Origin: a virus
Taxonomy: Duplodnaviria > Heunggongvirae > Uroviricota > Caudoviricetes
Length of the DNA stretch: 64,000 nucleotides
Reading direction: 5' to 3' (one strand)
IMG/VR virus record: IMGVR_UViG_3300032220_001761
Coordinates: 1,134 to 65,133 of that record
Both the position numbers and the translations under genes were made by a program. The notes beneath the pieces are model-generated. The model searched no databases. It had not been told where the DNA came from and was given only the letters and a program-made list of their open reading frames with translations. Below, one piece after another: positions 1-64,000 of this stretch. Within the stretch, counting starts at the first letter, position 1; each line of letters starts with the position of its first letter.

Positions 1-293
1 AAAAAATGGCTAGCAAATAAAACACCTTCCTTTATTATTTCTACCTGCAATCTTAATTCCTCTTCATTCTTTTTAACTATGTAGAACTTTAAACTGTTGC
101 CTGTGAATAAAAAATTAACAGAGTAGATTAATATTCTTTCTTTTTTAAATTTCCAAGGTGAGAATCCTTTAAAAGGTACAAATGAAAATCCATGTATCTT
201 CTTCTTTATAAACGGAAATAAAGGAAGCTTACTTCGTAACGAAGATAAAATATTGCTATGAAAAAATTTCACATATTATTTATCACAAAAAAT

Positions 294-461
294 CTACAAA
301 CTGTATTTATTGCCTCCTAATTTTTCTTCAAGCTGCTCGAGAGTAAATTTTTTAAATGCAACTATAAGAAGTTCCATCTTCATTTCGTCCTCTAATGTTT
401 CAATTCTAAAATCTGGATCTATCTTACTCATAGATTCCGCTAGGTCATATAAATTTTCCAT
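294..461 (-). CDS. small hypothetical protein (about 55 aa). Not in the ORF track (<60 aa). More protein-like than the overlapping + ORF 310..525
   Basis: Reverse-strand ATG at 461 to stop at 294. Charged, mixed composition (MENLYDLAESMSKIDPDF...). The + ORF 310..525 is low-complexity (S/I/F-rich). Confidence 0.3.
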   Translation of the reverse strand: MENLYDLAESMSKIDPDFRIETLEDEMKMELLIVAFKKFTLEQLEEKLGGNKYSL

Positions 462-488
462 CTCTAATTATTTGTTTAATATTTCTAT

Positions 489-833
489 TTGTGTAATAAA
501 ATATTGTTTCGGAACAAAAAAATAAAAAGTGATAAAACATACATGACTTCGATTAAGAATAAAGTAGATCCAGAAAAATTAGAGAACTGGTTCATCGATA
601 ACCGTGAATTAGTTTATACAAGGTCTATAGAGACTGCTAAACAGATGGTAGATAATAAGGATTTAAACGAGGAGATACTTTTCGAATTTTACTGGGGAGA
701 TGCTGTATATTCTAAAATTTTCATGGCAAGAAAAGATATAAAAACAGCCATGGAAAAAGCTCTTAAATATTTCGTTTCGGAAGAGATGTTTGAAAAAGCT
801 CAGGAGATAAAAAATCTCACGGATGCGCTTTGA
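489..833 (+). CDS. hypothetical protein (start more likely the Met at 543)
   Basis: ORF with balanced composition. No recognisable motif. Confidence 0.4.
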   Translation: MCNKILFRNKKIKSDKTYMTSIKNKVDPEKLENWFIDNRELVYTRSIETAKQMVDNKDLNEEILFEFYWGDAVYSKIFMARKDIKTAMEKALKYFVSEEMFEKAQEIKNLTDAL

Positions 834-946
834 AATAGTAGAAAAATCTAAATATTTACGATTTTTTGCCTAAATATTTTTTTTGTTAACATCTTATTGT
901 TAATTTAGCAGTGTAATTAAAAAGATACAAACAAATACTTAAAGAC

Positions 947-1159
947 ATGGGTTCCAAGATTACTCCTACTGAGAAAGGTAAAATCAACGTAAGAGACGAG
1001 AAAGAATTTAAGCTTTGGATAAAGTTTATCGCATCCGTTTACAAAAGCGGCGGTGATATTAACAAGCCAGCTGATATTCTATGGAAAAGTTTCGAAGGGG
1101 AAATTAAAATGGCGGAGACAAGATGTAGGATTAAAAACCAATCCGCAATCTTTTCTTAA
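947..1159 (+). CDS. hypothetical small protein
   Basis: 70-aa ORF, lysine/glutamate-rich, in an intergenic slot. Confidence 0.35.
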   Translation: MGSKITPTEKGKINVRDEKEFKLWIKFIASVYKSGGDINKPADILWKSFEGEIKMAETRCRIKNQSAIFS

Positions 1160-1164
1160 GGCAA

Positions 1165-1737
1165 TTAGTAAAAGAAAATCGAAGATTTTTTAATTCTGGC
1201 TTTTGAAATCCTGTAATTTTTGCGGGAAATTCGATTATCGATTAAAAAATTAAAGAAATCTCCATTTTTAACATTCTTGACCATGGACCTTTCTGTGTTT
1301 TTACATAAAACACTAGTTATTTCCATTTGTCCTTTGTTGATATAATAGTGTGGAAAAAAGCTCTTAAAAAACGTCTTTGTGTTATCTATAGTATAAGCAC
1401 AGCTTTTATTGGTTATGATATTTCTGTTGATCTCGTCCATTAAAAAATCTCTATCTTCTAACACTACCCCAGGTGAAACCCAAAAACAATATGGGGTATA
1501 AACACCAAATTGCGGATTTTTTTCCTTAAAATCCAAACACTCTATTTTTATTGTTCTGTAAAAATCTGAAGACGCCTGGGCTGCATATTGCACGGATCCA
1601 TCGTTAGATCCATAATCTAAAATTATTACGCTAACTCCCCTTATCTTGGTCTGTAATAAAATGCTGTTTAAGGTCGATTTTAGTCCTTCTAGCGTGTTAT
1701 TTGAAGGAATCAATATGGTAACTAGGGTATTAATCAA
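1165..1737 (-). CDS. glycosyltransferase family 2 (GT-A fold)
   Basis: N-terminal VTILIPSNN...L.SIL.QT and DYGSNDGS, matching the GT2 nucleotide-sugar binding region (IPTYN...SL.NQT, DDGSTD). Confidence 0.6.
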   Translation of the reverse strand: MINTLVTILIPSNNTLEGLKSTLNSILLQTKIRGVSVIILDYGSNDGSVQYAAQASSDFYRTIKIECLDFKEKNPQFGVYTPYCFWVSPGVVLEDRDFLMDEINRNIITNKSCAYTIDNTKTFFKSFFPHYYINKGQMEITSVLCKNTERSMVKNVKNGDFFNFLIDNRISRKNYRISKARIKKSSIFFY

Positions 1738-1743
1738 ATCGCT

Positions 1744-2064
1744 TTATTTAAAAAATAATTGATGGATAGTAAGAGCCACAGCACCTACAAATAATATTCT
1801 AAAAAGTCTATTCATACTAGGAAGAATTATCTCCGGTAAAAAATCCTTAATAGGTTTATCTTTTTCTGATATCCTTATCCTATTTCTTGTCATCATAAGG
1901 ATAAAACTAAGTCCTATTATTTGATAGTATTGAAAAGATGAAAGATAAGGAATTTCATAAACTTTAACTATTACATAGACCACTAGTGCTTCCAAAAGAG
2001 CTAGAGGTAAAGCTATTAATACTGCTAAAAATATTGCAGAGGTTATTCTTTTTATTAATTCCAT
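1744..2064 (-). CDS. small integral membrane protein
   Basis: Two to three hydrophobic helices (AIFLAVLIALPLALLEALVVYVIV; IIGLSFILMM; LFVGAVALTI). Confidence 0.45.
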   Translation of the reverse strand: MELIKRITSAIFLAVLIALPLALLEALVVYVIVKVYEIPYLSSFQYYQIIGLSFILMMTRNRIRISEKDKPIKDFLPEIILPSMNRLFRILFVGAVALTIHQLFFK

Positions 2065-2067
2065 GTC

Positions 2068-2484
2068 TTATGTATTCTCTACTGTGTGTGGGATCAATAC
2101 TCTAATACAAGTTTGCGGAAGTCTGCAATTTTTTAGATAGTTATTGATGTATCCCATAATGTTTGCTGATCCTATAGGATTAGCACTGTGTGTAACAGTC
2201 AGAGGTAATTTTTTACCTGTCGATATGCTTTGATCAACAAGCCATTTTGCACAATCGTATCCGGTTTTTTCAGTAATGTTATCGTAGTCTAGAACATAGT
2301 TCTTAGATACATTACCGAAATATTCTTTTATTGCAGAATCCCCAAGGTCATGATCGAGCGAGATTTTTTCTATATTTTCCATCCCAATTTTGCTGACTGT
2401 TTTTACAAACTCGTGATAGTTTCTACAAATGATCCATCCGCTTTCAATTGGTGTTCGTATATCGTCTAAGTAAATGTTTTCCAT
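2068..2484 (-). CDS. hypothetical protein
   Basis: 138-aa ORF. 4-bp spacing to neighbours in a co-directional block. Confidence 0.45.
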   Translation of the reverse strand: MENIYLDDIRTPIESGWIICRNYHEFVKTVSKIGMENIEKISLDHDLGDSAIKEYFGNVSKNYVLDYDNITEKTGYDCAKWLVDQSISTGKKLPLTVTHSANPIGSANIMGYINNYLKNCRLPQTCIRVLIPHTVENT

Positions 2485-2488
2485 GCCT

Positions 2489-2878
2489 CTATTTATCTGT
2501 CATTAGTCTAACCCAATTATTACATTTTTTTCCATGCTTTTTAGCATAATTTTCAGCGGTTATTTCATACGGATGATTTCTACCCTTTCTCCTATAAACA
2601 ACCTCGTATTTGTCGTACATAGAAGCTATGTTTTGCTGATAATGCTTCCATTCATGTATTATCGTTTCACATAGATCAAGACTTGATATATGATTCTGTA
2701 GGTATACTGTTATAAGATTTTTACCCTCTTTGTAATATCCCTTTAAAAAAGAATCGGTCTTTTTAGATCTAATAAAAATCCTAGGTATACCTTCGTGGTA
2801 TTTTGACGTTTTTAAATTTGCTATACACCAAATATATGCAAAGTTACAGATGTCGGTTTTTTGTTTGGTAGAAAGCAT
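2489..2878 (-). CDS. hypothetical protein with an HExxH-like motif (possible small zinc metallopeptidase-like)
   Basis: Motif CETIIHEWKHY (HEWKH = HExxH). Otherwise no match. Confidence 0.4.
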   Translation of the reverse strand: MLSTKQKTDICNFAYIWCIANLKTSKYHEGIPRIFIRSKKTDSFLKGYYKEGKNLITVYLQNHISSLDLCETIIHEWKHYQQNIASMYDKYEVVYRRKGRNHPYEITAENYAKKHGKKCNNWVRLMTDK

Positions 2879-2892
2879 AATTTTTTTCAGAG

Positions 2893-3306
2893 TTATAATA
2901 TGTCTTTGAATGAGTCTTGATCTTTTGGAATAGCATCGAAAGATAGAATTTTTTCGATATTTACCGTTCCGTCTTCGTTTACTGTCCCAATAGATCTTGA
3001 TCTAAAAACAATAGAATTATCAATCTCTGACATTATATTTTTTAATTCATTACCTTTTGGTGTATCAAGAATATTCATTTCCCCGTATAGAGTGTTATTC
3101 TCTACCCATATTCTTTCAACGTTGTGTGACACCTTAGAAAGGTTAACATCCATATCTTCCGGGAATCCCATTTGTCCAAAGAAAACGCCGTTGGTGTTTT
3201 TTTTCTCCATAAATTGATTTACAATTTCATTTACGGCTTCTTCTGTATAGATTCTTCCATTTAGATTTTTTTCACCGATTTTTAGTAGTACAGTCTTTAT
3301 CTTCAT
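2893..3306 (-). CDS. hypothetical protein
   Basis: 137-aa ORF. Overlaps next gene by 4 bp (operon-like). Confidence 0.45.
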   Translation of the reverse strand: MKIKTVLLKIGEKNLNGRIYTEEAVNEIVNQFMEKKNTNGVFFGQMGFPEDMDVNLSKVSHNVERIWVENNTLYGEMNILDTPKGNELKNIMSEIDNSIVFRSRSIGTVNEDGTVNIEKILSFDAIPKDQDSFKDIL

Positions 3307-3605
3307 AGTATTTTTATTTCCAGGAATTCTTCGCAGTCATTTCTACCAACTAAAGCAGAAGAATCCTCCTTGTTATCAATCACTTTTAAATCTCCAACGT
3401 AATCCTGGTGAAATTCATCTAGTAGGGATTTATCAACCTTTACATAGTTTGCATATCCTTTTTTTGTAATGTTATTAAAACTAAATGACCCGGATAAAAT
3501 TCTAGAGACCAATCTTCTATTTTTTGCCATAGGATCTTCAATAGATGAAAGATCTAATTCTGGATTGAATCCGATGGATTCTAATTTTCGCTTTTCGATT
3601 TTCAT
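3303..3605 (-). CDS. hypothetical protein
   Basis: 100-aa ORF. 4-bp overlaps on both sides. Confidence 0.45.
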   Translation of the reverse strand: MKIEKRKLESIGFNPELDLSSIEDPMAKNRRLVSRILSGSFSFNNITKKGYANYVKVDKSLLDEFHQDYVGDLKVIDNKEDSSALVGRNDCEEFLEIKIL

Positions 3606-4120
3606 ATTCCGTATTTTCCTTTTATGATTCTTCTGCTATCAATATCAGATTGTATAAAATTTGCGATTGCTTCAATCTCCGATTCAACCGAACCTATCAT
3701 TCTCATTCCTGGGTAGAACAAGATACCTTTGATGATTTTATCGTTGACAGAAAGACGATCTCCTCTGCTTGGCTCGACTCTATATTCTTTGAATTTTTCT
3801 TGTAGCCCTTTGAGAACTTGCCAATAAGGTCTGCATTTTTTTGCCAGAGAGTTGTACTCCTCAGAACCTGAAAAAACCATCTGGCCGCTTTCGTTAATAA
3901 TAAAGAAACCCCTACCAAAGGAATGGCCATAATCCCCATAGAGGTGTGTCGACTCATACGAGTTGATCGATCTCCCACCGTTTTCATATACTGTAACAGT
4001 GTTTCCCATATGATCTTTGTAGGTTTCTTTGATTTCTGGACCTTCCAATGAGGGTGTAACTGGGATGATTTCATCAGCTATTGTTTTTGAGAATATCTTT
4101 TTTACTATTGGGAATTTCAT
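3602..4120 (-). CDS. hypothetical protein
   Basis: 172-aa ORF with balanced composition. The embedded ORF 3703..4074 in another frame is judged spurious. Confidence 0.5.
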   Translation of the reverse strand: MKFPIVKKIFSKTIADEIIPVTPSLEGPEIKETYKDHMGNTVTVYENGGRSINSYESTHLYGDYGHSFGRGFFIINESGQMVFSGSEEYNSLAKKCRPYWQVLKGLQEKFKEYRVEPSRGDRLSVNDKIIKGILFYPGMRMIGSVESEIEAIANFIQSDIDSRRIIKGKYGI

Positions 4121-4375
4121 TTGAATATTGTGTCTTGTGGTAGAGGATTCGTATTCTTTTTAGTCTTCTTTTCTTGTTTTATTTCTACTTGGATAAATTC
4201 ACAGAACTTTCTAACCATATTAGTTTTATTGTATGTCATATCTAGAAGCAAAAAGATAATTCAAATTTTAACCATCCAATAATCAATTCATAGTCTCCGT
4301 TTAATACCCTTGAATATGTCACCTTTATATAGGGAATTAAATAGAATTGATAACAAACTTCGTTTATTTGTACTT

Positions 4376-4588
4376 TCATTTTTTAAGTTTAATTTCTGGA
4401 TCAACCTCGATTATTTCAGGTGCCATGTATAAGTGCATAAGTGTCCCGGCTTTATCTGAATCCAATCCGATTAACCAATTTCTACCGAGACCTTTAATAT
4501 CATCTTTATTGATTAAAAAATTGTGGATATATTCACTTTGCTTAAGAAGATCTTGCTTTTGTTCTTCAGTTTCAACTATTATTTTCAT
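4376..4588 (-). CDS. hypothetical small acidic protein
   Basis: 70-aa ORF, 1 bp downstream of the thyA-like gene on the same strand. The overlapping + ORF 4347..4601 is low-complexity. Confidence 0.4.
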   Translation of the reverse strand: MKIIVETEEQKQDLLKQSEYIHNFLINKDDIKGLGRNWLIGLDSDKAGTLMHLYMAPEIIEVDPEIKLKK

Positions 4589-4589
4589 A

Positions 4590-5828
4590 TTAATTACTTA
4601 GCGGTGCTTTAATTGTTTCGTGTGATTGATAGTCACTTAGAATAAAATCATTAATAGAACTAGAAAATATCCCATCTCTAACATGAACTGTAGGTAAAGG
4701 GAAAGGCTCTCTTGTTTTCTTAGGTATTTTATACGAATCATAATACTCGCTTAATCCTCCTCCAAAAGGAACCATTTCAGAAACTGCTGTGCTATAAAAA
4801 TCTCCCATAGCAGTCTTTAACATATCATGTCTTTCTTCGTGAGTGTAGTTTCTGCCAATCTGCTCCTTTGCTTGTTCAATATGATTTGAATAAAGATGAA
4901 CATCACCCAAGTTACCAATCAATTCATCAGGAATCATATTAACCTCGTCTGCAATCATCATCAATAACAATCCGTAAGATGCAATGTTAAATGGTAAACC
5001 TAAGAATGTATCTACTGAACGTTGATTCCACATTAGAGAGATTGCTCGTTTAGGAACACCATAAGGTCTAAAAAACTCATCCATAGAAAATTCAACATCG
5101 AATTCTCTCATAGGTAAACCAATTTTAGGTCTATTTTTCTTCATCCAATCCAATCTTTCTTCATTACTCAACTCTCTTGTATAAACTTGAAATCCATAAT
5201 GACAAGGTGGAAGTACCATTTGGTCTAATTCTCCAACATTCCAAGCATTAACCATTAATCGTCTTGAGTCTGGATTTGTTTTAAGGTCGTTGATTAGATT
5301 TTGAATTTGGTCTATTGGTTTATAAACAATCTTTGGCCATTGTAATCTATCATCATTTGGCCATTCCACTAAATCACCAGATTTACACTTTTCTGGTGTA
5401 TTCCAACTTCTCCATTGCTTACCATAAATTGGACCTAATTCACCCCACTTCTTGGCAAACTCATCATCTATTTTGATCTTCTCAATGAATTCTTCTTGTG
5501 ACAATAACTTATCTTTTTCAGTTTCACCAATTACATCTAATGCTTTTTTTTCATAATTCTTATAAGCATCACCATCCCAAATATGACAATTATTATCAAC
5601 AAGGTATTTGATATTAGTATCGCCACGTAAGAACCAAATCAATTCAGTTACAACTGTCTTAAATGGCATCTTTTTGGTTGTAAGGAGTGGGAATCCTTCT
5701 GACATCTTATGACGGATTTGTCTTCCGAATACTGATAGTGTACCAGTCCCTGTTCTGTCTTTCTTTTCTACACCATTATCAAGGATATCTTGAAGGAGTG
5801 CTATGTATGTTTTATCTAGGTTGTTCAT
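4590..5828 (-). CDS. thyA: thymidylate synthase (ThyA) family enzyme with three large insertions (412 aa). Could be a dUMP methylase or a dUMP hydroxymethylase
   Basis: ThyA motifs present: ELGPIYGKQWRSW (dUMP-binding loop), MVLPPCHYGFQ (catalytic Cys), NQRSVDTFLGLPFNIASYGLL with Asn retained in PFNIAS (uracil specificity), and C-terminal HETIKAP. About 100 extra residues inserted relative to 264-320 aa ThyA. Confidence 0.75.
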   Translation of the reverse strand: MNNLDKTYIALLQDILDNGVEKKDRTGTGTLSVFGRQIRHKMSEGFPLLTTKKMPFKTVVTELIWFLRGDTNIKYLVDNNCHIWDGDAYKNYEKKALDVIGETEKDKLLSQEEFIEKIKIDDEFAKKWGELGPIYGKQWRSWNTPEKCKSGDLVEWPNDDRLQWPKIVYKPIDQIQNLINDLKTNPDSRRLMVNAWNVGELDQMVLPPCHYGFQVYTRELSNEERLDWMKKNRPKIGLPMREFDVEFSMDEFFRPYGVPKRAISLMWNQRSVDTFLGLPFNIASYGLLLMMIADEVNMIPDELIGNLGDVHLYSNHIEQAKEQIGRNYTHEERHDMLKTAMGDFYSTAVSEMVPFGGGLSEYYDSYKIPKKTREPFPLPTVHVRDGIFSSSINDFILSDYQSHETIKAPLSN

Positions 5829-6030
5829 TATCCTTATTATCGTATTTCATTTCAATATAGTAAAGTTGCCCACTCGGAGGTGGCATTGGAGAAACCTCTA
5901 CGTCTTTGGCATCTACTTGTTTAAATTCTACCTTGGTCCATTTAAAACCCCAAGCCTTTGCTAGTTTATCTAAAAAACTTTGCGGATACCTGTGTTTAAA
6001 TCCTCCTAATAATCTGCTCATTTCTATCAA
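5812..6030 (-). CDS. hypothetical protein
   Basis: 72-aa ORF overlapping the thyA-like start by 17 bp. Confidence 0.4.
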   Translation of the reverse strand: MIEMSRLLGGFKHRYPQSFLDKLAKAWGFKWTKVEFKQVDAKDVEVSPMPPPSGQLYYIEMKYDNKDNEQPR

Positions 6031-6281
6031 TTTTTTTTATAAAATCTCTCGTAGTTTTCATCGAATATTTTGTCTATCTGTTCTTTGTACTTAGGATCTT
6101 CTGAAACAATTTCCATTAGATCCCTATACATTTGATAGCCAAATCTAAGATCTCTTAGATATCCTTTGCAGTAATCGCCTTTTTCGGATTGCTTGCAAAC
6201 TAAAGCAGAACAGCATCCTTCTTCTCCACAAGCATCACACTCTTTACAGTATGGTAAATAGGTATTTTCGTTATACTCCAT
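6027..6281 (-). CDS. small cysteine-rich (probable zinc-binding) protein
   Basis: CKECDACGEEGCCSALVCKQSEKGDYCKGY cluster. Confidence 0.4.
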   Translation of the reverse strand: MEYNENTYLPYCKECDACGEEGCCSALVCKQSEKGDYCKGYLRDLRFGYQMYRDLMEIVSEDPKYKEQIDKIFDENYERFYKKN

Positions 6282-6537
6282 CCTCCTCAGGCTGCGGGTT
6301 AAAATTCTCGAAATGTGGATTCTCTAATTGCTTAAATCCCCCTTCGCTATCATCGTACATGTAGGCGAGTGTTACTATGCAATTTCTTAAACCTTCCATT
6401 TCATTTTCAATAGAATCTACACCTATTACAATTGTAGGATCTGAGTCTTTATCCCTGGTATTCTTATTCAATTTTCTAGTTAATGAATTATAGCTAGATA
6501 ATAGGTGGTTTCTTAAACCATCCATGCTTACTGTCAT
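6271..6537 (-). CDS. hypothetical protein
   Basis: 88-aa ORF in operon-like tandem. Confidence 0.4.
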   Translation of the reverse strand: MTVSMDGLRNHLLSSYNSLTRKLNKNTRDKDSDPTIVIGVDSIENEMEGLRNCIVTLAYMYDDSEGGFKQLENPHFENFNPQPEEDGV

Positions 6538-6725
6538 GATTTCTCCGTATTGTAGTGTTCTAATTGATCCTCATTAAAAATATGTAGTAATCCATATTCG
6601 TCCATTTCGCCAACTACGCGAATATTTCCTCCTACCGTTTTGAATACACTTACTATTGTACAAGGAAATTTATATCCCTTAGACTTGTAAGCTTTATCTC
6701 CTACTTTGAATTTTGTATTTTCCAT
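6534..6725 (-). CDS. hypothetical small protein
   Basis: 63-aa ORF with 4-bp overlap. Confidence 0.35.
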   Translation of the reverse strand: MENTKFKVGDKAYKSKGYKFPCTIVSVFKTVGGNIRVVGEMDEYGLLHIFNEDQLEHYNTEKS

Positions 6726-6726
6726 T

Positions 6727-7197
6727 TTAGTATGTTTTTCCTTCTGTGTTGATGCCTATAAATTCGTCAAGTTTTTTCAAATCAGGTTTCATTGAACCTG
6801 GATATTTTGAGTAATTGATTGTTTCTCCTTTGCTGTCAGTAATAATAAGTTCTCCATGAACAAAGTTCTGAATTTCCATCACAGATAAAACACCAACATG
6901 TTTTTTGTATTGATCTATAATTTCGTATCCGTGATCTCTAAGAACAGCAGTTAGGATAGGGCCTTCACTATTCAGAAGTTCCATTGATTTTGATTTTTCC
7001 ATATTATAAAAATTATCATCTATTTCTTCATAGAAATATTCGTTGTTTGGATCTTCCTCTTCTCCACAAAAGCTAATGCAATGATGTATAAGTTTAATAT
7101 TTTCCTCAGAACAGAAAAGAATAGAAATAACTCTTGTTTCTGTTGTGTCCCCAGTATCTGGATCTATGTGTTTGTACTTTAGCTTATATAGTGGCAT
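6727..7197 (-). CDS. hypothetical protein
   Basis: 156-aa ORF. Confidence 0.45.
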   Translation of the reverse strand: MPLYKLKYKHIDPDTGDTTETRVISILFCSEENIKLIHHCISFCGEEEDPNNEYFYEEIDDNFYNMEKSKSMELLNSEGPILTAVLRDHGYEIIDQYKKHVGVLSVMEIQNFVHGELIITDSKGETINYSKYPGSMKPDLKKLDEFIGINTEGKTY

Positions 7198-7216
7198 ATA
7201 GTAAATGTAAGTTTTC

Positions 7217-7537
7217 TTATGATTTTATTCTGAAATAATTATTAACACACAGATACTCATAAAGTCCTTTTAAATCCTCACAAATAGGATTTTTATTTTC
7301 GTCCCAAGCATTCATATCTTTTCTTGGCTCACCCGAAATAGCATCTTTTTCCCACAGGAACCACTCTAACCAGTCAAGTCCTTCTGGTGTTAATATTTCT
7401 TCCCATAACATTCTAAAAAGGGTATGATACTGGTCAGTAAAATCTAGAATGTCAACCCCAACAGAGTATGCTTTTTTTACTTTTTTATCCTGTTCCGAAA
7501 GAAGGTTAATGTATTTTTCAAGCTTTTCGTACTCCAT
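7217..7537 (-). CDS. hypothetical protein
   Basis: 106-aa ORF. First gene of the minus block, diverging from the 7609 gene. Confidence 0.45.
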   Translation of the reverse strand: MEYEKLEKYINLLSEQDKKVKKAYSVGVDILDFTDQYHTLFRMLWEEILTPEGLDWLEWFLWEKDAISGEPRKDMNAWDENKNPICEDLKGLYEYLCVNNYFRIKS

Positions 7538-7568
7538 AATTACTTATTTTTAGGTGCAAAAACAAAGA

Positions 7569-7582
7569 AAGTTCCGGAACTT
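7569..7582. promoter_or_regulatory. 14-bp perfect palindrome AAGTTCCGGAACTT in a 71-bp divergent intergenic region (candidate operator)
   Basis: Read directly. It equals its own reverse complement. Lies between divergently transcribed genes 7217..7537(-) and 7609..8232(+). Confidence 0.4.
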
Positions 7583-7608
7583 AAGCTATTAGCAATCATA
7601 AAATAAGC

Positions 7609-8232
7609 ATGATATATTTTACATCAGATACACATTACAGCCACAAGAATCTTGTTAAAGGAACTTCAAGATGGGAGGATACTTCACGATGTAGGGATTT
7701 TAAATCTCTAAAGGAGCATGACGATTTAATAGTTAATTCTATAAATTCTTTAGTAGGACAGGAAGATACCCTTTATCATCTAGGTGATTGGAGTTTTGGT
7801 GGGATCGAAAACATAGAAATTTTCAGAAGAAGAATCAACTGCTTTGATGTCCATTTGATTTTAGGAAACCACGATCAGCATATTGAAGCTAATCCTGAAA
7901 ACTTTATACATCTTTTTAGCAGTATTTCACACTATAAAGAAATAAGTGTTGGTGGAAATAAAATAGTATTAAGTCATTGGCCAATGAAGGTGTGGCATAA
8001 ATCACATCGAGGTTCTTGGCAATTACATGGTCACTGTCACGATCATCTTAGACCTGATGAATGGTGGACTAAATCAAAACCGCAGGAAAGAAGAAGAACA
8101 ATGGACGTGGGGATGGACACCAACGATTATAAACCTTGGTCTTTTGAAGTTCTCGAGAAAATGATGTTGAAATTAACTAAGCATCCTGACGGACTAGACA
8201 ACCATAAGCCTTTTAGATCTGAGGAAGACTAA
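7609..8232 (+). CDS. calcineurin-like metallophosphoesterase
   Basis: Metallophosphoesterase motifs DTHYSH (DxH), LGDWSFGG (GDxx), ILGNHD (GNH[DE]), HGHCH. Confidence 0.65.
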   Translation: MIYFTSDTHYSHKNLVKGTSRWEDTSRCRDFKSLKEHDDLIVNSINSLVGQEDTLYHLGDWSFGGIENIEIFRRRINCFDVHLILGNHDQHIEANPENFIHLFSSISHYKEISVGGNKIVLSHWPMKVWHKSHRGSWQLHGHCHDHLRPDEWWTKSKPQERRRTMDVGMDTNDYKPWSFEVLEKMMLKLTKHPDGLDNHKPFRSEED

Positions 8233-9277
8233 TACTCTGCAATAATCCATCAGGAACTTTATTTTCTATTTCCGACCAAACAGATGGTGCTGTGGCAGTA
8301 GAATCATTAGTCATGGTTAAAGCTTTTCCAGCCCACTCGCTTTTTACAGCAAGATTTAAAGCCTGTATATGTGATGTAGCTTCTAAACTTTCTTTAGATA
8401 AAGATTCAAGTATTATCTTAGAGGCTTCTCCTATTAGATTTAAGCAACAGTCTTTATGATTTTTATCCACCGTTAAGTCGTGGAATTCAAATATACTGGA
8501 TTTATAATTTTTACTAGTTTGCCCGTTTATCTTTATTAAAAGAGCATTTCCTATTTCTGTTAATGCCTTCTGCTTCAGATCCGAGATTTCAGATTCGTTT
8601 TTAGCTTCTGTGTGACAAATAAGATCTGAATGAATTTCTAACATGGTGTTTATAGCTTGAACCTCTTTAGCACCGTGTATTCCTTCAATCGATAATTTTA
8701 CATGATCGTCATTAAAGATCTTATCAGGATCGATGTTTGGAAGATCAATCCCTATGAATTCTGACATATAATCAAGAACCACACTCATAGCTTGATCCGG
8801 AGTTTTAGTTGTGGTATTTAGCCATATATGGTTGGCAACATGAGTAAATGGAGTTATTGCTCTGTATTTGAAAAAGAATTCCGCATCTATTTTTAACTCA
8901 CCGTTATAAGCGAGTCCAGTTACAGTATCAATTCCACCTTTTATTATTATATCACCTTCTGAAAAATCAGAAGGAGTTTGGAATACACCAAAAGAATCAG
9001 TAGTAGAGTTTTTAATAGATCCGTCAGAATATAAAAAAATGACCTGTGCTCCTGAAAGAGTAGCATCTGAAGCTACCCCAGAAAACCCGCCATTTCCAAA
9101 AACACCTACAAAATAATCGCCAGTATCGCTATCTCCTTCTTCATAAGAGAATGGTATTTTTTTCTTGAGAGCTTCATAAATCTGTTGCTCTCTTTCCTTC
9201 TCTTTTTCCCAGATTTTGTACTTAATTCTAAGCTGTTCTTCTGTAAGCCCTGGATATTTTTCTCTAAAACTTTTCAT
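8213..9277 (-). CDS. hypothetical protein
   Basis: 354-aa ORF. Converges on and overlaps 7609..8232 by 20 bp. No family recognised. Confidence 0.5.
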   Translation of the reverse strand: MKSFREKYPGLTEEQLRIKYKIWEKEKEREQQIYEALKKKIPFSYEEGDSDTGDYFVGVFGNGGFSGVASDATLSGAQVIFLYSDGSIKNSTTDSFGVFQTPSDFSEGDIIIKGGIDTVTGLAYNGELKIDAEFFFKYRAITPFTHVANHIWLNTTTKTPDQAMSVVLDYMSEFIGIDLPNIDPDKIFNDDHVKLSIEGIHGAKEVQAINTMLEIHSDLICHTEAKNESEISDLKQKALTEIGNALLIKINGQTSKNYKSSIFEFHDLTVDKNHKDCCLNLIGEASKIILESLSKESLEATSHIQALNLAVKSEWAGKALTMTNDSTATAPSVWSEIENKVPDGLLQSISLPQI

Positions 9278-9302
9278 TCTAGATTATATATCCCCTCAAT
9301 TA

Positions 9303-10298
9303 TTATCTAGGACCAAGGAAGCCTAAATTACCGCCTCTTTTTATTTTAGGAGCCTTTTTCATATCTGTAAGATTTCCTAGAGCTTCTGAAAAATCTTTTC
9401 CCATTACAATAACAGATATGATTAATTCTTTAAGATGAGATAATGACATACCCTCGGTTGATTCTATCCAAACAGGCATATCTACATTACTAAGATCCTC
9501 TTCAGATAGCTTATTTTTTATGTATGCTTCTCTAATTTCTTTAGAAGGCATTTCAACTTGATATCTTCTATCAAATCTTGAAGGTCTGTTAGTTATTCTT
9601 TCTTGTAGTTTTTCCGGATAGTTAGTGGTTGCTATATAAACAACATTTTCGATTTGCTTAACTCCATCAAGGATATTTAAAAGCTTGGTTGTCGAATAAC
9701 GGTCTTCACCAGCAAGAGCATCAATATCCTCAAGAATAACAATTAAAGGTCTTTCTGGCTCGATCTTACGAATGGTTGGAATAAATTCAACGAAAGATTT
9801 AAAATCGTCTTCCTCCTTAATGTTTATTACAATTCCGTTCTCTCTATCGATTAATTTCTTTATACAAAGCTGTATTATCCCTGATTTTCCACACCCAGGT
9901 TCTCCCCATAAAAGTATACCTCTTTTGTGTACGAAGTTGTATTTTCTGTAAACATCTTTTTTGTCCCAAAATAGCTGTATATCGCTAAGGATACTTTGTA
10001 TCTCTGGTGATGGCAATTCGTAAAGTTCATCTACCTTCAATTTTTGTTTAACCATGACATGGGTCTGAAGGTTAGAATTCCATATGATCTCATAGAGACC
10101 AGATGGAACTTTCGGTATCGAAACGTAAGAAGGGGCAAATGTCTCATTTTGAAGTATAGACCATTCAGTTGGAGATTGGATATCTATGTTATCTAATCCT
10201 TCCTGGTCCATTATATAGTCGTCTATAATGTGGTTATTTCTCATATTTTTAATTAAGCGGTTTATACCTGACTGCCTCATCCCTCTCTTATTTTTCAT
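9303..10298 (-). CDS. AAA+ ATPase (classic AAA clade)
   Basis: Walker A GEPGCGKSG, Walker B IVILEDIDA, second region of homology NRPSRFDRR with arginine fingers. Confidence 0.8.
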   Translation of the reverse strand: MKNKRGMRQSGINRLIKNMRNNHIIDDYIMDQEGLDNIDIQSPTEWSILQNETFAPSYVSIPKVPSGLYEIIWNSNLQTHVMVKQKLKVDELYELPSPEIQSILSDIQLFWDKKDVYRKYNFVHKRGILLWGEPGCGKSGIIQLCIKKLIDRENGIVINIKEEDDFKSFVEFIPTIRKIEPERPLIVILEDIDALAGEDRYSTTKLLNILDGVKQIENVVYIATTNYPEKLQERITNRPSRFDRRYQVEMPSKEIREAYIKNKLSEEDLSNVDMPVWIESTEGMSLSHLKELIISVIVMGKDFSEALGNLTDMKKAPKIKRGGNLGFLGPR

Positions 10299-11397
10299 TC
10301 AATAGAAACTTGTTACTTATAGCCTTGAACGAGATTTTTCTGTTCTTGCTCCTCATAACAACTCCCTCACGATCGAAATGCTGATTAAGAATTGATTTTC
10401 CATCAGCATATTTTAAAATCTCTTCTATTGTAGAAGGGAGAATATAATTTGTTTCTATTTTTGGAACTGTTTCTAAGCCTAACACATTAATAGTTTCCTC
10501 GAATTCATTTAGACCTGCATACTCATGATTATCAATATTAAATACGTTGAAGAAGTATACTTTTTGTCCCTTAATTTTATAAGGATTTCCTTGTATTCCC
10601 TCTCCCACTAATTCACCTTGGAAAGATACATTGTACCCTAGAGATTTCATCTTATTTTCTAGATTCATTTCCCTTGCTACTCTCCAGAATGTATTTCCTT
10701 CTGTTTCCAAAAGTTCTAAATTTCTAGAGCAAACACCAAATACACCGTCATTATAGTAGAAGGTTGAAGATGATCCATCAAGTTTTTCAGAAACGTAAAA
10801 TCCATCAGAAAACTCTTCTCTCCATTTTTCTACCTCAGAGCTTAGATTTTGTATTCTCTCCTCGTCGGTTTTTGGTATGAAAGAAGGAAAAAGACCTTTA
10901 GCAAGTCCAGCTAATTCTGCTGGCATAGGTGGCTCGTATTTAACGATACCAAGTACTTCCGTAAGATCCTCTCCTTCTCTTACAGGAACCATGTCTTTAG
11001 GTGTTATCAAAACTCCGTTTGGCTCTATAGCAAAAAAAGTACCTTCTTCTAAAACCAATGCAGTTTCAGAGAGCCTATAATTTGCAGAGTTGATAGCATC
11101 CTTTAGTGGTATTATCAATCCTTGAGAAACCTGCCCTCTAAGTTTGATTGTCTTTAATCTGAATCCCTCAGACCCATCAGCCATTTTTTTATAGGATGAC
11201 TTACGTAGAAATTCGAACTGCTCCTTTATAGGAAGAAATGAATCAATCTCGCAATAAACTGCTAGATCTCCAACTTTATGTCCTACATTTTTTGCTACGA
11301 CCACTTTCCATCCGTTTACAATTGCTAACTCTATAGCATCTGCACCTTCGATAGGAAGAATATCTTTTATCTTTTGTATACTTGCTAGTTTTCTCAT
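10288..11397 (-). CDS. ATP-dependent RNA ligase (Rnl family, N-terminal OB-like domain plus nucleotidyltransferase domain)
   Basis: Ligase motif I EKLDGSS (KxDG), motif IV EGVV, motif V KISFKAISNKF. N-terminal ASIQKIKDILPIEGADAIELAIVNGWKVVVAK resembles the DraRnl/Pab1020-type N-domain. Confidence 0.7.
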   Translation of the reverse strand: MRKLASIQKIKDILPIEGADAIELAIVNGWKVVVAKNVGHKVGDLAVYCEIDSFLPIKEQFEFLRKSSYKKMADGSEGFRLKTIKLRGQVSQGLIIPLKDAINSANYRLSETALVLEEGTFFAIEPNGVLITPKDMVPVREGEDLTEVLGIVKYEPPMPAELAGLAKGLFPSFIPKTDEERIQNLSSEVEKWREEFSDGFYVSEKLDGSSSTFYYNDGVFGVCSRNLELLETEGNTFWRVAREMNLENKMKSLGYNVSFQGELVGEGIQGNPYKIKGQKVYFFNVFNIDNHEYAGLNEFEETINVLGLETVPKIETNYILPSTIEEILKYADGKSILNQHFDREGVVMRSKNRKISFKAISNKFLLNEK

Positions 11398-11681
11398 CTT
11401 ATATTTTGTTTTGCACGTTCTAAATTAATTTCACCTATGTAATAAAAATCTGCTTCCACACAGGTACCAACACCCCAAACAGGTTTTACCCCGTCCCATA
11501 TTCCTTCAGAGTCCCTATAAATTATATCTAAAGTACGTATTTTATTACCGACGGTCTCAGTAATTTCATTTATCACGTTAGTAATATCGTTAGTTACAGA
11601 TTTTCCTCCAATATTTAGATCTACTATATGAAGGACATTACCCGTAATCTTCCAATCATAGTGGCTTGTTCCCATTTTCAT
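11394..11681 (-). CDS. hypothetical protein
   Basis: 95-aa ORF, 4-bp overlap with the RNA ligase. Confidence 0.45.
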   Translation of the reverse strand: MKMGTSHYDWKITGNVLHIVDLNIGGKSVTNDITNVINEITETVGNKIRTLDIIYRDSEGIWDGVKPVWGVGTCVEADFYYIGEINLERAKQNIR

Positions 11682-11779
11682 TTTTTCCTAATTTAATAAT
11701 GCAATTTTAGAAAATTCTTACCATATAAAAAAACTTTTAAGGATAAAAATATTCACAACCCGGTTTTAATATATAAATC

Positions 11780-12172
11780 ATGAATTCGATCTTACTAGAT
11801 TTTTCTTGGTATTATGAAAACCCTATAGATTTCGAGCATAAGCAATGGGTTCTTTTTTCATATCTGCAGAAGGTAGATAATGCTTTTTATGAAAGAAATT
11901 TTTCCCCGTGGCTTTTACATACTGAAAAATTGTGCGACGATATGAGAATATCTTTAGAATATCTTCGCAGCTTTCAAAAGGGAATAACAAAGAAATCTTT
12001 ACTTCTATCAATGGAGGGAATAAAAATGATTGAAGCCAAACCTACAACTAAAGAGATAGAGGTTGTAGAGGAAATAGTTAATTTTTCAATACCACTTTTA
12101 GAACAAAGAATAGATCTAGGAAGAAAACTACACAAACAATATCCAACAATTCTATATGATACAGAATTATAA
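11780..12172 (+). CDS. hypothetical protein
   Basis: 130-aa ORF. Confidence 0.45.
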   Translation: MNSILLDFSWYYENPIDFEHKQWVLFSYLQKVDNAFYERNFSPWLLHTEKLCDDMRISLEYLRSFQKGITKKSLLLSMEGIKMIEAKPTTKEIEVVEEIVNFSIPLLEQRIDLGRKLHKQYPTILYDTEL

Positions 12173-12365
12173 TGACTACATGGAGCAGATCAAGAAGAAA
12201 CTTGATGCTATGAATAAAGCAGCAGGATTCGATCCAAATGCTGCAAAAATAGAGAGAGCACATGCAAATAATTCAATGCCTTCTAATGAAATCTTTGACA
12301 TGATAGGAGCAGGAGCTCAAAGATATTTACAACAGAAAAAAGATCAAGAGAAAAATAATCTATAA
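12156..12365 (+). CDS. hypothetical small protein
   Basis: 69-aa ORF between 11780 gene and the sigma factor. Confidence 0.3.
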   Translation: MIQNYNDYMEQIKKKLDAMNKAAGFDPNAAKIERAHANNSMPSNEIFDMIGAGAQRYLQQKKDQEKNNL

Positions 12366-12421
12366 TCCGTAACTAAATCCATTTCTACTTGTAGAATATT
12401 GAAATCTTAAGACCAAACTAG

Positions 12422-13294
12422 ATGAAGGATTTCAAGATAAATATTAGGTACACGGACACATCTGAAAACCTTTCAAGATATTTCTCAGAAGTTAGTAAAC
12501 ACAAGATTCTGAGCCCAGATGAAGAGGCAGAATTAGCATTTAAAGCAAAAGAAGGGGATCCAATTGCTAAGGATAAAATAATAAAGTCCAACCTCAGATT
12601 TGTAATTACAGTTGCAAAATCATACGCTTCAAAAAATTCTCCACTGGAAGATTTGATATCAGAGGGAAATAAAGGATTAGTAGAAGCTATAGAAATCTTT
12701 GACCCAACAACAGGATTCAAATTTATAAGCTATGCTGTTTGGCACATAAGAAAAAATATATTCGTATATCTTAATAATCATTCCCGAATGGTAAGACTTC
12801 CTCAGAATGTTTTAAGCGAGATGAAGAAGGTAGAAAAAGTACAGGATTACTTTGTAAGAAATTATGGAAGGGAAGGGAATTATAAAGAGATAATTGAATT
12901 GATGGAAGAAAATGGTATGGGAATACCATCAGATAGAATATTAGACATCATAGAAAATAAGCCAGTTACGATAGCTTTAGATTCTGGTAATTCTAGTGAG
13001 AATGAAGCTCTTTCCCCTATAGACTGGCTAAAATCGGAAGATGATATAGACGTTACTATTTTTAGAACTGACGAAAAAGAAATTGTTGATCAAATACTTC
13101 CTTACTTAAATGATATAGACAGGAAGATCGTTAAAATGAAATACGGTTTAGATGACAAGGGTGAAAGATCCTATTCGGAAATAGGCATGTACTTCGAAAG
13201 ATCCAGTGAATGGGTTAGATTATCTCTCAGAAAAGCAATTAAGAGAATGATGGTAATAGCAAGAAGGAAAAAAATAGAATTACCTTTTAGATAA
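12422..13294 (+). CDS. RNA polymerase sigma-70 family factor
   Basis: Region 2 DLISEGNKGLVEAIEIFDP..GFKFISYAVWHIRKNI and region 4 helix-turn-helix YSEIGMYFERSSEWVRLSLRKAIKRM. Confidence 0.8.
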   Translation: MKDFKINIRYTDTSENLSRYFSEVSKHKILSPDEEAELAFKAKEGDPIAKDKIIKSNLRFVITVAKSYASKNSPLEDLISEGNKGLVEAIEIFDPTTGFKFISYAVWHIRKNIFVYLNNHSRMVRLPQNVLSEMKKVEKVQDYFVRNYGREGNYKEIIELMEENGMGIPSDRILDIIENKPVTIALDSGNSSENEALSPIDWLKSEDDIDVTIFRTDEKEIVDQILPYLNDIDRKIVKMKYGLDDKGERSYSEIGMYFERSSEWVRLSLRKAIKRMMVIARRKKIELPFR

Positions 13295-13613
13295 TATCTG
13301 TCTCTTGTATCTTAAACGGTAATTGGTTTTTGTATCGGTAAAAATAAAAAAGAGCGTATTCGTCTTCGTTCATAGAAGAGGTATCGTATATTCTTTCGCT
13401 CCATTCTCCTTTAGCCGGGTCAGTTTTAAGATACTTCATCGCTACATCAGATCCTTTCTCTATAAGATCTATTAACTGCCTATTAAGTCTATCCTTTTCT
13501 TCCTTAGCTTTTTTTAAGGAGAGAGAAATTCCTTGTATCCATTCTCTTGGAGTATCACCTTTGATAGAATAGTACCCCATTATAATATACACTTTTTTAC
13601 TTTTTGTCTCCAT
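13287..13613 (-). CDS. hypothetical protein
   Basis: 108-aa ORF converging on the sigma gene. Confidence 0.45.
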   Translation of the reverse strand: METKSKKVYIIMGYYSIKGDTPREWIQGISLSLKKAKEEKDRLNRQLIDLIEKGSDVAMKYLKTDPAKGEWSERIYDTSSMNEDEYALFYFYRYKNQLPFKIQETDII

Positions 13614-13916
13614 TTATTCGTTTCAATAATTCAATCTCTTTCTTTTTTATTCTCTCATCATAAGAATCCATCTTTCTTCCATTGGTGAAAAACCACCCAA
13701 ATTTAGAATCAATTAAATAATCCAATTTTAAAAAAAATAATTTCATTGCTTACACTTTTAATAAGGTCAATTTAATACAAATTTTCTTTTTGACCAAAGA
13801 AACTTTTTAACATATATAGGTTTAAATGTATTATGTCACTAGCATCTATAATACTAATAATAATCTTATACCAATCTATTGGTTTATTGCTAATATATCT
13901 AAACGGAGAAAAAGAA

Positions 13917-13994
13917 ATGAATCCGATAGCTATACCAATTTTTGTTTTAGCTTGGCCTTTAGTTTTTATCGGTAGATGGCTTAGAATTTTTTAG
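13917..13994 (+). CDS. candidate 25-aa hydrophobic micropeptide (MNPIAIPIFVLAWPLVFIGRWLRIF)
   Basis: ATG preceded by GGAG 8 nt upstream. Single predicted TM helix. Sits in an otherwise empty 377-bp AT-rich gap. Too short for the ORF track. Confidence 0.25.
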   Translation: MNPIAIPIFVLAWPLVFIGRWLRIF

Positions 13995-14626
13995 TCCCAC
14001 CATCCTCTTATCCCTGATCCATCAAATTGTCTTAACCAATTATCATATGATTCGTTATGATCAGTTCCCTCAGGTGATTGTTGAAATTTGCTATAATCTT
14101 GGCCTTCTAGTGTAGTCCATAATTCTTTAAACATACTTTCCTCGATCTCTCTGGCTCTATCAAATATTCTTCTGTTGTTATCCTTCTCCTCCTCAGTTTC
14201 ATTATCCACAAGTGATACGGTTCCATTTCCTTCACCAGAATCTTCAAATTCCCAATCTCTATGAATAATGCTTATTCCTAGATCTTTTTCAGCAAGGTCT
14301 ATAAAATCCTCTTTTCTAAAATGACCAAGTATCTCAACTACTCTTCGCATTTTTTGAATTTTCTTTTCTGATGTTTCTCTTACCTCATTACCTCTTTCAT
14401 CCACATTTTTTGCAATGTCAGAAATAGAGGTTTCAATAAAGTTAAAAACCGTATGGTGACCAGACCACCATCGGTGATTGTAGAGGGCTTTTCTGAAAAT
14501 CCATATATTTCTGAAAAATCTTGGGAGATCATATCTTAAAAAATCCCAGGTCTTCCAGTACCATCTTTCTCGGGCAATCATTTTTTCGAAGCTTTCGAAA
14601 AATGTGTCTTTAAATTTTACTTCCAT
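13991..14626 (-). CDS. hypothetical protein
   Basis: 211-aa ORF, Trp/Arg-rich N-terminus, acidic C-terminal half. Confidence 0.45.
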   Translation of the reverse strand: MEVKFKDTFFESFEKMIARERWYWKTWDFLRYDLPRFFRNIWIFRKALYNHRWWSGHHTVFNFIETSISDIAKNVDERGNEVRETSEKKIQKMRRVVEILGHFRKEDFIDLAEKDLGISIIHRDWEFEDSGEGNGTVSLVDNETEEEKDNNRRIFDRAREIEESMFKELWTTLEGQDYSKFQQSPEGTDHNESYDNWLRQFDGSGIRGWWD

Positions 14627-14696
14627 ATCAATCTTATTTATTCACCACACAAAGGTTTCTTTTTTAAATCAGGATAAATACAAGAATAAAACATAC

Positions 14697-15551
14697 ATGA
14701 TGAAACACATCAAGACAAGAAATCAATTTTTAAACGAACAGCTATTTGGTAACGCCTACGGGCAATTATTAGATCTTTTAGGAATAGGAGATCCTAAAGA
14801 TATAAAAGAACCTAAGGCATCAGTGGTTAACGGGGAAGTTAAGTTTAACCAGTCTGGAGATAAAGCAAAAAATATACAGATACTAATTGATACCATGAAA
14901 AAACACGGCATCACTAATCCTTACACACAAATTGCAATTTTAGGAGTTATAGGTAAGGAAAGTAACTACATTCCAAAGATTGAAAAAGGATACGGAAATA
15001 CATCAAATCAAAGAATCAGAAAAATATTTGGATCAAGAGTTAGCGATTTAAGTGATGCACAATTAGACCAAATTAAAAAAGACGACGCTAAGTTTTTTGA
15101 TCTTGTTTATGGTCCAGGTGACAAGACTGGAAAATCTCAAAAATATGGAAATTCTTCTGTTGGTGACGGATGGAAATACAGAGGTAGAGGATTCAATCAA
15201 TTAACCTTTAAAGGATCTTACGAAAAGATGCAAAAGCTCTTGGATGCTAAAACTAAATTGAATAAATCTGCTAACATTGTAACTAATCCAGATCTTTTAG
15301 ACGATCCAGAGGTTGCTGCAGAAATTGCAACGCTATATTTTATATCAAGAGCAGCAAGTCCTCAAATGGCTCAAAAGTTCGGTGTATCCGATATAAATGG
15401 ATTTAAAGACCAATTTACTGCAACTAAAGCTATGACTAACGCAAACGCAGGATGGGGCAACGATGTAACGAACGATGAAGGATTTACAAGAGCTCAACAA
15501 TACGCTGCTAACTTTAACGTGGATCAGTCAGGAACTGCATCCATGGCTTGA
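14697..15551 (+). CDS. glycoside hydrolase family 19 (chitinase/lysozyme-like) protein. Paralog of the 51758 endolysin
   Basis: GH19 core motifs ILGVIGKESNY..., KYRGRGFNQLTFKGSY. Start moved to Met at 14697 because the ORF-track start at 14604 overlaps the upstream minus gene. Confidence 0.65.
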   Translation: MMKHIKTRNQFLNEQLFGNAYGQLLDLLGIGDPKDIKEPKASVVNGEVKFNQSGDKAKNIQILIDTMKKHGITNPYTQIAILGVIGKESNYIPKIEKGYGNTSNQRIRKIFGSRVSDLSDAQLDQIKKDDAKFFDLVYGPGDKTGKSQKYGNSSVGDGWKYRGRGFNQLTFKGSYEKMQKLLDAKTKLNKSANIVTNPDLLDDPEVAAEIATLYFISRAASPQMAQKFGVSDINGFKDQFTATKAMTNANAGWGNDVTNDEGFTRAQQYAANFNVDQSGTASMA

Positions 15552-15677
15552 TATATAATAAGTTAACTTTTTGACTCGTGTTCCATTGATCGAAATGGAA
15601 TCCTATAGGGGAAGGCTGCTATTGAAAGCTTAAAGTCTTTCTTATTTTTTATCCCCACAAATAAAATAATTTTTTAA

Positions 15678-17945
15678 ATGAAAAACTTTTTGGTTTTATT
15701 GTTGTGCTTTATAGCACACGTGGGATTTTCGCAAAATCTATTTAAGGACGTAAACAAGCAGGTAATGCTTGTTCCAACACCAGGACAAGAAACGTCTCTG
15801 GTAAATTTTGTATCTGAAAGTAATTCTGAGATTGTATTACACTTTAAGGAACTAAATTGGTATTTGATAAAAATACCAGACGAAGTTTCCCAGGACGAAT
15901 ATCTTTCATATTGTAAGGGTAAAAATTTCATAAAAGCATTTTATAAGGATGAGGTTATGGAATACAACAGGGATTATATTCCAAACGATCCTAATTTTAA
16001 TCTATCCTGGCACTTAAAACAAGCATCAGATGCAGATATAGATGCAGACGAGGCTTGGGATTTAGTATCTAATAATGGTGGCTACACAACAGTTGCAGTT
16101 TTTGATGGTGGATTCGAGCCATTGCACGAGGATCTAGTAGGTAACTACAATAACATTTTTAATGCTGTTACAAATCTTCCTTATAATGGAGCTTTTGCAA
16201 ATTCATTTGATAGACATGGGGTTGCTTGTTCTGGAGTTATAGCTGCTGTTACCAATAATGGAATTGGTGTATCAAGCGTGGGAAATAATCTGGTTCAGGT
16301 TATGCCAATCAATATAATGTCGGGTGTTTATAGTGGAGGATCTTTTAATACATCTTCTTCGATTCAAATTAATGCTATAAATGCTGCAATGGCTAATCCA
16401 ACTTGTGTTGCTATATCTATGTCATACAGCGGATCTTCTTTTAGCCAAGCACTAAATGATGCCTTTTTGACCGCTAGTACAACAGCTAGAGGTGGAAAAG
16501 GAATACTATGTTTTGCAAGTTCTGGTAATGGATATTCAGGAACTGCAACAAATTATCCAGCTTGGTACCCTTCAGTATGGGGTGTTGGAGCTACAGGTCA
16601 ATCAGATACAAAAGCATCTTTCTCCAATTTTGGTCAAATATGTGACATATCAGCTCCAGGATCTTCAATAGTAACAACTGATAGAATAGGTTCAGAAGGA
16701 TATAGCTCCACTTCGAATTATGCAACAGTATCAGGAACTTCTTTTAGTTGTCCAATGACAGCTGCAGCATCAGCATTGGTTGCTTATAGAAATAGTACAT
16801 TAACTGCCGATCAGATTATGTCTATACTATCCCAGACTTGCGATAAAGTTGGAGGATATTCATACACAAATAATCCAAATTTTCCATATTCGACTAGATC
16901 TAATGAATTAGGATACGGAAGAATTAATCTGAAGAATGCAATATTAATGACCCCAGACAACGGAGGGGGAACACCTCCTCCTGTTACAAATCATGATATT
17001 GTTCTAATAAACCCATCAGTTTCTCCACAGACTGGATTATATGGATCTACAATTTCTATATCATGTACACAATTAACAATGAATCCTTCATTGGGAAGTG
17101 TAAATAGTATTATACAATATAGATATTCTTCCAATACAACATGGGGTGATGCTGACGACATTATAATAGGAACTGACACAACGGTTCTTGGTGGAGGTGT
17201 TATATCTGGGACTGAAAATATTTCCTTTATAGTTCCAAGCCAGTCCGGAACTAAATACATTCTAATTAAGTCTAATTTTGATGGATCTATAATAGAATCT
17301 AATTATAGCAATAATCTAGGTGTGGCTAATTTTATACCTATAGATCCTAATATAGCTCTTGCTGATTTGTCGGTGGAATATTTACTTCCTACAACTTCTG
17401 AAATTGTTTTAACTCCTAATCAGATCTCTGTCAATTTTAGATGGAGATTTACAAACACAGGGACAGTTCCTATTACATCCTTCTCATATGAGAAAAAATG
17501 GGTAAATTGCACAGGAAGTTTTATTTTTAGCTGTTACTCAAATTCGTCATGGAGCGGAAATCTTTTACCTGGTCAATCAGTAGTTCTTCCAGGACAGAAT
17601 TCTTGGATTTCATCAAATACTTGCCCACAGCTATCTAATCCTTCCTCGACAGTTTGTTTTGTTCCTTTAGGTGGATCTAACACATACAGGACAACGATTG
17701 TTTCAGTGAATGGATCAACTGGAGATTATAATTCTTTAAATAACATAAGGGATATTAACTTTTCAAGACCTCTTCCTGCAGAAGGATCTGTTGATCTCTA
17801 CAGTGTAGATCCAACATACGTTGAAATATACACAGTTACAGGCAGTCTTTTAGATAAAGCAAGATGGGATGAATTACCTAGCGGGATCTATCTAGTAAAA
17901 GAGATTTATCCAGATGAAACTAGAGTGATAAAAAGAGCAAAATAA
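15678..17945 (+). CDS. secreted subtilisin-like serine protease (S8) with C-terminal beta domains and a type IX secretion (Por) C-terminal sorting domain
   Basis: Signal peptide MKNFLVLLLCFIAHVGFSQ. Catalytic triad contexts VAVFDGG (Asp), HGVACSGVIAA (His), GTSFSCPMTAAAS (Ser). CARDB-like segment. C-terminus ELPSGIYLVKEIYPDETRVIKRAK resembles the T9SS CTD. Confidence 0.8.
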   Translation: MKNFLVLLLCFIAHVGFSQNLFKDVNKQVMLVPTPGQETSLVNFVSESNSEIVLHFKELNWYLIKIPDEVSQDEYLSYCKGKNFIKAFYKDEVMEYNRDYIPNDPNFNLSWHLKQASDADIDADEAWDLVSNNGGYTTVAVFDGGFEPLHEDLVGNYNNIFNAVTNLPYNGAFANSFDRHGVACSGVIAAVTNNGIGVSSVGNNLVQVMPINIMSGVYSGGSFNTSSSIQINAINAAMANPTCVAISMSYSGSSFSQALNDAFLTASTTARGGKGILCFASSGNGYSGTATNYPAWYPSVWGVGATGQSDTKASFSNFGQICDISAPGSSIVTTDRIGSEGYSSTSNYATVSGTSFSCPMTAAASALVAYRNSTLTADQIMSILSQTCDKVGGYSYTNNPNFPYSTRSNELGYGRINLKNAILMTPDNGGGTPPPVTNHDIVLINPSVSPQTGLYGSTISISCTQLTMNPSLGSVNSIIQYRYSSNTTWGDADDIIIGTDTTVLGGGVISGTENISFIVPSQSGTKYILIKSNFDGSIIESNYSNNLGVANFIPIDPNIALADLSVEYLLPTTSEIVLTPNQISVNFRWRFTNTGTVPITSFSYEKKWVNCTGSFIFSCYSNSSWSGNLLPGQSVVLPGQNSWISSNTCPQLSNPSSTVCFVPLGGSNTYRTTIVSVNGSTGDYNSLNNIRDINFSRPLPAEGSVDLYSVDPTYVEIYTVTGSLLDKARWDELPSGIYLVKEIYPDETRVIKRAK

Positions 17946-18353
17946 ATGATATCTAAGAATTTCATTATTCTATTGTTCGTCTTTATTTCAAGCGTATCTT
18001 ATTCTCAATCTACTAAGGATTCTTATATAAGAGAGCTTGAAATAAAGATAGAACAGCAGCAGCTATCGATAGATTCACTGGATTTTTATTTACAGTCCTC
18101 AAAAATAGTTATGCTTAAGCAAAACGAAAAGAGGAAGATCTGGATGAAAATAGCAGGATCTGAAATGTTAGTAGGAGCTGGTATAGGTATAGGTGTTTTA
18201 ACAGGATTATGGGTTCCAGTTTTCATGGGTGTTGCATTGGTTGAACTTTTTATAATCACTGAAGGAAATTATAGACTAAATCTAAAATCTATAAAAAAGA
18301 ATAAACCAATTTACAGGAGGGATAAGCCAGACGGTAAATTAGGTCACAAATAA
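17946..18353 (+). CDS. small exported/membrane protein
   Basis: Signal peptide (ILLFVFISSVSYSQ) and a C-terminal TM helix. Start codon abuts the protease stop. Confidence 0.45.
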   Translation: MISKNFIILLFVFISSVSYSQSTKDSYIRELEIKIEQQQLSIDSLDFYLQSSKIVMLKQNEKRKIWMKIAGSEMLVGAGIGIGVLTGLWVPVFMGVALVELFIITEGNYRLNLKSIKKNKPIYRRDKPDGKLGHK

Positions 18354-18355
18354 AA

Positions 18356-18733
18356 ATGAAAATGAAAAAAATATGTTTTTTAATAATCCTTTCTTTAGTT
18401 GTCCTTTCCTCATTTAAACCAAGAGAAGATAAAGACGGAATAATTTACTGGATAGACAGAGAGGAAAAAGATGTTTTTATAAGCGTATTTGGTGCAAGAT
18501 ATAATATCGAGTACGAGATAGCAGACTCTCTGGTCGAAAGATTTGAAAAGGATACGATCACTAGACAGATAGAAATAAACTCCAAAATAGGAGTTATAAC
18601 AGGATGCTATGATTACTATGACAATGTCAACCATATCTTAGTTACTTTCTGTGTAGACAAATATGAGCTATCTAATGGTGATGTATACTATCCAAGGAAG
18701 ACTACAGATTATTGCTCTTGTATAGGATTTTAA
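18356..18733 (+). CDS. small secreted protein
   Basis: Signal peptide MKMKKICFLIILSLVVLSSF. Four Cys. Confidence 0.45.
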   Translation: MKMKKICFLIILSLVVLSSFKPREDKDGIIYWIDREEKDVFISVFGARYNIEYEIADSLVERFEKDTITRQIEINSKIGVITGCYDYYDNVNHILVTFCVDKYELSNGDVYYPRKTTDYCSCIGF

Positions 18734-18737
18734 TAAA

Positions 18738-19328
18738 TCACTTAATAATATAATCCTTATACGAACTAGTTTTAGGCTTTTCGTTGGCGAAGTAGTATAC
18801 CTCTGTTACTTCCCCGTATTTTATTTCTTTAGTAAATCCACTAGGTACAGTTGCTCCAGTAGGTAGTTTTATAGATTTCTCATCAAATTTAAGGATGATA
18901 TGAACGCTAACTTTCGTTTTTAAAGCAATCTCCCTTTCGTGTATTTCCAATAATCTCCATGCCCCTCTATTTAGGTATTGATCTTGTAGGGCACAATTTA
19001 GATAAGAGAATGTTTTTTGTATTGTAGCTCTGTCGCAAGAAAAATCCGCAGCAGGAGCCATATGTCCTTTATCGTAAATATTATTTTCGTAATCCTCCTT
19101 AGATGAGGTATGAATGCTATCGTTTGTGTAAAAATCTAATCCTGCTCTAGAAGCTTTACCTCCTGGACACTGAACGTTGTACCAAACCTCTAATGGCTGC
19201 TCAAGATCTTCCGAATAGATCACTGTATAAATCCCTGCATCTACTTTTCTTGGTTGTCTATCATCAGTTGTAAGGGATAATAAAAAGAATGATAGTATTA
19301 ATAATGATAGAATTAATAGTTTTTTCAA
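18738..19328 (-). CDS. secreted DNA/RNA non-specific endonuclease (Serratia-nuclease/EndoG family)
   Basis: Signal peptide. Active-site motif DKGHMAPAADF (DRGH-type) followed by NCALQDQYLNRGAWRLLE (N..PQ..LN.G.W..LE). Confidence 0.7.
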   Translation of the reverse strand: MKKLLILSLLILSFFLLSLTTDDRQPRKVDAGIYTVIYSEDLEQPLEVWYNVQCPGGKASRAGLDFYTNDSIHTSSKEDYENNIYDKGHMAPAADFSCDRATIQKTFSYLNCALQDQYLNRGAWRLLEIHEREIALKTKVSVHIILKFDEKSIKLPTGATVPSGFTKEIKYGEVTEVYYFANEKPKTSSYKDYIIK

Positions 19329-19672
19329 TTTCTGAACTTATGTGGGTAGAGCATTCTTAATTCATGCCCCATTGGTATATCTTTTTTTCTTATACCAAAT
19401 ATCTTTTCCTCCGGACAAGGATCTAATGAATTTTGTAATCTTCCATTAATCCACGTCTCAATGGTTTTAAAATTATTGTTGCAAGCCCAAGTCTCAATTG
19501 ATCTGTTCCAGATTGATCCCTCATTGAAAGGGAATCTTATATTTGTTCCGTTAACAACCTCTTTTATTTGGCTTCCTTGCAATTCTACAGTGATTTCTCC
19601 AGCCATTTTATGTCTGAGCATCATTGTTCTTTGATTAAAGTTTTCGTATAGTTCTAAATTTTTCATTACCAA
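19325..19672 (-). CDS. hypothetical protein
   Basis: 115-aa ORF, 4-bp overlap. Confidence 0.4.
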   Translation of the reverse strand: MVMKNLELYENFNQRTMMLRHKMAGEITVELQGSQIKEVVNGTNIRFPFNEGSIWNRSIETWACNNNFKTIETWINGRLQNSLDPCPEEKIFGIRKKDIPMGHELRMLYPHKFRN

Positions 19673-20238
19673 GGTCTGCTTGATTTTATTCCGAGTAATT
19701 TGCGATACCTCGCTACGTTACAAGCCCAATACCTAGCTTTCCATTTAGGTCCTGGACTATCACAACCCATTCTTTTTCTGAAGGATCTAGCTTTAGCAGG
19801 GTCATTATTATTAACTCTCATCCCCGGCTCTCCGAATCCAACCTTAACTACGTTTCCTTTCTCGTTTTTAGTATAGACCGCAAATTTTCTTGGACCTGAT
19901 GGTGTTCTAAAAGGTCTGTTAAGATTAACTTTTTTTCCTCTATACTCTGCTTCGTTAACATCCTCAATATCTTCAAACGGGATGTCTAGAAAAACTATTT
20001 TGTTTTCGAAGATAGCAGTTTTACCAGCATCAGTACCTATTAACCAGATCTCATCATCTGTAAGGCCTATCTTTCCATCATTGTATAAATTTCTTGCCTC
20101 ACAAACAAGTCCTAGCCATGCTTCAGAGTCCACTCTGAAAACGCTCTCAAAAAGACCTATATTTTGGTCAAAATGGTACGAAAGATTCTCTGATATTGAA
20201 TGATCTCCAAAATTATCAAATTCGTCTATATTTCTCAT
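19666..20238 (-). CDS. hypothetical protein with basic C-terminus
   Basis: 190-aa ORF. C-terminal RSFRKRMGCDSPGPKWKARYW. Confidence 0.45.
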   Translation of the reverse strand: MRNIDEFDNFGDHSISENLSYHFDQNIGLFESVFRVDSEAWLGLVCEARNLYNDGKIGLTDDEIWLIGTDAGKTAIFENKIVFLDIPFEDIEDVNEAEYRGKKVNLNRPFRTPSGPRKFAVYTKNEKGNVVKVGFGEPGMRVNNNDPAKARSFRKRMGCDSPGPKWKARYWACNVARYRKLLGIKSSRPW

Positions 20239-20258
20239 ATAGACTATATATCCAGATT

Positions 20259-21449
20259 TTAATCTAATGAATAGAACTTCCTTCTTATATTGATCAACAT
20301 AGAGGAAGTTAAATCTGGATCAACAGTATCTGGTAGATCTGATTCATTAAATAAACGATCGATTTCTAGAATGTCATTTTCAGCACGATCGATTAAGCTT
20401 TGCAAATCAACTTCACCTCTACGAATGGCCAACAGTTCTTGAGCATTTTCTCTTCTAACTAAGATACCTTTACCCTGAGCAATTTCTTTAGCCATTTCAA
20501 GTAGCCTACGACAGTGCATCATGTTTTTACCATCGATCTTTTGACCGTGAGTTTCAACATCAACCCATCTTTGTAAGTTTCTTTTATCTAGCCATTCTTG
20601 GTATTCGTTGTAATCTTTACAATGTTGAGTGTATCCATCTTTATTGTAAATGATATTACAGATCGGTTTTTCTCCTTTAGGAATAGAAGATAAACGTAAT
20701 TGGTTCGATTCTGCTAGGTTAGATCCCTCCCCAGTTTTCACAAGACCTTTATATCCAAATCCGAAAGGTTCCCCCTTTATATTTTGAGAATCCTTTTGGA
20801 ATCTACGTAATTCTCCTGGGATAGATTCACTAAAACAACAATAAGCAATACTATCAAAGAAAACTGCATATAGGTCTCTGGCGTTAGGAACATTAGAAAC
20901 CCCACAGAATTTTTCTTCAAATCCTTCCTTCTCGTTCCATATCTTCCATGGGATTGATTTTTCACCTTCAATAACATAGCAGAAATCAAGAACATCCTTT
21001 CTGGTAACCTTTTCTTTTTCCCAGTTTTGCTTCTTATCCTGTCCTTTTGCCTTCTTGATCTGTTGGATAGCATATCCACCAAACGAATTAGAGCACTTTT
21101 TAGTGATAAATTGGTCCCGTAGCTCAATTATTTCCCCTATCAATGGGTGTTTGTATAGAATACAGTCTTCTGGTGTGTTTAAGAGCTCTAAAATAGTTGG
21201 ATTATTAGAAGCAACTAATTCTAGAAATCTTTTGACCTCATAAAAAACTGTGTCGTTCTTGTCGTCATTGATCTGCTCTTTATAATGGAAGCCTAAGATG
21301 TCGTCTATCTTTTGTATATAAACACCAGCATAGTCTATATCAGAGGTAGGTAAAGCAGTACCATAAGCCTGTGATCCTCTTTTAACAATAAGTAAGGGCT
21401 GAGCCCCAGGGGACTTGCTTTCTATCAAGTCCAAAAATTCTTGTAACAT
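20259..21449 (-). CDS. polymerase-beta-superfamily nucleotidyltransferase (minimal NTase N-domain plus helical C-domain)
   Basis: NTase signature KRGSQAYGTALPTSDIDYAGVY (GS...SDxD). Confidence 0.5.
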   Translation of the reverse strand: MLQEFLDLIESKSPGAQPLLIVKRGSQAYGTALPTSDIDYAGVYIQKIDDILGFHYKEQINDDKNDTVFYEVKRFLELVASNNPTILELLNTPEDCILYKHPLIGEIIELRDQFITKKCSNSFGGYAIQQIKKAKGQDKKQNWEKEKVTRKDVLDFCYVIEGEKSIPWKIWNEKEGFEEKFCGVSNVPNARDLYAVFFDSIAYCCFSESIPGELRRFQKDSQNIKGEPFGFGYKGLVKTGEGSNLAESNQLRLSSIPKGEKPICNIIYNKDGYTQHCKDYNEYQEWLDKRNLQRWVDVETHGQKIDGKNMMHCRRLLEMAKEIAQGKGILVRRENAQELLAIRRGEVDLQSLIDRAENDILEIDRLFNESDLPDTVDPDLTSSMLINIRRKFYSLD

Positions 21450-21856
21450 TATAGCAATTTTAAATGATTAGTAACAGGATCTATTTCATCCGCCCAATTT
21501 GGTCCAATGGCAATACATGTTTTTGTAGGTACACCACTAAATTCAGTAAGACCCGCATCAGTGATTATAGATGCAATAAGTCCCGCATCCTTAGCCTTTT
21601 CGTATATCTCTATTAATTCAGATTCGGAATCTACTGAAACACAAACCTTAGTAAATAACCCATTGATCCAAGACTCCATTGGGGTTCCACTTTCAAGTAT
21701 GAGTGTTTTTTCTTGAATTTCTTTTCTGTGCGACAATATAACCATTCGATCTAGTACTGCTGCCATTGATGCGTGTGCACCTTGAGCTACCATCTTGCCT
21801 TTTCTCATATTCAGGTCTTTGCGCATGACAATAACCTGCTTTGCTATTCTTTCCAT
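21449..21856 (-). CDS. peptidyl-tRNA hydrolase, PTH2 family
   Basis: QVIVMRKDLNMRKGKMVAQGAHAS, ITDAGLTEF...TKTCIAIGP, VTNHLKLL, all matching PTH2 conserved blocks. Confidence 0.75.
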   Translation of the reverse strand: MERIAKQVIVMRKDLNMRKGKMVAQGAHASMAAVLDRMVILSHRKEIQEKTLILESGTPMESWINGLFTKVCVSVDSESELIEIYEKAKDAGLIASIITDAGLTEFSGVPTKTCIAIGPNWADEIDPVTNHLKLL

Positions 21857-21898
21857 ACCGTAAAGATAGAAATTTCCAGTTAAATAAAAAAATGTTTC

Positions 21899-22402
21899 TT
21901 AATAATGAAGGTCTAGAAAAAGAACATCTGGGTCATCTTTATAGAAAACTGGACACCAGACAGGATGATATTGGGTCTTTAAATTATCATCTAGTTCCAT
22001 TATGTATTTTTGAGGATCTTCTATTTTAGGAAATTTACCAGGTTCTCCATTTTTTCTCCTGCTTATTTCATCCTTCATACGAATGTTCATTGTTTCAACA
22101 TCGTAATATGAATCTCCTTTCTTAAGGTATACTCCCCAACCATCAGATTTAGATCCGGGAGGATATATTCCATCTTCAGTGTCTGGGCATCCGGCCATTC
22201 CTGAAATATCATTTCCCTCGTAATATCGATCTTCTACTCTTTCAACAATCACAGGAGCATCGTCGGGAAGATTGTTTTCCTCTATGAATTTTTTAAGTGC
22301 ACCAACAGTTAAAAACCCACTTTTTGTGTAGCTAAAAAGTTTTTCTTTGTCTATCTTATTCATTCCAGTAAGTATTAATGTGGGTTTGTTTTGTATATCC
22401 AT
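21899..22402 (-). CDS. hypothetical protein
   Basis: 167-aa ORF. Confidence 0.45.
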   Translation of the reverse strand: MDIQNKPTLILTGMNKIDKEKLFSYTKSGFLTVGALKKFIEENNLPDDAPVIVERVEDRYYEGNDISGMAGCPDTEDGIYPPGSKSDGWGVYLKKGDSYYDVETMNIRMKDEISRRKNGEPGKFPKIEDPQKYIMELDDNLKTQYHPVWCPVFYKDDPDVLFLDLHY

Positions 22403-22643
22403 AGATGGTTATGGATATTTAAAAAGTCTAATTCCATTTCAAAACGAGGTGAATGATCACTCTCATACCGGTCCAAGTTTATTTTAAAGTTAAAGAAATC
22501 TACTCCATCGGAATAATCTCTAACTTTAGCAAATAGTTGTACCTCCCAATAGAGGTTTCTTTTTTTGGAGATTGAGCCAAATTTACAGATTCCTAAAAAT
22601 CCAATCATACCATGTTAAATTTGTATTCCATAACTTGGAATTT

Positions 22644-22907
22644 TTATTTAATCTTGTTAAGCCAATCGTTTAGGTGCTCGTAGATTTCTTTTTCTTCCCA
22701 CTCGTATTGGGTGAATCCATTTCTGCAATATTCACCAAAATTGATCATATCAACAGCAGTAAATCCAGGGGTCATTTTAAGAACATCTTCTACTTTCTTA
22801 GGATCTGCTTCTTCACCTAATTTTTCAATTTCCTTCCATTCTTTTTCGATCTTATCAGGATCTAGAGCATTAAATTTCTCAGAGAGAGATTCTATAATAG
22901 GATTCAT
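22644..22907 (-). CDS. hypothetical small acidic protein
   Basis: 87-aa ORF. Confidence 0.4.
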   Translation of the reverse strand: MNPIIESLSEKFNALDPDKIEKEWKEIEKLGEEADPKKVEDVLKMTPGFTAVDMINFGEYCRNGFTQYEWEEKEIYEHLNDWLNKIK

Positions 22908-22950
22908 ATATTTTTTTTATTTTTTACACCTTTAAATCATTAAGTTTCAG

Positions 22951-23667
22951 TTACCCCAGACACACTGAGCATTTTCCTTCTCTAGTTGAGGGGGATTCAA
23001 ATTTAAAAGGGATCTCGCCGTCAACCACTACAGTTTCAGTTTCTATCTCAACCTTTTCGTCTGCTATTATTTTTTGTATATCTGAAAAATCTAAAGAGTT
23101 AAATTTCTCTTTCCATCCTGGATATCCAGGCTCAGATTCAAACTCGCCTTTGGTATATTCTCTTACGTAACTTCTTATAGGTGCTTCGTCCTCTCTCATC
23201 TTAGATTCGTCCAATACCATGATTCGATCTACCCAATAATAAGCCTGATGTGCAGTTAATCCATAATCAGAAATCCATTCTCTATAGTCCCCATATTTTC
23301 TAATCTTATTGCCAATCTGAAGTGGGTTAGCATCAACTATAAATGCCTCTTCTATTTGGTCTCCCATCATATCTAAAGGGCCTGCTAAAACATACTCTGA
23401 GTTTATTTTAAAAAGAACCTCCGGGTCGACATATTCGATTTTTCCGTTTACAAAGAATAAAAGAAGCATTTCATTGGATTTTTCAATGTCATCTATTCTT
23501 CTAGTTTTTTCAGACTGATCCTCTAATAAAGTATAGGAATCGTTTTTTTCTTTGATCCTAAATATTTGATTGTTACCTGAACTTATTAGGAATACTCCTT
23601 CTTTTAAAAATTCAGGGAAAAATCTACAAGGAACTAATTTTGCTAAAGTTGTTTTGAATTGTATCAT
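22951..23667 (-). CDS. hypothetical protein
   Basis: 238-aa ORF ending GKCSVCLG. Confidence 0.45.
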   Translation of the reverse strand: MIQFKTTLAKLVPCRFFPEFLKEGVFLISSGNNQIFRIKEKNDSYTLLEDQSEKTRRIDDIEKSNEMLLLFFVNGKIEYVDPEVLFKINSEYVLAGPLDMMGDQIEEAFIVDANPLQIGNKIRKYGDYREWISDYGLTAHQAYYWVDRIMVLDESKMREDEAPIRSYVREYTKGEFESEPGYPGWKEKFNSLDFSDIQKIIADEKVEIETETVVVDGEIPFKFESPSTREGKCSVCLG

Positions 23668-23739
23668 GTCATTTTTATTATTGTTCGAGCTTATGTTTCA
23701 TAGCCCAAATATAGAAAAATCCTAAAAGATACATACAAT

Positions 23740-24072
23740 ATGTGTCTAGGTTATGTTTATCTAATAGTCGAGTCAGACCAAAACGGGAACGAAAAATATA
23801 AAATTGGGGTGACTAAAAAGAACCCAGAGGAAAGGGTTAAGAAATTAAGAACTGGAAATTCCAACGAACTTTTTGTAATAAGGAAATATGAAAGTTACAA
23901 TTATAGGAAAATAGAAAAATGGCTACATAGAAAGTATTCAGGACAAAGAACAATATCTATGAATGAATTTTTTAACCTAACAGATGATCAAGTAGCAAAC
24001 TTTATAGATGACTGTAAAAAAATAGATAAAATTATAAGCTATATGCTTGAGAATAACCCGTATTTTAAATAG
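23740..24072 (+). CDS. GIY-YIG-like / T5orf172-domain protein
   Basis: GYVYLIVESDQNGNEKYKIGVTKKNPEERVKKLRTGN...EKWLHRKY matches the GIY-YIG/T5orf172 core (GYVY..KIG.T....R...L). Confidence 0.55.
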   Translation: MCLGYVYLIVESDQNGNEKYKIGVTKKNPEERVKKLRTGNSNELFVIRKYESYNYRKIEKWLHRKYSGQRTISMNEFFNLTDDQVANFIDDCKKIDKIISYMLENNPYFK

Positions 24073-24074
24073 AT

Positions 24075-24641
24075 CTAATCTTTTATTCCAAAGTTATTTA
24101 AAAGAGATCCGCCAGATCCAGCATAAGCATCAACCCATTCTTGATTTAACATCGCATTAATTAGCCTTACAAATCTAGTTCTTGTTTTCATTTCTTTTCT
24201 TAGCATAGAACCAAATTCTATTGGACGATCTTCCATAATATCAAGCATATCTAAGAATGCTTCTATAACTTTTGTTTTCTCATCCTCAGTGCCTTTACCA
24301 AAAATAGTATAGGATTCTTGGAAGATTTTAAGCTGAGCTTCTAGATCTTGTTTTTCGTCTATCCATTTTTCCTCCTGTTTACCCCAACTTTCTATTTCGG
24401 ATTCAAATTTGGAATTTTCTTTTTCTAGTTTTGAATATGAATCTTCTAATCCATAGATCTCGTCGTCTTTTTTCTCGACAGTTTTTTCCAGATCCCTAAT
24501 ATCCTCTTCTAGCTCGTCTATTCTATCCACGAGATCAGAATTTTTATCCTCTAAAGATTCTATCTGGTCCAACAGTTTTTGAATGTAATCGTTAGATACT
24601 TCCTCCTCGTTTAATTTATATTCGCTAAAATTCTTTATCAT
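24075..24641 (-). CDS. coiled-coil protein
   Basis: Heptad-rich acidic sequence (LEDKNSDLVDRIDELEEDIRDLEKTVEKKDDEI). Confidence 0.45.
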   Translation of the reverse strand: MIKNFSEYKLNEEEVSNDYIQKLLDQIESLEDKNSDLVDRIDELEEDIRDLEKTVEKKDDEIYGLEDSYSKLEKENSKFESEIESWGKQEEKWIDEKQDLEAQLKIFQESYTIFGKGTEDEKTKVIEAFLDMLDIMEDRPIEFGSMLRKEMKTRTRFVRLINAMLNQEWVDAYAGSGGSLLNNFGIKD

Positions 24642-25222
24642 TTCTTTTCCTTCCTATTCTTTTTAGCTTGTTGATATAATTTCTTATCACTCATCTTGGT
24701 AGTTTTACCGCCGGTTACAAAAGAATTAACTCTTGCCATAGCCCATTGCTGTGGGGTTGTTCCTGGAATATGACCTGTTTTCCAAGCAGCATATCCTCTT
24801 TTCCATACCTGAGTTAGAATACCCTGAGGAAACCCTGTTTTATCTGATTTATTTTTTAACGCTTTTCTTACAGGACTGCTTGGTGAGCTAGCTCCCTCCA
24901 TTAAAAACCCCTCAATCTCTAATATTTCAGACTCTGACATATTGTTCAGCTCTTGAATAAATTCATTTTCAATTTCCTCCATTACTTCCATAAACTGGTA
25001 AGGATCTGTCATTAAATTTTCGCCAAACATTTGCTTGTATTTTTTAGTGTATTTACTAGATTTTGTATCTACAGGTTTACCTTTTCCTGCTTTTCCCGAC
25101 TTATAATCAGCGTCCCATGGTCCATAAGCAGAGGAGTCATCATCGGCTTTATGTCCGTGTTTTTTGATCTCCCTCTTCATTATGTTGGGATTTTTTGTGA
25201 GGTATTTTTTTGGAAGTTTCAC
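24638..25222 (-). CDS. hypothetical basic protein
   Basis: 194-aa ORF, 4-bp overlap with downstream gene. Confidence 0.45.
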   Translation of the reverse strand: MKLPKKYLTKNPNIMKREIKKHGHKADDDSSAYGPWDADYKSGKAGKGKPVDTKSSKYTKKYKQMFGENLMTDPYQFMEVMEEIENEFIQELNNMSESEILEIEGFLMEGASSPSSPVRKALKNKSDKTGFPQGILTQVWKRGYAAWKTGHIPGTTPQQWAMARVNSFVTGGKTTKMSDKKLYQQAKKNRKEKK

Positions 25223-25250
25223 TAGACTACATTTATTTCTATATGTATCT

Positions 25251-25263
25251 CTGAAAATTTCAG
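25251..25263. promoter_or_regulatory. inverted repeat CTGAAA-A-TTTCAG upstream of the plus-strand block starting at 25299
   Basis: Read directly in the 76-bp gap between divergent genes. Confidence 0.25.
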
Positions 25264-25298
25264 AAAAGATTTTTTTTATATGTTAGAAGTTTCTATCT

Positions 25299-25724
25299 TT
25301 GGCCCAAGAAACAAACAATGAGGTCTTCAGTAATATAGCCATGATAAGAAGCAAATATAGCAGGAGAATAAGGAAAAAGAAGAGACTGGGCGAATTTACA
25401 GAGAACGGATTTCTCATTTATCTTTATTGTGGGGAAGACAAAGACTTTTTCATAATCGATTCATTTATCGACCTTATTGTTAAAAAAAGGATGTATTGCT
25501 CCGGGGGTGGTGATTCTAAAAAATATTCATTCCTTGTAGAAAGACAAAGAAAAGAAATAACACCAGAAGAGAGAGAATTTGTAATAGAGGAGGCTAGAAA
25601 AATACAAGGGGTAAATGATGTATTAGCTTTAGATTTAGTCAATCTATGGTACAGCGACTCAGATGAGTATTTCGAAAAAGCAGAAGAAAAAATTAAAGAG
25701 CATGAAGAAAAAAGAGGAATATAA
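25299..25724 (+). CDS. hypothetical protein
   Basis: 141-aa ORF. Confidence 0.4.
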   Translation: MAQETNNEVFSNIAMIRSKYSRRIRKKKRLGEFTENGFLIYLYCGEDKDFFIIDSFIDLIVKKRMYCSGGGDSKKYSFLVERQRKEITPEEREFVIEEARKIQGVNDVLALDLVNLWYSDSDEYFEKAEEKIKEHEEKRGI

Positions 25725-26244
25725 ACAACAAATCCTTGGAGAAGTATTTACACCTGTTTTTATGACAGAGGATGAATTCGAAAAAGGATACAAAGAATCT
25801 ATATTTTGGACAGATAAGGATTTCATGTCAGAGTATAGAAAGCACATAGCTGCAATGTCTCATGTATCTGAATGTGCGAAGATATACATTCTTAAAAATT
25901 GGGCGAAGGTCAAGGATTGGAGCGAATTAGATGTGGTTATAGTACATGGTCCTTCTGGAAAAATGACGGAATACTATAATTATGTTCCTAGAGAAATTAA
26001 CAACGACCATAAAATAAAGGAAGGGGCTTATTCAAATCTGTTAAAAGAAATTGATGAGAAAAACAAGCTAAAGCATAATCCCATAAGGGAATTTAACGAG
26101 GTTATCCTTGACCCCACAGACGGTGATTTTTCAGTTACAGTAAATGGCAACGAAGAGCACTGGTGGATACAAGACGAAGCTGTTATAATAATAGCAGATT
26201 ATATTGAAGAACAATTAAAAAAACAAGATAATGAGGAAGCTTAA
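25663..26244 (+). CDS. hypothetical protein (start probably the Met at 25702)
   Basis: 193-aa ORF with lysine-rich N-terminus. Confidence 0.45.
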   Translation: MSISKKQKKKLKSMKKKEEYKQQILGEVFTPVFMTEDEFEKGYKESIFWTDKDFMSEYRKHIAAMSHVSECAKIYILKNWAKVKDWSELDVVIVHGPSGKMTEYYNYVPREINNDHKIKEGAYSNLLKEIDEKNKLKHNPIREFNEVILDPTDGDFSVTVNGNEEHWWIQDEAVIIIADYIEEQLKKQDNEEA

Positions 26245-27127
26245 CTTAGCAAATCCAGAAAAAAGTGGGATAGAATTTCAAATTTCTAAATTCCCAGATG
26301 GTCAGCAATCAGTGACTATAAATTCTCCGTTCTTAGCATCAACAGAACCTATAACAATAATCTCTAGAATGAACTCGTTCCGAGATCTTGAGCTTATCAT
26401 CTGTGCTAATGTCGCATTAAAAGAAATAGGAACTAAAGAAATCCATCTCTTTGTACCTTATTTTTTAGGAGCAAGATCAGATCGTAAATTCGTAGACGGA
26501 GGATCTAACTACCTAAAAGATGTCATCTGTCCTATCATCAACATGCAGAATTTCGAAACGGTTACGGTTTTAGATCCTCACTCTGATGTTTTAGAAGCTT
26601 GTCTTAAAAATTTCAGAAAAGAAACCAATATTGAATTTGTAAGAAAAGCTCTTACAAAGATCGATAATACAAATGATGCTAGAGAAAAAATGGTTATCAT
26701 TTCACCTGATGCAGGAGCAATGAAAAAGATCTATCAGGTTGCAGAAGCATTCTCGTTAGACAAAATTGTTATCGCTGCTAAACACAGGGATTTGAAATCT
26801 GGAAAGATTACTCACACGGAAGTACCAGATCTCAATAAATATTCACCAGATTCAAACTTTGTCATTATAGATGACATCTGCGATGGAGGTAGAACATTTA
26901 CTGAAATATCTAAAGTAATCAAATCTCATGTCTGGCCGAGGGACGAATATTTCAGAGGTAAGATCTATTTGATTATTACCCATGGTATTTTCTCTGCTGG
27001 TCTTTTAGATTTGAGTAGAAACTTCGACAATGTATTTACAACAAACAGTGTAAGGGATCTTGAGGTCGAGGATTTTTCAGATTACACTGTATCAAAAGAT
27101 TTTGTAATCCAATTTGAAGTTGTCTAA
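26231..27127 (+). CDS. ribose-phosphate pyrophosphokinase (PRPP synthetase) family protein. Candidate ADP-ribose pyrophosphokinase (Adps) of an NAD+ reconstitution pathway
   Basis: Prs-like blocks: FPDGQ (FsDGE), LELIICANVALKEIGTKEIHLFVPYFLGARSDRK (PYfgYaRQDRK), ISPDAGAMKK, and PRPP-binding loop VIIDDICDGGRT. Confidence 0.7.
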   Translation: MRKLNLANPEKSGIEFQISKFPDGQQSVTINSPFLASTEPITIISRMNSFRDLELIICANVALKEIGTKEIHLFVPYFLGARSDRKFVDGGSNYLKDVICPIINMQNFETVTVLDPHSDVLEACLKNFRKETNIEFVRKALTKIDNTNDAREKMVIISPDAGAMKKIYQVAEAFSLDKIVIAAKHRDLKSGKITHTEVPDLNKYSPDSNFVIIDDICDGGRTFTEISKVIKSHVWPRDEYFRGKIYLIITHGIFSAGLLDLSRNFDNVFTTNSVRDLEVEDFSDYTVSKDFVIQFEVV

Positions 27128-27129
27128 TT

Positions 27130-27498
27130 ATGAAAACAGAATTTAAAATCTCATCTATAGTCGGTATAAAAACCATTAATGAGAGAGAAAATACGTCATT
27201 TCAATGGTTTGATGAAATTCCAAGTAAATCTACATTTTTTGGAATGTTCAAATCTGAAAAAGTATCAGAAGGATTTGGAGAGATTGGGTACAATACGAGG
27301 TATACGGATCTGGACCTAATAAAAAGAGGTTATAACGTAAGTGGAAAGAAGGTATTTTACAGACCATATGCTACAGTCTATTTGGAACACGAGTACGAGG
27401 TACAAAAAACATTTAGATCCAATGAAGAAATGTCAGCATGGGTAAACTACCTAAAGACTGAAAATGGTGGAAATTTTGAAATTGTTAATCACAAATGA
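27130..27498 (+). CDS. hypothetical protein
   Basis: 122-aa ORF between the Prs-like and macro genes. 4-bp overlap downstream. Confidence 0.45.
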   Translation: MKTEFKISSIVGIKTINERENTSFQWFDEIPSKSTFFGMFKSEKVSEGFGEIGYNTRYTDLDLIKRGYNVSGKKVFYRPYATVYLEHEYEVQKTFRSNEEMSAWVNYLKTENGGNFEIVNHK

Positions 27499-28019
27499 GA
27501 TACGAAGAAATACAGGGGGATCTAATCAAATTAGCCAAAGAAGCTAAATTTGATGTTATAGCTCACGGATGCAATTGTCATTCACAAATGGGAGCTGGTT
27601 TAGCACCTCAAATGGCTAAAGCTTTTGGATGTGATAAATTCGAAATGGAATCTTGGGGATCCACTATTGAAAAACTTGGATGTATAGATTTTGAAACATT
27701 GGTATTAGGAAAAAATTCAATTTGGAGTTTAGCTGATGCAGACAACAAAGAAGGTGATCCTGAACTAGCAGTAGTTAATGCCTACACCCAATATAACTAT
27801 GGAAGAAATCACTCGGATGGGGATTTAAAACCTATAGATTATGAAGCACTTACCCTTTGCATGAGAAAAATGAATAAAATTTTTACAGGCAAACATATAG
27901 GTCTTCCACAAATAGGTGCAGGATTAGCAGGAGGAAATTGGAACAGAATTAAAAACATTATTCAAACAGAACTAGTTGACTGCAAAGTCACTGTAGTCAT
28001 TTACAACAAATTAGTATGA
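27495..28019 (+). CDS. macro domain protein (TARG1/OARD1-like ADP-ribose processing)
   Basis: VIAHGCNCHSQMGAGLA and GLPQIGAGLAGG match the OARD1-type macro ADP-ribose pocket (hGCNC..mGaGiA ... G.GlaGG). Confidence 0.65.
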   Translation: MRYEEIQGDLIKLAKEAKFDVIAHGCNCHSQMGAGLAPQMAKAFGCDKFEMESWGSTIEKLGCIDFETLVLGKNSIWSLADADNKEGDPELAVVNAYTQYNYGRNHSDGDLKPIDYEALTLCMRKMNKIFTGKHIGLPQIGAGLAGGNWNRIKNIIQTELVDCKVTVVIYNKLV

Positions 28020-28471
28020 CACTAAAAGACAAAATTCAAAAAGAATTCGTTGAAGCTATGAAAGCTAAAAACGATGTTGCTAAATCTGCCCTTAGCGGAT
28101 TAAAGGCAAAAATTACAGAGGCTGAAAAGGCTAACGGAAACGTATCCCTTGGAGATCCAGAGGTTGTTAAAGTCGTAAGCTCCGCAATCAAACAAAGAAA
28201 GCAATCTGTTGATGCTTTTGAGCAAGCTGGAAGAACTGATCTAGCCAATAAAGAAAAAGGCGAGATTATAGTATTGGAAACATTCCTTCCTAAGCAAATG
28301 ACAGAGGACGAGATTGAAAAGGCCGTAAGAGAAATCATTGCAAATATGCCAGAAGTTGCTACCAATGCTAATGCTCTTCAAGGAAAAACAATGGGTGCTT
28401 TCAACAAAGCTTATTCAGGTCAAGCAGATTCTAAAGTTGTAATGGAGATCATTAAAAAAGTAACAACATGA
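28016..28471 (+). CDS. GatB/YqeY domain protein
   Basis: DKIQKEFVEAMKAKNDVAKSALSGLKAKI...QRKQSVDAFEQAGRTDLANKEKGEIIVLETFLP...ANALQGKTMGAFNKAYSGQADSKVV follows the YqeY/GatB C-terminal domain pattern. Confidence 0.65.
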   Translation: MTLKDKIQKEFVEAMKAKNDVAKSALSGLKAKITEAEKANGNVSLGDPEVVKVVSSAIKQRKQSVDAFEQAGRTDLANKEKGEIIVLETFLPKQMTEDEIEKAVREIIANMPEVATNANALQGKTMGAFNKAYSGQADSKVVMEIIKKVTT

Positions 28472-28692
28472 AACCTATAACAGCTAAAGAAGCTAGAGAA
28501 ATAACTGATGCTTATTCCGAAGCGGGAATGGACGATATTCTAAAAAATATCAGAGAAGGTGCTGCTGGTGGAAATGACCATTTAACAATGGACTACGTTT
28601 CAAAAGGTCAAAAAAAGGTTTTGGAATCTCTTGGATATGGTGTTAATTGGCATGACATGGGGAGAGATGGGTATTGGAAAATTTCATGGTAA
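28468..28692 (+). CDS. hypothetical small protein
   Basis: 74-aa ORF, 4-bp overlap. Confidence 0.4.
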   Translation: MKPITAKEAREITDAYSEAGMDDILKNIREGAAGGNDHLTMDYVSKGQKKVLESLGYGVNWHDMGRDGYWKISW

Positions 28693-28736
28693 AAACAAGA
28701 AAATATTAATCAATACTATTTACACTGGAGTGGATA

Positions 28737-28925
28737 ATGGATAAAAAATTAGAATCTGAGTACATCTATTGGGTAAAGAGGCTAAGGCTCGAAGACCTTC
28801 ATACAGAAATGCAAAATATAGAGTGGGGGATTCAAAATATAAAATCCGAAAAAACTTTAGAAAATGTCCTTGTCAAAAAAGGAATACTCGAAAAAGAATA
28901 CGAAACAAGAAATAACAAGAAATAA
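28737..28925 (+). CDS. hypothetical small protein
   Basis: 62-aa ORF. Confidence 0.3.
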   Translation: MDKKLESEYIYWVKRLRLEDLHTEMQNIEWGIQNIKSEKTLENVLVKKGILEKEYETRNNKK

Positions 28926-28926
28926 A

Positions 28927-29418
28927 ATGGAAAAAAATAGCAAATACTATTTCTTCTATAAAACAAGGCATCCATTTTCCAATTGGCATCCATGTTCATT
29001 TGAAGACAAAGAAGGAAATCAATACACTTGCTCAGAGCAATACATGATGGCTCAGAAAGCTTTACTCTTTGGAGATAAAGAAATATTTGAAGAAATCATG
29101 GACGAACCGGATCCAAAATTTCAAAAAGAATTGGGAAGGAAGGTTAAAGGGTTCGATTCTAAGATATGGAACGATAATGCGAAAAGAATAGTTTATGAAG
29201 GATGTAAGCTTAAATTTGAACAAAATGAAAAGTTACTAAAAGTATTACTTGATACAAAAGGAACTTTTCTAGTAGAGGCTTCTCCATATGATAGAATCTG
29301 GGGTATAGGTCTTGGAGAAGACGATCCAGCAATACACGATCCTGCTAATTGGAATGGATTGAATTGGCTAGGTGAAGTTCTTACCGACTTAAGAGATGAC
29401 ATAATTAATAATCAATAA
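28927..29418 (+). CDS. NADAR-domain (YbiA-like) N-glycosidase / ADP-ribosyl glycohydrolase
   Basis: FSNWHPCSF...YTCSEQYMMAQKALLFGD...LGRKVKGFD...KFEQNEKLLKVLLDTKGTFLVEASPYDRIWGIGL matches the NADAR/YbiA family. Start set to Met at 28927, immediately after the preceding stop. Confidence 0.65.
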   Translation: MEKNSKYYFFYKTRHPFSNWHPCSFEDKEGNQYTCSEQYMMAQKALLFGDKEIFEEIMDEPDPKFQKELGRKVKGFDSKIWNDNAKRIVYEGCKLKFEQNEKLLKVLLDTKGTFLVEASPYDRIWGIGLGEDDPAIHDPANWNGLNWLGEVLTDLRDDIINNQ

Positions 29419-29430
29419 AAACAAAACAAA

Positions 29431-30993
29431 ATGTTCAAACCAAACAGTTTATTCTACAGCGACGGCTATAAGATTGGCCACAAAAAAATGCTTGCTAAAG
29501 GAACTTCTCGTCTTTATGGTACATGGATTCCTAGAAGCATTAAGCATGCTCCTAAAGGTGTTAAGAAAATCCTTTCATTCGGACAACAACTTGCAATGAA
29601 ATGGCTTCATGATGAATTTTCAGAAAACTTTTTTAAACTATCCAAAGAAGATGCAATGCAATTCGGAAATGATATGTCATTGTATCTTGGTATGGATTAT
29701 GATGCTTCGCACTTTGAAGCTCTTCATGATCTAGGATATCTTCCAATTCGTGTAAAATCTTTACCAGAGGGGATCGAGACTTTACCAAATATCCCTCATA
29801 TGACATTCATTAACACTCTTGATGGATTTGCTTGGCTTACTCTTTATCTTGAAACTATCATTTCTTCACTTTCTTGGAAGCCTTCAACTTCGGCAACCAT
29901 TGCATTACAATACAAAAGAAACGTGGTTGAATGGGTAATGAAAACGGATCCAGCAAATTCTTTCCTCATTCCTTTTCTTTGCCATGATTTTTCTGCTAGG
30001 GGATTAAGTCCTTGGGATATGTTATCAAGCGGTCTAGGACACGCTACATCATTTCTAGGATCTGATACAATCATTTGTATCCCAGGAGCACGTTACTTCT
30101 ATAACGAGCCTAATGACCAAGTTGCAATCTACTCTGTAAATGCTTCTGAACACTCCGTATCGACAACTAAGATTTTTACAGTTGGTGAACAACAAATGAT
30201 AGCGGATTGGTTGGTAGATTTTCCTAAAGGTATCTTATCAATTGTATCTGATACTTTTGACCTTTGGAAGTTAATCACCGAGTACTTACCAGCAAATAAA
30301 GAAGCTATCATGGCTCGTGACGGTAAGTTAGTTATTCGTCCCGATTCTGGTGATCCTGTTGATATTATTTGTGGAATCAATACAAGGAATGATCCTGATA
30401 ATCGTTACGTTAAATTAGCTGGTACTCCTGAATACAAAGGAGTAATTGAATTACTTTGGGACATCTTCGGTGGCACAACCAATGAACAGGGTTACAAAGT
30501 ACTAGATCCTCATATCGGAGCAATCTATGGGGATTCAATTAATTTGGATCGTCAAATTCAAATCTATGAAAGATTGGAAGCTAAAGGTTTTGCTGCAACT
30601 AACATTGTTTTAGGAGTAGGATCTTTTACGTACCAAATGAACACTAGAGATACTTTTGGTTTTGCAGCTAAAGGAGCTTGGTTCGAGGTTAAAGAAGAGA
30701 TTGGTCAAACAGTTGATACATTACAGCCAATTTACAAATACACTGGATTTGATATTTTTAAGGATCCTGTAACAGATGATGGTACTAAAAAATCTCTAAA
30801 AGGTATGGTTGCTGTATTTGAAAATGACGGAGACCATTATGTTAAGATTCAATGTACACAGGAAGAAGAGGAAACAGGATTACTACAAGTTATCTATGAA
30901 AATGGTAATTTTTATAACCAATCTTCATTAACTGAGATTAGAGCAAAAATCAATGAGCTTTGTAACGAAAAAGTTCTTGAAACAGAAATTTAA
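29431..30993 (+). CDS. nicotinamide phosphoribosyltransferase (NAMPT/NadV) family protein. Candidate nicotinamide-ADPR transferase (Namat)
   Basis: N-terminal SDGYKIGHKKM...GTSRLYGTWIPRS (TDSYK..H...YP.T...ys.R) and overall 520-aa NAMPT-like length. Confidence 0.8.
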   Translation: MFKPNSLFYSDGYKIGHKKMLAKGTSRLYGTWIPRSIKHAPKGVKKILSFGQQLAMKWLHDEFSENFFKLSKEDAMQFGNDMSLYLGMDYDASHFEALHDLGYLPIRVKSLPEGIETLPNIPHMTFINTLDGFAWLTLYLETIISSLSWKPSTSATIALQYKRNVVEWVMKTDPANSFLIPFLCHDFSARGLSPWDMLSSGLGHATSFLGSDTIICIPGARYFYNEPNDQVAIYSVNASEHSVSTTKIFTVGEQQMIADWLVDFPKGILSIVSDTFDLWKLITEYLPANKEAIMARDGKLVIRPDSGDPVDIICGINTRNDPDNRYVKLAGTPEYKGVIELLWDIFGGTTNEQGYKVLDPHIGAIYGDSINLDRQIQIYERLEAKGFAATNIVLGVGSFTYQMNTRDTFGFAAKGAWFEVKEEIGQTVDTLQPIYKYTGFDIFKDPVTDDGTKKSLKGMVAVFENDGDHYVKIQCTQEEEETGLLQVIYENGNFYNQSSLTEIRAKINELCNEKVLETEI

Positions 30994-31005
30994 TAAGTAT
31001 TGAAT

Positions 31006-31043
31006 CCTCTGCTGTAAATCCCCAACGGCAGAGGGTTTATTTT
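31006..31043 (+). terminator. rho-independent terminator after the NAMPT-like gene
   Basis: CCTCTGC...GCAGAGG stem followed by GTTTATTTT. Confidence 0.6.
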
Positions 31044-31075
31044 AAAGGGGTTTAATTTTTTTCAAATAAACAAAA

Positions 31076-32935
31076 ATGTTAGAAACAGTAATTCAGTATT
31101 GGTGGACAATTATTCCACTGTTAGCAATTGTATTCTACAAGTTTACATTGCGTGTATTTTTCGGGATGGTAATTATCCCGGAAGATAAAATCGGTTTGGT
31201 AACCAAAAAATTCGTTCTCTTCGGAGCAAACAAACAATTACCAGACGGAAAAATTATTGCTCTCAACGGAGAAGCAGGTTATCAAGCAAATGCTTTAGCT
31301 CCTGGTTTATACTGGGGTTACTGGGTTTGGCAGTTCTCTGTAGATCAAGCGGATCTTACAGTCATTCCTAAAGGGAAAATTGGTTTGTTGTCAGCAAAGG
31401 ACGGAACGCAACTTCCTACTGGTGCTATCCTTGCACGTCACGTAGAATGTGACAACTTCCAGGATACAGTTGCTTTCCTAAACAACAAGGGACAAAGAGG
31501 TAAACAGGTCGGTTATCTAAACAACGGGGTTTACCGTATTAATACATTCCTATTTGATATAGCAATTGCGGATATCACTTATATAGAAGACGGAATGGTT
31601 GGTGTTGTAACTACATTGGATGGAACACCATTAGATCAAGGAAACATTGCTGGTAAAGTTATTCCAGGACACAACAATTTCCAGGATTTTGATAAATTCT
31701 TAAGCAGTGGCGGACAACGTGGTCTACAAGAACAAGTAATTCAAGCTGGTAACTATTCTCTTAATCCTTGGGCAGTTGAGGTTGAAAAAGTTCCAATGAC
31801 AGAAATCGCTATTGGACACGTAGGTGTGGTAATTTCATATGTTGGGGACAAAGGCGAAGATTTAACTGGATCTGGCTTCAAGCATGGTAATATTGTTAGA
31901 GAAGGACAAAAAGGTGTATGTATTACTCCTTTCGATCCTGGTAAATATGCGGTTAACCCTTACACACATAAAATTGAAAGAGTCCCAACAACAAACCTTG
32001 TATTGAACTGGGCAAACGCAAGAACAGAATCGCATAACTTAGATAAGAGTTTAAGTACGATCACTGTTCGTTCAAAAGACGGCTTCCCGTTTAATCTTGA
32101 TGTATCCCAAATTATTCACATTCCTTCTACGGAAGCTCCGAAGGTGATTGCACGATTTGGATCTATGCAAAACTTGGTATCTCAAGTATTAGAGCCAACT
32201 ATCGGTAACTACTTCCGTAACTCTGCTCAAGGCTCAGATGTTATTGCTTTCTTAGCTACCCGACAAGATCGTCAAAATGCAGCTAAAGAAGCTATCAGTA
32301 AGGTTTTAGAGGAATACAACGTTCATGCGGTTGATACACTTATAGGTGATATAGTTCCACCTGATTCTCTAATGAAGACCTTAACCGACCGTAAGATTGC
32401 ACAGGAAGAAGAGGTAACTTTCGAAACACAGCGTAAAGCACAAGACCAACGTAAGACACTAGAGTCTGCTAAGGCTCTTGCTGATATGCAAGGTAAAATG
32501 GTAGCTGCACAACAATCAGTTGAAATCTCACAACGTGAAGCAGAAGCAGCAGTTAAGAAATCAGAAGGGGAAGCGAAAGCATTAGAACTTAAAGCTGGTG
32601 CTCAGGCAAAAGCTAAAAAGCTAATGGCTGAAGCTGATGCTGCTCAGATTAAATTAACAGGTGAAGCTGAAGCATCAAAAATTGCAGCAATTGGTAAATC
32701 TACAGCGGAAGCTTACGAGAAACAGGTTAAAGCAATGGGTGCAGATAACTTCGGTAAATTAAAAGTTACTGAGATGATAGGTACAAACGGAATCAAGATC
32801 ATTCCTGAGATTCTAATCTCTGGCAACGGAGATTCATCTCCGATTAATGGACTTTTAGGGATGGAACTTCTTAAGCAAATTCAAGAAAAGAAAGAAAAAT
32901 CTGGAAACATTAATGAGGGTAAGGTGATAGAATAA
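31076..32935 (+). CDS. flotillin/SPFH-family membrane protein (YqiK-like)
   Basis: N-terminal TM helix. Internally duplicated NFQD...GQRG.Q repeats. Ala/Glu/Lys-rich C-terminal coiled-coil region (AKALELKAGAQAKAKKLMAEADAAQIKLTGEAEASKIAAIGKSTAEAYEKQ) typical of bacterial flotillins. Confidence 0.65.
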   Translation: MLETVIQYWWTIIPLLAIVFYKFTLRVFFGMVIIPEDKIGLVTKKFVLFGANKQLPDGKIIALNGEAGYQANALAPGLYWGYWVWQFSVDQADLTVIPKGKIGLLSAKDGTQLPTGAILARHVECDNFQDTVAFLNNKGQRGKQVGYLNNGVYRINTFLFDIAIADITYIEDGMVGVVTTLDGTPLDQGNIAGKVIPGHNNFQDFDKFLSSGGQRGLQEQVIQAGNYSLNPWAVEVEKVPMTEIAIGHVGVVISYVGDKGEDLTGSGFKHGNIVREGQKGVCITPFDPGKYAVNPYTHKIERVPTTNLVLNWANARTESHNLDKSLSTITVRSKDGFPFNLDVSQIIHIPSTEAPKVIARFGSMQNLVSQVLEPTIGNYFRNSAQGSDVIAFLATRQDRQNAAKEAISKVLEEYNVHAVDTLIGDIVPPDSLMKTLTDRKIAQEEEVTFETQRKAQDQRKTLESAKALADMQGKMVAAQQSVEISQREAEAAVKKSEGEAKALELKAGAQAKAKKLMAEADAAQIKLTGEAEASKIAAIGKSTAEAYEKQVKAMGADNFGKLKVTEMIGTNGIKIIPEILISGNGDSSPINGLLGMELLKQIQEKKEKSGNINEGKVIE

Positions 32936-32938
32936 AGG

Positions 32939-33415
32939 ATGAAATTACAAGTCCTTAAACCAACTGACGGTGACTCTGTAAAAAACAGAGTCACCGTTTT
33001 TCTTGCAGGATCTATTGAGATGGGTGCTGCAGAAGATTGGCAAACAAAATTAGCCAACGATTTACAAGACATCCCGGTAACACTTTTTAACCCAAGAAGA
33101 GATTCTTGGGATTCTTCATGGGAGCAAAGAATGTCTAATCCAGAGTTCAGATACCAGGTAAACTGGGAGATGAACATGCTAGAATCTTCCGATATAATAT
33201 TTCTTTATCTTTCTCCGGAAACTAAATCCCCTATTTCACTACATGAATTAGGACTTCATGCTGACAGTGGAAAAATGATAGTTTGTTGTCCCGATGGATT
33301 TTGGAGAAAGGGAAACGTTGAAATAACTTGTGCTAGACACGGTATTCCTTTATACAACGATATAAACCATGCAAAGGATGCTTTAATCACGCTAATAAGC
33401 TCTAAAACAATATAA
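32939..33415 (+). CDS. nucleoside 2-deoxyribosyltransferase-like / DNPH1-like N-glycoside hydrolase fold protein
   Basis: VFLAGSIE (iYlAGP-type start), ...SLHELGLHADSGKMIV (catalytic-Glu ELG motif of the NDT/DNPH1 family). 3 bp after the flotillin stop. Confidence 0.5.
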   Translation: MKLQVLKPTDGDSVKNRVTVFLAGSIEMGAAEDWQTKLANDLQDIPVTLFNPRRDSWDSSWEQRMSNPEFRYQVNWEMNMLESSDIIFLYLSPETKSPISLHELGLHADSGKMIVCCPDGFWRKGNVEITCARHGIPLYNDINHAKDALITLISSKTI

Positions 33416-33416
33416 A

Positions 33417-34343
33417 ATGAATGATTTAAAATTTTTGAATACTGCCTTCGTAATAAAAAAGGACAGTAAAACAGGTGGGAACGGAACTATTACCTATATG
33501 GATTTAGAAATGTCACCATCTTCCGACAGGGTTGAAACCTGGGGACTTACAGAAGCAGGGGAAGCCCCACACGAACTTAGAATGGTTACTAGATCTAAAT
33601 TTTTTGAGCTTCAAAGATTTCAGGTAAAGTCGACATACCCTTCAGAACTTATATCTGATCTTAATTATTACCACGGAGTAGATGGTAATTCTATGATTGA
33701 TGAGGCATTGAATAATGAGATGGATCAATCTCTCATTAAAAATCTATACAAAAAATACAGTGAGATTGGAGAAATAACAAGGGTATCCCAATATACAAAA
33801 TGGCAAAAGTTCATTCTTAAAATCTCCCCTAAAATGATTTTTACCAATTATATTAAAGAGGATAGAAATGGATCTGAAATGCTCTATAATAAGATTGTGG
33901 TAGAAGCTAATAAGATAGCATCTAGAACAAGAATAAAACCAGGAGATTTTATTGTATGTGGTTCACTAGTAGGGTCTTTATTACAGGATCACCCAGGATT
34001 TTCATTCGAGTCATTAAATAACTCGATCTCTATGAAAACACCTAGCATAGACTATGTTGGAAACATTGCAGGAAGAATAGCTGTTTATGTTAATGCAAAT
34101 GAAAAGTTTAGTGATGGATGGGTAATTATAGGCAGAAAAACAAACACACATGAAACTGGTGTCTATTTTATTTATGAGGACAGAGAAAAAATTCAACTAG
34201 CGGATATAGATCCATCAAAAAATAAATTTGGTATAACACAAAGAGCTGCAATAGTTGATACCCACGGGGCAGAAAAATCATTTTCAAAAATACACTTCAC
34301 AGTGGGTAAAAAACCATTCTGGAAAAAACTTTTTAATATTTAA
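33417..34343 (+). CDS. hypothetical protein
   Basis: 308-aa ORF, 1 bp after the upstream stop. Confidence 0.5.
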   Translation: MNDLKFLNTAFVIKKDSKTGGNGTITYMDLEMSPSSDRVETWGLTEAGEAPHELRMVTRSKFFELQRFQVKSTYPSELISDLNYYHGVDGNSMIDEALNNEMDQSLIKNLYKKYSEIGEITRVSQYTKWQKFILKISPKMIFTNYIKEDRNGSEMLYNKIVVEANKIASRTRIKPGDFIVCGSLVGSLLQDHPGFSFESLNNSISMKTPSIDYVGNIAGRIAVYVNANEKFSDGWVIIGRKTNTHETGVYFIYEDREKIQLADIDPSKNKFGITQRAAIVDTHGAEKSFSKIHFTVGKKPFWKKLFNI

Positions 34344-34351
34344 AAAAATCC

Positions 34352-35845
34352 ATGGCTATCTTAGGAGATATTAAATATATCGACATGGATATTAATGATC
34401 CATTAGAATTTAAAGAATTCCCAGGGAGAATAGTTTTAGTTACTTCTTTTTTAGATATAGGGAGAGGAAACTGGAAGGATTATTCAAGAAATGCAGATAC
34501 CTATATAAGATCTTTTTTGAATTATCTAGATTATGAGTATGAGATGATAATATTCATAGACGAGAGATACCATAGTGAAATAGTCGGGTATTACAATGAA
34601 TCTAAGTATAAAAATAAAACGATAATCCCAATTAATAAGGATTGGTGCAATGAAAATTTAGATTCGTGGAAAAAGTTAAATTCCTATAATAACATAATGT
34701 CATCAGATTACTATAAAGGAATTGTAGGGCATAGGATAACATCAGGGTCTCCAGAAAATATATCACCAGAGTATAACATTATAAATCATTCAAAGATAGA
34801 TTTTTTAAAGTATTGTATAGATAACAGATTATCAGAATCTGATTTTTTCTGCTGGACTGATTTTGGATACTTCAATGCAATACTCCAAAATAATAATGAT
34901 TACTATCCTAAATCTATTTTAAGCAACAAGAAATTTAATTACGACAAGATAAGTTTTTTTCTTAGAAACAAAATAGAGGAGGTAGATGCAGATACTATCT
35001 ACACTCTAATAAATTCACCAGAGAAATTTACTGGATCATTTTGGGGTGGAAATACAAAAAATATAAATGCTCTTCATAGTTTATATCATGAATCTTTAGA
35101 TGAAATGATGGAGCAAAATATAGCTGACGACGATCAGCATGTATACCTAAAATGTTTTTTAAAAAATCCAGGAATTTTCCAACTGTACTTATCTAATAAA
35201 GAATGGCCAAAAGCTCTTAAATACATGGAGGACAAAAAATATTATACAGGGAAGAAATTTTTTGATTGCGGAACTCACTTTTTTGAAGGATTTGAGAAAT
35301 TCGCTAAAATGTATAATATTGATGATAAATGGAAATGCTATTGTTTCGAAGCTAATCCTATCACTTATTCGATGTCAATAAAAAAGATGAAAGAATTAAT
35401 AGGTGTGGGGCACAATATAGATTATTTCAATTTAGCAGTTACTAATAAAAACACAGAAATCAAAATAAACTGTGCATTAGATTCAGGATCTTTTACAAAT
35501 CAAGGATCAAATATATTAGATTCCCCGCCAGATAGAGACATAGTATATGGGGGTGTTTTTAATTATAACAGCGATTCTTTTTATGTTAGAGGATTAATAT
35601 TCTCAGACTTTCTAAAACAAACTGTAAATGAAGGAGATTTTGTTGTAATTAAAATGGACATAGAGGGATCTGAATTTGATGTTATGGATTCACTAATTGA
35701 AACTGGAACATTCAAACTTATAAGCCAGATTTATGTAGAATATCACGAAAGATTTTTTGAAGATGTTGAAGCTTATAGTGAGAAGAAAAAATCATACGAA
35801 AGAATATTCAAAGAACACAATATAGCAATAAAAGAATGGGAATAG
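34352..35845 (+). CDS. two-domain protein: N-terminal putative glycan-modifying domain plus C-terminal FkbM-family methyltransferase domain
   Basis: C-terminal FkbM blocks FDCGTHFFEGF...YCFEANPITY...NLAV...GDFVVIKMDIEGSEFDVM...IYVEYHE. Confidence 0.5.
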   Translation: MAILGDIKYIDMDINDPLEFKEFPGRIVLVTSFLDIGRGNWKDYSRNADTYIRSFLNYLDYEYEMIIFIDERYHSEIVGYYNESKYKNKTIIPINKDWCNENLDSWKKLNSYNNIMSSDYYKGIVGHRITSGSPENISPEYNIINHSKIDFLKYCIDNRLSESDFFCWTDFGYFNAILQNNNDYYPKSILSNKKFNYDKISFFLRNKIEEVDADTIYTLINSPEKFTGSFWGGNTKNINALHSLYHESLDEMMEQNIADDDQHVYLKCFLKNPGIFQLYLSNKEWPKALKYMEDKKYYTGKKFFDCGTHFFEGFEKFAKMYNIDDKWKCYCFEANPITYSMSIKKMKELIGVGHNIDYFNLAVTNKNTEIKINCALDSGSFTNQGSNILDSPPDRDIVYGGVFNYNSDSFYVRGLIFSDFLKQTVNEGDFVVIKMDIEGSEFDVMDSLIETGTFKLISQIYVEYHERFFEDVEAYSEKKKSYERIFKEHNIAIKEWE

Positions 35846-36420
35846 GAGAGCTTCACAGTCTAGGGATAAGATATGGAACTGACAAGGCAACATATCACGA
35901 TTATCTTAATTTTTACGAAAATAATATAGGTCATTTAAAAAACGAAAGGATTAATATTATGGAAATAGGATTTCTGCACGGGAATTCTATAAAAATGTGG
36001 CTAGATTACTTTACAAATGCTAGAATATATTGCTTAGATATTATAGATTGCTCTTTTACTCACGAAAGATTTCACTATATTAAGATATCACAGGATAATC
36101 CTATTTTAGATAATATTTTTCCAGATTCTTTTTTCGACTTAATTATAGATGATGGTAGTCATATGACATCACATCAGATAAAATCTTTAGAGATATTATG
36201 GAAAAAAGTAAAATCTCCAGGATTTTACATATTAGAGGATTTACATACATCATTTTCTAAGGAGTATGTTGATACTGAAATAACAGCATATGAAATAATA
36301 AATGGGGAGAAATCTATACAATCTATTTCTCCTATCATGGAAGAAACATCTTCTATTGAAATATTTAGAAAAAATCACGGGGTTGGTTCTAATAGTTTAA
36401 CCTCAATCTTAAAAAAATAA
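35836..36420 (+). CDS. SAM-dependent methyltransferase (CmcI/TylF-like)
   Basis: YGTDKATYHDYLNFY N-terminal motif and MEIGFLHGNSIKMW...ARIYCLDI SAM-binding region. Confidence 0.45.
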   Translation: MGIGELHSLGIRYGTDKATYHDYLNFYENNIGHLKNERINIMEIGFLHGNSIKMWLDYFTNARIYCLDIIDCSFTHERFHYIKISQDNPILDNIFPDSFFDLIIDDGSHMTSHQIKSLEILWKKVKSPGFYILEDLHTSFSKEYVDTEITAYEIINGEKSIQSISPIMEETSSIEIFRKNHGVGSNSLTSILKK

Positions 36421-36426
36421 AAAATT

Positions 36427-37008
36427 ATGGCGGTTTCCAGAAAAACATTTAGAATTTGCGAAAATTATTTCGTCTCTGGTAAAAAAATAGCTGAATTGGG
36501 ATCACAATTTGTTGTCGGTGAAGAATGGGGATCTTATGGTCCTCCATATTTTAAAGATGTTTTCAAACATCTTGACATAACATCATTTGATTACAATGGA
36601 GAGAATGGAGCAATAAAAGTAGATCTTTCCATTCCTATAGGCGAAGAATACAAAAATCAGTATGACATAGTCACTAATTTTGGAACAACAGAACATGTTT
36701 CAAATCAGCACACATGTTGGAAAAATATTTTTGATATGCTAAAACCTGATGGCTTAGTCATTAGCGAGATACCAAGAAAAAATAATTGGCCAAACCATTG
36801 TAAATACTATTATGACGAAGTTAGTTTTAATTCACTGTCGGATGATTTTATAATAATGGAAATCTCCAATATATTCTATGATGGACAAGGAGATTTAATC
36901 TATACGGTTTTAAGAAAAAAACATGATGGTGAATTTAAAACTACCACATACAATCTAATGAATTCTGTACAGGTTGATCAATATTTTGTAGACCCACAAG
37001 GACATTAA
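36427..37008 (+). CDS. hypothetical protein (possibly another methyltransferase-fold protein)
   Basis: 193-aa ORF, KKIAELGSQ.. weakly SAM-motif-like. Confidence 0.4.
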   Translation: MAVSRKTFRICENYFVSGKKIAELGSQFVVGEEWGSYGPPYFKDVFKHLDITSFDYNGENGAIKVDLSIPIGEEYKNQYDIVTNFGTTEHVSNQHTCWKNIFDMLKPDGLVISEIPRKNNWPNHCKYYYDEVSFNSLSDDFIIMEISNIFYDGQGDLIYTVLRKKHDGEFKTTTYNLMNSVQVDQYFVDPQGH

Positions 37009-37026
37009 AAATAAAAAAATAAAAAA

Positions 37027-38631
37027 ATGGATAAGTTAATAGATTGCTTCACATTCTATAATGAGCTAGATATGCTAGAGCTCAGATTTAGAGAGATATA
37101 TGATACTGTCGATAAATTCATAATAGTTGAAGCCGATAAAACATTCGGAGGAGAAAAAAAGCCTTTTTTACTGGATGAGAACATAGAAAGATTCTCTAAA
37201 TGGAGTGATAAAATAATTCATATCAAGATAAATTTTCCTAATATAGGATCAAATCCTTGGGACTATGAAAGGTATCAAAGGAATTCTTTCATGCAAGCTC
37301 TGTATTTTTTAGGATTGACAGATTCTGACAAGGTTATGATAACAGATGTTGATGAAATCCCAGATCCCAATACTATCTCATACATTAAGACTTATCCATT
37401 GAATGGAATTTATAAATTAGAGATGGATCATTATTTTGGTTCTTTTAGAAATAAAATGTCCAATCCGGAAAAATGGTATCATCCTAAGATAATGAATTGG
37501 GGGCATCTTAAAAATTCAACCCCAGATAACTGTAGATCCGACTTCAATTGCCAATGGTGGGAAAGAGGAGGATGGCATCTTTCTTATTTCGGAGGTCCAG
37601 AAAAGATATCAAAAAAGATTGGAAGTTTTTCTCATCAAGAATACAATAATGAAGTAATAAGGGATGTAAACAGGATATCAGATAAAATAAAATCTAACAG
37701 GGATTTTTTAGATGATTGGAGATCCTTCGTTAATATAAACCCGGAATCTAATCCTTATCTACCAAAAAATTGGAGAATACTTGAAAAATACGAAGAGGAG
37801 TATTTTCCTGAACTTTATGCTAAAAAAGATTTAGTCCTAGGATCTGCTATAAACATAGATCTAAATTCCATAATGACATTTATTAGGTCGTTGAGAAAAT
37901 ACAATAAAGAATGTAGCATATCAATCATAGTTGAAAATAATATAGACGAAGTTAAAAAATCTTCTATCAAAAAGGAGGGGGTAAATCTTATTTTTACATC
38001 AATCAGTACATTTTTAGAATCACCAATAAATAACATCAGATACCTAAAGTTTTTTGAATTTATCAAAGATCATGAAAATGAATATAAAAACGTATTGATC
38101 TCTGATGTTAGAGACGTTTATTTTCAAAATGATCCATTTAAAGGATTGGAAAAAAACTCAATATTCTTTGCTGAGGAGGATGAATCTAAGACAATAAAGG
38201 ATGATGATAGATTTAACTCGAGATGGATTAGACAAACATATGGGGATATTATTTTAGAGGATCTAAATAATGAAAAAATAACATGCTGTGGAACAGTAAT
38301 AGGATCATATAGAAACATATCAGCATATCTAGAATTTATGACTAATGAAATAATTAGATTCTATAAAGAGAAAAATCCTTTCTTTAATGATATGCTAGAC
38401 ACAGCAATTCATACCTATATTTATTACAAAAGGAGGGATTTGCTAGAAAATCCTTCTATGAAAAATAATGGGGATTTATTTGGGACAGTGGGAATAACGG
38501 TAAAAGAATTCCCAGATAAAATAACAATAAAGAATAATTTAATAGAGGTGAACGGAAAAATTCCTTCTATAATCCATCAATACGATAGGTCAGAATGGTT
38601 AAAAAAATTTATTAATCTAAATTCAAAATAA
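37027..38631 (+). CDS. glycosyltransferase family 17-like (bisecting-GlcNAc-transferase-like N-domain) with a C-terminal extension
   Basis: LIDCFTFYNELDMLELRFREIYDTVDKFIIVEADKTFGGEKKP matches the GT17 N-terminal signature (CF.F.NE.D.LE.R...L...VD.F.IVE...TF.G..K). Confidence 0.55.
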   Translation: MDKLIDCFTFYNELDMLELRFREIYDTVDKFIIVEADKTFGGEKKPFLLDENIERFSKWSDKIIHIKINFPNIGSNPWDYERYQRNSFMQALYFLGLTDSDKVMITDVDEIPDPNTISYIKTYPLNGIYKLEMDHYFGSFRNKMSNPEKWYHPKIMNWGHLKNSTPDNCRSDFNCQWWERGGWHLSYFGGPEKISKKIGSFSHQEYNNEVIRDVNRISDKIKSNRDFLDDWRSFVNINPESNPYLPKNWRILEKYEEEYFPELYAKKDLVLGSAINIDLNSIMTFIRSLRKYNKECSISIIVENNIDEVKKSSIKKEGVNLIFTSISTFLESPINNIRYLKFFEFIKDHENEYKNVLISDVRDVYFQNDPFKGLEKNSIFFAEEDESKTIKDDDRFNSRWIRQTYGDIILEDLNNEKITCCGTVIGSYRNISAYLEFMTNEIIRFYKEKNPFFNDMLDTAIHTYIYYKRRDLLENPSMKNNGDLFGTVGITVKEFPDKITIKNNLIEVNGKIPSIIHQYDRSEWLKKFINLNSK

Positions 38632-38637
38632 CAAAAA

Positions 38638-39183
38638 ATGAGAAATAAAATTTTCGACAAAATATGGGATCTACAGACTAAAGTCCCTACTATAAATAAG
38701 TTCTTCTCTTTTAGTCTTGAAGACTTACATGAAAATCCAGAAAAATGTCTGGAGGAGATAGAGCATTATCTAGAAAAACACGGAGATAAAATAGAGGATT
38801 TTTCATTCGAATCATGGATTGACGAAGATACCTTTAAGCCTGTTCTTATGTTAAAGATGGTACCTGTTGAAGAATTGGCGAAACATCTATTCCCTTCGAA
38901 TGTTCTAAACCTTCTTCTTCCCTCATCTAAAGAATCAGAGATCCTAAGAAATAGAATCACTTCAGTTCTTTCGAAATATGCTTTTGATTTTAACGATGAT
39001 GATACTAGAAAAGCTATGGCTAGTGATCTAGAATTCGTTCTTTCTGGGGTAGAAGTACTGGATAAAACCACATTTGAAAATATTGACAAAGGGATACTTA
39101 ATTTCATCGTAAGACACGATGATCATGAAATGACATTACAAGAGTATTTGGAGCTTGTAGCGGACAAAAAAAGATATGAATAA
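38638..39183 (+). CDS. hypothetical protein
   Basis: 181-aa ORF. Confidence 0.45.
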   Translation: MRNKIFDKIWDLQTKVPTINKFFSFSLEDLHENPEKCLEEIEHYLEKHGDKIEDFSFESWIDEDTFKPVLMLKMVPVEELAKHLFPSNVLNLLLPSSKESEILRNRITSVLSKYAFDFNDDDTRKAMASDLEFVLSGVEVLDKTTFENIDKGILNFIVRHDDHEMTLQEYLELVADKKRYE

Positions 39184-39574
39184 AGAGATTTTAAATATAG
39201 CTTTAATAGCACACGACGGAAAAAAAGCTGACATGGTTAGCTTTGTAGCGAAAAGGTTGGATTTTTTCAACAGAAATAGCGTAGAAATTTACGCTACAGG
39301 TACTACTGGTAAGTTTTTGAAGTTTGCCGGGATACAAAAAGTTCATCCTATGCTCAGTGGGCCTAACGGTGGAGATGCACAAATAGGTGCTATGGTTGCA
39401 GAAGGAAAAATAAAGGCTGTGCTCTTTTTTAGAGATCCTTTGAATCCACACCCACATGAACCAGATATACAGATGTTAATGAGAATATGTGATGTTCACA
39501 CTGTTCCTTTAGCAACTAATTACATGACAGCAAAATATGTAATAGACTGGTTTGATACTAATATCCCTGAATAA
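39176..39574 (+). CDS. mgsA: methylglyoxal synthase
   Basis: Collinear with E. coli MgsA: IALIAHDGKKADMV, YATGTTGKF, MLSGPNGGDAQIGAMVAEGKI, LFFRDPLNPHPHEPD, PLATN. The catalytic His-Asp and GGD residues are conserved. Confidence 0.8.
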   Translation: MNKEILNIALIAHDGKKADMVSFVAKRLDFFNRNSVEIYATGTTGKFLKFAGIQKVHPMLSGPNGGDAQIGAMVAEGKIKAVLFFRDPLNPHPHEPDIQMLMRICDVHTVPLATNYMTAKYVIDWFDTNIPE

Positions 39575-39611
39575 TTTCAAGGTATATCACATATAGGATA
39601 TTTTAATTGGA

Positions 39612-40715
39612 TTATGAGAAGTTTTCAGATATTTGATTATCTTCAAATGATCCGCCAGCTCCGGCACCTCCAAAATGACCCCCTCCAAAATGTGTTTCGT
39701 GTTTATCTTCAAATAGGGTAGAACCATCTCCAACTACTTCTCTTAACAGGAAATAGTTTATCATATAATTTTGATCATCTAAATTATTGGTTAGATATAA
39801 ACCATTTTCGTCAGTTTCTGTAATACTCTTAGCTTTAGGCGTAAAGTCTTGGATTCTTTTCAGATAGCTTCTTTTGGTTAAATCCCCGTGCCATATATGA
39901 AAAAGATTTCCTTTAACATATCCAATCTTTCCTTGTACAACCCAATAGAATTTTGATGACCATCCGTTTACATTTCCGAGATCATCAGAAAAAGATTTGG
40001 CTATACATGAGTGACCAATTTGGCCTGCTGCTGCATGTGCAATTATATGATCCGCTCCACCGACCAAGGCTTTATCGAAAAGTGGAACCTCCTCTAATAC
40101 TTCTCTTCTTGCACCCCATGCAAATCCTACATGACCGTGGATATCATAATTTTCTCTGGCAGATAGATGTTTAGAGTAAACGTAATTAGCGCAGAAGCTT
40201 CTCCACATATCAGGATGCCTTAAATCTTTATCCATGGAAAACTTCTTGTGATTTTCAAAATCAAAATTGGGTTTGTCCATATCTTTTTGAAGATGAATGC
40301 ACCATTCAAAAGGTTGAATAATCTTATTAGAATGAAGTTCTTGAACTCCTTCTACTATCCAATTTTCGTTGTCAAAAATAACATCCGCGTCTACCCAGAA
40401 AACAAATTTATATTCCTCTGGAAGTGTTGAAACTATTTTATTCAAAAGCGATTCCTTGTGCCATAGGAGATTTTTTGTTCTTATGACAGATACATTCTTG
40501 AGATGAGAAAACTCCGGTGAATCTTCACCAATTACACACTCAATAATCCTGAAATTTGTGTGCTTAATAGATTCATAGAATTTCATGAATGCTTTTCTTC
40601 GATACTCAGATTTCTGAGGGTTAAAGAAGCAAGAAATTATAACAGCCTCCGGATGGGATTTGTATCCAGATTGTTTTTGTTTTTTAAAAAAATTTGAAAA
40701 GAACATTTTATGCAA
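39612..40715 (-). CDS. putative GT-A-fold glycosyltransferase with glycine-rich C-terminus
   Basis: FVFWVDADVIF (DxD-type motif), overall nucleotide-diphospho-sugar transferase-like. C-terminal HFGGGHFGGAGAGGSF. Confidence 0.4.
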   Translation of the reverse strand: MHKMFFSNFFKKQKQSGYKSHPEAVIISCFFNPQKSEYRRKAFMKFYESIKHTNFRIIECVIGEDSPEFSHLKNVSVIRTKNLLWHKESLLNKIVSTLPEEYKFVFWVDADVIFDNENWIVEGVQELHSNKIIQPFEWCIHLQKDMDKPNFDFENHKKFSMDKDLRHPDMWRSFCANYVYSKHLSARENYDIHGHVGFAWGARREVLEEVPLFDKALVGGADHIIAHAAAGQIGHSCIAKSFSDDLGNVNGWSSKFYWVVQGKIGYVKGNLFHIWHGDLTKRSYLKRIQDFTPKAKSITETDENGLYLTNNLDDQNYMINYFLLREVVGDGSTLFEDKHETHFGGGHFGGAGAGGSFEDNQISENFS

Positions 40716-41214
40716 GTCTTAAGGGTGATAAAAATTTTCTCAATGCAACTATTTTTTCGGCTTCCTGTGGATCTGATGAAAAATTCTCGACCCAAGAATC
40801 ATAAGGGGGGATAAAATCACCGCCTCCGGCCTTGGCGTAGTCTGAAACGATCTTTTCGTAATCTGTCCAGTTTTCCTTATCCCAAACTCTATCTTCTACC
40901 AAGAAAACAACAGCTGTTAATTGATCTCCTAGATCTGGCTCATAGAATAAAGCGACCTTCTTTTCACCAATCAGCATTCTTAAAAATGAAGCATGTTGAT
41001 TAAGAGTACCAGGAGAAATTGGATTTGTACTTGTTGTGCCTCCATTTAAGATGATAAAGGTCTTATCCTCTTTAGCCCATCTTTGGTATTCAGGTGTTTC
41101 TCCATAGAGTAACCCATACTCAACTACTGCATGTCCAAATTGTATCCCTTGTTGGATAGGACTGATGTTATATGGGACTAACCCATACATTCTATATTTT
41201 CTTTCTGTATTCAT
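40708..41214 (-). CDS. hypothetical protein, possibly a divergent PTH2-fold protein
   Basis: YGLVPYNISPIQQGIQFGHAVVEY and ALFYEPDLGDQLTAVVF loosely parallel the PTH2 blocks (DL.M..GK.AAQ..HA and DAGRTQI..GS.TV.AIGP). Confidence 0.35.
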   Translation of the reverse strand: MNTERKYRMYGLVPYNISPIQQGIQFGHAVVEYGLLYGETPEYQRWAKEDKTFIILNGGTTSTNPISPGTLNQHASFLRMLIGEKKVALFYEPDLGDQLTAVVFLVEDRVWDKENWTDYEKIVSDYAKAGGGDFIPPYDSWVENFSSDPQEAEKIVALRKFLSPLRLA

Positions 41215-41948
41215 TGCTTTTCAAATGTTGGTTTTAACCATAATCCCCTACCAAAAACTAGTTTAGTAAATCCTGGAAGTACTTCTTCTACAGATCTGAA
41301 AAGCTCTAGTGTTCTAACAGTATCAGCTTTCATCATCTTGTAAACTTCCTCCCTGATTCTTTCAGCACTAACCACCTTTTCTAATTTTTCAAGGATATCA
41401 GGCTGGTTCATTGCATTCATGATGTCAAGATGAATATCAAATCCCTTAGTAATTGAGAATCTCAAAGCTCTTAAGAATCTCAAAGGATCGTCCATCATAG
41501 TTTTGTATGCGGGCAGGGGGGTTCTCAAAATTCTTCTCTCGAGATCCTTTACCCCTCCGAATAGATCTATCAGATTACCATCGACATCTTTTGCCATGGC
41601 ATTAAGAGTAAAATCTCTTCGGATCAAATCGTCTTCAAGTGTTCCTAGAACAAGAATAGGGTTTCTTGTCCCTTCTTGGTATCCTATCTCTTTCCTAGCC
41701 ATAACAAAGTCAGCGACTAGGCCATTGAATTTATGATCCTTTGGAAACTTAGCTCTAATCGTAAACATTTCTGGAGTAGACAAGAATATTTCGTATCCCC
41801 TTTCTTTCATCCATTGCGTCATCTCATCGAATCCCTCACCTACAGTCTTGTTTAGATCATCAAGAACAAAGGTAAAGTCAATATCCTTAGATTCGATACC
41901 TAGTATCTCATCTCTTACGCATCCTCCTACAAAAAATATCTCTGGCAT
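41211..41948 (-). CDS. tRNA nucleotidyltransferase (CCA/CC/A-adding enzyme, class II head-and-neck only)
   Basis: IFFVGGCVRDEILG..SKDIDFTF (GGxVRD...DxD), RRDFTLNAMA, DPLRFLRALRF. Confidence 0.8.
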   Translation of the reverse strand: MPEIFFVGGCVRDEILGIESKDIDFTFVLDDLNKTVGEGFDEMTQWMKERGYEIFLSTPEMFTIRAKFPKDHKFNGLVADFVMARKEIGYQEGTRNPILVLGTLEDDLIRRDFTLNAMAKDVDGNLIDLFGGVKDLERRILRTPLPAYKTMMDDPLRFLRALRFSITKGFDIHLDIMNAMNQPDILEKLEKVVSAERIREEVYKMMKADTVRTLELFRSVEEVLPGFTKLVFGRGLWLKPTFEKQ

Positions 41949-41951
41949 ATC

Positions 41952-41992
41952 TCAAAAATTATCCCGCTAGAATAGAAACTTCTAGCGGGATA
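41952..41992 (-). terminator. intrinsic terminator for the minus-strand vWA operon
   Basis: 12-bp perfect stem ATCCCGCTAGAA/TTCTAGCGGGAT with a 7-nt loop. On the minus strand it is followed by TAATTTTTG. Confidence 0.6.
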
Positions 41993-42010
41993 AAAAAATG
42001 TTTATGAGTA

Positions 42011-42670
42011 TTATTTTGATTCGTCTCTTTGCTTATCATTAAAATCAAGATCCTTTGAAATCTGATCTAGATCAAAATCTGATAGATTCAAAGAAGCAAG
42101 TTTAGAGCTTCTGTATTTCTTCATGTTGCTAGAAACGCTCTGGAAAACATTAGAAGTAGAAAGATCATTGCTCGAATAGTTAATCGAGTTAGATCCTTTA
42201 ATACCAATAGAACCACCTGCTTGTATTGCGTCCTGATTTGCAGCCAAGAATAAGAATTTCCATCCCTCGTTGGTTTGAGTCTCAATCATTTTCATGATAG
42301 CCTCTCTCTTGTAAGTTCTGCTAGCATTTTCTTCTCCATCTGTGATGATTACAAAAATCACGTCACGGTCGGTTTTTAGATCCTCAATTGTTTTACCAAT
42401 TGCATCAAGAAGAGCAGTAGATCCACGTGGAATAAATGTCTCATTCAACACTAGGTTATCCACGTTTTTAACAGGTACGCTCTGATAGTTCATCTCGTAT
42501 CTGTCATCGAATTGTACAAGGGTAACAAATGCTTCGCCCTCTGCATTTTTTTGTTCGTCAAGGAATTTATTAAACCCTTCTACAGTTGCTTTATCAATTC
42601 CTCTCATTGACCCAGATCGGTCTAGCACCATAACGATCTCAGTCTGTGCTAATTTTTTTTCTTCTTTCAT
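42011..42670 (-). CDS. von Willebrand factor A domain protein
   Basis: MIDAS motif VMVLDRSGSM, plus ...TALLDAIG... and VIFVIITDGEEN. Confidence 0.7.
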   Translation of the reverse strand: MKEEKKLAQTEIVMVLDRSGSMRGIDKATVEGFNKFLDEQKNAEGEAFVTLVQFDDRYEMNYQSVPVKNVDNLVLNETFIPRGSTALLDAIGKTIEDLKTDRDVIFVIITDGEENASRTYKREAIMKMIETQTNEGWKFLFLAANQDAIQAGGSIGIKGSNSINYSSNDLSTSNVFQSVSSNMKKYRSSKLASLNLSDFDLDQISKDLDFNDKQRDESK

Positions 42671-43929
42671 TTTGTAAATATTTGTTTAACACTGGAAATT
42701 AAATTATTCCATTTTTTCTTTATAGAGTCTTTTACAGAAAGAATTCGGTTATCGATTCTTTTTATAAGTTCCTCCTCGTCTGTAACTATATTATTAACCA
42801 CTGCCCAGTAACAAAGACCAAATGTCAAGAGAATAGTAATTATATAGGTTGTAATTATAGCCCAGGTTGGGGGATCGACAGTAACGTAATTAAACTCTTT
42901 GAAATCCTTTCTTTCAAAGTCTTTCATGCTCTTATCGATAGCTGCTGTTATTCTTTCTGGATTAAACATATCAATGTTCACGATATCCTCTCTTAGATTA
43001 ACCAGGATCTCTCTATTAGGTGTCCAAGAAAAGGCCTTAACCCATTGCATATGGTTAGTAGCAGATGAAAGACCTATACAGACAACAAGATCATTGTCGT
43101 TTCCTCCGTCCCAGTAAGATTCTTGCATTAAAGCTGCAGTTTGTGGTTGATCCTGGAATAAAAGTACCCATATCTTCCCGTGTTTTTTCGGTCCCCAATA
43201 CCCAGATGAATATTGCAATAACCTATCGAATGTCCATTTATCATTATCGCTAATCCATTGGATAGAATCCTCTCCAAGTAAAACGTCTTGTCTGAATTCG
43301 TTCAATTCGGGGTAATCGTACAGTTTGTATGTTTTCTTATCGTCTTCAGAAACCTCCGGGAAATCAAATGCTGAATGAGCAGCTTGTATTCTGTTTTCGT
43401 ACCAATGTGAAGTTACTGTTTGTTCAGAAGTAAGATGGTTTTTATCCCAATAGATTTCATACTTATCTCCGTCTTGTCCGCAAGATCCGTTATAATTTAT
43501 ACTTCTATTTAATTCTACAAATTGAAGGCTTGCTTTCCATCTTTTTTGCAGTTCCGTATAGAAATCCCTATTGATAGAAAATGATTCTCCTAGATCATTA
43601 ACCACCTTATATTGTGGAGGATTTTCATCGCAGTATGAACAATCATAATAAACTGTAGTTGTGGTTTTACCAACTTTGACTGTTCTACTACATGTTTTAT
43701 GAACCCATGTTGTGTAGGGCTCGTAATACTCAGCTTTTACTACTAATGCAGAATGATATTCAGTATCTGTAGTTTCGATCTTCTCCACACTAAATTTAAA
43801 AATAAGGGTAAAGATCAAACAAGCAAGAATTGGAATTAAAACTTCCCACCAAGCCAAATGTGATCTAAACCACCTTAGCATAATAAAAGCTCCAATCAAT
43901 GGAATTAAAAGAGACAGCCAGATTACCAT
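42667..43929 (-). CDS. large membrane protein with an extracytoplasmic domain
   Basis: Two N-terminal TM helices and one C-terminal TM helix. Cys-rich middle domain. 4-bp overlap with the vWA gene. Confidence 0.5.
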   Translation of the reverse strand: MVIWLSLLIPLIGAFIMLRWFRSHLAWWEVLIPILACLIFTLIFKFSVEKIETTDTEYHSALVVKAEYYEPYTTWVHKTCSRTVKVGKTTTTVYYDCSYCDENPPQYKVVNDLGESFSINRDFYTELQKRWKASLQFVELNRSINYNGSCGQDGDKYEIYWDKNHLTSEQTVTSHWYENRIQAAHSAFDFPEVSEDDKKTYKLYDYPELNEFRQDVLLGEDSIQWISDNDKWTFDRLLQYSSGYWGPKKHGKIWVLLFQDQPQTAALMQESYWDGGNDNDLVVCIGLSSATNHMQWVKAFSWTPNREILVNLREDIVNIDMFNPERITAAIDKSMKDFERKDFKEFNYVTVDPPTWAIITTYIITILLTFGLCYWAVVNNIVTDEEELIKRIDNRILSVKDSIKKKWNNLISSVKQIFTK

Positions 43930-43949
43930 TCTTTATAGATTAAATTGTT

Positions 43950-44372
43950 TTAAGCCATTGGCTTTAATTTTACTTCGTAAATGATGATATCCGCAGGATC
44001 CTTCATAAAGTAGAATTTGTCTATAATCTCTATGAACGATATTCCATGGAACCATGAGATATTACTTTTTCCCTCACCTTTCTTAGCCCATAAAACCTCA
44101 TAATTCATCCGATTAGTTTTATAATCAGACCTGATATAAGTGAGCATTGATTTTAGAGAATCAATCTTGTTTTTCGAGGTGCATTTATGAAAAAGAAATC
44201 TCTCTCCGTGATTTTTAGAAATTGTAATAAGAGAAAGATCTGTCTCGTCGTCGTTTTCCTGATAGTCAAAATAAACTATGACATCGCTAAGCTCTTTTTT
44301 AATTTCATCTTCTAGTTTTAGTTCCTCTAATAAGATAGAAGAAGGCTTGTTATTGAATGACATTGATTCCAC
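43950..44372 (-). CDS. hypothetical protein
   Basis: 140-aa ORF. Confidence 0.45.
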   Translation of the reverse strand: MESMSFNNKPSSILLEELKLEDEIKKELSDVIVYFDYQENDDETDLSLITISKNHGERFLFHKCTSKNKIDSLKSMLTYIRSDYKTNRMNYEVLWAKKGEGKSNISWFHGISFIEIIDKFYFMKDPADIIIYEVKLKPMA

Positions 44373-44374
44373 AA

Positions 44375-44935
44375 TTAAAACACTTTAACATCGTTGTCTT
44401 TACCAGTTCTTATAACCTCATCAGTTCGGTCAGATGTAATTGGCTTATACTCTAGATGCTTACGACCTAGAAAAGCATTCCAAAGACTTCCTGGGAATTT
44501 ATCGATGAGATTATTGTGCTCCATTACTATATTCTGGATCATTTTTTCTTCCATGAAGAATCCATCTCTCTGTCCCTCTACCGTACGGCTAAGATCTTGA
44601 TACAATACAGAGACCTGGTCATAATTTGCATTAGGATTTGATTCCTGTACCCATTTCATAAATAGATCCCCTGCGTCTTTTCGTCCCTCCATAATTGCGT
44701 TTACATTTTTTGTAAAAGAGGAATCGTTCTTAAGAGCGATTTGTGATTTCTGAGAGATTGTCTTCCACATTTTATCGTAGAAGGCTGTTCTTTCGTCCAT
44801 CTTTTGTTTAAACCTGTTTGATAAATCAATTTCTCCATTAGAGAAAGAAAGAAAAGATCCAATTGTTACCATGAATAAAATGGCGATAATCCCTACAATT
44901 GAGAGAGATACGATCAACTTTTTGTTAATGTTCAT
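44375..44935 (-). CDS. N-terminally membrane-anchored protein
   Basis: TM helix LIVSLSIVGIIAILFMVTIGSFL, then a soluble domain. Confidence 0.45.
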   Translation of the reverse strand: MNINKKLIVSLSIVGIIAILFMVTIGSFLSFSNGEIDLSNRFKQKMDERTAFYDKMWKTISQKSQIALKNDSSFTKNVNAIMEGRKDAGDLFMKWVQESNPNANYDQVSVLYQDLSRTVEGQRDGFFMEEKMIQNIVMEHNNLIDKFPGSLWNAFLGRKHLEYKPITSDRTDEVIRTGKDNDVKVF

Positions 44936-45031
44936 TTTTTTTATTTTTAAACTGGTTTCTTATTAATATAGGGTGAAACCTTGCCCTTTGTTTTTACTTA
45001 AAGAATTTTATATAGTTTCAATATATAAGAT

Positions 45032-45307
45032 ATGAACGAGCTACCATTTGAAGAAAAATGGATAAACCCTAATCAATCCATTAGAAAGTTTTCTTCTGAA
45101 TTAGATGATGAAGAACTAAAGTGGCATACGGACAACGAAGATCGAATCATCGAATGCACACATCCTACTGATTGGGAATTTCAATTCGATAACCTATTAC
45201 CACAGCCAATAGTTGGAAAAATCATCATACATGCAGGTACTTGGCATAGATTGATAAAAGGTACCGGTGATATTGAAATTAAAATCACGAGGATTAATCT
45301 TAGTTAA
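45032..45307 (+). CDS. hypothetical protein
   Basis: 91-aa ORF. Confidence 0.4.
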   Translation: MNELPFEEKWINPNQSIRKFSSELDDEELKWHTDNEDRIIECTHPTDWEFQFDNLLPQPIVGKIIIHAGTWHRLIKGTGDIEIKITRINLS

Positions 45308-45690
45308 GACATAAAATACATAACAACACCAATCAGATTTACAAAATGAGCTAGTCTAATAATTATTGCAAAAAGTGATTGGCCTTTACTCATCAACATC
45401 ATCAATGATATTAACCCGGAACATCCCAAAGCTGGATAGGTCATAAATGGAGGTTCCATTCCTTTTATGATAGATCCAACACAAATGACAGAGAGAATAA
45501 GGCCTATTCCGAGATTTAAAGCCCTCATCGCTTTTGCAGCACCATTATTAATCTCCCAAAGTACACTGCTGACTGAAGTTATCAGAGCGCATACAATTAA
45601 AATTATTTCTTTTGTTTCCATGGAGTAAAGATAGAAATTACTACTCAAGATAAAAAATGTTTTCTGTAAAAAATAAGATAAATATATCAT
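45304..45690 (-). CDS. small polytopic membrane protein
   Basis: Three to four hydrophobic helices. Confidence 0.45.
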   Translation of the reverse strand: MIYLSYFLQKTFFILSSNFYLYSMETKEIILIVCALITSVSSVLWEINNGAAKAMRALNLGIGLILSVICVGSIIKGMEPPFMTYPALGCSGLISLMMLMSKGQSLFAIIIRLAHFVNLIGVVMYFMS

Positions 45691-45865
45691 GACAAATGAA
45701 GAGCACCTCGAAGAGATTCTACACCATGCCCATCAGTTAGGAATAGTGAAGGAGTTAGAAAGTAGGATACCGGCAAATGTAAAATACCCCGATCTTTCAA
45801 CAGTTTATCTCCGCGAGATGCTCAAGATTGTAAAGGAAAAGAATCTTACCTATTCATCAGATTAA
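45689..45865 (+). CDS. hypothetical small protein (58 aa, below ORF-track cutoff)
   Basis: ATG at 45689 to TAA at 45863 in an otherwise empty gap. Charged/helical composition. Confidence 0.3.
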   Translation: MTNEEHLEEILHHAHQLGIVKELESRIPANVKYPDLSTVYLREMLKIVKEKNLTYSSD

Positions 45866-46645
45866 CGATTTAATCTCAGATAAGATTTCTCTGAACCTTG
45901 GAATTTCTTTAATCCCCTCCTTATATGCAAGACCTTCTTCTAAGAGGTCATAAGTTTTTACAACAGTACTTCCTGTGTTGTCCTTGTTAGCCAATACAAA
46001 TACAGTGTCCGCAATTGCACAAGAGGATTCAATATCGTGGGATACAACCACTAAGGTATTCATCTCATCTAGATTTGATACCTTAACTAGCAGATCAACA
46101 ACCTTGTCCTTCATTATCGTATCTAATCCAGAAAATGGTTCATCCAAAAGAATAAACTTGTTCCCTGCTAGAACCTGCTGTAGAATAGAAACTCTCTGTC
46201 TCTGTCCTCCTGAAAGATCACATGGGTATTTTTCAAGTTGATCGGATAGCTCAAAATGCTCTGCATATTGATTGATGATGTCAGTTTTTTCTTTACCCTT
46301 AAGGCTGGTTAAAGCTAGGGAAAGGTTTGACATAATAGTTCGATGGTTAAATAAAGGGTAGTCTTGAGGAACCACTCCCATCTCTCCGGTTTTAACATCG
46401 TGCTGGTCTTCACCTACCTTAATCTCTCCGGATGTGGATTTATTGTAACCAGATAGCAATTTGAATAAGGATGTTTTACCACATCCGCTTCTTCCACATA
46501 TTGCTATAATCTGTCCTTGAGTAAATCCAGGTCTTGTAACGTTATGGACCTGCATATTGATATCCCTTAGGATTGGTCTCTCATCGTAAGTAAGACTTAC
46601 ATTATTTACAGAGAGGATCAACTGTTCTTTTTTGTAATCGATCAT
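45857..46645 (-). CDS. ABC transporter ATP-binding protein (SsuB/TauB-like)
   Basis: Walker A GRSGCGKTS, signature LSGGQRQRVSIL, Walker B FILLDEPFSGLD, H-loop VVVSHD. Confidence 0.85.
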   Translation of the reverse strand: MIDYKKEQLILSVNNVSLTYDERPILRDINMQVHNVTRPGFTQGQIIAICGRSGCGKTSLFKLLSGYNKSTSGEIKVGEDQHDVKTGEMGVVPQDYPLFNHRTIMSNLSLALTSLKGKEKTDIINQYAEHFELSDQLEKYPCDLSGGQRQRVSILQQVLAGNKFILLDEPFSGLDTIMKDKVVDLLVKVSNLDEMNTLVVVSHDIESSCAIADTVFVLANKDNTGSTVVKTYDLLEEGLAYKEGIKEIPRFREILSEIKSLI

Positions 46646-47454
46646 TTTCTCAAAATTTTATTGATCCATAAATTATTGTATCTCTTAGTATCTGTATAAG
46701 GGAAGATCCAAACTTTCATTACGTCGAATAGGTAATCGAATATAATACCCAGTGCGAGAATAACTATCAAGACTCCAAATACATCGTCGATCTTTAGATA
46801 CTTATTTGATTTGATCATCATTGTACCTAGTCCTCCTTCAGACATACAAATCCCTTCTACTGAGGTTATCATCATCCAGGCGATAGCAAAATTCTGTCTG
46901 ATAACTTCCAGTACTAAATGGAGCTTACCTCGGATAACCACTTCATAAAGTGTTTTCCATGTGTTGAATTTAAGAGAATAGCAAAGCTCATATTCTTTTT
47001 TTGGTATATCCTCTATGTAAGATAATAGAGATGTAACAAAGTATGGTATAATACCAAATAGGAGCAGTGAAATCTTAATATCGCTTCCGTCCTGGATAAG
47101 TATAGTGAATACAAATAAAAGTCCCGTATAAGTCAAAAAACGAAGCTTAGAGACAAATACTGTTATTCCTTTAAATGCAGGTATTAATGAAAGGTATACT
47201 AGCAAAAGGGAAATTGATATGGATATTAGCATCCCCTTTAAAATTAGTCCCAGAGTTGCAAAGAAGTTATCCAAGAATCCTGCTCCTGTAATAATATTCC
47301 AAGATGAATTTAATATACCGAGAGGCTTAGGAACTAATTCATTCCCGTTTATCTGAGCTAGGAATACGAATAGTGTAATTTGGATTGCTGCAATAATCAG
47401 CATTGTCCTTACACTTATGTTTGTTAAAAATAGAGGTGAAAATATCTTTTTCAT
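46642..47454 (-). CDS. ABC transporter permease (SsuC/TauC-like)
   Basis: Six hydrophobic segments, 270 aa. 4-bp overlap with the ATPase gene. Confidence 0.6.
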   Translation of the reverse strand: MKKIFSPLFLTNISVRTMLIIAAIQITLFVFLAQINGNELVPKPLGILNSSWNIITGAGFLDNFFATLGLILKGMLISISISLLLVYLSLIPAFKGITVFVSKLRFLTYTGLLFVFTILIQDGSDIKISLLLFGIIPYFVTSLLSYIEDIPKKEYELCYSLKFNTWKTLYEVVIRGKLHLVLEVIRQNFAIAWMMITSVEGICMSEGGLGTMMIKSNKYLKIDDVFGVLIVILALGIIFDYLFDVMKVWIFPYTDTKRYNNLWINKILRK

Positions 47455-47469
47455 TTTCTTTTTTAAAAA

Positions 47470-47499
47470 GAAGGACTATCCAGTTAAGAATAGTCCTTC
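47470..47499. terminator. 10-bp perfect hairpin GAAGGACTAT/ATAGTCCTTC between the binding-protein gene and the permease gene. Possible internal terminator/attenuator
   Basis: Read directly. Flanked by T-runs on both strands (TTTTTAAAAAAG on the minus strand). Confidence 0.45.
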
Positions 47500-47510
47500 A
47501 GATTATTTTA

Positions 47511-49286
47511 TTATTGACCTAAGATTGAGATTTCCACTCTTCGGTTTTGAGCTCTTCCTGATGCGCTCGAGTTATCAGCAATCGGATTTGAAGATCCGTA
47601 TCCTTTAGACTCTAGACGTGTAGGGGTCAATCCTTTTTCTTTTAGGTAGTTCAATACTGACAAAGCTCTTTGCTCTGATAGATTCATATTAGATGATTCG
47701 TTACCTACATTATCAGTATAACCTCCAATAAGGATCTTAGTACCATCTGCAGTTACAGCATCTTGGAAAATTTGATCTAATACATCTTTAGAAGATTCAG
47801 AGATTTGTGCAGATCCAGTAACGAATTCTATATGGTAAGATTTATTACCAATTTTATTGGTCATCTTAGTATTAGAGTAATCTGTCAAATTGATTTTACC
47901 TTTCAATAGATCCGGGTTATTCGCAACTACTGACATTAGTACAGATTTATCAAAAGCCTTAGTGTAGTCCAAGTACGAAGGTAAATCCTTAGAGTAATAC
48001 TTAGATTGTAGAGTACCAAAAGTGTTATAGATAGATTTGTAGATGTCAATGTTATCAGTTTTACCCTCTACATAGATACCTAACATATTAGCCATATCAC
48101 CTAAGTTAAATACCATTGAACCTCCTAAGTGTGTGTCCTCGTCAGCTTTGATACCATTGTAGTAATCGTACCAGTATTTCCCATTTTGCTCATCGTAGAT
48201 TTTAGCATTCAATTCACAAGCAAATTTCTTAGCATCATCGAAAGAACGAATTTGATCGCCTGCAATAGCAGCATCTTTTGTAATTTCTTCAGCTTCTGTG
48301 CGGTGATCATTTAACCACTTACGACATGTAATGGTAATGTTAGGCATAATTGAAGAATATTCCTTAGTGGAAATAATTGTTACACCGCCACGTCCATTAT
48401 GTGCATTAACGTCTCCAGGCGTCCATGTTGCAACTAGATCTGCTGTGACAGTAGTATCACGACCAATTGTTTTACCGTTCTTAACAATGTGACGTGATTC
48501 TTTATAGCCTGAGTTATATTTAACTACCGCATCCAAGAAATCTTTACAATACATGAAGTTAAGAGCCTCTGGGTCATATGTTGTCTCGTCTACGTTAACC
48601 TTAACCCCGTTGTCTCCTGCTAATTTAAGAGCTAAGTCAAGGTCACCGTCCATACGATATCCAACAATAGTTGCTCCTTTGAGATTTTGTTTATTGTCCT
48701 TATATTTTCGGTCTCCAATAACTTGGTCTTCTCCGTAAGATTTACCAGTTGTCAAGAAAGCTACAGGTTGATATTCAGGGCCTAAATCTTTAACAGCATT
48801 AGAGATACCTGTAATATAAGCTGGAATACCAGATCCCATGAAGGTAATAAATACGCCAGGAGTTTTAGGATTTTCCTTGTATTCTTTACAGAACTTAACT
48901 AGTTCTGCACAAGATTGAGCGCAATCGTCTTGGCGAATAAGGCTAATATCCAATCCAGAGCGATCAAATAATGATCCTTTAGTTGTTTGTTTACCTCCGT
49001 TTGCATAAGCCATCCCGTTTTGAGATTGCCAAGCCATGATGTACCAGTTGATTTTAGTACCTCCGTTGTTTGCAGGAGCTTCTGAAGGTAGACTCAATTT
49101 GATAGCTGCGTTTCCAGAAAGGGAAGCTTCAGGAGAGTCTGGAATTGCCACTTGACCGAAGGTTTTTGAATCCTCAACATCATGAGGTCGTTTATCCCAC
49201 CAAAATACTTTAAGTGAGAAAGCTAAAGCTACTGCGAATAGTCCGATTACGACTTTACCGCTTGTTTTCAATTTTACATTTGCCAT
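47511..49286 (-). CDS. membrane-anchored periplasmic solute-binding-like protein fused to a C-terminal OmpA/MotB peptidoglycan-binding domain
   Basis: N-terminal TM helix. About 400-aa middle domain. C-terminal OmpA-family block ILIGGYTDNVGNESSNMNLSEQRALSVLNYL...NRRVEISI. Confidence 0.65.
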   Translation of the reverse strand: MANVKLKTSGKVVIGLFAVALAFSLKVFWWDKRPHDVEDSKTFGQVAIPDSPEASLSGNAAIKLSLPSEAPANNGGTKINWYIMAWQSQNGMAYANGGKQTTKGSLFDRSGLDISLIRQDDCAQSCAELVKFCKEYKENPKTPGVFITFMGSGIPAYITGISNAVKDLGPEYQPVAFLTTGKSYGEDQVIGDRKYKDNKQNLKGATIVGYRMDGDLDLALKLAGDNGVKVNVDETTYDPEALNFMYCKDFLDAVVKYNSGYKESRHIVKNGKTIGRDTTVTADLVATWTPGDVNAHNGRGGVTIISTKEYSSIMPNITITCRKWLNDHRTEAEEITKDAAIAGDQIRSFDDAKKFACELNAKIYDEQNGKYWYDYYNGIKADEDTHLGGSMVFNLGDMANMLGIYVEGKTDNIDIYKSIYNTFGTLQSKYYSKDLPSYLDYTKAFDKSVLMSVVANNPDLLKGKINLTDYSNTKMTNKIGNKSYHIEFVTGSAQISESSKDVLDQIFQDAVTADGTKILIGGYTDNVGNESSNMNLSEQRALSVLNYLKEKGLTPTRLESKGYGSSNPIADNSSASGRAQNRRVEISILGQ

Positions 49287-49325
49287 TTTGTTTTGTTTTT
49301 AATTATTACTGATTTTACTGATTTT

Positions 49326-50318
49326 TTACTTTAAAAGACTGTCGTACGAATCTGAGCTCGATTTAGGTGTAGGTATTGCTACAACAGGTTGAGCGGTTTG
49401 ACCCTCATTATTGTACGTGAATAATTCAGGCTTGTATTCTTCAAGCATTCTTAATCCTTCAACTTGATAAGAAGCATTTTCCAAATCAATAGACTTCATA
49501 AAGTCTGAAGAATAACTGATTGCTTTTTTCATTGAAGCAAGTTTACCTGCGATGTCATCCTTAAGATAGTCCATGCTTTGTTCTACCATTAAGCGTTTTT
49601 CCACGTCTCCGTTGAAGATGGACATTGCAGATTTAAGAGCATTGTTACCCTTGGTTACCGAGTGGTAAAGATCTTTTTTCAACTCCAAGTCATTTTTCAT
49701 GTCATCCAACATGTACTTAGAATTCTTGTGCACCTGTGTGAGATAATCACCTATCTTTTGTAGGTTGTCTCGTATTGGTGTTAATTGTTGGATATACCCA
49801 TCCAATCTAGAAACTTGACGTGTAGCATTAGCAAGTTCCATTCCCATGTTGTTTGCTTTTGCAGCAGCAGCTATATCAAGTTGCTTACGCTTCTCTTTTT
49901 CTTTTTCCTTGATCTTAGCATCGATCCCTTCTTTTTGGCCATCAACCTCGATTGTTTTATTATAGAGGTTATCCCTCTCTTTTTCGATGTCCTTGATGTA
50001 ATCCTCCGCTATAATAAAAGGATCCAATTCAATCACAATACCTACCAATTTCTTCAAAAGAATTTCGTAAAGGTAGAAGAGGCTCATCCACAATTTACGG
50101 TTTGATAAGATCATATAGAGGGCGAAAGCAACCGCACATGCAATACCAAAATTAACGGTATTCCAAACGATAGTAGTTAAGATCGGGATTAGGAAATAGC
50201 CTATTGCCCCAAGAATACCCAATCCTAGGATTGTCCCGATTTTACCTCCTGGTCGATTCCAGTAGGATTTAATTTTGTTGTCTTTAGAGTCTCCCGTAGG
50301 AAATACTTGTGTGTTCAT
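49326..50318 (-). CDS. membrane protein with cytoplasmic coiled coil
   Basis: Two to three N-terminal TM helices, then a lysine/glutamate heptad region. Confidence 0.45.
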   Translation of the reverse strand: MNTQVFPTGDSKDNKIKSYWNRPGGKIGTILGLGILGAIGYFLIPILTTIVWNTVNFGIACAVAFALYMILSNRKLWMSLFYLYEILLKKLVGIVIELDPFIIAEDYIKDIEKERDNLYNKTIEVDGQKEGIDAKIKEKEKEKRKQLDIAAAAKANNMGMELANATRQVSRLDGYIQQLTPIRDNLQKIGDYLTQVHKNSKYMLDDMKNDLELKKDLYHSVTKGNNALKSAMSIFNGDVEKRLMVEQSMDYLKDDIAGKLASMKKAISYSSDFMKSIDLENASYQVEGLRMLEEYKPELFTYNNEGQTAQPVVAIPTPKSSSDSYDSLLK

Positions 50319-50327
50319 CCTTTTACT

Positions 50328-51026
50328 TTATTTGATTAGACTATTAATTTTTTGTAGATCTGATGAGATGATAACCTTACGAGCTTCGCATGCTGCTTTA
50401 TAAGTCATCGATTTCTGATTTGCTTTTTGTTCTTGATCTAAGGCCTCTGATTCCAATTTAGAAATCTCAGAAAATTCATTTGCAATCTCTTGCTGAAGGT
50501 TCTTAATCATCTCCTCCCTTTCGGAAATTGATTTTCTTTTTTGTTCTGCTGCAGAACGTTTACTTTGTACTTCTGCTAAGATCTTTTGATCAATTGCATT
50601 ATTGAATTTGCTAGCATCCTCATCAATAATATTAATGTAGTGGTTTGCAGATTCTACCAATTTTTCTTTGGTTAATCCCTGTACCTGTAAACCTCCAAAT
50701 GCTGCAGGAAATTTTATTTCCTCTGTTAGAGTGTTCATTGCCTGACACATTTTAGAAAATTCAAAATAGTCAGGTCCAGGAAGATTTGCCTTTTCAAATA
50801 ATTCATCAAAATGCTGATTGAACTTCTGAAGGTCGTCCTGTGAAACAGATACTGCGCCTTGATATGGAGACGGTGAAGCTCCAGGTACTGGAGGTACCGT
50901 TGTAGTTTTTGTGAGAGATGGTGGAGCGTTCTTTGGAACTGATTCCGTAGGTGTCTCGTCACGTTCGATGAAAAAATCTAAAAATCCCATTTGCCTTGAT
51001 TTGTTTTTTTGATTAATACTCCCCAA
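50328..51026 (-). CDS. coiled-coil protein
   Basis: Pro-rich linker, then a long helical region. Confidence 0.45.
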   Translation of the reverse strand: MGSINQKNKSRQMGFLDFFIERDETPTESVPKNAPPSLTKTTTVPPVPGASPSPYQGAVSVSQDDLQKFNQHFDELFEKANLPGPDYFEFSKMCQAMNTLTEEIKFPAAFGGLQVQGLTKEKLVESANHYINIIDEDASKFNNAIDQKILAEVQSKRSAAEQKRKSISEREEMIKNLQQEIANEFSEISKLESEALDQEQKANQKSMTYKAACEARKVIISSDLQKINSLIK

Positions 51027-51027
51027 A

Positions 51028-51043
51028 GATAGAAACTTCTATC
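51028..51043. promoter_or_regulatory. inverted repeat GATAGAA-AC-TTCTATC just upstream of the 50328..51026 start
   Basis: Read directly. Confidence 0.25.
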
Positions 51044-51102
51044 TGATAAAAAAAATATTTCCTTATTTTTATAGCATATTCATGAAAAATTTCTAATCCA
51101 AC

Positions 51103-51130
51103 AAAAAAAGCCGGGGTGTCCCGGCTTTTA
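51103..51130 (-). terminator. bidirectional-type intrinsic terminator after the lysis-gene block
   Basis: AGCCGGG-GTGT-CCCGGCT hairpin with A7 upstream and T4 downstream (T7 tract on the minus strand). Confidence 0.65.
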
Positions 51131-51152
51131 AATATAGTGATAGTGTTTCAGT

Positions 51153-51752
51153 TTAAGCTATGTCTGATGATAATAATAATGTATAACTAAAATGGTTCCC
51201 GTGGATTTTTTTAGCTTTTTTACAAATAGACATGAATTCATTAAAGTCCTTAACCTTTTTGAACACCTGACACCCTTCACTCCAATTTTCAACATATTCT
51301 GATTCAGTTTTTGGATTAGATCTATGTATGTTTATTCCAAACATACCCTGATCAACCGTAACCTCTTCAAATAACATATCTCTGTTTCTGTCTCTCCAAA
51401 CCTTTACCTCTCCGTTTCTTTGACAAAGAGCTTCATATTTTCCTTGGTGTAGATCTATAGACCAAACCCCTCTATATTGCCCAGGGATTAATCTAGCAAC
51501 ACCATTGGGGTTATGGAATTCTTTAACAGCTTTAGTTCCAGGATCTGTAGTGCACGACCAGCAATATGATTCCCACATATTGTTAACCTTGTAGCTAATC
51601 GTCATCCAGTCATCAAAAACATTAGTAACCTTTTTTTCAGTTGAATGGTTTCTTATTCCTACGATATTAACATCATAATCTAATGGGCTATCAAACCACG
51701 CATAGCCTTTTTTTCTGACTGCATTTTCTATTTGTTCTCTTGTAAAGTTCAT
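51153..51752 (-). CDS. putative cell-wall-active enzyme (L,D-transpeptidase/YkuD-like His-Cys fold?). Lysis-cassette member
   Basis: INIHRSNPKTESEYVENWSEGCQVF resembles the YkuD catalytic HG...S.GC[IV]R block. Immediately downstream of the GH19 endolysin. Confidence 0.35.
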   Translation of the reverse strand: MNFTREQIENAVRKKGYAWFDSPLDYDVNIVGIRNHSTEKKVTNVFDDWMTISYKVNNMWESYCWSCTTDPGTKAVKEFHNPNGVARLIPGQYRGVWSIDLHQGKYEALCQRNGEVKVWRDRNRDMLFEEVTVDQGMFGINIHRSNPKTESEYVENWSEGCQVFKKVKDFNEFMSICKKAKKIHGNHFSYTLLLSSDIA

Positions 51753-51757
51753 ATTGA

Positions 51758-52585
51758 TTACTTAAGTAAAGAATAATACTCGTTGAAGTGCTTTATTCTG
51801 TCAGGTAAACCTATAGTACCACCGTTAACTCTCTTAGTAACTGCGGTAACGGTTGCTTCGTCTGCACCCTTGTCACAAATAGACCAAAGTCCGTTATTAT
51901 TGAAAAAGAAAGCTGCTGACATTAGAGGGTATTTAGTAGCAACAAGATCAGGATTTGCTAAGATATCCTCATCTACCATTTTATCAAAAGCAGAATAGTT
52001 AGATTTTCCTGTTAATTGGATATAGCCTCTACCTCTGAATTTATAACCTTCACCTGAAGCCTCGTCACCATTACCCATCCTGGACGAATAAACACGATTA
52101 GCAATTTTCTCAGGCTGTCTTGCATACGATTCGTTTAGATTACCTGGAAAATATTTAGGGAATATCTTCTTTAATCCGTCTGATGAATAATTAAGATTCT
52201 CACTAATTGCTTTGAAACCTCCTGATTCATGACCACACTGTGCTAAAAAGTGTGCTAGTCTTAGTGTATTAGTGATATTGAATTTTTTTGCAGTGTCAGG
52301 GATCTGAGCGATAACTGCATCTGGGATGTGACCCTTGAGTTTATCTAATTTGAAAACTGATGTGTCGAAGACACTTTCAGAGACACTTTGTCCTTGAGCG
52401 GGTGAGCTAAACATTTTAGCCCAAGTTGCAGCACCAACAATACCATCTGCGGTTAGACCATTTGCAGACTGCCACTGTTTAACTGCTTTTTCAGTTCCTG
52501 GACCGAAACTTCCGTCGGCTCCAATTCCTAATTTTTGTTGAAGTTTTTTTACATCCTCTCCGGATGAACCAATTTTTAATAGCAT
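51758..52585 (-). CDS. endolysin: N-terminal peptidoglycan-binding domain plus GH19 glycoside hydrolase
   Basis: PG_binding_1-like DVKKLQQKLGIGADGSFGPGTEKAVKQWQSANGLTADGIVGAATWAKM. GH19 blocks LAHFLAQCGHESGGF and YKFRGRGYIQLTGKSNY. Confidence 0.8.
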   Translation of the reverse strand: MLLKIGSSGEDVKKLQQKLGIGADGSFGPGTEKAVKQWQSANGLTADGIVGAATWAKMFSSPAQGQSVSESVFDTSVFKLDKLKGHIPDAVIAQIPDTAKKFNITNTLRLAHFLAQCGHESGGFKAISENLNYSSDGLKKIFPKYFPGNLNESYARQPEKIANRVYSSRMGNGDEASGEGYKFRGRGYIQLTGKSNYSAFDKMVDEDILANPDLVATKYPLMSAAFFFNNNGLWSICDKGADEATVTAVTKRVNGGTIGLPDRIKHFNEYYSLLK

Positions 52586-52627
52586 AGGGATATATTTTTA
52601 AATATATATCCCCTAATCTTGGTGTAT

Positions 52628-52870
52628 TTACCTATATTCTACGATTTGTATTTCTATCGTATCTCCCTTTTTATATTCCCTGTAAACTGGAAATATTCTA
52701 CCACAAGAATATACTCGCCATCTTTTTCTCATTATCTCGTCATGGACAGAAATCACAGGAACCACTTCGCATGAATCTATTGCACATTTAACTACAGTAA
52801 CATTCTTCTCCATATTGTTACACGAGGAGAGTACTAATAAAATCGATCCTAAAAAAATTACGTTTTTCAT
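52628..52870 (-). CDS. small lipoprotein (spanin candidate)
   Basis: Lipobox LLVLSSC after signal peptide. Adjacent to the endolysin. Confidence 0.45.
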   Translation of the reverse strand: MKNVIFLGSILLVLSSCNNMEKNVTVVKCAIDSCEVVPVISVHDEIMRKRWRVYSCGRIFPVYREYKKGDTIEIQIVEYR

Positions 52871-53085
52871 ATTGTTGGTTTAAAGCATCTCATATAAACT
52901 TCTATTCTTTCTTCTGATATACTAAGACAAAAATTTAATTGGACTTCTGGATTTCCTTTAGGGTGGCTTTTTCTGATTGAATCATATAATTCCTTTCTTC
53001 TTGGGTCGGTTATTGAGGTCATGAATATTTTACCAAGAAATCCTATGATTGTTTCTCTTTTGCGTATTCTATAATATCCTTGCAT
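52867..53085 (-). CDS. hypothetical small protein
   Basis: 72-aa ORF, 4-bp overlap. Confidence 0.35.
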   Translation of the reverse strand: MQGYYRIRKRETIIGFLGKIFMTSITDPRRKELYDSIRKSHPKGNPEVQLNFCLSISEERIEVYMRCFKPTI

Positions 53086-53765
53086 TTATTTGGATAGAAA
53101 ATTTCTATCCAGGTTCTAGCCATTTTTTTATATAAAGGAGCATCTTCGTCCTCACCCCAATAATTCTTTCCCGAGATCAATGTAAAACACTCTCCGAAGC
53201 TAGATTTATTTGCATCCTTATTTTTTGACCAAGATTCATAATCTGAGTGAAATTTACTAATTACAAATCTAAACATCTTGGTTATTGGAATTACACTGCT
53301 GTACCCAATATCACCATTTTTCTTCCTATAGTAACTGATTGAATATCTTCTCCAGCTTGGATTGTATCTTTCGTCTTCTGGATAATTCCAGCCTTTATCT
53401 TTAGGCTCGATTTTAATCATCCAATTAAAAATATAGATGCTCTTTGATCTTTTCTTTTTCTTTATTTGACCTAACTGGTAGTAGTGTTGCCAAGAATCTA
53501 GTGCATAAGGAGTTCCTGATACTGAGCACTTTTCTATTACCTCAGAAGCAACCCCAAAATTTATCCCCTTAGGGGGATGTGTAAAGATATCACCATCCTC
53601 TATCCAAGTACATCTTAGATTATTAGCTATACAATATTTATTTACACATTGATATCCATCCTTCATTGACGGATCTCCATTAGGATTTGAAACATGTTCA
53701 CTAAGATCCTGGTACCTTTCTCTGTGGGTTACCTCTAAAGGTTTTTCACAACATGGACATCTCAT
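53043..53765 (-). CDS. hypothetical protein with N-terminal CxxC pair
   Basis: MRCPCCEKPLEVTHRE start. Trp/Tyr-rich. Confidence 0.45.
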   Translation of the reverse strand: MRCPCCEKPLEVTHRERYQDLSEHVSNPNGDPSMKDGYQCVNKYCIANNLRCTWIEDGDIFTHPPKGINFGVASEVIEKCSVSGTPYALDSWQHYYQLGQIKKKKRSKSIYIFNWMIKIEPKDKGWNYPEDERYNPSWRRYSISYYRKKNGDIGYSSVIPITKMFRFVISKFHSDYESWSKNKDANKSSFGECFTLISGKNYWGEDEDAPLYKKMARTWIEIFYPNKCKDIIEYAKEKQS

Positions 53766-53812
53766 ATTTAATCTTTTTCACAAGATTAAATAGATTTTTC
53801 CAGATAAAAAAA

Positions 53813-54394
53813 TTATTCAGGTTTTTTATTACTCTCAGAGGCATATTTAACCCCCATGATAGTACCGACTATAGAAAAAGCATTTGTTAAAAGTATACCA
53901 AACATATTACTCCAGGTAGATCCTATTATTTGTGTATCCTTCCCTGTTATCATTGCGATAGAATACATAATAGTAGTAATAACACCAACACCCAATATTA
54001 CTAAAAGAGCAACTTTTACTATTGTCCCTATTAATTCTGTTTGTGTCTTTTTTTGTATAATATCTAAATCGTTTAATGCAATATCTTTTGCCGCTAAAGC
54101 TTCGTTTTTAGAATCTTCCGCTTCTTGAAGTGCGGCTTTAAGCTCTTCGTTTATTCTTAAATTCTCATCTTCTGAAGCTTGTAATTCACGGTTTCTTTCC
54201 TGTACTTGCTTTGTAATTTCAAGTCTTTTCTTTCTGCTTTCTTTATCCTTTTCTATGGAAGTTGAAAGATATGCTTTAAATTCATTATCCCCATCTTCAG
54301 CTTCGATTAGCTTCAATATATTACCCTCTAATCCTATTCTTTTATTTTTCTGGATCTCAAGTAAGCAATCTCGGACTTCTTTACTAACTTTCAT
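53813..54394 (-). CDS. coiled-coil protein with two C-terminal TM helices
   Basis: Long helical N-part, then VKVALLVILGVGVITTIMYSIAMI and FGILLTNAFSIVGTIMGV. Confidence 0.45.
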   Translation of the reverse strand: MKVSKEVRDCLLEIQKNKRIGLEGNILKLIEAEDGDNEFKAYLSTSIEKDKESRKKRLEITKQVQERNRELQASEDENLRINEELKAALQEAEDSKNEALAAKDIALNDLDIIQKKTQTELIGTIVKVALLVILGVGVITTIMYSIAMITGKDTQIIGSTWSNMFGILLTNAFSIVGTIMGVKYASESNKKPE

Positions 54395-54825
54395 TATTTG
54401 TAAATTTTAAAAGGATTAGTTCTATTTTTATACCCAGGAAAATCTTTTCTGAATTCTTCTAATCTAGGTTCAATATCATCAGATTTTATAATCCAAAATT
54501 GAGCTCCTGATTTAACTGCTTTTGCTTGTTCTTCCGGCTCGTTAGACGAAGAAATAATCCCAATAACAACATTATTACCATAATCGAAATTTATTTTTCT
54601 AACCAGTTCTATCCCATCATAAGAAGAACCTATTATATTCAAATCAACAAATACACATTCGGGTTTACCGTTTGAATTTTTTTGCCACCCTTCAAAAAGT
54701 TTAGCAGCCTCATCAGAGCTGTCAAGGCTTTCAAGAGAAAGTGAAATATCAAGAAGACTACAAGCATCTTCAAATACGAGGTGAAATAGACTTTCGTCAT
54801 CCACTAATAAAATAGAATCAATCAT
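54394..54825 (-). CDS. stand-alone response-regulator receiver (REC) domain protein
   Basis: ILLVDDESL, acidic pocket, phospho-acceptor context CVFVDLNIIG, no output domain. Confidence 0.7.
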   Translation of the reverse strand: MIDSILLVDDESLFHLVFEDACSLLDISLSLESLDSSDEAAKLFEGWQKNSNGKPECVFVDLNIIGSSYDGIELVRKINFDYGNNVVIGIISSSNEPEEQAKAVKSGAQFWIIKSDDIEPRLEEFRKDFPGYKNRTNPFKIYK

Positions 54826-56947
54826 TTTTTAGGTTTATTTTTATTTGACTTCCAATATCTGGAAGTTTATCGCAAGAAACACTGAACCCGTGTTCTTCGA
54901 GTATAGCTATACATATGTTTAATCCCAAACCTGTTCCAGACTCTTTTTGCCCTTCTTTACGTGTATATGGTTGTGAAAGTATTTTAAATTCCTCTGAGCT
55001 TAGACCTCTACCATTATCCTCAATGTATAATGTATCATCATTCCTATAGATTTTTACAATCTTATTATTACTATCATTATATTTTAAACCGTTTCTAATT
55101 AAGTTATCTAATGCTGTACAAAAAAGAGCTTCATTTACGCTTAATTCCCCTAGTTCTAATAGATTAACCTGTGGTCTATATGCAGTTGCAGATAAGTAGT
55201 CTTCGAGAATGTCGTTAAGTTTACACTCAGATCTATTAAGAACTACGTCTTTTTTTACAAGATTGGTAAATTCATATACCCCTTTATAAACCTTCTGCGT
55301 ATGTCTAAGTCCTTCCTTAATCATTTTTATAGGGGCTTCAATTTTAAGATCCTTTACTTGGTCATCTGATAATCTTCTATCCAAAGAGCTCAATCCACGA
55401 GGCATATAAGTATTAATCCCACTGTGCATGTCATGTCTAAGAATCTTAGCAGCATGTTCAAGATAGGTATTTTTCTTTTCTATCTCTTTTTGTTGATTAA
55501 AATTTTCAGTAATATCGGTAGCAATTTTCATTATCCGATAAGGTTTTCCGTCATTTCCTATAATAGGATTGTAAGTTGCTTGAAGATAAATTAGTGTACC
55601 ATCTTTTTTCCTTCTTGTGATTTCTCCTCTAAAGAATGTTCCTTCTCTTAGGGATTTCCAAAAATCTTTATATTCATCGCTATCTTTTAATGAATTTTCT
55701 ACAAATAAGCTGTGGTGCTTTCCAACAATTTCATCATGAGAATATCCCAAGGTATCTAAAAAAGCATTATTTGCAAATTTTATATTACCATCTAGATCAA
55801 ATTCAATAACAGCATTCGATCTATTAATGGCGTTCATTCTGTTAGATATTTCAACCTCTTTTCTTTTTAATTCTGTTACGTCTTGTCTTATAGAAGAGAA
55901 TCCAATAAGTTTATCATTATTAAATTTAGCTTTTATAAAAGTGTCAACGTAATATAAACTCCCGTCTTTAGCTTTATTTACACAAACTGAATTCCAGATT
56001 TTTTTATCTTTTATTACAGTTTTGTACATATTAGTCCAAAACTCTTTAGGGTGTGTACCCGAGTTTACTATGTTATGATCCTTTCCAATAACATCTTCTA
56101 ATGTATACCCAGAAACATCGGTAAATCTTTGGTTTACATAAGTTATTTTACCATTTTTGTCTGCAACTGAAATAATAGAAGAAGCATCTAAGAATTTATC
56201 ATTCTCTATCATTTGCTCAGATAAAAAATTAGATTCTTTAACAGAAAATCCAAATGAATATAATGAAGAGATCATTTGTAAATAAGAAATCTCTAGAACT
56301 TTCCATTCTCTTTGTGTTAGATTTTCAATACATATAACACCTATTAAAGATCCCTTATAATATATTGGGATATCAAGCATTGATTTTATACCGAGGGGCC
56401 TAAGATAAGAATCAGTAAAGCATGATGTTGCAATATGAGTTTCCGCATCATTTGCAACGATTATTGGATCATTTTCTAATGCTTCGAAATATTGATAAAA
56501 ATCTTTTTTAAAAATCTCAATCCCATTATAAAATTTATTCTCTCCTCTTACATAAAGTTGATCGCAGATAATAGATTCTTTATTTTCCGAATAAAGCCAT
56601 ACTGAAACCCTATCAGTTTCAGTAACCATTGATATTTCCCTTGTGATTAATTTTGCAGAACCAGATATATCACCAACATAAAAGCATTCACTTCTAGACT
56701 GCCATATAAGGGAGGAATTTAATTCAAATGTGTATTTATTTTCCTTGATCGATTCCTTGCTTTTTTTGATAAAATCTTTCATTATCAGCCAGAAAAGTGG
56801 TACAAATGAAAGGAAGCACAGATACTCTATCCCTCTAGTATTTGGGGTTGACGGTACTATCTCAAATAGTACTGAGGTCTTTACTAAAAAAAACACTAGC
56901 ATAATAGCTAGCGCAAGACCAAATAGAAGATTAGATCTCTTTAGCAT
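54818..56947 (-). CDS. sensor histidine kinase with N-terminal TM segments and PAS-like repeats
   Basis: H-box ILRHDMHSGINTY, N/G boxes NLIRNGLKY, IEDNGRGL, GTGLGLNICIAILEEHG. Repeated PAS-like blocks (GKITYVNQRFTDVSGYTLEDVIGK..; GNIKFANNAFLDTLGYSHDEIVGK..). Confidence 0.8.
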   Translation of the reverse strand: MLKRSNLLFGLALAIMLVFFLVKTSVLFEIVPSTPNTRGIEYLCFLSFVPLFWLIMKDFIKKSKESIKENKYTFELNSSLIWQSRSECFYVGDISGSAKLITREISMVTETDRVSVWLYSENKESIICDQLYVRGENKFYNGIEIFKKDFYQYFEALENDPIIVANDAETHIATSCFTDSYLRPLGIKSMLDIPIYYKGSLIGVICIENLTQREWKVLEISYLQMISSLYSFGFSVKESNFLSEQMIENDKFLDASSIISVADKNGKITYVNQRFTDVSGYTLEDVIGKDHNIVNSGTHPKEFWTNMYKTVIKDKKIWNSVCVNKAKDGSLYYVDTFIKAKFNNDKLIGFSSIRQDVTELKRKEVEISNRMNAINRSNAVIEFDLDGNIKFANNAFLDTLGYSHDEIVGKHHSLFVENSLKDSDEYKDFWKSLREGTFFRGEITRRKKDGTLIYLQATYNPIIGNDGKPYRIMKIATDITENFNQQKEIEKKNTYLEHAAKILRHDMHSGINTYMPRGLSSLDRRLSDDQVKDLKIEAPIKMIKEGLRHTQKVYKGVYEFTNLVKKDVVLNRSECKLNDILEDYLSATAYRPQVNLLELGELSVNEALFCTALDNLIRNGLKYNDSNNKIVKIYRNDDTLYIEDNGRGLSSEEFKILSQPYTRKEGQKESGTGLGLNICIAILEEHGFSVSCDKLPDIGSQIKINLKND

Positions 56948-56988
56948 TACAAGTTTATAGAAATATATATTCCTATAATGCTAGGTAA

Positions 56989-57420
56989 TCAAGTGAAACT
57001 TTTAATTTCTTTAGATAATTCTCTTTCTTTTATTGAATTTCTTTTATCGTAATTCTTTTTACCTTTAGCAAGGGAAACCTTCAATTTAATTTTACCTCTT
57101 TCATTAGAAAATATCAGTGTTGGGACTATCGTAATTCCTTGATCTAATCCTCTTTCCAATTTGTTAAGTTCCTTTCTTTTAAGTAAAAGCTTTCTTACCC
57201 TTAAAGGATCAGGTGAAAAATCTCCCATGGGAGATATGTTTAATCCCTTTATGTAAAGCTCGTTTTTTTCTAAATAACAAAAAGCATCCACCATAGATAC
57301 TTTACCTGCTGCTATCGATTTTACTTCGGATCCAAATAATTGGATGCCAGCTGTGTATTCTTCGATAAAGAAATAATCGAAAGAAGCTTTTCTATTTTTT
57401 ATGTGTATATTCTTAGGCAC
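56989..57420 (-). CDS. smpB: SsrA-binding protein SmpB
   Basis: Near-collinear with bacterial SmpB: NRKASFDYFFIEEYTAGIQLFGSEVKS..AGK, RVRKLLLKRKEL, GKIKLKVSLAKGKKNYDKR and basic C-terminal tail. Confidence 0.85.
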   Translation of the reverse strand: MPKNIHIKNRKASFDYFFIEEYTAGIQLFGSEVKSIAAGKVSMVDAFCYLEKNELYIKGLNISPMGDFSPDPLRVRKLLLKRKELNKLERGLDQGITIVPTLIFSNERGKIKLKVSLAKGKKNYDKRNSIKERELSKEIKSFT

Positions 57421-57778
57421 TTACTGAAAAATAAATTATTTTAGGAAAATCCCCAAATACAAATTTAGTCACATCGCAAAGCCACATATCTAGATTAAAG
57501 TGTGATATTCCCTTATACGAGTCTAATCTATACCAAGCTCCTTCTCCGAGTTCCCATCCCTCAAGTCTACCTAATTCTTTTATTTTCAGATTGTCTGATC
57601 CTTCAAAATACTCATCAGAAAGAACTACATGCACTTCCGCTTCTCCCTCAGCTAGTATATCTAAAAAAGAATCCGCTCCTGCAACCATTTGAAGTTCTGC
57701 TTTAGTACCTTCCCACTCTGGTAGATCTACATACCAATTTCCATTCGTCTCTTTGTAAAATCTAAATCTTCTTGTCAT
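57413..57778 (-). CDS. hypothetical protein
   Basis: 121-aa ORF. Confidence 0.45.
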   Translation of the reverse strand: MTRRFRFYKETNGNWYVDLPEWEGTKAELQMVAGADSFLDILAEGEAEVHVVLSDEYFEGSDNLKIKELGRLEGWELGEGAWYRLDSYKGISHFNLDMWLCDVTKFVFGDFPKIIYFSVSA

Positions 57779-58578
57779 ATTTTTATTTTTAAAGCCTCGT
57801 CATAATCTTCCCAAAGACAATCAATAAAGTAGTGATTAACTCCTTTACACCAATCTGTTTTAATACCTCTTTGAGGTGTATGACCAACAACCTGATTTAT
57901 CCCTTCTAATGGATATTCATTGAAAACCCTAGGTCTTACCCAAACCGGACCAGCCCATAGGTCAAATCCCCCACTCTGTGCATCAACATTAAAAAGAATA
58001 TCAAGTCTCATTTCTAATGCTGTATTAAGAAGATCACAAAGATCTAGTTCTTTTAGAATGTCATAGAATCTGTGGTTTGGATTATAAACTTCTTTTCTTA
58101 ACTCAGTAAGCCATCCACTTGTAACCCCTGCGTGTGTCCATAACCATTGCTGTCCATCATCACCAACCTCATAGTGTGCTAATTTGAAACCTGCTTCTTT
58201 ATCCGTATAGATATCAAGAAGATCATGTTTCATCTCTGGCCTGAATCCGCTACATATTTCATTTTCTATAAAATATTGAACATCATGATTTCCAATAAGA
58301 AGCTCCACTCTATTCGGAACCATTTTTTTAAAGAAAACTATATCTCTTAGATTATTTAAAATAACATCGTTTTTTAGATCATAGCTGTCTGCATAATCAC
58401 CAACGAAAATAATCTTGTCATATTTCATATAGGGATAATCATCCCAAAAAGTATCATCACCAGGAGCACCATTTTCCACTGCAGTCTTCCACAGGTTAAA
58501 TTCATATGGACTTCCATGTGTATGGAACATCCAACGATCTCTTCCGTGTATATCTCCCAGTGTTAATATCATTTTCAT
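57775..58578 (-). CDS. calcineurin-like metallophosphoesterase
   Basis: LGDIHGR, FVGDYAD, IGNHD, VGHTP motifs. Confidence 0.65.
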   Translation of the reverse strand: MKMILTLGDIHGRDRWMFHTHGSPYEFNLWKTAVENGAPGDDTFWDDYPYMKYDKIIFVGDYADSYDLKNDVILNNLRDIVFFKKMVPNRVELLIGNHDVQYFIENEICSGFRPEMKHDLLDIYTDKEAGFKLAHYEVGDDGQQWLWTHAGVTSGWLTELRKEVYNPNHRFYDILKELDLCDLLNTALEMRLDILFNVDAQSGGFDLWAGPVWVRPRVFNEYPLEGINQVVGHTPQRGIKTDWCKGVNHYFIDCLWEDYDEALKIKI

Positions 58579-58615
58579 CTTTCCGTAAAATTAATAGAAA
58601 AATCCAAATAAAAAA

Positions 58616-59089
58616 TTAAATATCGACGTTTAATTTCTTAAATAGATGCTCAGGCATGGATCTTTTAATAATCTGATCCTCCGTTGTTGGCCAGTATCCT
58701 AGAACTTTTAGCATGTTTAGAAGCACTCTTTCATTTGCAGTCTCCACCTTAAAGTTTCCGTGATGGAAGATAGAAGTAACAGTTGCAAGTGCCCAATCCT
58801 TCATAGAATTAGTTGAGTTTTGCTCCCCTTGAACTCTTCCAAGAATACTTATATTCATTAAAGCACTCTTTAGTTTCTCCTTATCGTCACCGATGATTTC
58901 AATGATTTCGTCTACAAGAACATCCATTATTTGTTCGTGCATTAGATCCCCCTGATATCCTCCATGTCGTAATTCAGATTCCAATTGAGCATATCTCAAT
59001 GCGTACTTTAGAGCATCATTATTTTTCATGCTTAATTTTTTTATTGTTTTTATCCCTACACTCTTTACAAAGCTGATAGACCCATCCAT
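58616..59089 (-). CDS. hypothetical protein (start probably the internal Met near 59029)
   Basis: 157-aa ORF. The N-terminal 20 codons overlap the next gene. Confidence 0.4.
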   Translation of the reverse strand: MDGSISFVKSVGIKTIKKLSMKNNDALKYALRYAQLESELRHGGYQGDLMHEQIMDVLVDEIIEIIGDDKEKLKSALMNISILGRVQGEQNSTNSMKDWALATVTSIFHHGNFKVETANERVLLNMLKVLGYWPTTEDQIIKRSMPEHLFKKLNVDI

Positions 59090-59471
59090 AATTTACAGAC
59101 TTAACTGATTGATTGGATCCGCACTTCTCGCATGTATTGTTACATTTTTTTTCGGCCTCCGATATCACGTTCCCTATATCCTGACCAAAAAATCCATAAA
59201 TCCTTAAAGTAGCATACTTATCCTTTATGTCTGTAATTATTTGGCCTTTGGTTAATTTTTCTCTGATCTTATACCAAAACTTACTTTTAACCTTAACAAC
59301 AGAGTTATCAGTGGCCAAATAATGAATTTTTCTTTTCAAAAACATAGGTATCCAAGAAGGCCACATTTCCTTCTCTATTTTAATTATAGCTTCCTCAACT
59401 ATAGGAACCCATCCTTTAGGAACCCCTGGATAAGAGTATCCAATGTGTCTATATTTCTCTGATATCTTCAT
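59019..59471 (-). CDS. hypothetical protein with C-terminal zinc-ribbon-like CxxC...CxxC
   Basis: CEKCGSNQSVKSVNYGWVYQLCKEC. Confidence 0.45.
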   Translation of the reverse strand: MKISEKYRHIGYSYPGVPKGWVPIVEEAIIKIEKEMWPSWIPMFLKRKIHYLATDNSVVKVKSKFWYKIREKLTKGQIITDIKDKYATLRIYGFFGQDIGNVISEAEKKCNNTCEKCGSNQSVKSVNYGWVYQLCKECRDKNNKKIKHEK

Positions 59472-59784
59472 TATAATTGTTTAGATAGATTAGGGATTTG
59501 ATCCACATCAATAAACAGATAGATGAATCTATTACCTTAAGTGGATGGTCAGGAAGTCCTAAGGAAACAAGTATTATGTACATTAAAGCTGATAAACCAA
59601 CTATTCCAAATGCACCTCTCCATATCCACGGAGATAAGGAATTAGAGAACATTCTTATTATAATATAGATAAAAAAAACCAGGTATGGTAATTCTATATA
59701 AATCCTAGGTGGTAGAGAAAATATCTGTGCAATCTCCTTAGCTGAAGCTATTGCAAGAAAAATCGCGTATGCTGTTTTTCCCAT
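59449..59784 (-). CDS. small polytopic membrane protein
   Basis: Three hydrophobic helices. Confidence 0.4.
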   Translation of the reverse strand: MGKTAYAIFLAIASAKEIAQIFSLPPRIYIELPYLVFFIYIIIRMFSNSLSPWIWRGAFGIVGLSALMYIILVSLGLPDHPLKVIDSSICLLMWIKSLIYLNNYNEDIREI

Positions 59785-60242
59785 TATTTCTGTTTAATTC
59801 TTGATTCGTATTTTTTCTTTACTGTCAATCCTATAGGAATAGCAGATCCCTCCTCGTCGATTCTAACAAAGGTTGCTCTAGCTTTAAGACAAACAACTTC
59901 AGCATCGTTTCTGACATTGTATTTTCTCATTTCTATCAGGATAGTTATAGAAGTGTTTCCAATGCTTTCTATTCCGCAATATGTTTTAATCACATTACCG
60001 ACTTTCATTGGGATAAGAAATTCGGAATCCAAACTTCTAGTTACCATCATAGGTGTATCACAGATCTCAGCAGCGAAAAAAGCACTTATCTCATCCACGT
60101 GAGCCAATAATATTCCACCGAAAGCATTATTATGAACCCCAAGATCCTTAGTCATACAAACCCATGTTGATCTCATCACCATACCTCCTTCCTGGAGTGT
60201 CAAGATGTTTATATCGGTTATCTGCTTCATTCTGTCTACCAT
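59784..60242 (-). CDS. acyl-CoA thioesterase, hotdog fold (YciA-like)
   Basis: AFGGILLAHVDEISAFFA...MMVTRSLDSEFLIPMKVGNVI...SITILIEMRKY...AT(F)VRIDEEGSAIPI follows the YciA/4HBT family pattern. Confidence 0.65.
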   Translation of the reverse strand: MVDRMKQITDINILTLQEGGMVMRSTWVCMTKDLGVHNNAFGGILLAHVDEISAFFAAEICDTPMMVTRSLDSEFLIPMKVGNVIKTYCGIESIGNTSITILIEMRKYNVRNDAEVVCLKARATFVRIDEEGSAIPIGLTVKKKYESRIKQK

Positions 60243-60262
60243 GATTAAAATTAATGTGTGAG

Positions 60263-60547
60263 TTATTTATACTTTTTTGATGTTTGAGAAACACTCGAGC
60301 TAAAAGCTCCAACTCCAAGACAAAAACCAAAAGCATACCATCCGCCATTGTTATTAGGAGCGTAAACGGCAACATCGTCCCATATTAGCATACCTATAAA
60401 ATCAAAAGGAGCTATCATACCGTGCCATAAACCTCCCCAGAAACCATATACGTGACCGCTAACGCACTCGTGAACGTCTTGACTATCTGCACATCCGGTA
60501 AGAGATAAAAGCGCAAATACGAGTAAGAAAATAGTGTATTTTTTCAT
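60263..60547 (-). CDS. lipoprotein
   Basis: Start taken at MKKYTIFLLVFALLSLTGC (lipobox LTGC). Gly/Trp-rich mature part. Confidence 0.45.
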   Translation of the reverse strand: MKKYTIFLLVFALLSLTGCADSQDVHECVSGHVYGFWGGLWHGMIAPFDFIGMLIWDDVAVYAPNNNGGWYAFGFCLGVGAFSSSVSQTSKKYK

Positions 60548-60592
60548 TCTTTCCTTTATCATTGTTAGAGCAAAAGAAAGAAATAATTTCAA

Positions 60593-61315
60593 TTAATGTA
60601 GATAATTCTTAAGAATAAATTTATCCCCCTCCCAAATAATATAGCTAGTATTTTCTATCCAGTCACCAGTATTCAAATATCTTATCCCATCAGCCTCTTT
60701 ATCAGACGGTGTATGTATATGACCACATATAACGGTATTGCAATCTCTTTTGATACACTGCCTTATTAACTCAGATTCAAATTGGGTAATAAACTTAATG
60801 GCTTGTTTTACATTATTTTTTAAAAATTTACTAAGACTTGTTTTAATACCTATCTTTTTAGCCCATTGATCTATCCCTATAGCAAAATCGTATCCAACAG
60901 ATCCTAAGATACCAAGCCATCTTAATTTAACTACCCCATCATATAAATCTCCATGAACTATCCAAACATCGCCTTCTATAAATTCATTAACAATCGATAT
61001 ATTTCCAATTGAATGTGGAGCATATTCTCTAAGAAATTCGTCATGATTGCCAGTAATGTATATGACCTCTTTCTTTTTTGATATTTTTAAAATTTTCTTG
61101 ATTACTTTAATGTGGGATTCAGGGAACCAATGATATTTTTTAATTAACCATCCATCTATTATATCGCCAACTAAAATTAGCCTATCGTATTTTTCTTTTG
61201 CTAAAAGCTTTAGTAAATCTTCTGTCCTAGATCCTTTAGATCCTAAGTGGACGTCACTTATTATTAGAGTTCTTTTATTATTTCCAGTACCCGTGATCTG
61301 CTTTAAAATACTCAT
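60593..61315 (-). CDS. LpxH-like metallophosphoesterase (UDP-2,3-diacylglucosamine pyrophosphatase family)
   Basis: LIISDVHLGS, LILVGDIIDGW, ITGNHDEFL, VHGDLYD, CGHIH. 240 aa as in LpxH. Confidence 0.65.
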   Translation of the reverse strand: MSILKQITGTGNNKRTLIISDVHLGSKGSRTEDLLKLLAKEKYDRLILVGDIIDGWLIKKYHWFPESHIKVIKKILKISKKKEVIYITGNHDEFLREYAPHSIGNISIVNEFIEGDVWIVHGDLYDGVVKLRWLGILGSVGYDFAIGIDQWAKKIGIKTSLSKFLKNNVKQAIKFITQFESELIRQCIKRDCNTVICGHIHTPSDKEADGIRYLNTGDWIENTSYIIWEGDKFILKNYLH

Positions 61316-61973
61316 TGTTATTTTTATTTTTCCAAAATCCTATCAGGAGTTTTATCATATAAAAAACACCCTTGTTATGGAATCTTCTAGGGGATGTATA
61401 AATTTTAGAATACAGTATTACGAATTTGGACGGATTAACAAGTTTGCTTAATTTATAATCCTCTGCAACTTTTGCATTAATATCAAACATTCCATATTTT
61501 TTAAAAGCATTAGAATCCCATAATTGAAATCCACCTAAAGCAAATGGACTTTTGTATTTGCTTATTAACTGTAAGATGTAAAAAATAAACATTACGACAG
61601 AATACGGAAAATCTGTATATGTTCTAATGGTAAGTAATTCTTTTCCCGATATCCTATCAATACAATTTTTAATTGTATTTTTATCCTTTAAGATCATATC
61701 AGCATCTAAAAAAAGAACATACGGGGTTCTACAAAAAGAAAATCCATTATTTCTTGCAACTGAGGGTAATCCCCCTTTAGTCACAAATACATCAATATTT
61801 TTTAAATCAGAATTAAGAACTATGTCTATTGTATTATCATCGCTAGAATCGCAGATGATTACCCTCGTACCATTTATACTGTTTTGAGAATCAATTGACT
61901 CCAAAAAATAATAGATACCTCTTTCTTCATTCTTACAAGGAACTACTATAGTCAAAAGATCTTTTATCCCCAT
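61278..61973 (-). CDS. glycosyltransferase family 2
   Basis: LLTIVVPCKNEERGI..FLESIDSQ and VLFLDADM (DxD). Confidence 0.7.
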   Translation of the reverse strand: MGIKDLLTIVVPCKNEERGIYYFLESIDSQNSINGTRVIICDSSDDNTIDIVLNSDLKNIDVFVTKGGLPSVARNNGFSFCRTPYVLFLDADMILKDKNTIKNCIDRISGKELLTIRTYTDFPYSVVMFIFYILQLISKYKSPFALGGFQLWDSNAFKKYGMFDINAKVAEDYKLSKLVNPSKFVILYSKIYTSPRRFHNKGVFYMIKLLIGFWKNKNNNEYFKADHGYWK

Positions 61974-62040
61974 CCATTATATATTTAGATGAGCGCGTAT
62001 TAAGCAGTAAAAAATTCTTTATTAAATTATTAACAAATAA

Positions 62041-63462
62041 TTAGAATCTCTTAAGAACATAAAGTTTGTTACTAGATCTTGTGTATGCTGTGTACTTTAT
62101 TCTATTTCTCTCTATAACATCCAGATTTACGTTTATGTCATCCTCGAGAACGAATGTTGTTACATAGGTGCTTCCTTGAGATTTATGAGCAGTTATTGCA
62201 TAGGCATAACTTACATCTGCATACCTTCTTAAAAAATCATAGTATTTTACCCAGGATTTTTCCTTCCCTTTCTTTTCTATTGCGATCTTCTTCAGATTAT
62301 TTGCAATTCTATCAAAATCAAATTGACTGCTCTCGTGGAGAATATCAATATACATCTTAATATTTTTATCCTCGTCGTTTAGATAGATTACTCCTGTCTC
62401 GTAATATTTTATATGTAAGATCTCGTCATCTAACTTAAACCTGCTTTCCTTTATCTTATAATCCTCTACAGTAAATTCGTCATTAGTATTGAAGATTATC
62501 TCGTTATTTTCAATAATAGGATTATTCGCTATAAGCTTTTCTCCTATCAATATTTTTGATTCCTGTGATTTTTCACCATATATGACCTTCCTTACAAGAT
62601 TATTCATAGTGGCCACTGTTTTATTTCTCCAAGCAATAATCTTAGCGTATTCTGGGTCGCTTTTAAAATCTTCAGAATTGAAATATACATCCAATATGGA
62701 CTGGAAGCTTTCTTTTATGTCAGGAGAACTCAGATTAAGAAATTCTATACCTTCGCCAGATTCTGATAAGATTGATTCCTTCCCTGTATCAATAGTTGGA
62801 TTTTCTAGACTCTCTCTTATTTTTACAGATGTATCAATTATAGGATTTCCTTTCTTCTGTCTCATTATAGTTTTAAGCTCTACAGTCTTAATTCCATACT
62901 GATCTGCAAGTTCGTCTCTAAAAGGAATACAATCCGGTCTTCCGACAGGTGGTATCTGTGCGGGATCTCCCATACAGATTATTTTTATCTTATCCCTATA
63001 CTTGATAATCTCATGAAAAAGATCATCGCTTAGCATGGAAACCTCATCTATAATTAAAAGCTTTGTTGATTCTATAGGAGGTCTAAAATCTCCCTGGTTA
63101 ACAAATTCCTGCTTTCCATCTGAAGTTATCCTTTCAGTTAGACCAAGCATTTTATGTATAGTGTTAAAAGAAACTCGATGGCTTAAAATACCTGTAGATC
63201 TTTTTATAACTCTAACTGATTTATTCGTTGGCCCAGTTACAGCTATTTTATACCAGCTATTATTCGGCTTCATTACTTCAAGGACGTATTTAACCAGCAG
63301 GCTAACACAAAAGGTCTTCCCCGTTCCTGCCCATCCTTTTATGACATAAATGTCGTCACTTTTACCCTGTATAAAATCTCTAAGCTCTTCAAAAGCGTTT
63401 TTTTGATCACTATTTAATACAGAAATATCTACAATATTTTTCTTTTCCTTAACTTCCCCCAT
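62041..63462 (-). CDS. Dda-like SF1B DNA helicase (RecD/Pif1 clan)
   Basis: N-terminal LNSDQKNAFEEL parallels T4 Dda LTEGQKNAFNIV. Walker A GWAGTGKTF, Walker B LIIDEVSML, motif VI AITAHKSQGST. Confidence 0.8.
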   Translation of the reverse strand: MGEVKEKKNIVDISVLNSDQKNAFEELRDFIQGKSDDIYVIKGWAGTGKTFCVSLLVKYVLEVMKPNNSWYKIAVTGPTNKSVRVIKRSTGILSHRVSFNTIHKMLGLTERITSDGKQEFVNQGDFRPPIESTKLLIIDEVSMLSDDLFHEIIKYRDKIKIICMGDPAQIPPVGRPDCIPFRDELADQYGIKTVELKTIMRQKKGNPIIDTSVKIRESLENPTIDTGKESILSESGEGIEFLNLSSPDIKESFQSILDVYFNSEDFKSDPEYAKIIAWRNKTVATMNNLVRKVIYGEKSQESKILIGEKLIANNPIIENNEIIFNTNDEFTVEDYKIKESRFKLDDEILHIKYYETGVIYLNDEDKNIKMYIDILHESSQFDFDRIANNLKKIAIEKKGKEKSWVKYYDFLRRYADVSYAYAITAHKSQGSTYVTTFVLEDDINVNLDVIERNRIKYTAYTRSSNKLYVLKRF

Positions 63463-63512
63463 GTTTTTACGGATTTAAAGTTTACAAATCTAAAAAAAAA
63501 TTCCTCAGTATA

Positions 63513-63545
63513 CAAAAAAAATCCGAGAAAATTCTCTCGGATTAT
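63513..63545 (-). terminator. intrinsic terminator after the 63559..63960 gene
   Basis: TCCGAGA-AAATTC-TCTCGGA hairpin. A8 upstream on the plus strand gives a T8 tract on the minus strand. Confidence 0.55.
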
Positions 63546-63558
63546 TATAGAGGTATTA

Positions 63559-63960
63559 TTATAGAGGGTTTCCCTCAGAATCGAAAATAATATCATTCGA
63601 TTCTATTCTATCCTTTATTTGCTCGTCCTCATATTGATCTTCGATGTCTCTCGTAATTCTTGTGAGAACACTATCCATATGTTGTTTAAACTTCTCGGAA
63701 GCTTTATCTAAATATTCGATTAATCTAGATAATTGGGATTGATCCATTTCATCCTCGTTTTCTATTTCGAACTGTATTCGAGTATATGTTGAATAGTCCT
63801 CGAAATAATAACTAATTTCATCCCAAAAATAAGGAGGAATTCCTAACCATCCTAAGAACATACCATCGTTAGTTACATTCAAAGCTTTTTTACAATGCAA
63901 GAAATAATTCTGATCATCTTTAGAAATATAGCTAATATCATCTCTATCATTTGCAATCAT
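63559..63960 (-). CDS. hypothetical acidic protein
   Basis: 133-aa ORF. Confidence 0.4.
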   Translation of the reverse strand: MIANDRDDISYISKDDQNYFLHCKKALNVTNDGMFLGWLGIPPYFWDEISYYFEDYSTYTRIQFEIENEDEMDQSQLSRLIEYLDKASEKFKQHMDSVLTRITRDIEDQYEDEQIKDRIESNDIIFDSEGNPL

Positions 63961-64000
63961 TGGATTGCCATCAAGGGGATGATTATAATTAGTGCCAAAG

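Follow-up and report, generated by a model that had tools for sequence, protein, structure and literature searches.

A phage gene cluster encoding a subtilase with a T9SS-like tail and a predicted exported endonuclease

The stretch of viral DNA analyzed here (64,000 nt; below, the window) carries four adjacent genes coding for an S8 protease, two small proteins, and a DNA/RNA non-specific endonuclease (Table 1). We tentatively propose that this is a phage-encoded hydrolase module sent to the cell envelope, with the protease traveling via a T9SS-like tail and the nuclease reaching the periplasm. Read from the sequence, the evidence consists of domain content, intact active sites, export signals, gene linkage, and a phage-only distribution of the protease family. 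The linkage of nuclease and protease, the restriction of the protease family to phages, and the cassette-like insertion of the protease block were found in addition to what a preliminary description of this DNA had noted.

Table 1. Features of the locus and of the proteins encoded in it
Feature	Position	Strand	Remark
S8 protease ORF	15678-17945	+	755 aa
Protease signal peptide, aa 1-18	15678-15731	+	MKNFLVLLLCFIAHVGFS followed by Q; predicted SPase I cut before Q19
Propeptide-like alpha/beta domain, aa 28-97	15759-15968	+	AF2 and Foldseek
Peptidase S8 catalytic domain, aa 136-414	16083-16919	+	PF00082
Beta-sandwich domain 1, aa 441-555	16998-17342	+	Pro-rich linker before domain
Beta-sandwich domain 2, aa 564-696	17367-17765	+	AF2 model; invariant C649, C660
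Shortened T9SS type A CTD-like tail, aa 702-755 and stop codon	17781-17945	+	TIGR04183 below cutoff; profile versus PDB
sm135 ORF, conserved small membrane protein	17946-18353	+	44 homologues
sm125 ORF, small signal-peptide protein of a narrow family	18356-18733	+	4 representatives
DNA/RNA non-specific endonuclease ORF, predicted exported	18738-19328	-	196 aa; PF01223

Layout of the locus and its small proteins

All four proteins of the locus have hydrophobic signal-like N-termini, and their ORFs make one unbroken run out of the ~10 to 11 such ORFs in the window. In a permutation test over the window, a run of at least four had p ~ 0.009, in agreement with the earlier view of the locus as a cluster of exported proteins. 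The nuclease gene was also correctly described as converging on the protease block: it lies on the minus strand, the other three ORFs lie on the plus strand, and a 4-nt gap separates it from sm125. The ATG of sm135 abuts the protease stop codon (junction TAAATG), and sm125 starts 2 nt past the sm135 stop. The nuclease gene begins with a TTG that shares nucleotides with the stop codon of the ORF upstream of it (ATTGA), and the gene is the last one of a backbone operon, o190-o115-nuclease. Scans for sigma-70 promoters and intrinsic terminators gave no excess over shuffled sequence, and an upstream k-mer search of the window did not reveal a clear promoter motif.

This looks like a large phage of Bacteroidota, T4-like or “huge,” whose host is probably Flavobacterium-like. 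In the window, the locus sits among non-structural genes. The window codes for a phage sigma factor, an RNA ligase, and an endolysin, and many of its genes are metabolic (thymidylate synthase, NAPRTase, ABC transporter ATPase). In relatives, the protease-nuclease pair is flanked by T4-like terminase, portal, and Gp23 genes.

The sm135 protein has 44 homologues at 57 to 94% identity, some of them on contigs of 611 to 631 kb, and its gene lies directly 3′ of the protease gene in the related locus L001 too. It combines a Q-rule signal peptide with a coiled-coil-like stretch, a ~35-aa hydrophobic segment, and a basic tail. Only 4 representatives among 1.84 billion are related to sm125 (33 to 49% identity), with conservation of the N-terminal hydrophobic segment. 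No Pfam or PDB match was obtained for sm125, and profile searches with both small proteins against Pfam, PDB, and PADLOC turned up nothing meaningful.

An endolysin-like gene (phrog_181; 14604-15551) lies just upstream of the protease gene. Its position, the signal sequence, coiled-coil-like stretch, and hydrophobic segment of sm135, and the fact that spanins are not recognized in these phages would fit a lysis cassette in which the endolysin and the protease are joined by sm135 and sm125 as holin-, spanin-, or outer membrane–disrupting factors. We consider this very improbable and rejected it on synteny. An endolysin homologue is found near the protease in 0 of 25 related loci, and in the window a 126-bp gap and a hairpin part the two genes. 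Moreover, in loci L030 and L031 the endolysin-nuclease backbone is retained while the protease, sm135, and sm125 are missing, so these three are not core lysis genes. Insertion of the protease block into this backbone looks cassette-like.

PADLOC matched the protease weakly to IetS (E = 8e-4, 15.7 bits) and sm125 to a 2TM effector model (E = 2e-4), as might be expected of a phage-borne anti-phage defense system, either related to IetAS or otherwise based on a protease or nuclease. We give this explanation almost no credence. The matches are weak and accounted for by generic S8 similarity, and an IetA-like ATPase partner is missing among the neighbors, on which grounds an IetAS-type system was rejected; in addition, both enzymes are predicted to be exported, whereas defense effectors of this kind are cytoplasmic.

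Domains of the protease and its C-terminal tail

The assignment of the protease to family S8 was borne out. PF00082 matched the catalytic domain with E = 7.8e-31 and 107.9 bits (cutoff, 21.8), and the protein aligned to thermitase with E = 7.5e-25. The triad D143/H180/S355, which follows the subtilase order, and the oxyanion N284 are invariant in 46 homologues and align to thermitase. With its S8 site intact, the protease looks catalytically active.

The leader, helical in the AF2 model, consists of a hydrophobic stretch ending in a Q-rule site and is heuristically predicted to be a Sec signal peptide, as T9SS cargo carries. Q19 is invariant in the 46 homologues, and the Q-rule pattern [SAG]Q ends the leader in 117 of 120. 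The Q-rule is specific to Bacteroidetes (PMC5837995), and phage proteins that obey it have precedent (PMC10367356). Because cleavable signal peptides are conserved, an option raised previously, that of virion-associated depolymerases, is disfavored.

Downstream of the leader, aa 28 to 97 were modeled as a beta-alpha-beta-beta-alpha-beta-beta fold with pLDDT of about 85 to 91, followed by a disordered linker (aa 99 to 121). The best Foldseek matches of the protease model are pro-forms, namely, fervidolysin (1r6v), pro-Tk-subtilisin, and ProN-Tk-SP, and the alignment to pro-subtilisins spans about 450 columns. The propeptide-like N-region described before is therefore supported at the level of the fold but not by the Pfam I9 (Inhibitor_I9) model, which found no match in aa 1 to 129. 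The situation with the CARDB-like beta domain is similar: the region adopts a CARDB-type beta-sandwich fold, but the CARDB profile (PF07705) did not match aa 428 to 755 even at E ≤ 10. Cys, Trp, and Gly columns are invariant in the alignment of beta-sandwich domain 2, and the conserved cysteines would be compatible with an oxidizing compartment. The overall architecture, a propeptide-like region and a catalytic domain with two beta-sandwich parts, is fervidolysin-like.

The protein had been said to end in a Por/T9SS sorting domain. Scanned alone, its tail scored 14.5 to 14.8 bits (E of 0.02 to 0.025) against TIGR04183 and 12.5 bits against PF18962, both below the curated cutoffs of 23 and 27 bits; whole-protein scans for TIGR04183, PF18962, CARDB, and I9 gave nothing. 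Across the family, TIGR04183 matched 25 of 49 tails (best E = 7.7e-6, ~26 bits as estimated from the E-value), while other models recur in at most 2 to 3 of the 49. The best PDB match of the tail profile is the CTD of NucA (8glk_D, E = 2.8e-4). Two residues, G736 and K752, are invariant and align to the G-x-Y motif and the C-terminal Lys of the NucA CTD, and K752 corresponds to a near-invariant Lys that is functionally important in CTDs (PMC10994853). Since the tail region is only 20 to 40% identical across more than 46 sequences, the invariance of these residues argues for selection on the tail.

The canonical CTD is a seven-stranded sandwich (PMC10994853). Such a sandwich, of about 70 to 100 residues, is not formed by the protease tail, for which AF2 predicts three strands (714 to 719, 737 to 743, and 748 to 754) and a short helix after a disordered segment (702 to 709); the tail profile covers CTD residues 22 to 74 only. 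Being so short, the tail may fail to be recognized by T9SS. A literature check on the minimal length of type A CTDs returned no usable figure. What remains of the original claim is a CTD-like tail, and passage of the protease through T9SS is a candidate route only, given that the tail scores below the curated HMM cutoffs and is shortened. With a family-specific CTD HMM, no other CTD-bearing ORFs were detected in the window.

The same data could mean that the tail does not function as a T9SS signal, the protease being periplasmic or released at lysis and the likeness to CTDs being a relic or the property of a generic small beta unit. The truncated modeled fold would agree with this, as would the HMM scores in the subfamily: of ten tails, eight matched TIGR04183 at 13.1 to 20.8 bits, all below the cutoff, and two, including the L002-type tail, had no match. 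We nevertheless find a nonfunctional tail rather unlikely, since TIGR04183 is the sole model that recurs across divergent tails, the reciprocal best PDB match is a genuine CTD, and the two invariant residues lie at the extreme C-terminus.

The nuclease and its linkage to the protease

PF01223 matched aa 33 to 171 of the nuclease with E = 7.6e-19 and 68.7 bits (cutoff, 23), confirming the family named in the preliminary description. The DKGH motif aligns to DRGH of EndoG (3ism), as does the metal-binding Asn, and both elements align to the active sites of EndoG and Serratia nuclease; all of the 120 nuclease homologues contain D[KR]GH. Judged by this conserved motif, the nuclease looks active. 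Its N-terminus is a signal or an anchor, and the leaders of homologues end in A/S/G-Q; neither the nuclease nor its homologues have a CTD. Without a CTD, “secreted,” as the enzyme had been termed, is better read as exported to the periplasm.

Among EndoG/Serratia-type nucleases, with which the catalytic family and motif are shared, EndoG is closer to the phage nuclease than the Serratia enzyme, a weak match (E = 6e-3). Compared to these, the phage nucleases are minimal (about 192 to 197 aa). The “endonuclease G” of the Flavobacterium phage vB_FspM_immuto is 53% identical, and its leader likewise ends in FSQ, but no protease gene adjoins it. The nuclease homologue in this cultured phage, the Q-rule pattern in 117 of 120 protease leaders, and the match of the tail profile to the NucA CTD support the Bacteroidota host suggested at the outset. 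A Q-rule leader combined with a T9SS-like tail could thus serve as a sequence-only marker of a Bacteroidota host for many uncultured large phages.

In relatives, the nuclease and protease genes form a two-gene operon, whereas in the window they are convergent. The nuclease gene is directly upstream of the protease gene in 20 of 25 related loci, a count that overstates the number of independent observations because many of these loci are closely related. The promoter-like motif ATATTTATA occurs near position −27 relative to the nuclease start in 19 of the 20 and is absent between the nuclease and protease genes of the linked loci. In L002, it is also found upstream of structural genes (8 found versus 1.25 expected); the window does not contain it. 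From the placement of the relatives’ operon behind a motif common to virion genes, we infer that the pair acts late, although the missing motif and the convergent arrangement make late action in the present phage less certain. The pair is not obligate, since L028, L030, and immuto have the nuclease without the protease and L001 has the protease with no nuclease within 10 kb. We propose that selection keeps the two genes linked, and their linkage points to a shared job outside the cell interior.

No cellular copies of the protease family were detected in two pattern-based GTDB genome scans, in which absence is not proof, and GenBank phage genomes contained no members, only distant S8 genes in Bacillus phages. 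By these searches, the distribution of the family was found to be phage-only. In L002, the pair is followed by giant genes whose products have neither signal peptides nor CTDs, so the pair is not part of a larger “secretome island” in that locus.

The pair could also function in superinfection exclusion, with a periplasmic nuclease destroying the DNA that later phages eject into the periplasm and a surface protease removing protein receptors from the infected cell. The predicted periplasmic location of the nuclease and its intact active site agree with this, and secondary adsorption of T4 is thought to put DNA in the periplasm (PMC6832632). According to two reports, Flavobacterium phage resistance maps to gliding/T9SS genes (10.1101/2020.10.02.323337, PMC9804748), which makes T9SS-dependent surface proteins plausible receptors. 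The position of the window genes amid non-structural genes fits as well. However, known T4 exclusion genes are early, while the operon of the relatives, with its virion-gene motif, suggests late expression; nor was an Imm- or Sp-like partner identified. On balance, we regard this role as unlikely.

Nutrient scavenging, in which a secreted protease and an exported nuclease would feed amino acids and nucleotides to phage replication, seems improbable. It would be in line with the thymidylate synthase, NAPRTase, and ABC transporter ATPase genes of the window, with ribonucleotide reductase genes adjoining the nuclease gene in immuto, and with the common export of degradative enzymes by T9SS (PMC7468147). 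Yet the lytic cycle is short for a payoff from extracellular digestion and uptake, the pair of the relatives lies in a structural module behind the virion-gene motif, and a nuclease without an outer membrane–crossing signal would leave extracellular DNA out of reach.

Proposed mechanism and comparison with known systems

For an envelope-directed hydrolase module in this phage, we infer passage through T9SS, possible late timing, and biological role as follows. The protease would be made as a pre-pro-enzyme, the 18-aa leader being cut by host Sec and signal peptidase I to expose Gln19 and the propeptide-like domain holding the subtilase folded and inactive. If the tail serves as a T9SS type A sorting signal, or descends from one, the host SprA/PorV translocon would pass the protease on to the surface of the cell or into the medium. 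The nuclease, Sec-exported with no outer membrane signal, would accumulate in the periplasm, kept safely apart from replicating phage DNA. Likely targets would be host DNA freed at lysis and surface or T9SS-anchored proteins, possibly receptors, whose removal would spare progeny virions from trapping or waste. The pairing of protease and nuclease lends itself to tests of a part in releasing progeny or in inter-phage competition.

A bolder version, an “exit kit,” strikes us as doubtful. Here, a minimal type A signal of ~50 residues would hijack T9SS, the surface subtilase would strip T9SS-anchored receptor or adhesin proteins, and the periplasmic store of nuclease would clear lysis DNA or degrade DNA ejected by competitors. 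The sm135 and sm125 proteins would be cognate membrane or periplasmic inhibitors that spare the infected cell before release. A receptor-destroying, DNA-clearing module of this kind, if it exists, would be the first conserved one in Bacteroidota phages and would define the shortest natural T9SS signal.

Placement of sm135 and sm125 after the protease gene resembles that of potempins, small exported inhibitors whose genes adjoin those of KLIKK proteases. Neither small protein has a sequence match to potempins or any solved protein, and at the sequence-profile level none of the potempin chains in PDB was matched by their profiles at E ≤ 10. The KLIKK subtilases of Tannerella forsythia, such as mirolase (PDB 8ehe, with potempin C), are T9SS cargo and have in common with the phage protease an S8 subtilase domain, a signal peptide, a pro-region or propeptide-like region, a C-terminal T9SS or T9SS-like signal, and a Bacteroidota setting. 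Mirolase is one of the best matches by sequence as well as by fold (27% identity in the Foldseek alignment), but the phage enzyme has two extra beta-sandwich domains and a far shorter CTD-like tail, and it is encoded by a phage rather than a bacterium. Fervidolysin is the best full-length fold match, its propeptide, subtilase domain, and two beta-sandwich domains being arranged like the propeptide-like region and the other domains of the phage protein; unlike the phage protease, it lacks a T9SS tail, and the identity in the alignment is 16%. Its source bacterium lies outside Bacteroidota.

For NucA of F. johnsoniae (Fjoh_4723), PDB 8GLK shows the type A CTD in complex with the SprA/PorV translocon. 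Of the 75 residues of this CTD, those from 22 to 74 align with the phage tail profile, including LPSGxY and the C-terminal Lys, while the first ~20 residues have no counterpart. The CTD is borne by a nuclease in F. johnsoniae but by the protease in the phage module, whose nuclease has none. If the shortened tail works, it would narrow what SprA/PorV recognition needs and offer a compact secretion tag.

Genes whose products have T9SS type A sorting domains and presumably rely on the T9SS of the host have been described in “Cryophage” (Bellas et al. 2020, PMC7468147); their cargoes, encoded in hypervariable islands, comprise an endoglucanase, a GH39 enzyme, and a PA14 protein. In contrast, the candidate cargo here belongs to a subtilase family that is conserved, restricted to phages, and linked to a nuclease. 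Phage T9SS cargo, published in a single case, would thereby be extended to a conserved family with hundreds of members, which suggests that these phages routinely deliver enzymes to the host envelope.

Layout of the gene block and its two enzymes

The preliminary description had placed four genes in this part of the window, a 755-aa peptidase S8 ("protease"), the small ORFs sm135 and sm125, and a nuclease; an ORF check returned exactly the same positions for all four. The three plus-strand genes are tightly packed, with junctions TAAATG (protease/sm135) and TAAaaATG (sm135/sm125). The nuclease converges on sm125 across a 4-nt gap, and its TTG start overlaps the stop codon of the ORF upstream. 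The gene order recurs unchanged in L027, an independent metagenomic contig. Each of the four proteins starts with a hydrophobic, signal-like segment, as do only ~10-11 ORFs within the 64-kb window; a permutation test gave p~0.009 for a run of four contiguous signal-bearing ORFs in the window. Just upstream of the protease is an endolysin-like gene, for which gene callers choose an internal Met start (284 aa) and whose 3′ side carries a hairpin, TTCCATT-gatcga-AATGGAA.

Positions of the features considered in the window and in related viral loci
Feature	Sequence	Position	Strand	Remark
Endolysin-like gene	window	14604-15551	+	phrog_181
Hairpin	window	15581-15600		
Protease	window	15678-17945	+	755 aa
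sm135	window	17946-18353	+	
sm125	window	18356-18733	+	
Nuclease	window	18738-19328	-	196 aa
Phosphoribosyltransferase	window	26231-27127	+	
NAPRTase-family enzyme	window	29431-30993	+	NAD salvage
SPFH/Band 7 protein	window	31076-32935	+	619 aa
OmpA-domain protein	window	47511-49286	-	591 aa
Small ORF	window	52628-52870	-	leader ending …LVLSSC
Sensor kinase	window	54818-56947	-	709 aa
Small ORF	window	60263-60592	-	leader ending …LSLTGC
CHU_C-domain ORF	L001	115-696	-	193 aa
PKD-domain ORF	L001	697-1263	-	
S21 gene	L002	3570-3761	-	
S21 gene	L003	3650-3835	-	
ATATTTATA sites, examples	L002	4326-4334, 9372-9380, 12383-12391		strand-specific promoter-like motif
C-type lectin protein	L026	2739-3737	-	
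Shared backbone with indel	L030/L031	5106-8665		

The catalytic domain of the protease (PF00082) spans aa 136-414. Neither the D143/H180/S355 triad nor the oxyanion residue N284 varies across 46 homologues, and all four residues align to thermitase, bearing out the S8 assignment and the catalytic triad. The leader ends in ...VGFS directly before Q19, which is invariant in the 46 homologues; [SAG]Q occupies this position in 117 of 120 homologues. This pattern is the Bacteroidetes "Q-rule," with Gln directly after the predicted signal peptidase I site (PMC5837995), and was previously noted for Porphyromonas phage proteins (PMC10367356). The regions first described as propeptide-like and CARDB-like find support at the level of fold: in AlphaFold2 models, residues 28-97 form a confidently predicted alpha/beta unit with a disordered linker behind it, and two beta-sandwich domains (aa ~441-555 and ~564-696) lie beyond the catalytic domain; the Pfam HMMs for propeptide and CARDB domains had no match on the protease.

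A total of 488 protease matches were listed at E ≤ 0.001, and the best 120 of these are nearly all full length, with 47-79% identity. Contigs carrying homologues reach 642 kb, and in one lineage the homologues adjoin T4-type terminase, portal, prohead protease, and Gp23 genes. The family is absent from the GenBank phage records searched and was not found in the GTDB species representatives scanned. Within the limits of these scans, the protease looks like a phage-restricted lineage rather than a recent capture from a host.

The nuclease scored above the PF01223 cutoff, and its DKGH motif and metal-binding Asn align to the active sites of EndoG and Serratia nuclease. Each of the 120 homologues listed carries D[KR]GH. 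The family is large (3176 matches) and uniform in length (~192-197 aa); every member begins with a leader or anchor, a Q-rule site is seen in about half, and no C-terminal sorting domain (CTD) of type IX secretion system (T9SS) cargo was found among the homologues examined. The nuclease is therefore predicted to reside in the periplasm and not in the medium, so that the earlier term "secreted" is better replaced by "exported to the periplasm." A homologue with 53% identity and a leader ending ...LSFSQ is encoded by vB_FspM_immuto, a Flavobacterium phage in culture. In vB_FspM_immuto_3-5A (L026), the exported nuclease directly adjoins a C-type lectin protein that also has a Q-rule leader (...SSYGQ); on the other side of the nuclease lie one endonuclease gene and then ribonucleotide reductase genes.

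The sm135 gene is real and well conserved (44 homologues; mean column identity of 80% in a 12-sequence alignment), and in the close clade it comes after the protease. Besides a Q-rule leader and a basic tail, its product has a coiled-coil-like stretch and a hydrophobic segment of ~35 aa. The sm125 family is very small, with four representatives. Searches against Pfam and solved proteins gave no match for either one. If the potempins of T. forsythia are a guide, the two might serve as cognate inhibitors.

Protease-nuclease linkage across phages

Of 25 related viral loci, many of them close relatives but with at least three sequence subgroups represented, 20 have a nuclease homologue (50-57% identical) directly upstream of the protease and in the same orientation. 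The two genes are separated by 22-34 nt. The motif ATATTTATA is located ~27 nt ahead of the nuclease start in 19 of the 20 linked loci and is absent between the two genes. In one linked relative (L002), the motif occurs 8 times where 1.25 copies would be expected, each time on the coding strand; the genes it precedes there also include the prohead protease, one gene of the head module, and three giant genes resembling tail fibres. Because the motif precedes both the nuclease and structural genes but does not separate the pair, these positions suggest a two-gene operon co-expressed with virion genes in the linked relatives. The giant genes flanking the pair in L002 have no export signals, and the pair is therefore regarded as an inserted module there. 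In both L002 and a related locus (L003), the T4-like head module includes a gene for ribosomal protein S21, placed between portal and prohead protease.

ATATTTATA was not found within the 64-kb window, whose own lineage is arranged differently. Two phage contigs of 161-260 kb (L030/L031) have the window's backbone sigma-o108-endolysin-nuclease-o115-o190 and are missing the protease, sm135, sm125, and o211 through a clean indel. Since the backbone persists there without these genes, comparison of the contigs identifies the nuclease as a backbone gene in this lineage and the protease block as an indel cassette directly beside it. A lysis cassette, in which the neighbouring endolysin-like gene would work with the protease, sm135, and sm125, is disfavoured by synteny and very improbable.

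Pairing is common but not obligate: the 642-kb phage L001 has the protease and sm135 with no nuclease within 10 kb, and in other huge phages the nuclease occurs by itself. In L001, ~9 kb from the protease, an ORF with a CHU_C domain, the type B T9SS sorting domain, lies beside a PKD-domain ORF; judged by their domains, these are possibly more phage T9SS cargo.

The C-terminal tail of the protease

The tail is the weak point of the whole finding. The preliminary description had assigned it to the T9SS CTD, yet no CTD model matched in a scan of the whole protein, and the isolated tail stayed below the cutoffs of both type A models (14.5-14.8 bits against 23 for TIGR04183; 12.5 against 27 for PF18962). 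Of ten tails from different subfamilies, eight matched TIGR04183 at 13-21 bits and two not at all. The modelled tail has three strands and a short helix (aa 714-754) in place of the seven-stranded sandwich of a canonical CTD (PMC10994853). However, TIGR04183 was the sole model to recur over 49 divergent tails (25 matches, best E 7.7e-6), and a profile built from the tails found as its best PDB match 8glk_D (E 2.8e-4), the type A CTD of F. johnsoniae NucA caught in the SprA/PorV translocon (PMC10994853). G736 and K752 are invariant in the tails of 46 homologues, and K752 matches the near-invariant, functionally important Lys of type A CTDs. The profile's second-best PDB match lies at the very C-terminal end of a GH167 glycoside hydrolase (9whd_A, residues 819-854; E 0.38) and likewise looks like a T9SS CTD.

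Weighing scores below cutoff and a reduced fold against the recurrent likeness to TIGR04183 and 8glk_D, we treat the tail as a shortened, CTD-like candidate signal and do not count the protein among TIGR04183 members. That the tail is non-functional as a T9SS signal appears quite unlikely. One earlier case of T9SS type A cargo encoded by a phage is on record, that of "Cryophage" (PMC7468147); the literature searched contained no other. The new elements here are a conserved and apparently phage-restricted family of subtilases whose tail is a shortened, CTD-like one, and the recurrent linkage of this family to an exported nuclease.

Proposed role and genomic setting

The reading we tentatively prefer is that protease and nuclease act jointly outside the cytoplasm, probably late. 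Both enzymes would likely be exported by Sec; passage of the protease through the T9SS is plausible, and the nuclease would be kept in the periplasm. Likely targets would be released DNA and surface proteins, allowing progeny to escape trapping. Superinfection exclusion by the pair would fit the periplasmic DNA from secondary adsorption discussed for T4 (PMC6832632) and the reported link between Flavobacterium phage resistance and T9SS and gliding genes; we consider it rather unlikely. Nutrient scavenging by the pair is more doubtful still, slightly less probable even than a non-functional tail. A defence system, for which PADLOC gave weak matches only, is scarcely credible.

By its gene content, the window is phage DNA. 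It encodes a phage-type sigma factor, a nucleotidyltransferase, and the endolysin-like gene, as well as an RNA ligase, a clamp-loader-like ATPase, and a head-protein-like ORF, and auxiliary genes are numerous. At the DNA level, similarity was found only to uncultured phages >630 kb and Flavobacterium myophages. One protein combines an N-terminal membrane segment with GAF, two PAS, and histidine-kinase ATPase domains; such a sensor kinase is unusual for a phage. A further envelope-directed phage protein couples a membrane anchor at its N-terminus to an OmpA peptidoglycan-binding domain at its C-terminus. Genes for a phosphoribosyltransferase, a NAPRTase-family enzyme, and an SPFH/Band 7 protein lie near one another. 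Finally, two small ORFs carry lipoprotein-like leaders and are possible phage lipoproteins.

Follow-up and report, generated by a model that had tools for sequence, protein, structure and literature searches.

The stretch of viral DNA analysed here (hereafter the window, 64 kb in full) carries on its minus strand two open reading frames that have one base in common, a 135-aa frame for a PTH2-type peptidyl-tRNA hydrolase (21449..21856) and a 396-aa frame for an RlaP-family, Pol-beta-superfamily RNA nucleotidyltransferase (NTase; 20259..21449). In the direction of transcription PTH2 (21856..21449) is the upstream gene and the NTase the downstream one. The minus-strand letters, read directly, give TAATG at 21447..21451, which combines the PTH2 stop codon TAA (21451-21449) with the NTase start codon ATG (21449-21447), and the junction reads ...AAATTGCTATAATGTTACAAGAA... 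A preliminary description of this DNA had placed the start of PTH2 against the stop of the NTase; the two genes do meet, with the ends reversed, so that the PTH2 stop overlaps the NTase start. Judged from their high-scoring HMM matches, both ORFs are genuine, intact genes and not chance ORFs. The pair sits inside a tightly packed minus-strand gene run, and immediately downstream of the NTase (19325..20238, minus strand) follow two genes of unknown function, d190 (190 aa) and d113 (about 113 aa), neither of which has a Pfam, NCBIfam or PADLOC match; d190 matches only phrog_7595, a family of unknown function. A scan for sigma-70 promoters and terminators returned counts at or below shuffle expectation. 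The overlap most likely results in co-transcription of the two genes in this phage, and perhaps in their translational coupling. GC and GC3 of both genes are similar to those of the neighbouring genes and of the remaining window, and a recent foreign origin of PTH2, checked by composition, accordingly left no signal.

The assignment of the upstream gene to PTH2, made in the preliminary description, was borne out by a full-length match to PF01981 (aa 6-135 on profile positions 2-115 of 115; E 8.3e-33, 113.5 bits against a cutoff of 23), by TIGR00283 (99.6 bits, cutoff 82) and by phrog_1866 (E 3e-36), while the score against the stricter NF003314 equivalog (106 bits) is below its cutoff of 126. 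In the PDB, the sequence that matches best is that of M. jannaschii Pth2 (2zv3, E 8e-23), with which the protein has identical motifs in the HMMER alignment. Like this enzyme, S. solfataricus Pth2 (1xty) and human PTRH2 (1q7s), it fits PF01981 and TIGR00283 end to end, and it keeps the GKGK..AQ..HA and DAG.TE...T..IGP motifs of archaeal and eukaryotic Pth2. The active-site residues, which had been singled out for checking, are present: in an alignment with an S. solfataricus Pth2 sequence, whose numbering is self-consistent, K21, D100 and T104 fall opposite K18, D86 and T90, and these positions are at least 95% conserved among 80 phage PTH2s. We take K18 and D86 to be the catalytic Lys and Asp (Fromant et al. 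2005), and the assignment of these roles to the phage residues also relies on conservation. Relative to archaeal Pth2, the phage protein has some 11-15 extra residues that follow the first helix (about aa 40-55); greater length is general among phage PTH2 matches, whose median is 131 aa against 115-121 aa for archaeal Pth2. Mycobacteriophage and jumbo-phage PTH2s (for the latter, Iyer et al. 2021) are 45-66% identical to it. Its conserved Lys, Asp and Thr motif residues are all in place, and the 135-aa protein is, as far as its sequence can tell, a bona fide Pth2.

The NTase was expected to be PF10127-like, and the RlaP profile PF10127 indeed recognizes it at a score far higher than the gathering cutoff (65.2 bits against 23, E 9.8e-18), with a match that spans aa 15-138, or only profile positions 17-144 of 249. 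A precomputed PF10127 match is carried by all 120 of its closest database homologues. Comparison with T4 NrdC.11 by hhalign (96.9% probability, E 1.4e-10) brings the GS...DxD...D motifs of the two proteins into register, with 34% identity across 109 columns, and the GS...SDxD signature noted earlier was found as G25-S26 and S36-D37-I38-D39. G25, S26, D37, D39 and D66 are invariant among 40 homologues, and D66, which falls opposite an Asp in T4 NrdC.11, is presumably the third carboxylate of the Pol-beta core. Over a greater length, the protein matches phrog_388 ('nucleotidyltransferase'; aa 17-391, E 1.6e-51) and, by Foldseek, phage NTases in BFVD (full-length, E down to 6e-14). It is the N-terminal 125 residues that carry the RlaP assignment, through Pfam and T4 NrdC.11; the C-terminal two-thirds match only these uncharacterised phage NTase families. 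On these alignments the 396-aa protein is an RlaP-family NTase with an intact GS/DxD/D catalytic core.

An NTase that does not act in RNA repair, that is, one of the aminoglycoside, MNT-antitoxin or signalling/defence (Hailong HalB- or CD-NTase-like) type, is very unlikely at this locus. Its best solved-structure matches are kanamycin nucleotidyltransferase and Hailong HalB, and there is a marginal match to MntA; however, the structural matches are weak (E ~0.02-0.06, TM 0.2-0.35, 10-16% identity) and span the generic Pol-beta core only, the aminoglycoside identity (KNTase) being rejected at a Foldseek E of 0.019 and a TM of 0.23-0.34. The MNT antitoxin was likewise rejected, with MntA at 15.2 bits against a cutoff of 60 and PF01909 at 17.7 bits against 21, and so was membership in a defence system, as at E <=0.01 no PADLOC model matched the NTase, PTH2 or any of the four genes closest to the pair. 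In favour of RlaP are the Pfam score and the profile match to T4 NrdC.11, which a preprint counts as a member of the RlaP family (bioRxiv 10.64898/2025.12.29.696909). The aminoglycoside or antitoxin identity, named at the outset as the one that would detach the gene from RNA, was thus not found.

RlaP enzymes add one or two NMPs at an RNA 3'-OH, not to DNA, with a preference for mimics of cleaved tRNA and for Mn2+, and PfRlaP and PaRlaP are the only members with known biochemistry (bioRxiv 10.64898/2025.12.29.696909). The characterised enzymes, unlike the long phage subfamily, are bacterial and encoded in RtcB operons. In the PfRlaP crystal structure, the NTase domain and a C-terminal helical domain form a cleft, and the last helix packs back on the NTase domain. 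The AF2 model of the phage protein (mean pLDDT 76) predicts a similar order, in which the NTase domain is followed by a large helical C-terminal region, so that the enzyme would not be 'minimal', as it had been called. Helices are confident at aa 307-392 (pLDDT ~90), and pLDDT falls below 50 at aa 137-148, 232-255 and 276-305; segments modelled with low confidence and specific to the subfamily lie in its middle part (about aa 137-305). A PDB sequence search gave no meaningful match and a PDB Foldseek search gave weak matches to the generic Pol-beta core, with an RlaP structure absent from both. A further likeness to the RlaP systems is that this phage genome also encodes a 3'-OH/5'-phosphate RNA ligase. 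The differences are that the phage NTase has 396 aa, compared with 249 positions in the Pfam RlaP profile and 336 aa in T4 NrdC.11, that only the N-terminal third or so aligns with either, and that its gene lies outside the operon of its ligase, 8.9 kb away.

This ligase is an ATP-dependent enzyme of the DRB0094/Rnl5 type with an N-terminal OB domain and a ligase domain (10288..11397, minus strand; PF21189 E 2e-37, PF09414 E 9e-23, and 202 bits against a cutoff of 151 for the TIGR02306 RNA_lig_DRB0094 equivalog). It is on the same strand as the NTase with opposite-strand genes between them and in a separate transcription unit, and two relatives (L003 and L093) have homologues of it about 7-9 kb from the NTase. 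The Rnl5-type ligase is the likely ligation partner of RlaP. A CCA-adding enzyme, SmpB and GatB/YqeY had also been listed elsewhere in the window. SmpB, the trans-translation ribosome-rescue factor, was recovered at 57016..57411 (minus strand) by tblastn with an E. coli SmpB query (42% identity, E 2e-25) and by TIGR00086 (149 bits, cutoff 119); the 5' end of this ORF lacks an ATG, and the 64-kb window yielded no tmRNA gene. A YqeY or GatB-C-terminal-like protein is encoded at 28016..28471 on the plus strand (PF09424 E 2e-35, PF02637 E 6e-7). The CCA enzyme was found only as a 245-aa protein with a class II NTase head domain, CCA-adding or poly(A) polymerase-like (41211..41948, minus strand; PF01743 E 8.7e-22), whose top NCBIfam matches are CCA tRNA nucleotidyltransferases and which, for lack of the body and tail domains, stays far below every CCA/PcnB equivalog cutoff; in one relative (L094), a homologue of this protein is encoded 1.2 kb upstream of RlaP. 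Finally, a cREC_REC (cyclic-phosphate-processing receiver) domain protein at 2068..2484 (minus strand; PF20274 E 6e-23) is a candidate processor of 2',3'-cyclic phosphate RNA ends, a role in RNA end processing having been proposed for cREC (PMC7824862).

Such a combination is already on record. A jumbo-phage toolkit of RNA ligase, RlaP, CCA, PTH2 and cRec was described in 2021 (PMC7824862 section 3.4.9), in which RlaP mirrors RNA ligases, co-occurring with them at the level of the genome, and PTH2 is assigned to jammed ribosomes. The proposal of the preliminary description that the phage runs a programme for keeping tRNAs and ribosomes working fits both this toolkit and the Rnl5 ligase, CCA-like protein, SmpB, YqeY and cREC protein of the window. 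The T4 Pnkp/Rnl1 pathway against the PrrC anticodon nuclease has the same underlying idea, phage-encoded restoration of tRNA cleaved by a ribotoxin; however, neither Pnkp nor Rnl1 was identified in the window, and end-healing would need other enzymes. Calcineurin-like phosphoesterases and the cREC domain protein are end-healing candidates only.

The preliminary description further called the NTase directly coupled to PTH2, which is taken here as a claim that the two work as one unit. A reading of this kind is that they form a two-step module acting on one ribotoxin-cleaved peptidyl-tRNA, in which PTH2 would free the peptide, RlaP would restore the anticodon-loop nucleotide(s) and Rnl5 would seal the break, with TAATG ensuring matched expression. 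As a phage system it would parallel the PrfH(RFH)-RtcB repair and rescue operons of bacteria, some of which carry an accessory Pol-beta NTase (Burroughs & Aravind 2019, PMC6514570) and so provide a precedent for a peptidyl hydrolase, an RNA ligase and a Pol-beta NTase in one operon. A peptidyl-tRNA-hydrolysing protein stands beside a Pol-beta NTase in both cases, with an RNA ligase in the genome context, and the proposed logic of peptide release, nucleotide restoration and ligation is the same. On the other hand, the hydrolases are unrelated (a release-factor fold there, the PTH2 fold here), as are the ligases (RtcB versus ATP-dependent Rnl5), the NTase of those operons has, according to its authors, no specific relationship to RlaP (PMC6514570), and those operons are conserved, whereas the PTH2-RlaP adjacency is not.

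This last point was examined from both gene sides. Searching around 80 phage PTH2 loci with five divergent RlaP queries detected an RlaP-like gene within 10 kb in four, only one of which is near-adjacent. Among about 90 RlaP loci surveyed, PTH2 lies within 10 kb only in a clade of at least 79% identity, and at none of the roughly 80 loci with <=72% identity. The one-base overlap recurs in the relative at 88% identity (L087/L088); at 82% it gives way to a gap of 175 nt, at 79% (L003) to a gap of 1.15 kb that holds two unrelated small ORFs, and at a syntenic locus of 72% identity (L090-L093) the NTase and its flanking genes are kept and PTH2 is missing. The steadier companions of the NTase are d190 and d113, which follow it, by tblastn synteny, in L087-L093 and L003 whether PTH2 is present or not, and are syntenic with it in all relatives of at least 72% identity except L094. 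In two large contigs that hold both PTH2 and RlaP genes, these are about 47 kb and 300 kb apart. A conserved PTH2-RlaP operon was therefore rejected, and the overlap is, on these comparisons, a recent and lineage-specific arrangement. Because it is not conserved, it offers no evidence of an obligate two-enzyme machine, and the claim of a directly coupled unit is not supported.

The two-step module is unlikely, and the same survey supplies most of what speaks on either side. In its favour is the overlap shared with the 88% relative. Two further observations leave some room for selection on linkage: in three diverged genomes (79-88% identity) PTH2 stays no more than 1.2 kb from the NTase, and in L003 the ligase, the CCA-like gene, RlaP and PTH2 are loosely grouped inside about 8-8.5 kb. 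However, the linkage is gone outside the narrow clade, a syntenic relative does without PTH2, the 79% relative tolerates two small ORFs between the genes, and both genes are far apart in other huge-phage contigs. In addition, the two enzymes act at opposite ends of the tRNA, PTH2 on the acceptor-end ester and RlaP on the anticodon-loop break, and a physical hand-off is therefore not required. That PTH2 and the long-form RlaP might be translationally coupled within the narrow clade alone, deacylation of ribotoxin-damaged peptidyl-tRNA being followed by nucleotide restoration and Rnl5 ligation in an independently evolved analogy to the PrfH-RtcB-NTase operons, appears quite unlikely.

It is also possible, although unlikely, that PTH2 mainly counters tRNA-acylating GNAT toxins (TacT/AtaT type) or generally boosts tRNA recycling to serve the phage's own supply of tRNA, and has no functional link to the NTase. 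The bacterial Pth reverses the TacT acetylation of glycyl-tRNA (PMC9241777), but it is of the Pth1 type, not PTH2. Recycling would agree with the commonest context of phage PTH2 genes, which is the tRNA array (37 of the 80 loci have tRNA genes within 10 kb); in contrast, PTH2 here lies outside any such array, as tRNA/tmRNA and Rfam scans of the whole 64-kb window found nothing, leaving no local tRNA array or ncRNA to which the pair could be tied. A role of this kind is compatible with, and not exclusive of, the explanation that we prefer.

In the preferred explanation, to which we give a probability of roughly 60%, PTH2 and RlaP are separate known parts of a huge-phage toolkit against ribotoxins of the host or of rival phages, and have only recently been brought adjacent. 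PTH2 would act on peptidyl-tRNA or N-acyl-aminoacyl-tRNA that is lost from ribosomes or trapped on jammed ones and would hydrolyse its ester bond, returning the tRNA to the pool, while a break extended by RlaP would be resealed by a 3'-OH/5'-phosphate RNA ligase such as the Rnl5-type enzyme encoded in the window. SmpB, the CCA-like enzyme and YqeY may serve the same general purpose. The clade from which this DNA comes consists of huge phages, which probably infect Bacteroidota; at the DNA level, megablast of 18-24 kb against 50,697 phage records gave no match.

As the toolkit has already been described for jumbo phages and the adjacency is confined to the closest relatives, the finding is largely ordinary, and it would be wrong to take the PTH2-RlaP overlap for a new system. 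The practical value of the locus is modest. It is one more huge-phage example of an anti-ribotoxin set (RlaP, Rnl5 ligase, CCA-like enzyme, PTH2, SmpB and cREC), and it illustrates that gene order in this set is fluid even among phages that are 70-90% identical. Metagenomes are very rich in the long (~395 aa) phage form of RlaP, with more than 4,200 homologues, and this subfamily should be a reasonable target for asking whether phage RlaPs repair tRNA as has been proposed for the bacterial enzymes.

Two minus-strand genes meet at a one-base overlap, in which the TAA stop of a 135-aa PTH2 gene (21449..21856), transcribed first, shares a nucleotide with the ATG of a 396-aa nucleotidyltransferase (NTase) gene (20259..21449), transcribed second. 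The ORF listing and the raw minus-strand sequence (...TTG CTA TAATG TTA CAA..., stop at 21451-21449, start at 21449-21447) agree with the coordinates given in the preliminary description and invert its gene order, as it is the PTH2 stop that meets the NTase start. Both genes belong to a compact block of minus-strand genes that spans about 22.9 to 18.7 kb, and the coding share of the window is about 94%. A simple promoter and terminator scan gave no informative signal, and no foreign-insert signature of either gene was detected by composition. The TAATG overlap, which is evolutionarily recent, probably couples the expression of both genes in this phage.

Judged by its sequence, the 135-aa protein is clearly a PTH2, which matches PF01981 end to end (E 8.3e-33), scores 99.6 bits against TIGR00283 (cutoff 82), and also matches phrog_1866; its closest solved structure is M. 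jannaschii Pth2 (2zv3, E 8e-23). The active-site residues, whose absence had been considered beforehand, are in place: the GKGK..AQ..HA and DAG.TE / T..IGP motifs are complete, and K21, D100, and T104 align with K18, D86, and T90 of S. solfataricus Pth2, to which Fromant et al. reportedly assigned catalytic roles in 2005. These positions are conserved in at least 95% of 80 phage PTH2s. Compared with archaeal Pth2, the window PTH2 carries an insertion of about 11-15 residues, and phage PTH2 matches are usually longer (median 131 aa).

Profile matches indicate that the 396-aa protein belongs to the RlaP family (PF10127, entitled 'RNA repair pathway DNA polymerase beta family' in Pfam). An initial guess at a PF10127-like protein was borne out by an HMM search (aa 15-138; 65.2 bits, gathering score 23), and phrog_388 'nucleotidyltransferase' matched along the whole length (E 1.6e-51). 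A profile of 40 homologues, among which G25, S26, D37, D39, and D66 are invariant, matched phage T4 NrdC.11 at a probability of 96.9% (E 1.4e-10), and the GS, the DxD, and a third Asp were in register; NrdC.11 has itself been placed among the RlaPs (10.64898/2025.12.29.696909). The AlphaFold2 model has a mean pLDDT of 76 and is of low confidence in three segments mid-protein. In BFVD it matched phage NTases over the full length, with E values as low as 6e-14, and in the PDB it had only weak matches (E no better than 0.02), limited to the generic Pol-beta core of kanamycin NTase, Hailong HalB, and MNT; no RlaP structure was found for it by sequence or fold search of the PDB. The antitoxin or aminoglycoside type, raised earlier as a competing identity, was rejected: MntA reached 15 bits where its cutoff is 60, and nothing was detected in PADLOC.

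The direct coupling of PTH2 and NTase claimed in the preliminary description did not hold when conservation was tested from both sides. Among 80 viral-contig PTH2 loci, searched across 10-kb flanks with five divergent RlaP queries, an RlaP-like gene was present within 10 kb in only four and was nearby in the closest relative only; tRNA genes occurred within 10 kb in 37, PTH2 often being inside a tRNA array. On the NTase side, about 90 loci (34-88% identity) were compared. The one-base overlap is identical in L087/L088 (88%), and it is replaced by a 175-nt gap in L089 (82%) and by a 1.15-kb spacer with two small, unrelated ORFs in L003 (79%). At 72% identity and below adjacency is lost: L090-L093 (72%) lack PTH2 within otherwise syntenic flanks (upstream 154-aa gene, NTase, 190-aa gene, 113-aa gene, Endonuclease_NS, and S8 peptidase), L094 (72%) lacks PTH2 and instead has the CCA-like gene upstream of its NTase, at a distance of 1.2 kb, and none of the many loci at 69% or below has PTH2 within 10 kb. 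Two large contigs carry both genes, separated by about 47 kb in one and by about 300 kb in the other. As the NTase flanks are kept while PTH2 varies in spacing and presence, the stable unit is the NTase with its two downstream genes; PTH2 is a neighbour that changes, and its adjacency is specific to this lineage. A true two-step PTH2-RlaP module, which would be analogous to PrfH-RtcB operons that at times include an accessory Pol-beta NTase (PMC6514570), is unlikely.

The most constant neighbour of the NTase is the 190-aa gene (19666-20238, minus strand; phrog_7595), along with the 113-aa gene that follows. Among phage records, the closest are uncultured huge phages of 630-640 kb (NTase 57% identity), followed by Tenacibaculum phage PTm1 and Lak megaphages, and the window therefore derives from a huge phage. 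Putative suppressor tRNAs with a CTA anticodon (ARAGORN 'tRNA-Pyl'), or in L048 one TTA 'tRNA-Stop', occur in many PTH2-bearing phage arrays (L022, L023, L024, L026, L029, L038, L043, L048, and L054), which hints at stop-codon-recoding phages with PTH2 travelling in the tRNA array.

Pfam and NCBIfam scans assigned further genes, including a DRB0094/Rnl5-type ATP-dependent RNA ligase (10288-11397, minus; TIGR02306, 202 bits vs 151), a cREC_REC protein (2068-2484, minus), and three calcineurin-like phosphoesterases. The ligase adjoins a 331-aa AAA+ ATPase directly after it (block 9303-11397, minus), which has sub-threshold matches to anti-phage IetA/IteA models (PADLOC PDLC02196, E 4e-13); this adjacency is also seen in L003, and the two are possibly a conserved unit. 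Of the CCA-adding enzyme, SmpB, and GatB/YqeY reported initially, SmpB (about 57016-57411, minus; TIGR00086, 149 bits vs 119) and YqeY (28016 to about 28471, plus) were recovered, and the CCA-like gene (245 aa, 41211-41948, minus) amounts to a CCA/poly(A)-polymerase head-domain protein below every equivalog cutoff. The SmpB ORF lacks an ATG close to its 5' end, its frame opening just past a stop ('VPKNIHIKNRK...'), and may thus use a non-ATG start. Neither a tRNA or tmRNA gene nor any Rfam family was detected within the 64-kb window (ARAGORN, and Rfam for tmRNA), so the phage SmpB would need the host tmRNA or one encoded elsewhere.

Other cargo is diverse. A plus-strand cluster (26231-30990) that also contains YqeY suggests NAD+/ADP-ribose metabolism, with a PRPP-synthetase-like Pribosyltran protein (26231-27124), a weak Macro match (27495-28016), NADAR (28864-29415, E 6e-52), and NAPRTase/NAMPT (29431-30990); it resembles phage NAD-reconstitution counter-defence gene sets. 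A two-component pair (54394-56947, minus), which phages do not usually carry, consists of a 709-aa sensor histidine kinase (GAF, two PAS, and HATPase_c; 54818-56947) and, right after it, a 143-aa response-regulator receiver protein (54394-54825). Host-like membrane cargo forms a minus-strand row of three (45857-49286): an ABC-transporter ATPase (45857-46645), a BPD_transp_1 permease (46642-47454), and a 591-aa OmpA-domain protein (47511-49286). A 755-aa S8 subtilisin-like peptidase (15678-17945, plus; N-terminal signal peptide) and a 196-aa Endonuclease_NS non-specific nuclease (18738-19328, minus; signal peptide) are apparently secreted and are syntenic with the NTase in L087 and L090. Upstream of PTH2, a gene at 23740-24072 (plus), assigned to the T5orf172/MUG113 family through precomputed Pfam matches of its L087-L092 homologues, is alone on the plus strand within a long minus-strand block and keeps its position in relatives amid variable genes; homologues of the ORF at 24638-25222 (minus) in L087-L092 have a precomputed DUF5824 match. 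The plus strand at 12422-13294 and 31076-34343 further encodes a sigma-70 factor with regions 1.2, 2, and 4, a Band_7/SPFH protein of 619 aa, and a 308-aa protein whose match to the T4 Gp23 major capsid profile is confined to the C-terminal part of that profile (PF07068 positions 149-349).

Two Pseudomonas RlaPs were characterised in a December 2025 preprint: they add one or two NMPs onto the 3'-OH of RNA, not DNA, have a preference for Mn2+ and, as substrate, for the 5' half of a cleaved-tRNA mimic, and partly restore aminoacylation of a tRNA lacking one anticodon-loop nucleotide, and their 3'-OH product fits 5'-phosphate (ATP-dependent) RNA ligases (10.64898/2025.12.29.696909). The best-supported reading is that PTH2 and RlaP, whose family identities and catalytic motifs are evident at the sequence level, represent two independent activities with one purpose. 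From family knowledge, RlaP would replace nucleotides lost at cleaved tRNA 3'-OH ends ahead of ligation, the Rnl5 ligase would presumably reseal the restored tRNA, and PTH2 would release tRNAs stuck as peptidyl-tRNA (or N-acyl-aminoacyl-tRNA) when ribosomes jam. PTH2 might also act against tRNA-acetylating toxins, as bacterial Pth reverses TacT action (PMC9241777), which is compatible with these two independent activities and not exclusive of them. Since the jumbo-phage RNA-repair repertoire has been described by Iyer et al. in 2021 (section 3.4.9, PMC7824862), a programme of tRNA and ribosome upkeep, as first proposed for this DNA, is an established idea. PTH2 and NTase are new members of known families, and that huge phages carry both, with the functional rationale for it, has already been published; the main remaining value lies in an abundant long-form phage RlaP subfamily of more than 4,200 homologues with predicted activity.

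Follow-up and report, generated by a model that had tools for sequence, protein, structure and literature searches.

The 64,000-nucleotide stretch analyzed here (the window), probably from an uncultured large (jumbo) phage, contains a region that we judge, with a probability of about 0.7, to be a NARP1-type NAD+ reconstitution operon in its extended 'NARP1-AP' form, with further passenger genes. NARP1 is known from phages Bas63, SPbetaL1, Fado and ICP1 (NrsAB), and comprises the enzymes Adps and Namat. From the published biochemistry of the homologues, Adps would use ATP to pyrophosphorylate ADP-ribose (ADPR) to ADPR-PP, which Namat would condense with nicotinamide to give NAD+. The route would thereby reverse the cleavage of NAD+ by TIR, SIR2 and SEFIR defense effectors.

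The features are summarized in Table 1. Positions 26231 to 30993 form one tightly packed plus-strand gene string in the order Prs-like, 122-aa ORF, macro, YqeY, two small ORFs, NADAR and NAMPT-like. All the ORFs described there in an earlier sequence-only reading are present in the ORF list of the window. At four successive junctions the genes are either spaced by 2 nt or overlap by 4 nt, and the arrangement therefore fits a single transcription unit. The string ends in a hairpin terminator, as the same reading had proposed, with a folding energy of −21.6 kcal/mol (z = −4.13 relative to shuffled sequences). A simple terminator scan did not pick up this hairpin, owing to a loop of more than 8 nt. 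The plus-strand block is preceded by a divergent intergenic region (25223 to 25298). The 193-aa ORF found no match in Pfam, PHROG or NCBIfam searches; its homologues lie immediately upstream of Adps in two related loci (L024 and L052) and near Adps in another (L032).

Table 1. Features of the NARP1 region and its flanks, in window coordinates.
Feature	Position	Strand	Remarks
YggL-like ORF	25299..25724	+	Pfam YggL_50S_bp 5.8e-11; opens the plus-strand block
193-aa ORF	25663..26244	+	14-nt overlap with Adps start
Adps, predicted ADP-ribose pyrophosphokinase (NARP1 step 1)	26231..27127	+	Prs-like, 298 aa
122-aa ORF	27130..27498	+	Recurrent NARP1 neighbor
Macro-domain protein, Adpp family, putative ADPR-1''-phosphate phosphatase of NARP1-AP	27495..28019	+	174 aa
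YqeY/GatB-C-like protein	28016..28471	+	151 aa; Pfam YqeY 2e-35
74-aa ORF	28468..28692	+	4-nt overlap with YqeY stop
62-aa ORF, putative coding	28737..28925	+	Also called by the ENA gene caller
NADAR, predicted N-glycosidase	28927..29418	+	ORF opens at 28864 (28864..29418)
Namat, predicted nicotinamide ADP-ribose transferase (NARP1 step 2)	29431..30993	+	NAMPT-like, 520 aa
Intrinsic-terminator-like hairpin	31001..31039	+	U-rich tract to about 31043
SPFH/band-7 protein	31076..32935	+	Pfam Band_7 2e-25; recurrent downstream neighbor
Nucleoside 2-deoxyribosyltransferase-like protein (PF15891)	32939..33415	+	Pfam Nuc_deoxyri_tr2 6e-37

The Prs-like protein matches Pfam Pribosyltran (8e-8). It is 31–32% identical to the biochemically validated Adps proteins of ICP1 and Gary (about 100 bits), but 19% identical to Escherichia coli Prs, and scores 61 bits or less against 26 Prs sequences from the PDB. 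Every residue of ICP1 Adps that has been named as ligand-contacting or catalytic is kept (PMC13586617): F18, R87, F92, H121 and D161 correspond to F21, R82, F87, H117 and D160 in the window protein, and K185, D212, D213 and D216 to K184, D214, D215 and D218. Phe87 is an Adps-specific residue, and the PP loop DDICDGGRTF is of the Adps type. The NCBIfam Prs models all fall below cutoff (87 bits against 113); validated Adps proteins score 98–100 bits and E. coli Prs 423–533 bits. The family phrog_619 does not discriminate between Adps and Prs. Matches to the window protein occur in 1,228 phage records. Its sequence thus points to a NARP1 Adps, as suggested earlier, and not to a housekeeping Prs.

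The NAMPT-like protein (Pfam NAPRTase, 8e-32) matches the SPbetaL1 Namat structures 9W5X and 9W5W at 1e-111, and Nampt structures at 4e-46 or weaker. Its residues 397–407, GSFTYQMNTRD, fit GSxΦxΦxΦTRD, the selectivity clamp that marks Namat; the corresponding segment of the phage B23 NARP2 Nampt reads GGGLLQAHDRD. The catalytic core is kept (D11, Y13, F187, R190, D212, H241, R303 and D305). Met403 replaces the adenine-stacking Tyr396 of SPbetaL1, a substitution found in 10 of 58 relatives, and Lys38 corresponds to Arg40. The sequence thus supports the assignment as Namat in place of NadV. No NMNAT (CTP_transf_like) or Nudix domain was detected among 97 non-overlapping ORFs of the window (a scan of ORFs of at least 55 aa, taking the longer of any overlapping ORFs), in agreement with the sequence-only reading of a pair lacking NMNAT.

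The window locus shares with the characterized NARP1 systems both core enzymes on one strand, the family-defining residues and motifs, and the lack of a nearby NMNAT. It differs in the spacing of the two genes, which are adjacent in the type operons but here lie 2.3 kb and six ORFs apart, in enzymes that are just 31–44% identical to characterized members, and in the Met that replaces the second adenine-stacking aromatic residue of Namat. Among 58 related NARP1 loci taken from IMG/VR after de-duplication, the Adps–Namat gap reaches 5.7 kb.

The macro-domain protein links the locus to NARP1-AP, the Adps–Adpp–Namat arrangement of Vibrio phage Gary. Its match to Pfam Macro is just 0.0099, but it matches phrog_335 ('phosphatase', 1.9e-43), the PHROG family that includes Gary Adpp. 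The two share the same PDB neighbors, and a BLASTP alignment gives 31% identity over the full length (E = 2e-16). Comparison with a profile built on 10 published Adpp sequences gives an hhalign probability of 99.8% (E = 3e-28). In both loci the gene lies between Adps and Namat. The window protein differs in a 20-residue insertion (about residues 64–90), and its interval holds five more ORFs, including NADAR and YqeY. It had earlier been called TARG1/OARD1-like, which describes its fold neighborhood and not its chemistry, because the position of the TARG1 catalytic Asp125 is Ala here and in all aligned Adpp sequences. DarG models reach 26–28 bits over about 40 residues only. In NARP1-AP, carried as Adpp by 15% of NARP1 phages, the macro protein dephosphorylates the ADPR-1''-phosphate made by the aRES defense (bioRxiv, January 2026; 10.64898/2026.01.28.702374), so that a macro insertion of this kind is already published. 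That is also the documented substrate of Adpp, in place of the protein-bound, DNA-bound or O-acyl ADPR suggested for the window protein (10.64898/2026.01.28.702374). As an Adpp homologue, the latter would strip the 1''-phosphate off ADPR-1''-P generated by RES-type NAD+ phosphorylases such as aRES, and so restore the Adps substrate. Since the macro family is wider than NARP1 (about 2,500–2,700 phage records, far above the number matching Adps) and in phAPEC8 and Cellulophaga phi17:2 is found at sites remote from NARP1, family membership alone leaves the substrate unfixed.

The NADAR gene probably starts at Met22 of its ORF, one base past the stop of the 62-aa ORF. The protein matches Pfam NADAR (5.9e-52) and TIGR02464 (169.6 bits). 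Its best PDB match is 8BAU, the stand-alone NADAR of P. nicotianae (5.6e-23), with YbiA (2B3W) at 3e-7; no DarG1-type NADAR structure was matched at E < 0.01. The catalytic Glu/Lys pair lies within SEQYMMAQK, as E37 and K44 in the numbering from Met22 (E58 and K65 in that of the whole ORF). The fold and the spacing of this pair are shared with the anti-DarTG1 NADARs of phages T4 (AdfN, gp30.3, in which E36 and K43 were mutated), Bas32 and Bas60, but the best structural relative of the window protein is of the stand-alone eukaryotic or bacterial type, and not a DarT1-linked NADAR. All four NADAR subtypes tested hydrolyze guanine-ADPr in vitro (PMC11125620), and action on guanine-ADPr on DNA (DarT1-type toxins) is the sole activity demonstrated among its relatives. 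The co-transcribed protein would be an ADP-ribosyl N-glycohydrolase, freeing ADPR from N-linked adducts; soluble N-linked ADPR derivatives are possible substrates.

Mycobacteriophage DyoEdafos offers a similar design: its NARP1 locus encodes RyDEP, a RyR-domain O-glycosidase that acts on 2'cADPR and 3'cADPR (10.64898/2026.05.28.727677). There too a glycosidase is inserted in the operon, and its product, linear ADPR, is the Adps substrate. The window's glycosidase is instead a NADAR, with an N-glycosidase fold, and Pfam and PHROG searches of the island revealed no RyR domain. The nearest NADAR from a cultured phage lies in the NARP2-type operon of Synechococcus phage B23 (gp46 NMNAT, gp47 NADAR, gp49 Nampt). 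It is of the same subfamily (53% identity, phrog_1017) and likewise immediately upstream of a NAMPT-family gene, but it is paired with an NMNAT and a true Nampt (GGGLLQ, 28% identical to the window Namat) instead of Adps and Namat, and ADPR is not used there. This weakens the view that NADAR feeds ADPR to Adps, which is just one possible reading. The earlier proposal that the inserted enzymes feed ADPR into NARP1 stands in principle, but less well for NADAR. Iyer et al. had already reported in 2022 that NADAR neighbors phage NadV-type genes, as well as NadM (PMC9503650). The full arrangement had been put forward as perhaps undescribed, but contigs L055 and L066/L067 from public viral data have the same gene set.

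The macro gene is present in 25 of the 58 related loci, and NADAR in 11. The two tend to occur together, macro being present in 10 of 11 loci with NADAR and 15 of 47 without (Fisher p = 5e-4, uncorrected for shared ancestry). Three loci (L021, L037 and L050) have compact Adps–macro–NADAR–Namat strings with gaps of 0–190 bp.

The remaining genes appear to be recurrent or local passengers without an assignable step. The commonest NARP1 accessory in this clade is the nucleoside 2-deoxyribosyltransferase-like gene, present in 37/58 loci. In 15 of these it falls within the Adps–Namat interval, and it frequently overlaps the stop codon of Namat. Its protein matches 4MCJ, an 'uncharacterized protein' (3.6e-29). 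In the window it falls outside the span considered earlier. The SPFH/band-7 gene immediately follows Namat in L006, L007, L009, L012, L022, L027, L037, L050 and L093. YqeY occurs in seven of the 58 loci, and is found immediately upstream of Adps in L026, L069 and L091 (2-nt gap) and of Namat in L066 and L085. The 122-aa ORF has homologues in nine of the 58, and only eight in 5.8e9 proteins; a Pfam search found no domain in it, and the pLDDT of 57 of its AF2 model precludes a fold assignment. Homologues of the 74-aa and 62-aa ORFs were sought in the related loci and none were found; PHROG matches to the former are all weak.

The macro protein and NADAR might be separate counter-defense enzymes clustered with NARP1 that do not feed Adps, for example DNA/RNA de-ADP-ribosylases directed at DarT2-like and DarT1-like toxins in an early or anti-defense cluster. 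The NADAR subfamily (47–54% identity) is spread over 719 phage records; of its best matches, the two inspected, in Xp12 and WH1, have no NARP genes nearby. Two NADARs of phages outside the T4 clade counter DarTG1 in vivo (PMC11257639), Macro and NADAR tend to co-occur genome-wide in DNA viruses (Iyer et al.), and the NARP2-embedded NADAR and NARP1-free macro genes noted above are in keeping with such independence. Yet 24 of the 25 macro genes and 9 of the 11 NADAR genes fall strictly inside the Adps–Namat interval, frequently at spacings of 0–85 bp, and for one NADAR per 200–300 kb genome the chance of this is estimated to be well under 1% per locus. For the macro protein, experiments on a homologous operon of three genes have demonstrated the coupling (10.64898/2026.01.28.702374), and both the poor DarG scores and the Ala at the TARG1 catalytic position (by homology that of DarG) argue against a DarG-like role. 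We therefore consider an uncoupled cluster unlikely, though it deserves some weight.

It is considerably less probable that the operon recycles by-products of RNA repair. In such a scheme a Tpt1/KptA-type enzyme would spend NAD+ on removal of 2'-phosphate in tRNA repair, the macro protein and perhaps NADAR would process ADPR-1''-P or ADPR-1''-2''-cyclic phosphate, and NARP1 would rebuild NAD+. Exactly this role is played by Poa1p, the yeast homologue of Adpp (10.64898/2026.01.28.702374). RNA ligases and a phosphoesterase flank NARP1-AP in Gary, and Iyer et al. tied Macro and NADAR to RNA repair. The window encodes an RNA ligase with a PHA02142 OB fold (10288..11397), RlaP (20259..21449), cREC_REC (cyclic-phosphate processing, 2068..2484), PTH2 and a CCA-adding-type nucleotidyltransferase, and cREC-like and Thg1-like genes lie beside NARP1 in six related loci each (labeled by eye on cluster representatives). 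However, these window genes are 5–24 kb away on the opposite strand, Tpt1/KptA (PF01885) was not detected among the ORFs scanned, and the sole experimental phenotype of Adpp is against aRES (10.64898/2026.01.28.702374). Classical salvage with NARP2-like logic, in which the Prs-like protein makes PRPP, the NAMPT-like protein makes NMN, and the last step to NAD+ falls to an NMNAT of the host or one encoded at a distance by the phage, is highly improbable. Database names favor it (Prs-like, and 'nicotinate phosphoribosyltransferase' from NF006629, whose cutoff of 405 bits is passed with 419), in vitro Namat enzymes keep some activity with PRPP, and the NMNAT search was confined to the 64-kb window. 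Against this stand the Adps-type PP loop and Phe87, the low Prs model scores, the selectivity clamp in place of GGGLLQ, the closeness to Namat structures and the lack of a detected NMNAT in 64 kb. Moreover, Osterman et al. found NARP1 and NARP2 together in no phage, and Namat adjoining 97% of Adps-clade genes.

Within the preferred reading of an extended NARP1-AP operon, NADAR, YqeY and the other putative helper genes come on top of the already published phosphatase. The NADAR may both detoxify an ADP-ribose adduct and supply the substrate of NARP1.

The genes of the island form a tightly packed string on one strand, as the sequence-only reading had described, and all of its ORFs were found again (table). 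Family calls for the island genes are backed by Pfam, PHROG and NCBIfam. At four successive junctions the ORFs overlap by 4 nt or are separated by 2 nt. The likeliest start of the NADAR gene is Met22 (28927), one base past the stop of the 62-aa ORF, where the alignment with the PDB structure also begins. Directly 3' of the NAMPT-like gene there is a 15-bp hairpin (dG −21.6 kcal/mol, z = −4.1) followed by a U tract, in agreement with the proposal that the block is closed by a terminator; a simple terminator scan overlooked this hairpin. The plus-strand block begins at 25299, past a divergent intergenic region. A sigma-70 promoter scan gave 34 sites compared with 34.2 in shuffled sequences, and Bacteroidota-type promoters lie outside the models of the scan. 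We therefore claim no promoter.

Features of the window, with their recurrence in the 58 merged loci that hold both Adps and Namat
Feature	Position	Strand	Basis	Loci with the gene	Loci with it between Adps and Namat
RNA-repair set	2068..2484, 10288..11397, 20259..21856, 41211..41948	−
Prs-like (Adps)	26231..27127	+	ORF and family match
122-aa unknown	27130..27498	+	ORF	9/58	2
Macro protein	27495..28019	+	ORF and family match	25/58	24
YqeY	28016..28471	+	ORF and family match	7/58	3
74-aa unknown	28468..28692	+	ORF
62-aa unknown	28737..28925	+	ORF
NADAR ORF	28864..29418	+	ORF and family match	11/58	9
NAMPT-like (Namat)	29431..30993	+	ORF and family match
Hairpin	31001..31039
SPFH/band-7 protein, 619 aa	31076..32935	+		7/58	0
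PF15891, deoxyribosyltransferase-like	32939..33415	+		37/58	15
308-aa ORF	33417..34343	+
168-aa ORF, phrog_3668 'hydrolase'	40708..41214	−
Cell-like regulatory and transport genes	45857..49286, 54394..56947	−
SmpB	56989..57420	−

The Prs-like protein is 31–32% identical to the biochemically validated Adps enzymes of ICP1 and Vibrio phage Gary, and 19% identical to E. coli Prs. At the positions that contact ADPR and ATP in ICP1 Adps it keeps F21, R82, F87, H117, D160, K184, D214, D215 and D218, and every residue named for ADPR, ATP and catalysis (PMC13586617) is present. Phe87 corresponds to Phe92 of ICP1, where E. coli Prs has Val, and Lys184 corresponds to Lys185. The PP loop DDICDGGRTF is of the Adps type, whereas that of E. 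coli Prs is DDMIDTGGTL. The NCBIfam Prs models have a cutoff of 113 bits; the window protein scores 87 bits, ICP1 and Gary Adps 98–100 bits and E. coli Prs 423–533 bits. Against 26 Prs sequences from the PDB, a set without the ICP1 Adps structures (ICP1 Adps gave no self-match), the window protein reaches at most 61 bits and ICP1 Adps 59 bits. We dropped phrog_619 as evidence for Adps, since it scores E. coli Prs at 193 bits and the window protein at 206 bits. It is blind to the division between Adps and Prs, and the calibration was therefore done with the NCBIfam models. Identity, residues, PP loop and scores all point to a member of the Adps clade, distinct from housekeeping Prs.

For the NAMPT-like protein the choice lay between NadV and Namat. 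Its PDB matches are the crystal structures of SPbetaL1 Namat (9W5X and 9W5W; PMC12774641) at 1e-111, Xanthomonas Nampt at 4e-46 and human Nampt at ~1e-38. It is 44% identical to the Namat homologues of ICP1 and Gary, and 28% identical to the Nampt of Synechococcus phage B23. The helix of the selectivity clamp has a motif specific to Namat, GSxΦxΦxΦTRD (PMC12774641). This reads GSFTYQMNTRD in the window protein (397–407), GSFTYQYVTRD in Gary and GSYTYQYVTRD in ICP1, compared with GGGLLQAHDRD in the NARP2 Nampt of B23. The core residues D11, Y13, F187, R190, D212, H241, R303 and D305 are present, and the contacts to nicotinamide and the ribose-phosphate are all kept, so that the lack of nicotinamide-binding residues, named beforehand as a sign against a Namat, is not seen. 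The deviations from SPbetaL1 are Met403 for Tyr396 and Lys38 for Arg40; position 7 of the clamp motif is thus Met, not Tyr or Phe, as it also is in 10 of 58 relatives. Clamp motif and Nampt-like catalytic core together identify the protein as a predicted Namat.

Adps and Namat lie on the same strand, 2.3 kb apart within the one gene string, and both core genes are no more than 8 kb apart in 58 of 64 related loci. NARP1 and NARP2 are reported to be mutually exclusive, with no NMNAT in the genome of a NARP1 phage. Domains were scanned in 97 non-overlapping ORFs of the window (each at least 55 aa long and clear of any longer ORF), and CTP_transf_like (NMNAT), NadR and Nudix domains were found in none of these. 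The window thus differs from NARP2, which combines a Nampt of the GGGLLQ type with NMNAT, in having a Namat-type motif and no NMNAT homologue within its 64 kb. Classical salvage, in which Prs-like and NAMPT-like enzymes would serve the ordinary PRPP and NMN route, is very unlikely given the Adps- and Namat-type features of both core enzymes. With an Adps-type protein and no NMNAT, neither of the observations that would have spoken for that route is made in the 64 kb covered, and the residues, motifs and scores of the two end genes support the assignment of the island to NARP1. In phages this pathway, in which Adps makes ADPR-PP from ADPR and ATP and Namat joins ADPR-PP with nicotinamide to give NAD+, is a major counter-measure against NAD+-depleting immunity.

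The macro protein has a precedent. The RES-domain defence aRES phosphorolyses NAD+ to nicotinamide and ADPR-1''-phosphate, which Adps is unable to use; ADPR is regenerated by Adpp, a Poa1p-like macro phosphatase encoded in the operon of 15% of NARP1 phages, giving the NARP1-AP form. ADPR-1''-phosphate phosphatase activity and an anti-aRES effect were demonstrated for Gary Adpp only (Osterman et al., 10.64898/2026.01.28.702374). The window protein is 31% identical to this tested Adpp over its full length and belongs to the same PHROG. Alignment by hhalign to a profile of 10 Adpp proteins from Table S1 of that work gave 99.8% with E = 3e-28. Ten of the 11 invariant Adpp columns are kept, and profile and window protein have the same order of PDB neighbours (BT1257, SCO6735, OARD1, Poa1p). 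Its gene is placed in the interval from Adps to Namat, just as the Poa1p-like macro gene of Gary is inside its NARP1 operon. We conclude that this gene encodes a member of the Adpp family, a putative phosphatase of NARP1-AP. The description 'TARG1/OARD1-like' stands for the fold neighbourhood, OARD1 being a near sequence neighbour of the Adpp family (53 bits to the Adpp profile), but not for the catalysis. TARG1 GCGLD125RLQW aligns with GAGLA145GGNW, so that the position of the catalytic Asp125 is Ala, as it is in all Adpp too, and a TARG1/OARD1-type glycohydrolase was rejected. The catalytic Lys84 of TARG1 is opposite Ser, within a poorly aligned loop. The numbering of the TARG1 sequence used reproduces K84 and D125. 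Published work already accounts for the core of the locus, NARP1 together with a macro phosphatase, and NARP1-AP largely pre-empts the novelty of the inserted macro gene.

Nucleotide search with the island gave no match in 50,697 phage records. Identical proteins occur on metagenome scaffolds (ENA ERZ28594567), and 190 kb is the length of the longest contig with an identical gene; the IMG/VR viral contigs with related genes reach 344 kb. Identity of the macro protein with that of Cellulophaga phages is 50%. Other products of the window are a Gp23-like fragment, an endolysin, thymidylate synthase, an RNA-repair set and SmpB. We infer that the source is a large, uncultured phage of a low-GC, probably Bacteroidota, host. 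The RNA-repair set comprises cREC_REC, an RNA ligase with a PHA02142 OB fold, RlaP with PTH2, and a CCA-adding-type nucleotidyltransferase. SmpB matches Pfam at 4e-43, and ARAGORN found no tmRNA or tRNA gene in the 64 kb. Among the cell-like genes are one for a GAF/PAS histidine kinase, next to which lies a receiver-like ORF, and those of an ABC transporter (ATPase, permease and a large OmpA-domain protein). The 308-aa ORF matches only positions 149–349 of the 376 of the T4 Gp23 major capsid profile; its neighbours code for glycosyl- and methyl-transferases, and it is not part of a structural module.

We compared the island with the 80 IMG/VR loci having the closest Adps (50–69% identity), 11 loci found via Namat, and phage Lbo-JY46. 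The ORFs of all these were searched with the window proteins, and loci with Adps at least 95% identical were merged. Scanning IMG/VR for Adps with a single protein gave nothing; an alignment-based scan was needed, and gave at least 524 tblastn-confirmed NARP1 matches. More than 7,600 homologues of the window Adps were scored. Both core genes are present in 58 merged loci; in every one of these they share a strand, and the distance between them ranges from 2 to 5,739 bp. Compact Adps–macro–NADAR–Namat strings occur in three related loci (L021, L037 and L050), and the full gene set of the window is also present in L055 and L066/L067. The island is an expandable cassette, and its gene order is common to these public contigs. 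What is new here is the recurrence of NADAR, PF15891, YqeY and SPFH in the NARP1 cassette of a very large environmental clade. At least three further families (NADAR, the PF15891 protein and YqeY) ride non-randomly in the same slot in the window and ~58 relatives.

The PF15891 gene, whose product resembles nucleoside 2-deoxyribosyltransferases and which lies past the terminator and the SPFH gene and outside the span first described, is the commonest NARP1 neighbour in the clade. It often overlaps the Namat stop in the relatives, and its closest structure is 4MCJ ('uncharacterized'). As a general NARP1 partner it was rejected: RsoM2USA and CcrColossus, two jumbo phages in culture, have it away from NARP1, and the link is therefore clade-specific. 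YqeY, a protein similar to the C-terminal part of GatB, precedes Adps by 2 nt in L026, L069 and L091, and Namat by ~86 nt in L066 and L085. Literature searches (deoxyribosyltransferase with NARP1, PF15891, YqeY with phage and NAD) found no functional study, and nothing that connects YqeY with NAD or ADPR metabolism. The SPFH gene adjoins Namat downstream in the window and in at least nine related loci, and a shorter band-7 family is present in 11. The 122-aa protein has only eight homologues, and the quality of its AlphaFold2 model (pLDDT 57) does not allow a search by fold. For the 74-aa and 62-aa ORFs the related loci gave no homologue. The phrog_3668 ORF is 10 kb from the window NARP1 genes on the opposite strand, and its homologues are within 1.5 kb of NARP1 genes in nine related loci.

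The NADAR protein matches PF08719 (5.9e-52) and PDB 8BAU (5.6e-23), and has the SEQYMMAQK and WGIG motifs and the catalytic Glu/Lys pair; it is a predicted glycosidase of the NADAR superfamily. It is related most closely to stand-alone NADARs (8BAU) and to proteins of the TIGR02464 type rather than to DarG1, and no ART or DarT domain was found among the scanned ORFs. The DarT1-associated antitoxin/AdfN clade was rejected on these grounds; in AdfN-like proteins His replaces a conserved Glu. The only PADLOC results were a match of NADAR to the candidate system PDC-M42C and a weak DarG stretch; nothing marks the island as a defence system. All four NADAR subtypes tested hydrolyse guanine-N2-ADP-ribose (PMC11125620), and two non-T4 phage NADARs overcome DarTG1 (PMC11257639). 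Macro is present in 10 of 11 NADAR loci versus 15 of 47 without NADAR (Fisher p = 5e-4, ignoring the kinship of the loci).

Several readings of the NADAR and macro genes have to be weighed (ALTERNATIVES). In the most novel of them, to which we give a probability of about one in four, NADAR, usually with the Adpp macro, would add a third feeder module to phage NAD+ reconstitution, in the manner of Adpp and RyDEP, and would turn an unrecognised N-linked NAD+-derived immune product into a NARP substrate. Such a product could be a base-exchange or His-ADPR/N-linked cADPR-type signal, or ADP-ribosylated nucleobases. The product of NADAR is free ADPR, so coupling to Adps would be chemically natural. 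It would also parallel RyDEP, a glycosidase within a mycobacteriophage NARP1 locus that converts 2'/3'cADPR to ADPR for NAD+ synthesis. Yet the subfamily is spread over 719 phage records, and there are no NARP genes near NADAR in Xp12 and WH1, which were inspected from among its best matches. The closest NADAR of a cultured phage (53% identity), gp47 of B23, lies between the annotated NMNAT gp46 and Nampt gp49 (region 5936..9111 of MN695335), so that one subfamily rides with both NARP1 and NARP2-type operons. This spread and placement weaken a simple feeder model.

It is possible that NADAR is an independent counter-defence gene that is merely co-located with NARP1, but its strict placement between the core genes fits this poorly. 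In a third reading, macro and NADAR would remove what the NAD+-dependent RNA repair of the phage itself leaves behind. The window encodes RNA ligase, RlaP, cREC and PTH2, and related loci have neighbours that inspection of representative sequences by eye labelled as cREC-like and Thg1-like, but Tpt1/KptA was not found among the scanned ORFs. Neighbourhoods like that of B23, with NADAR in a NARP2-type operon, were noted by Iyer et al. in 2022, and the novelty of the inserted NADAR is largely pre-empted by such surveys. Literature searches, including NADAR with NARP1 and NADAR with Thoeris, found no functional study of NADAR in a NARP context.

Genes inserted in these operons disclosed defence chemistries in two 2026 preprints, Adpp leading to aRES and ADPR-1''-phosphate, and RyDEP to 2'/3'cADPR. 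If the feeder reading is true, it would imply a matching class of non-canonical NAD+-consuming defences, with PF15891 and YqeY as additional modules that the expandable cassette has taken up. As riders in the same slot, NADAR, PF15891 and YqeY each offer a concrete lead to a new ADPR- or NAD-derived metabolite, or to a new defence.
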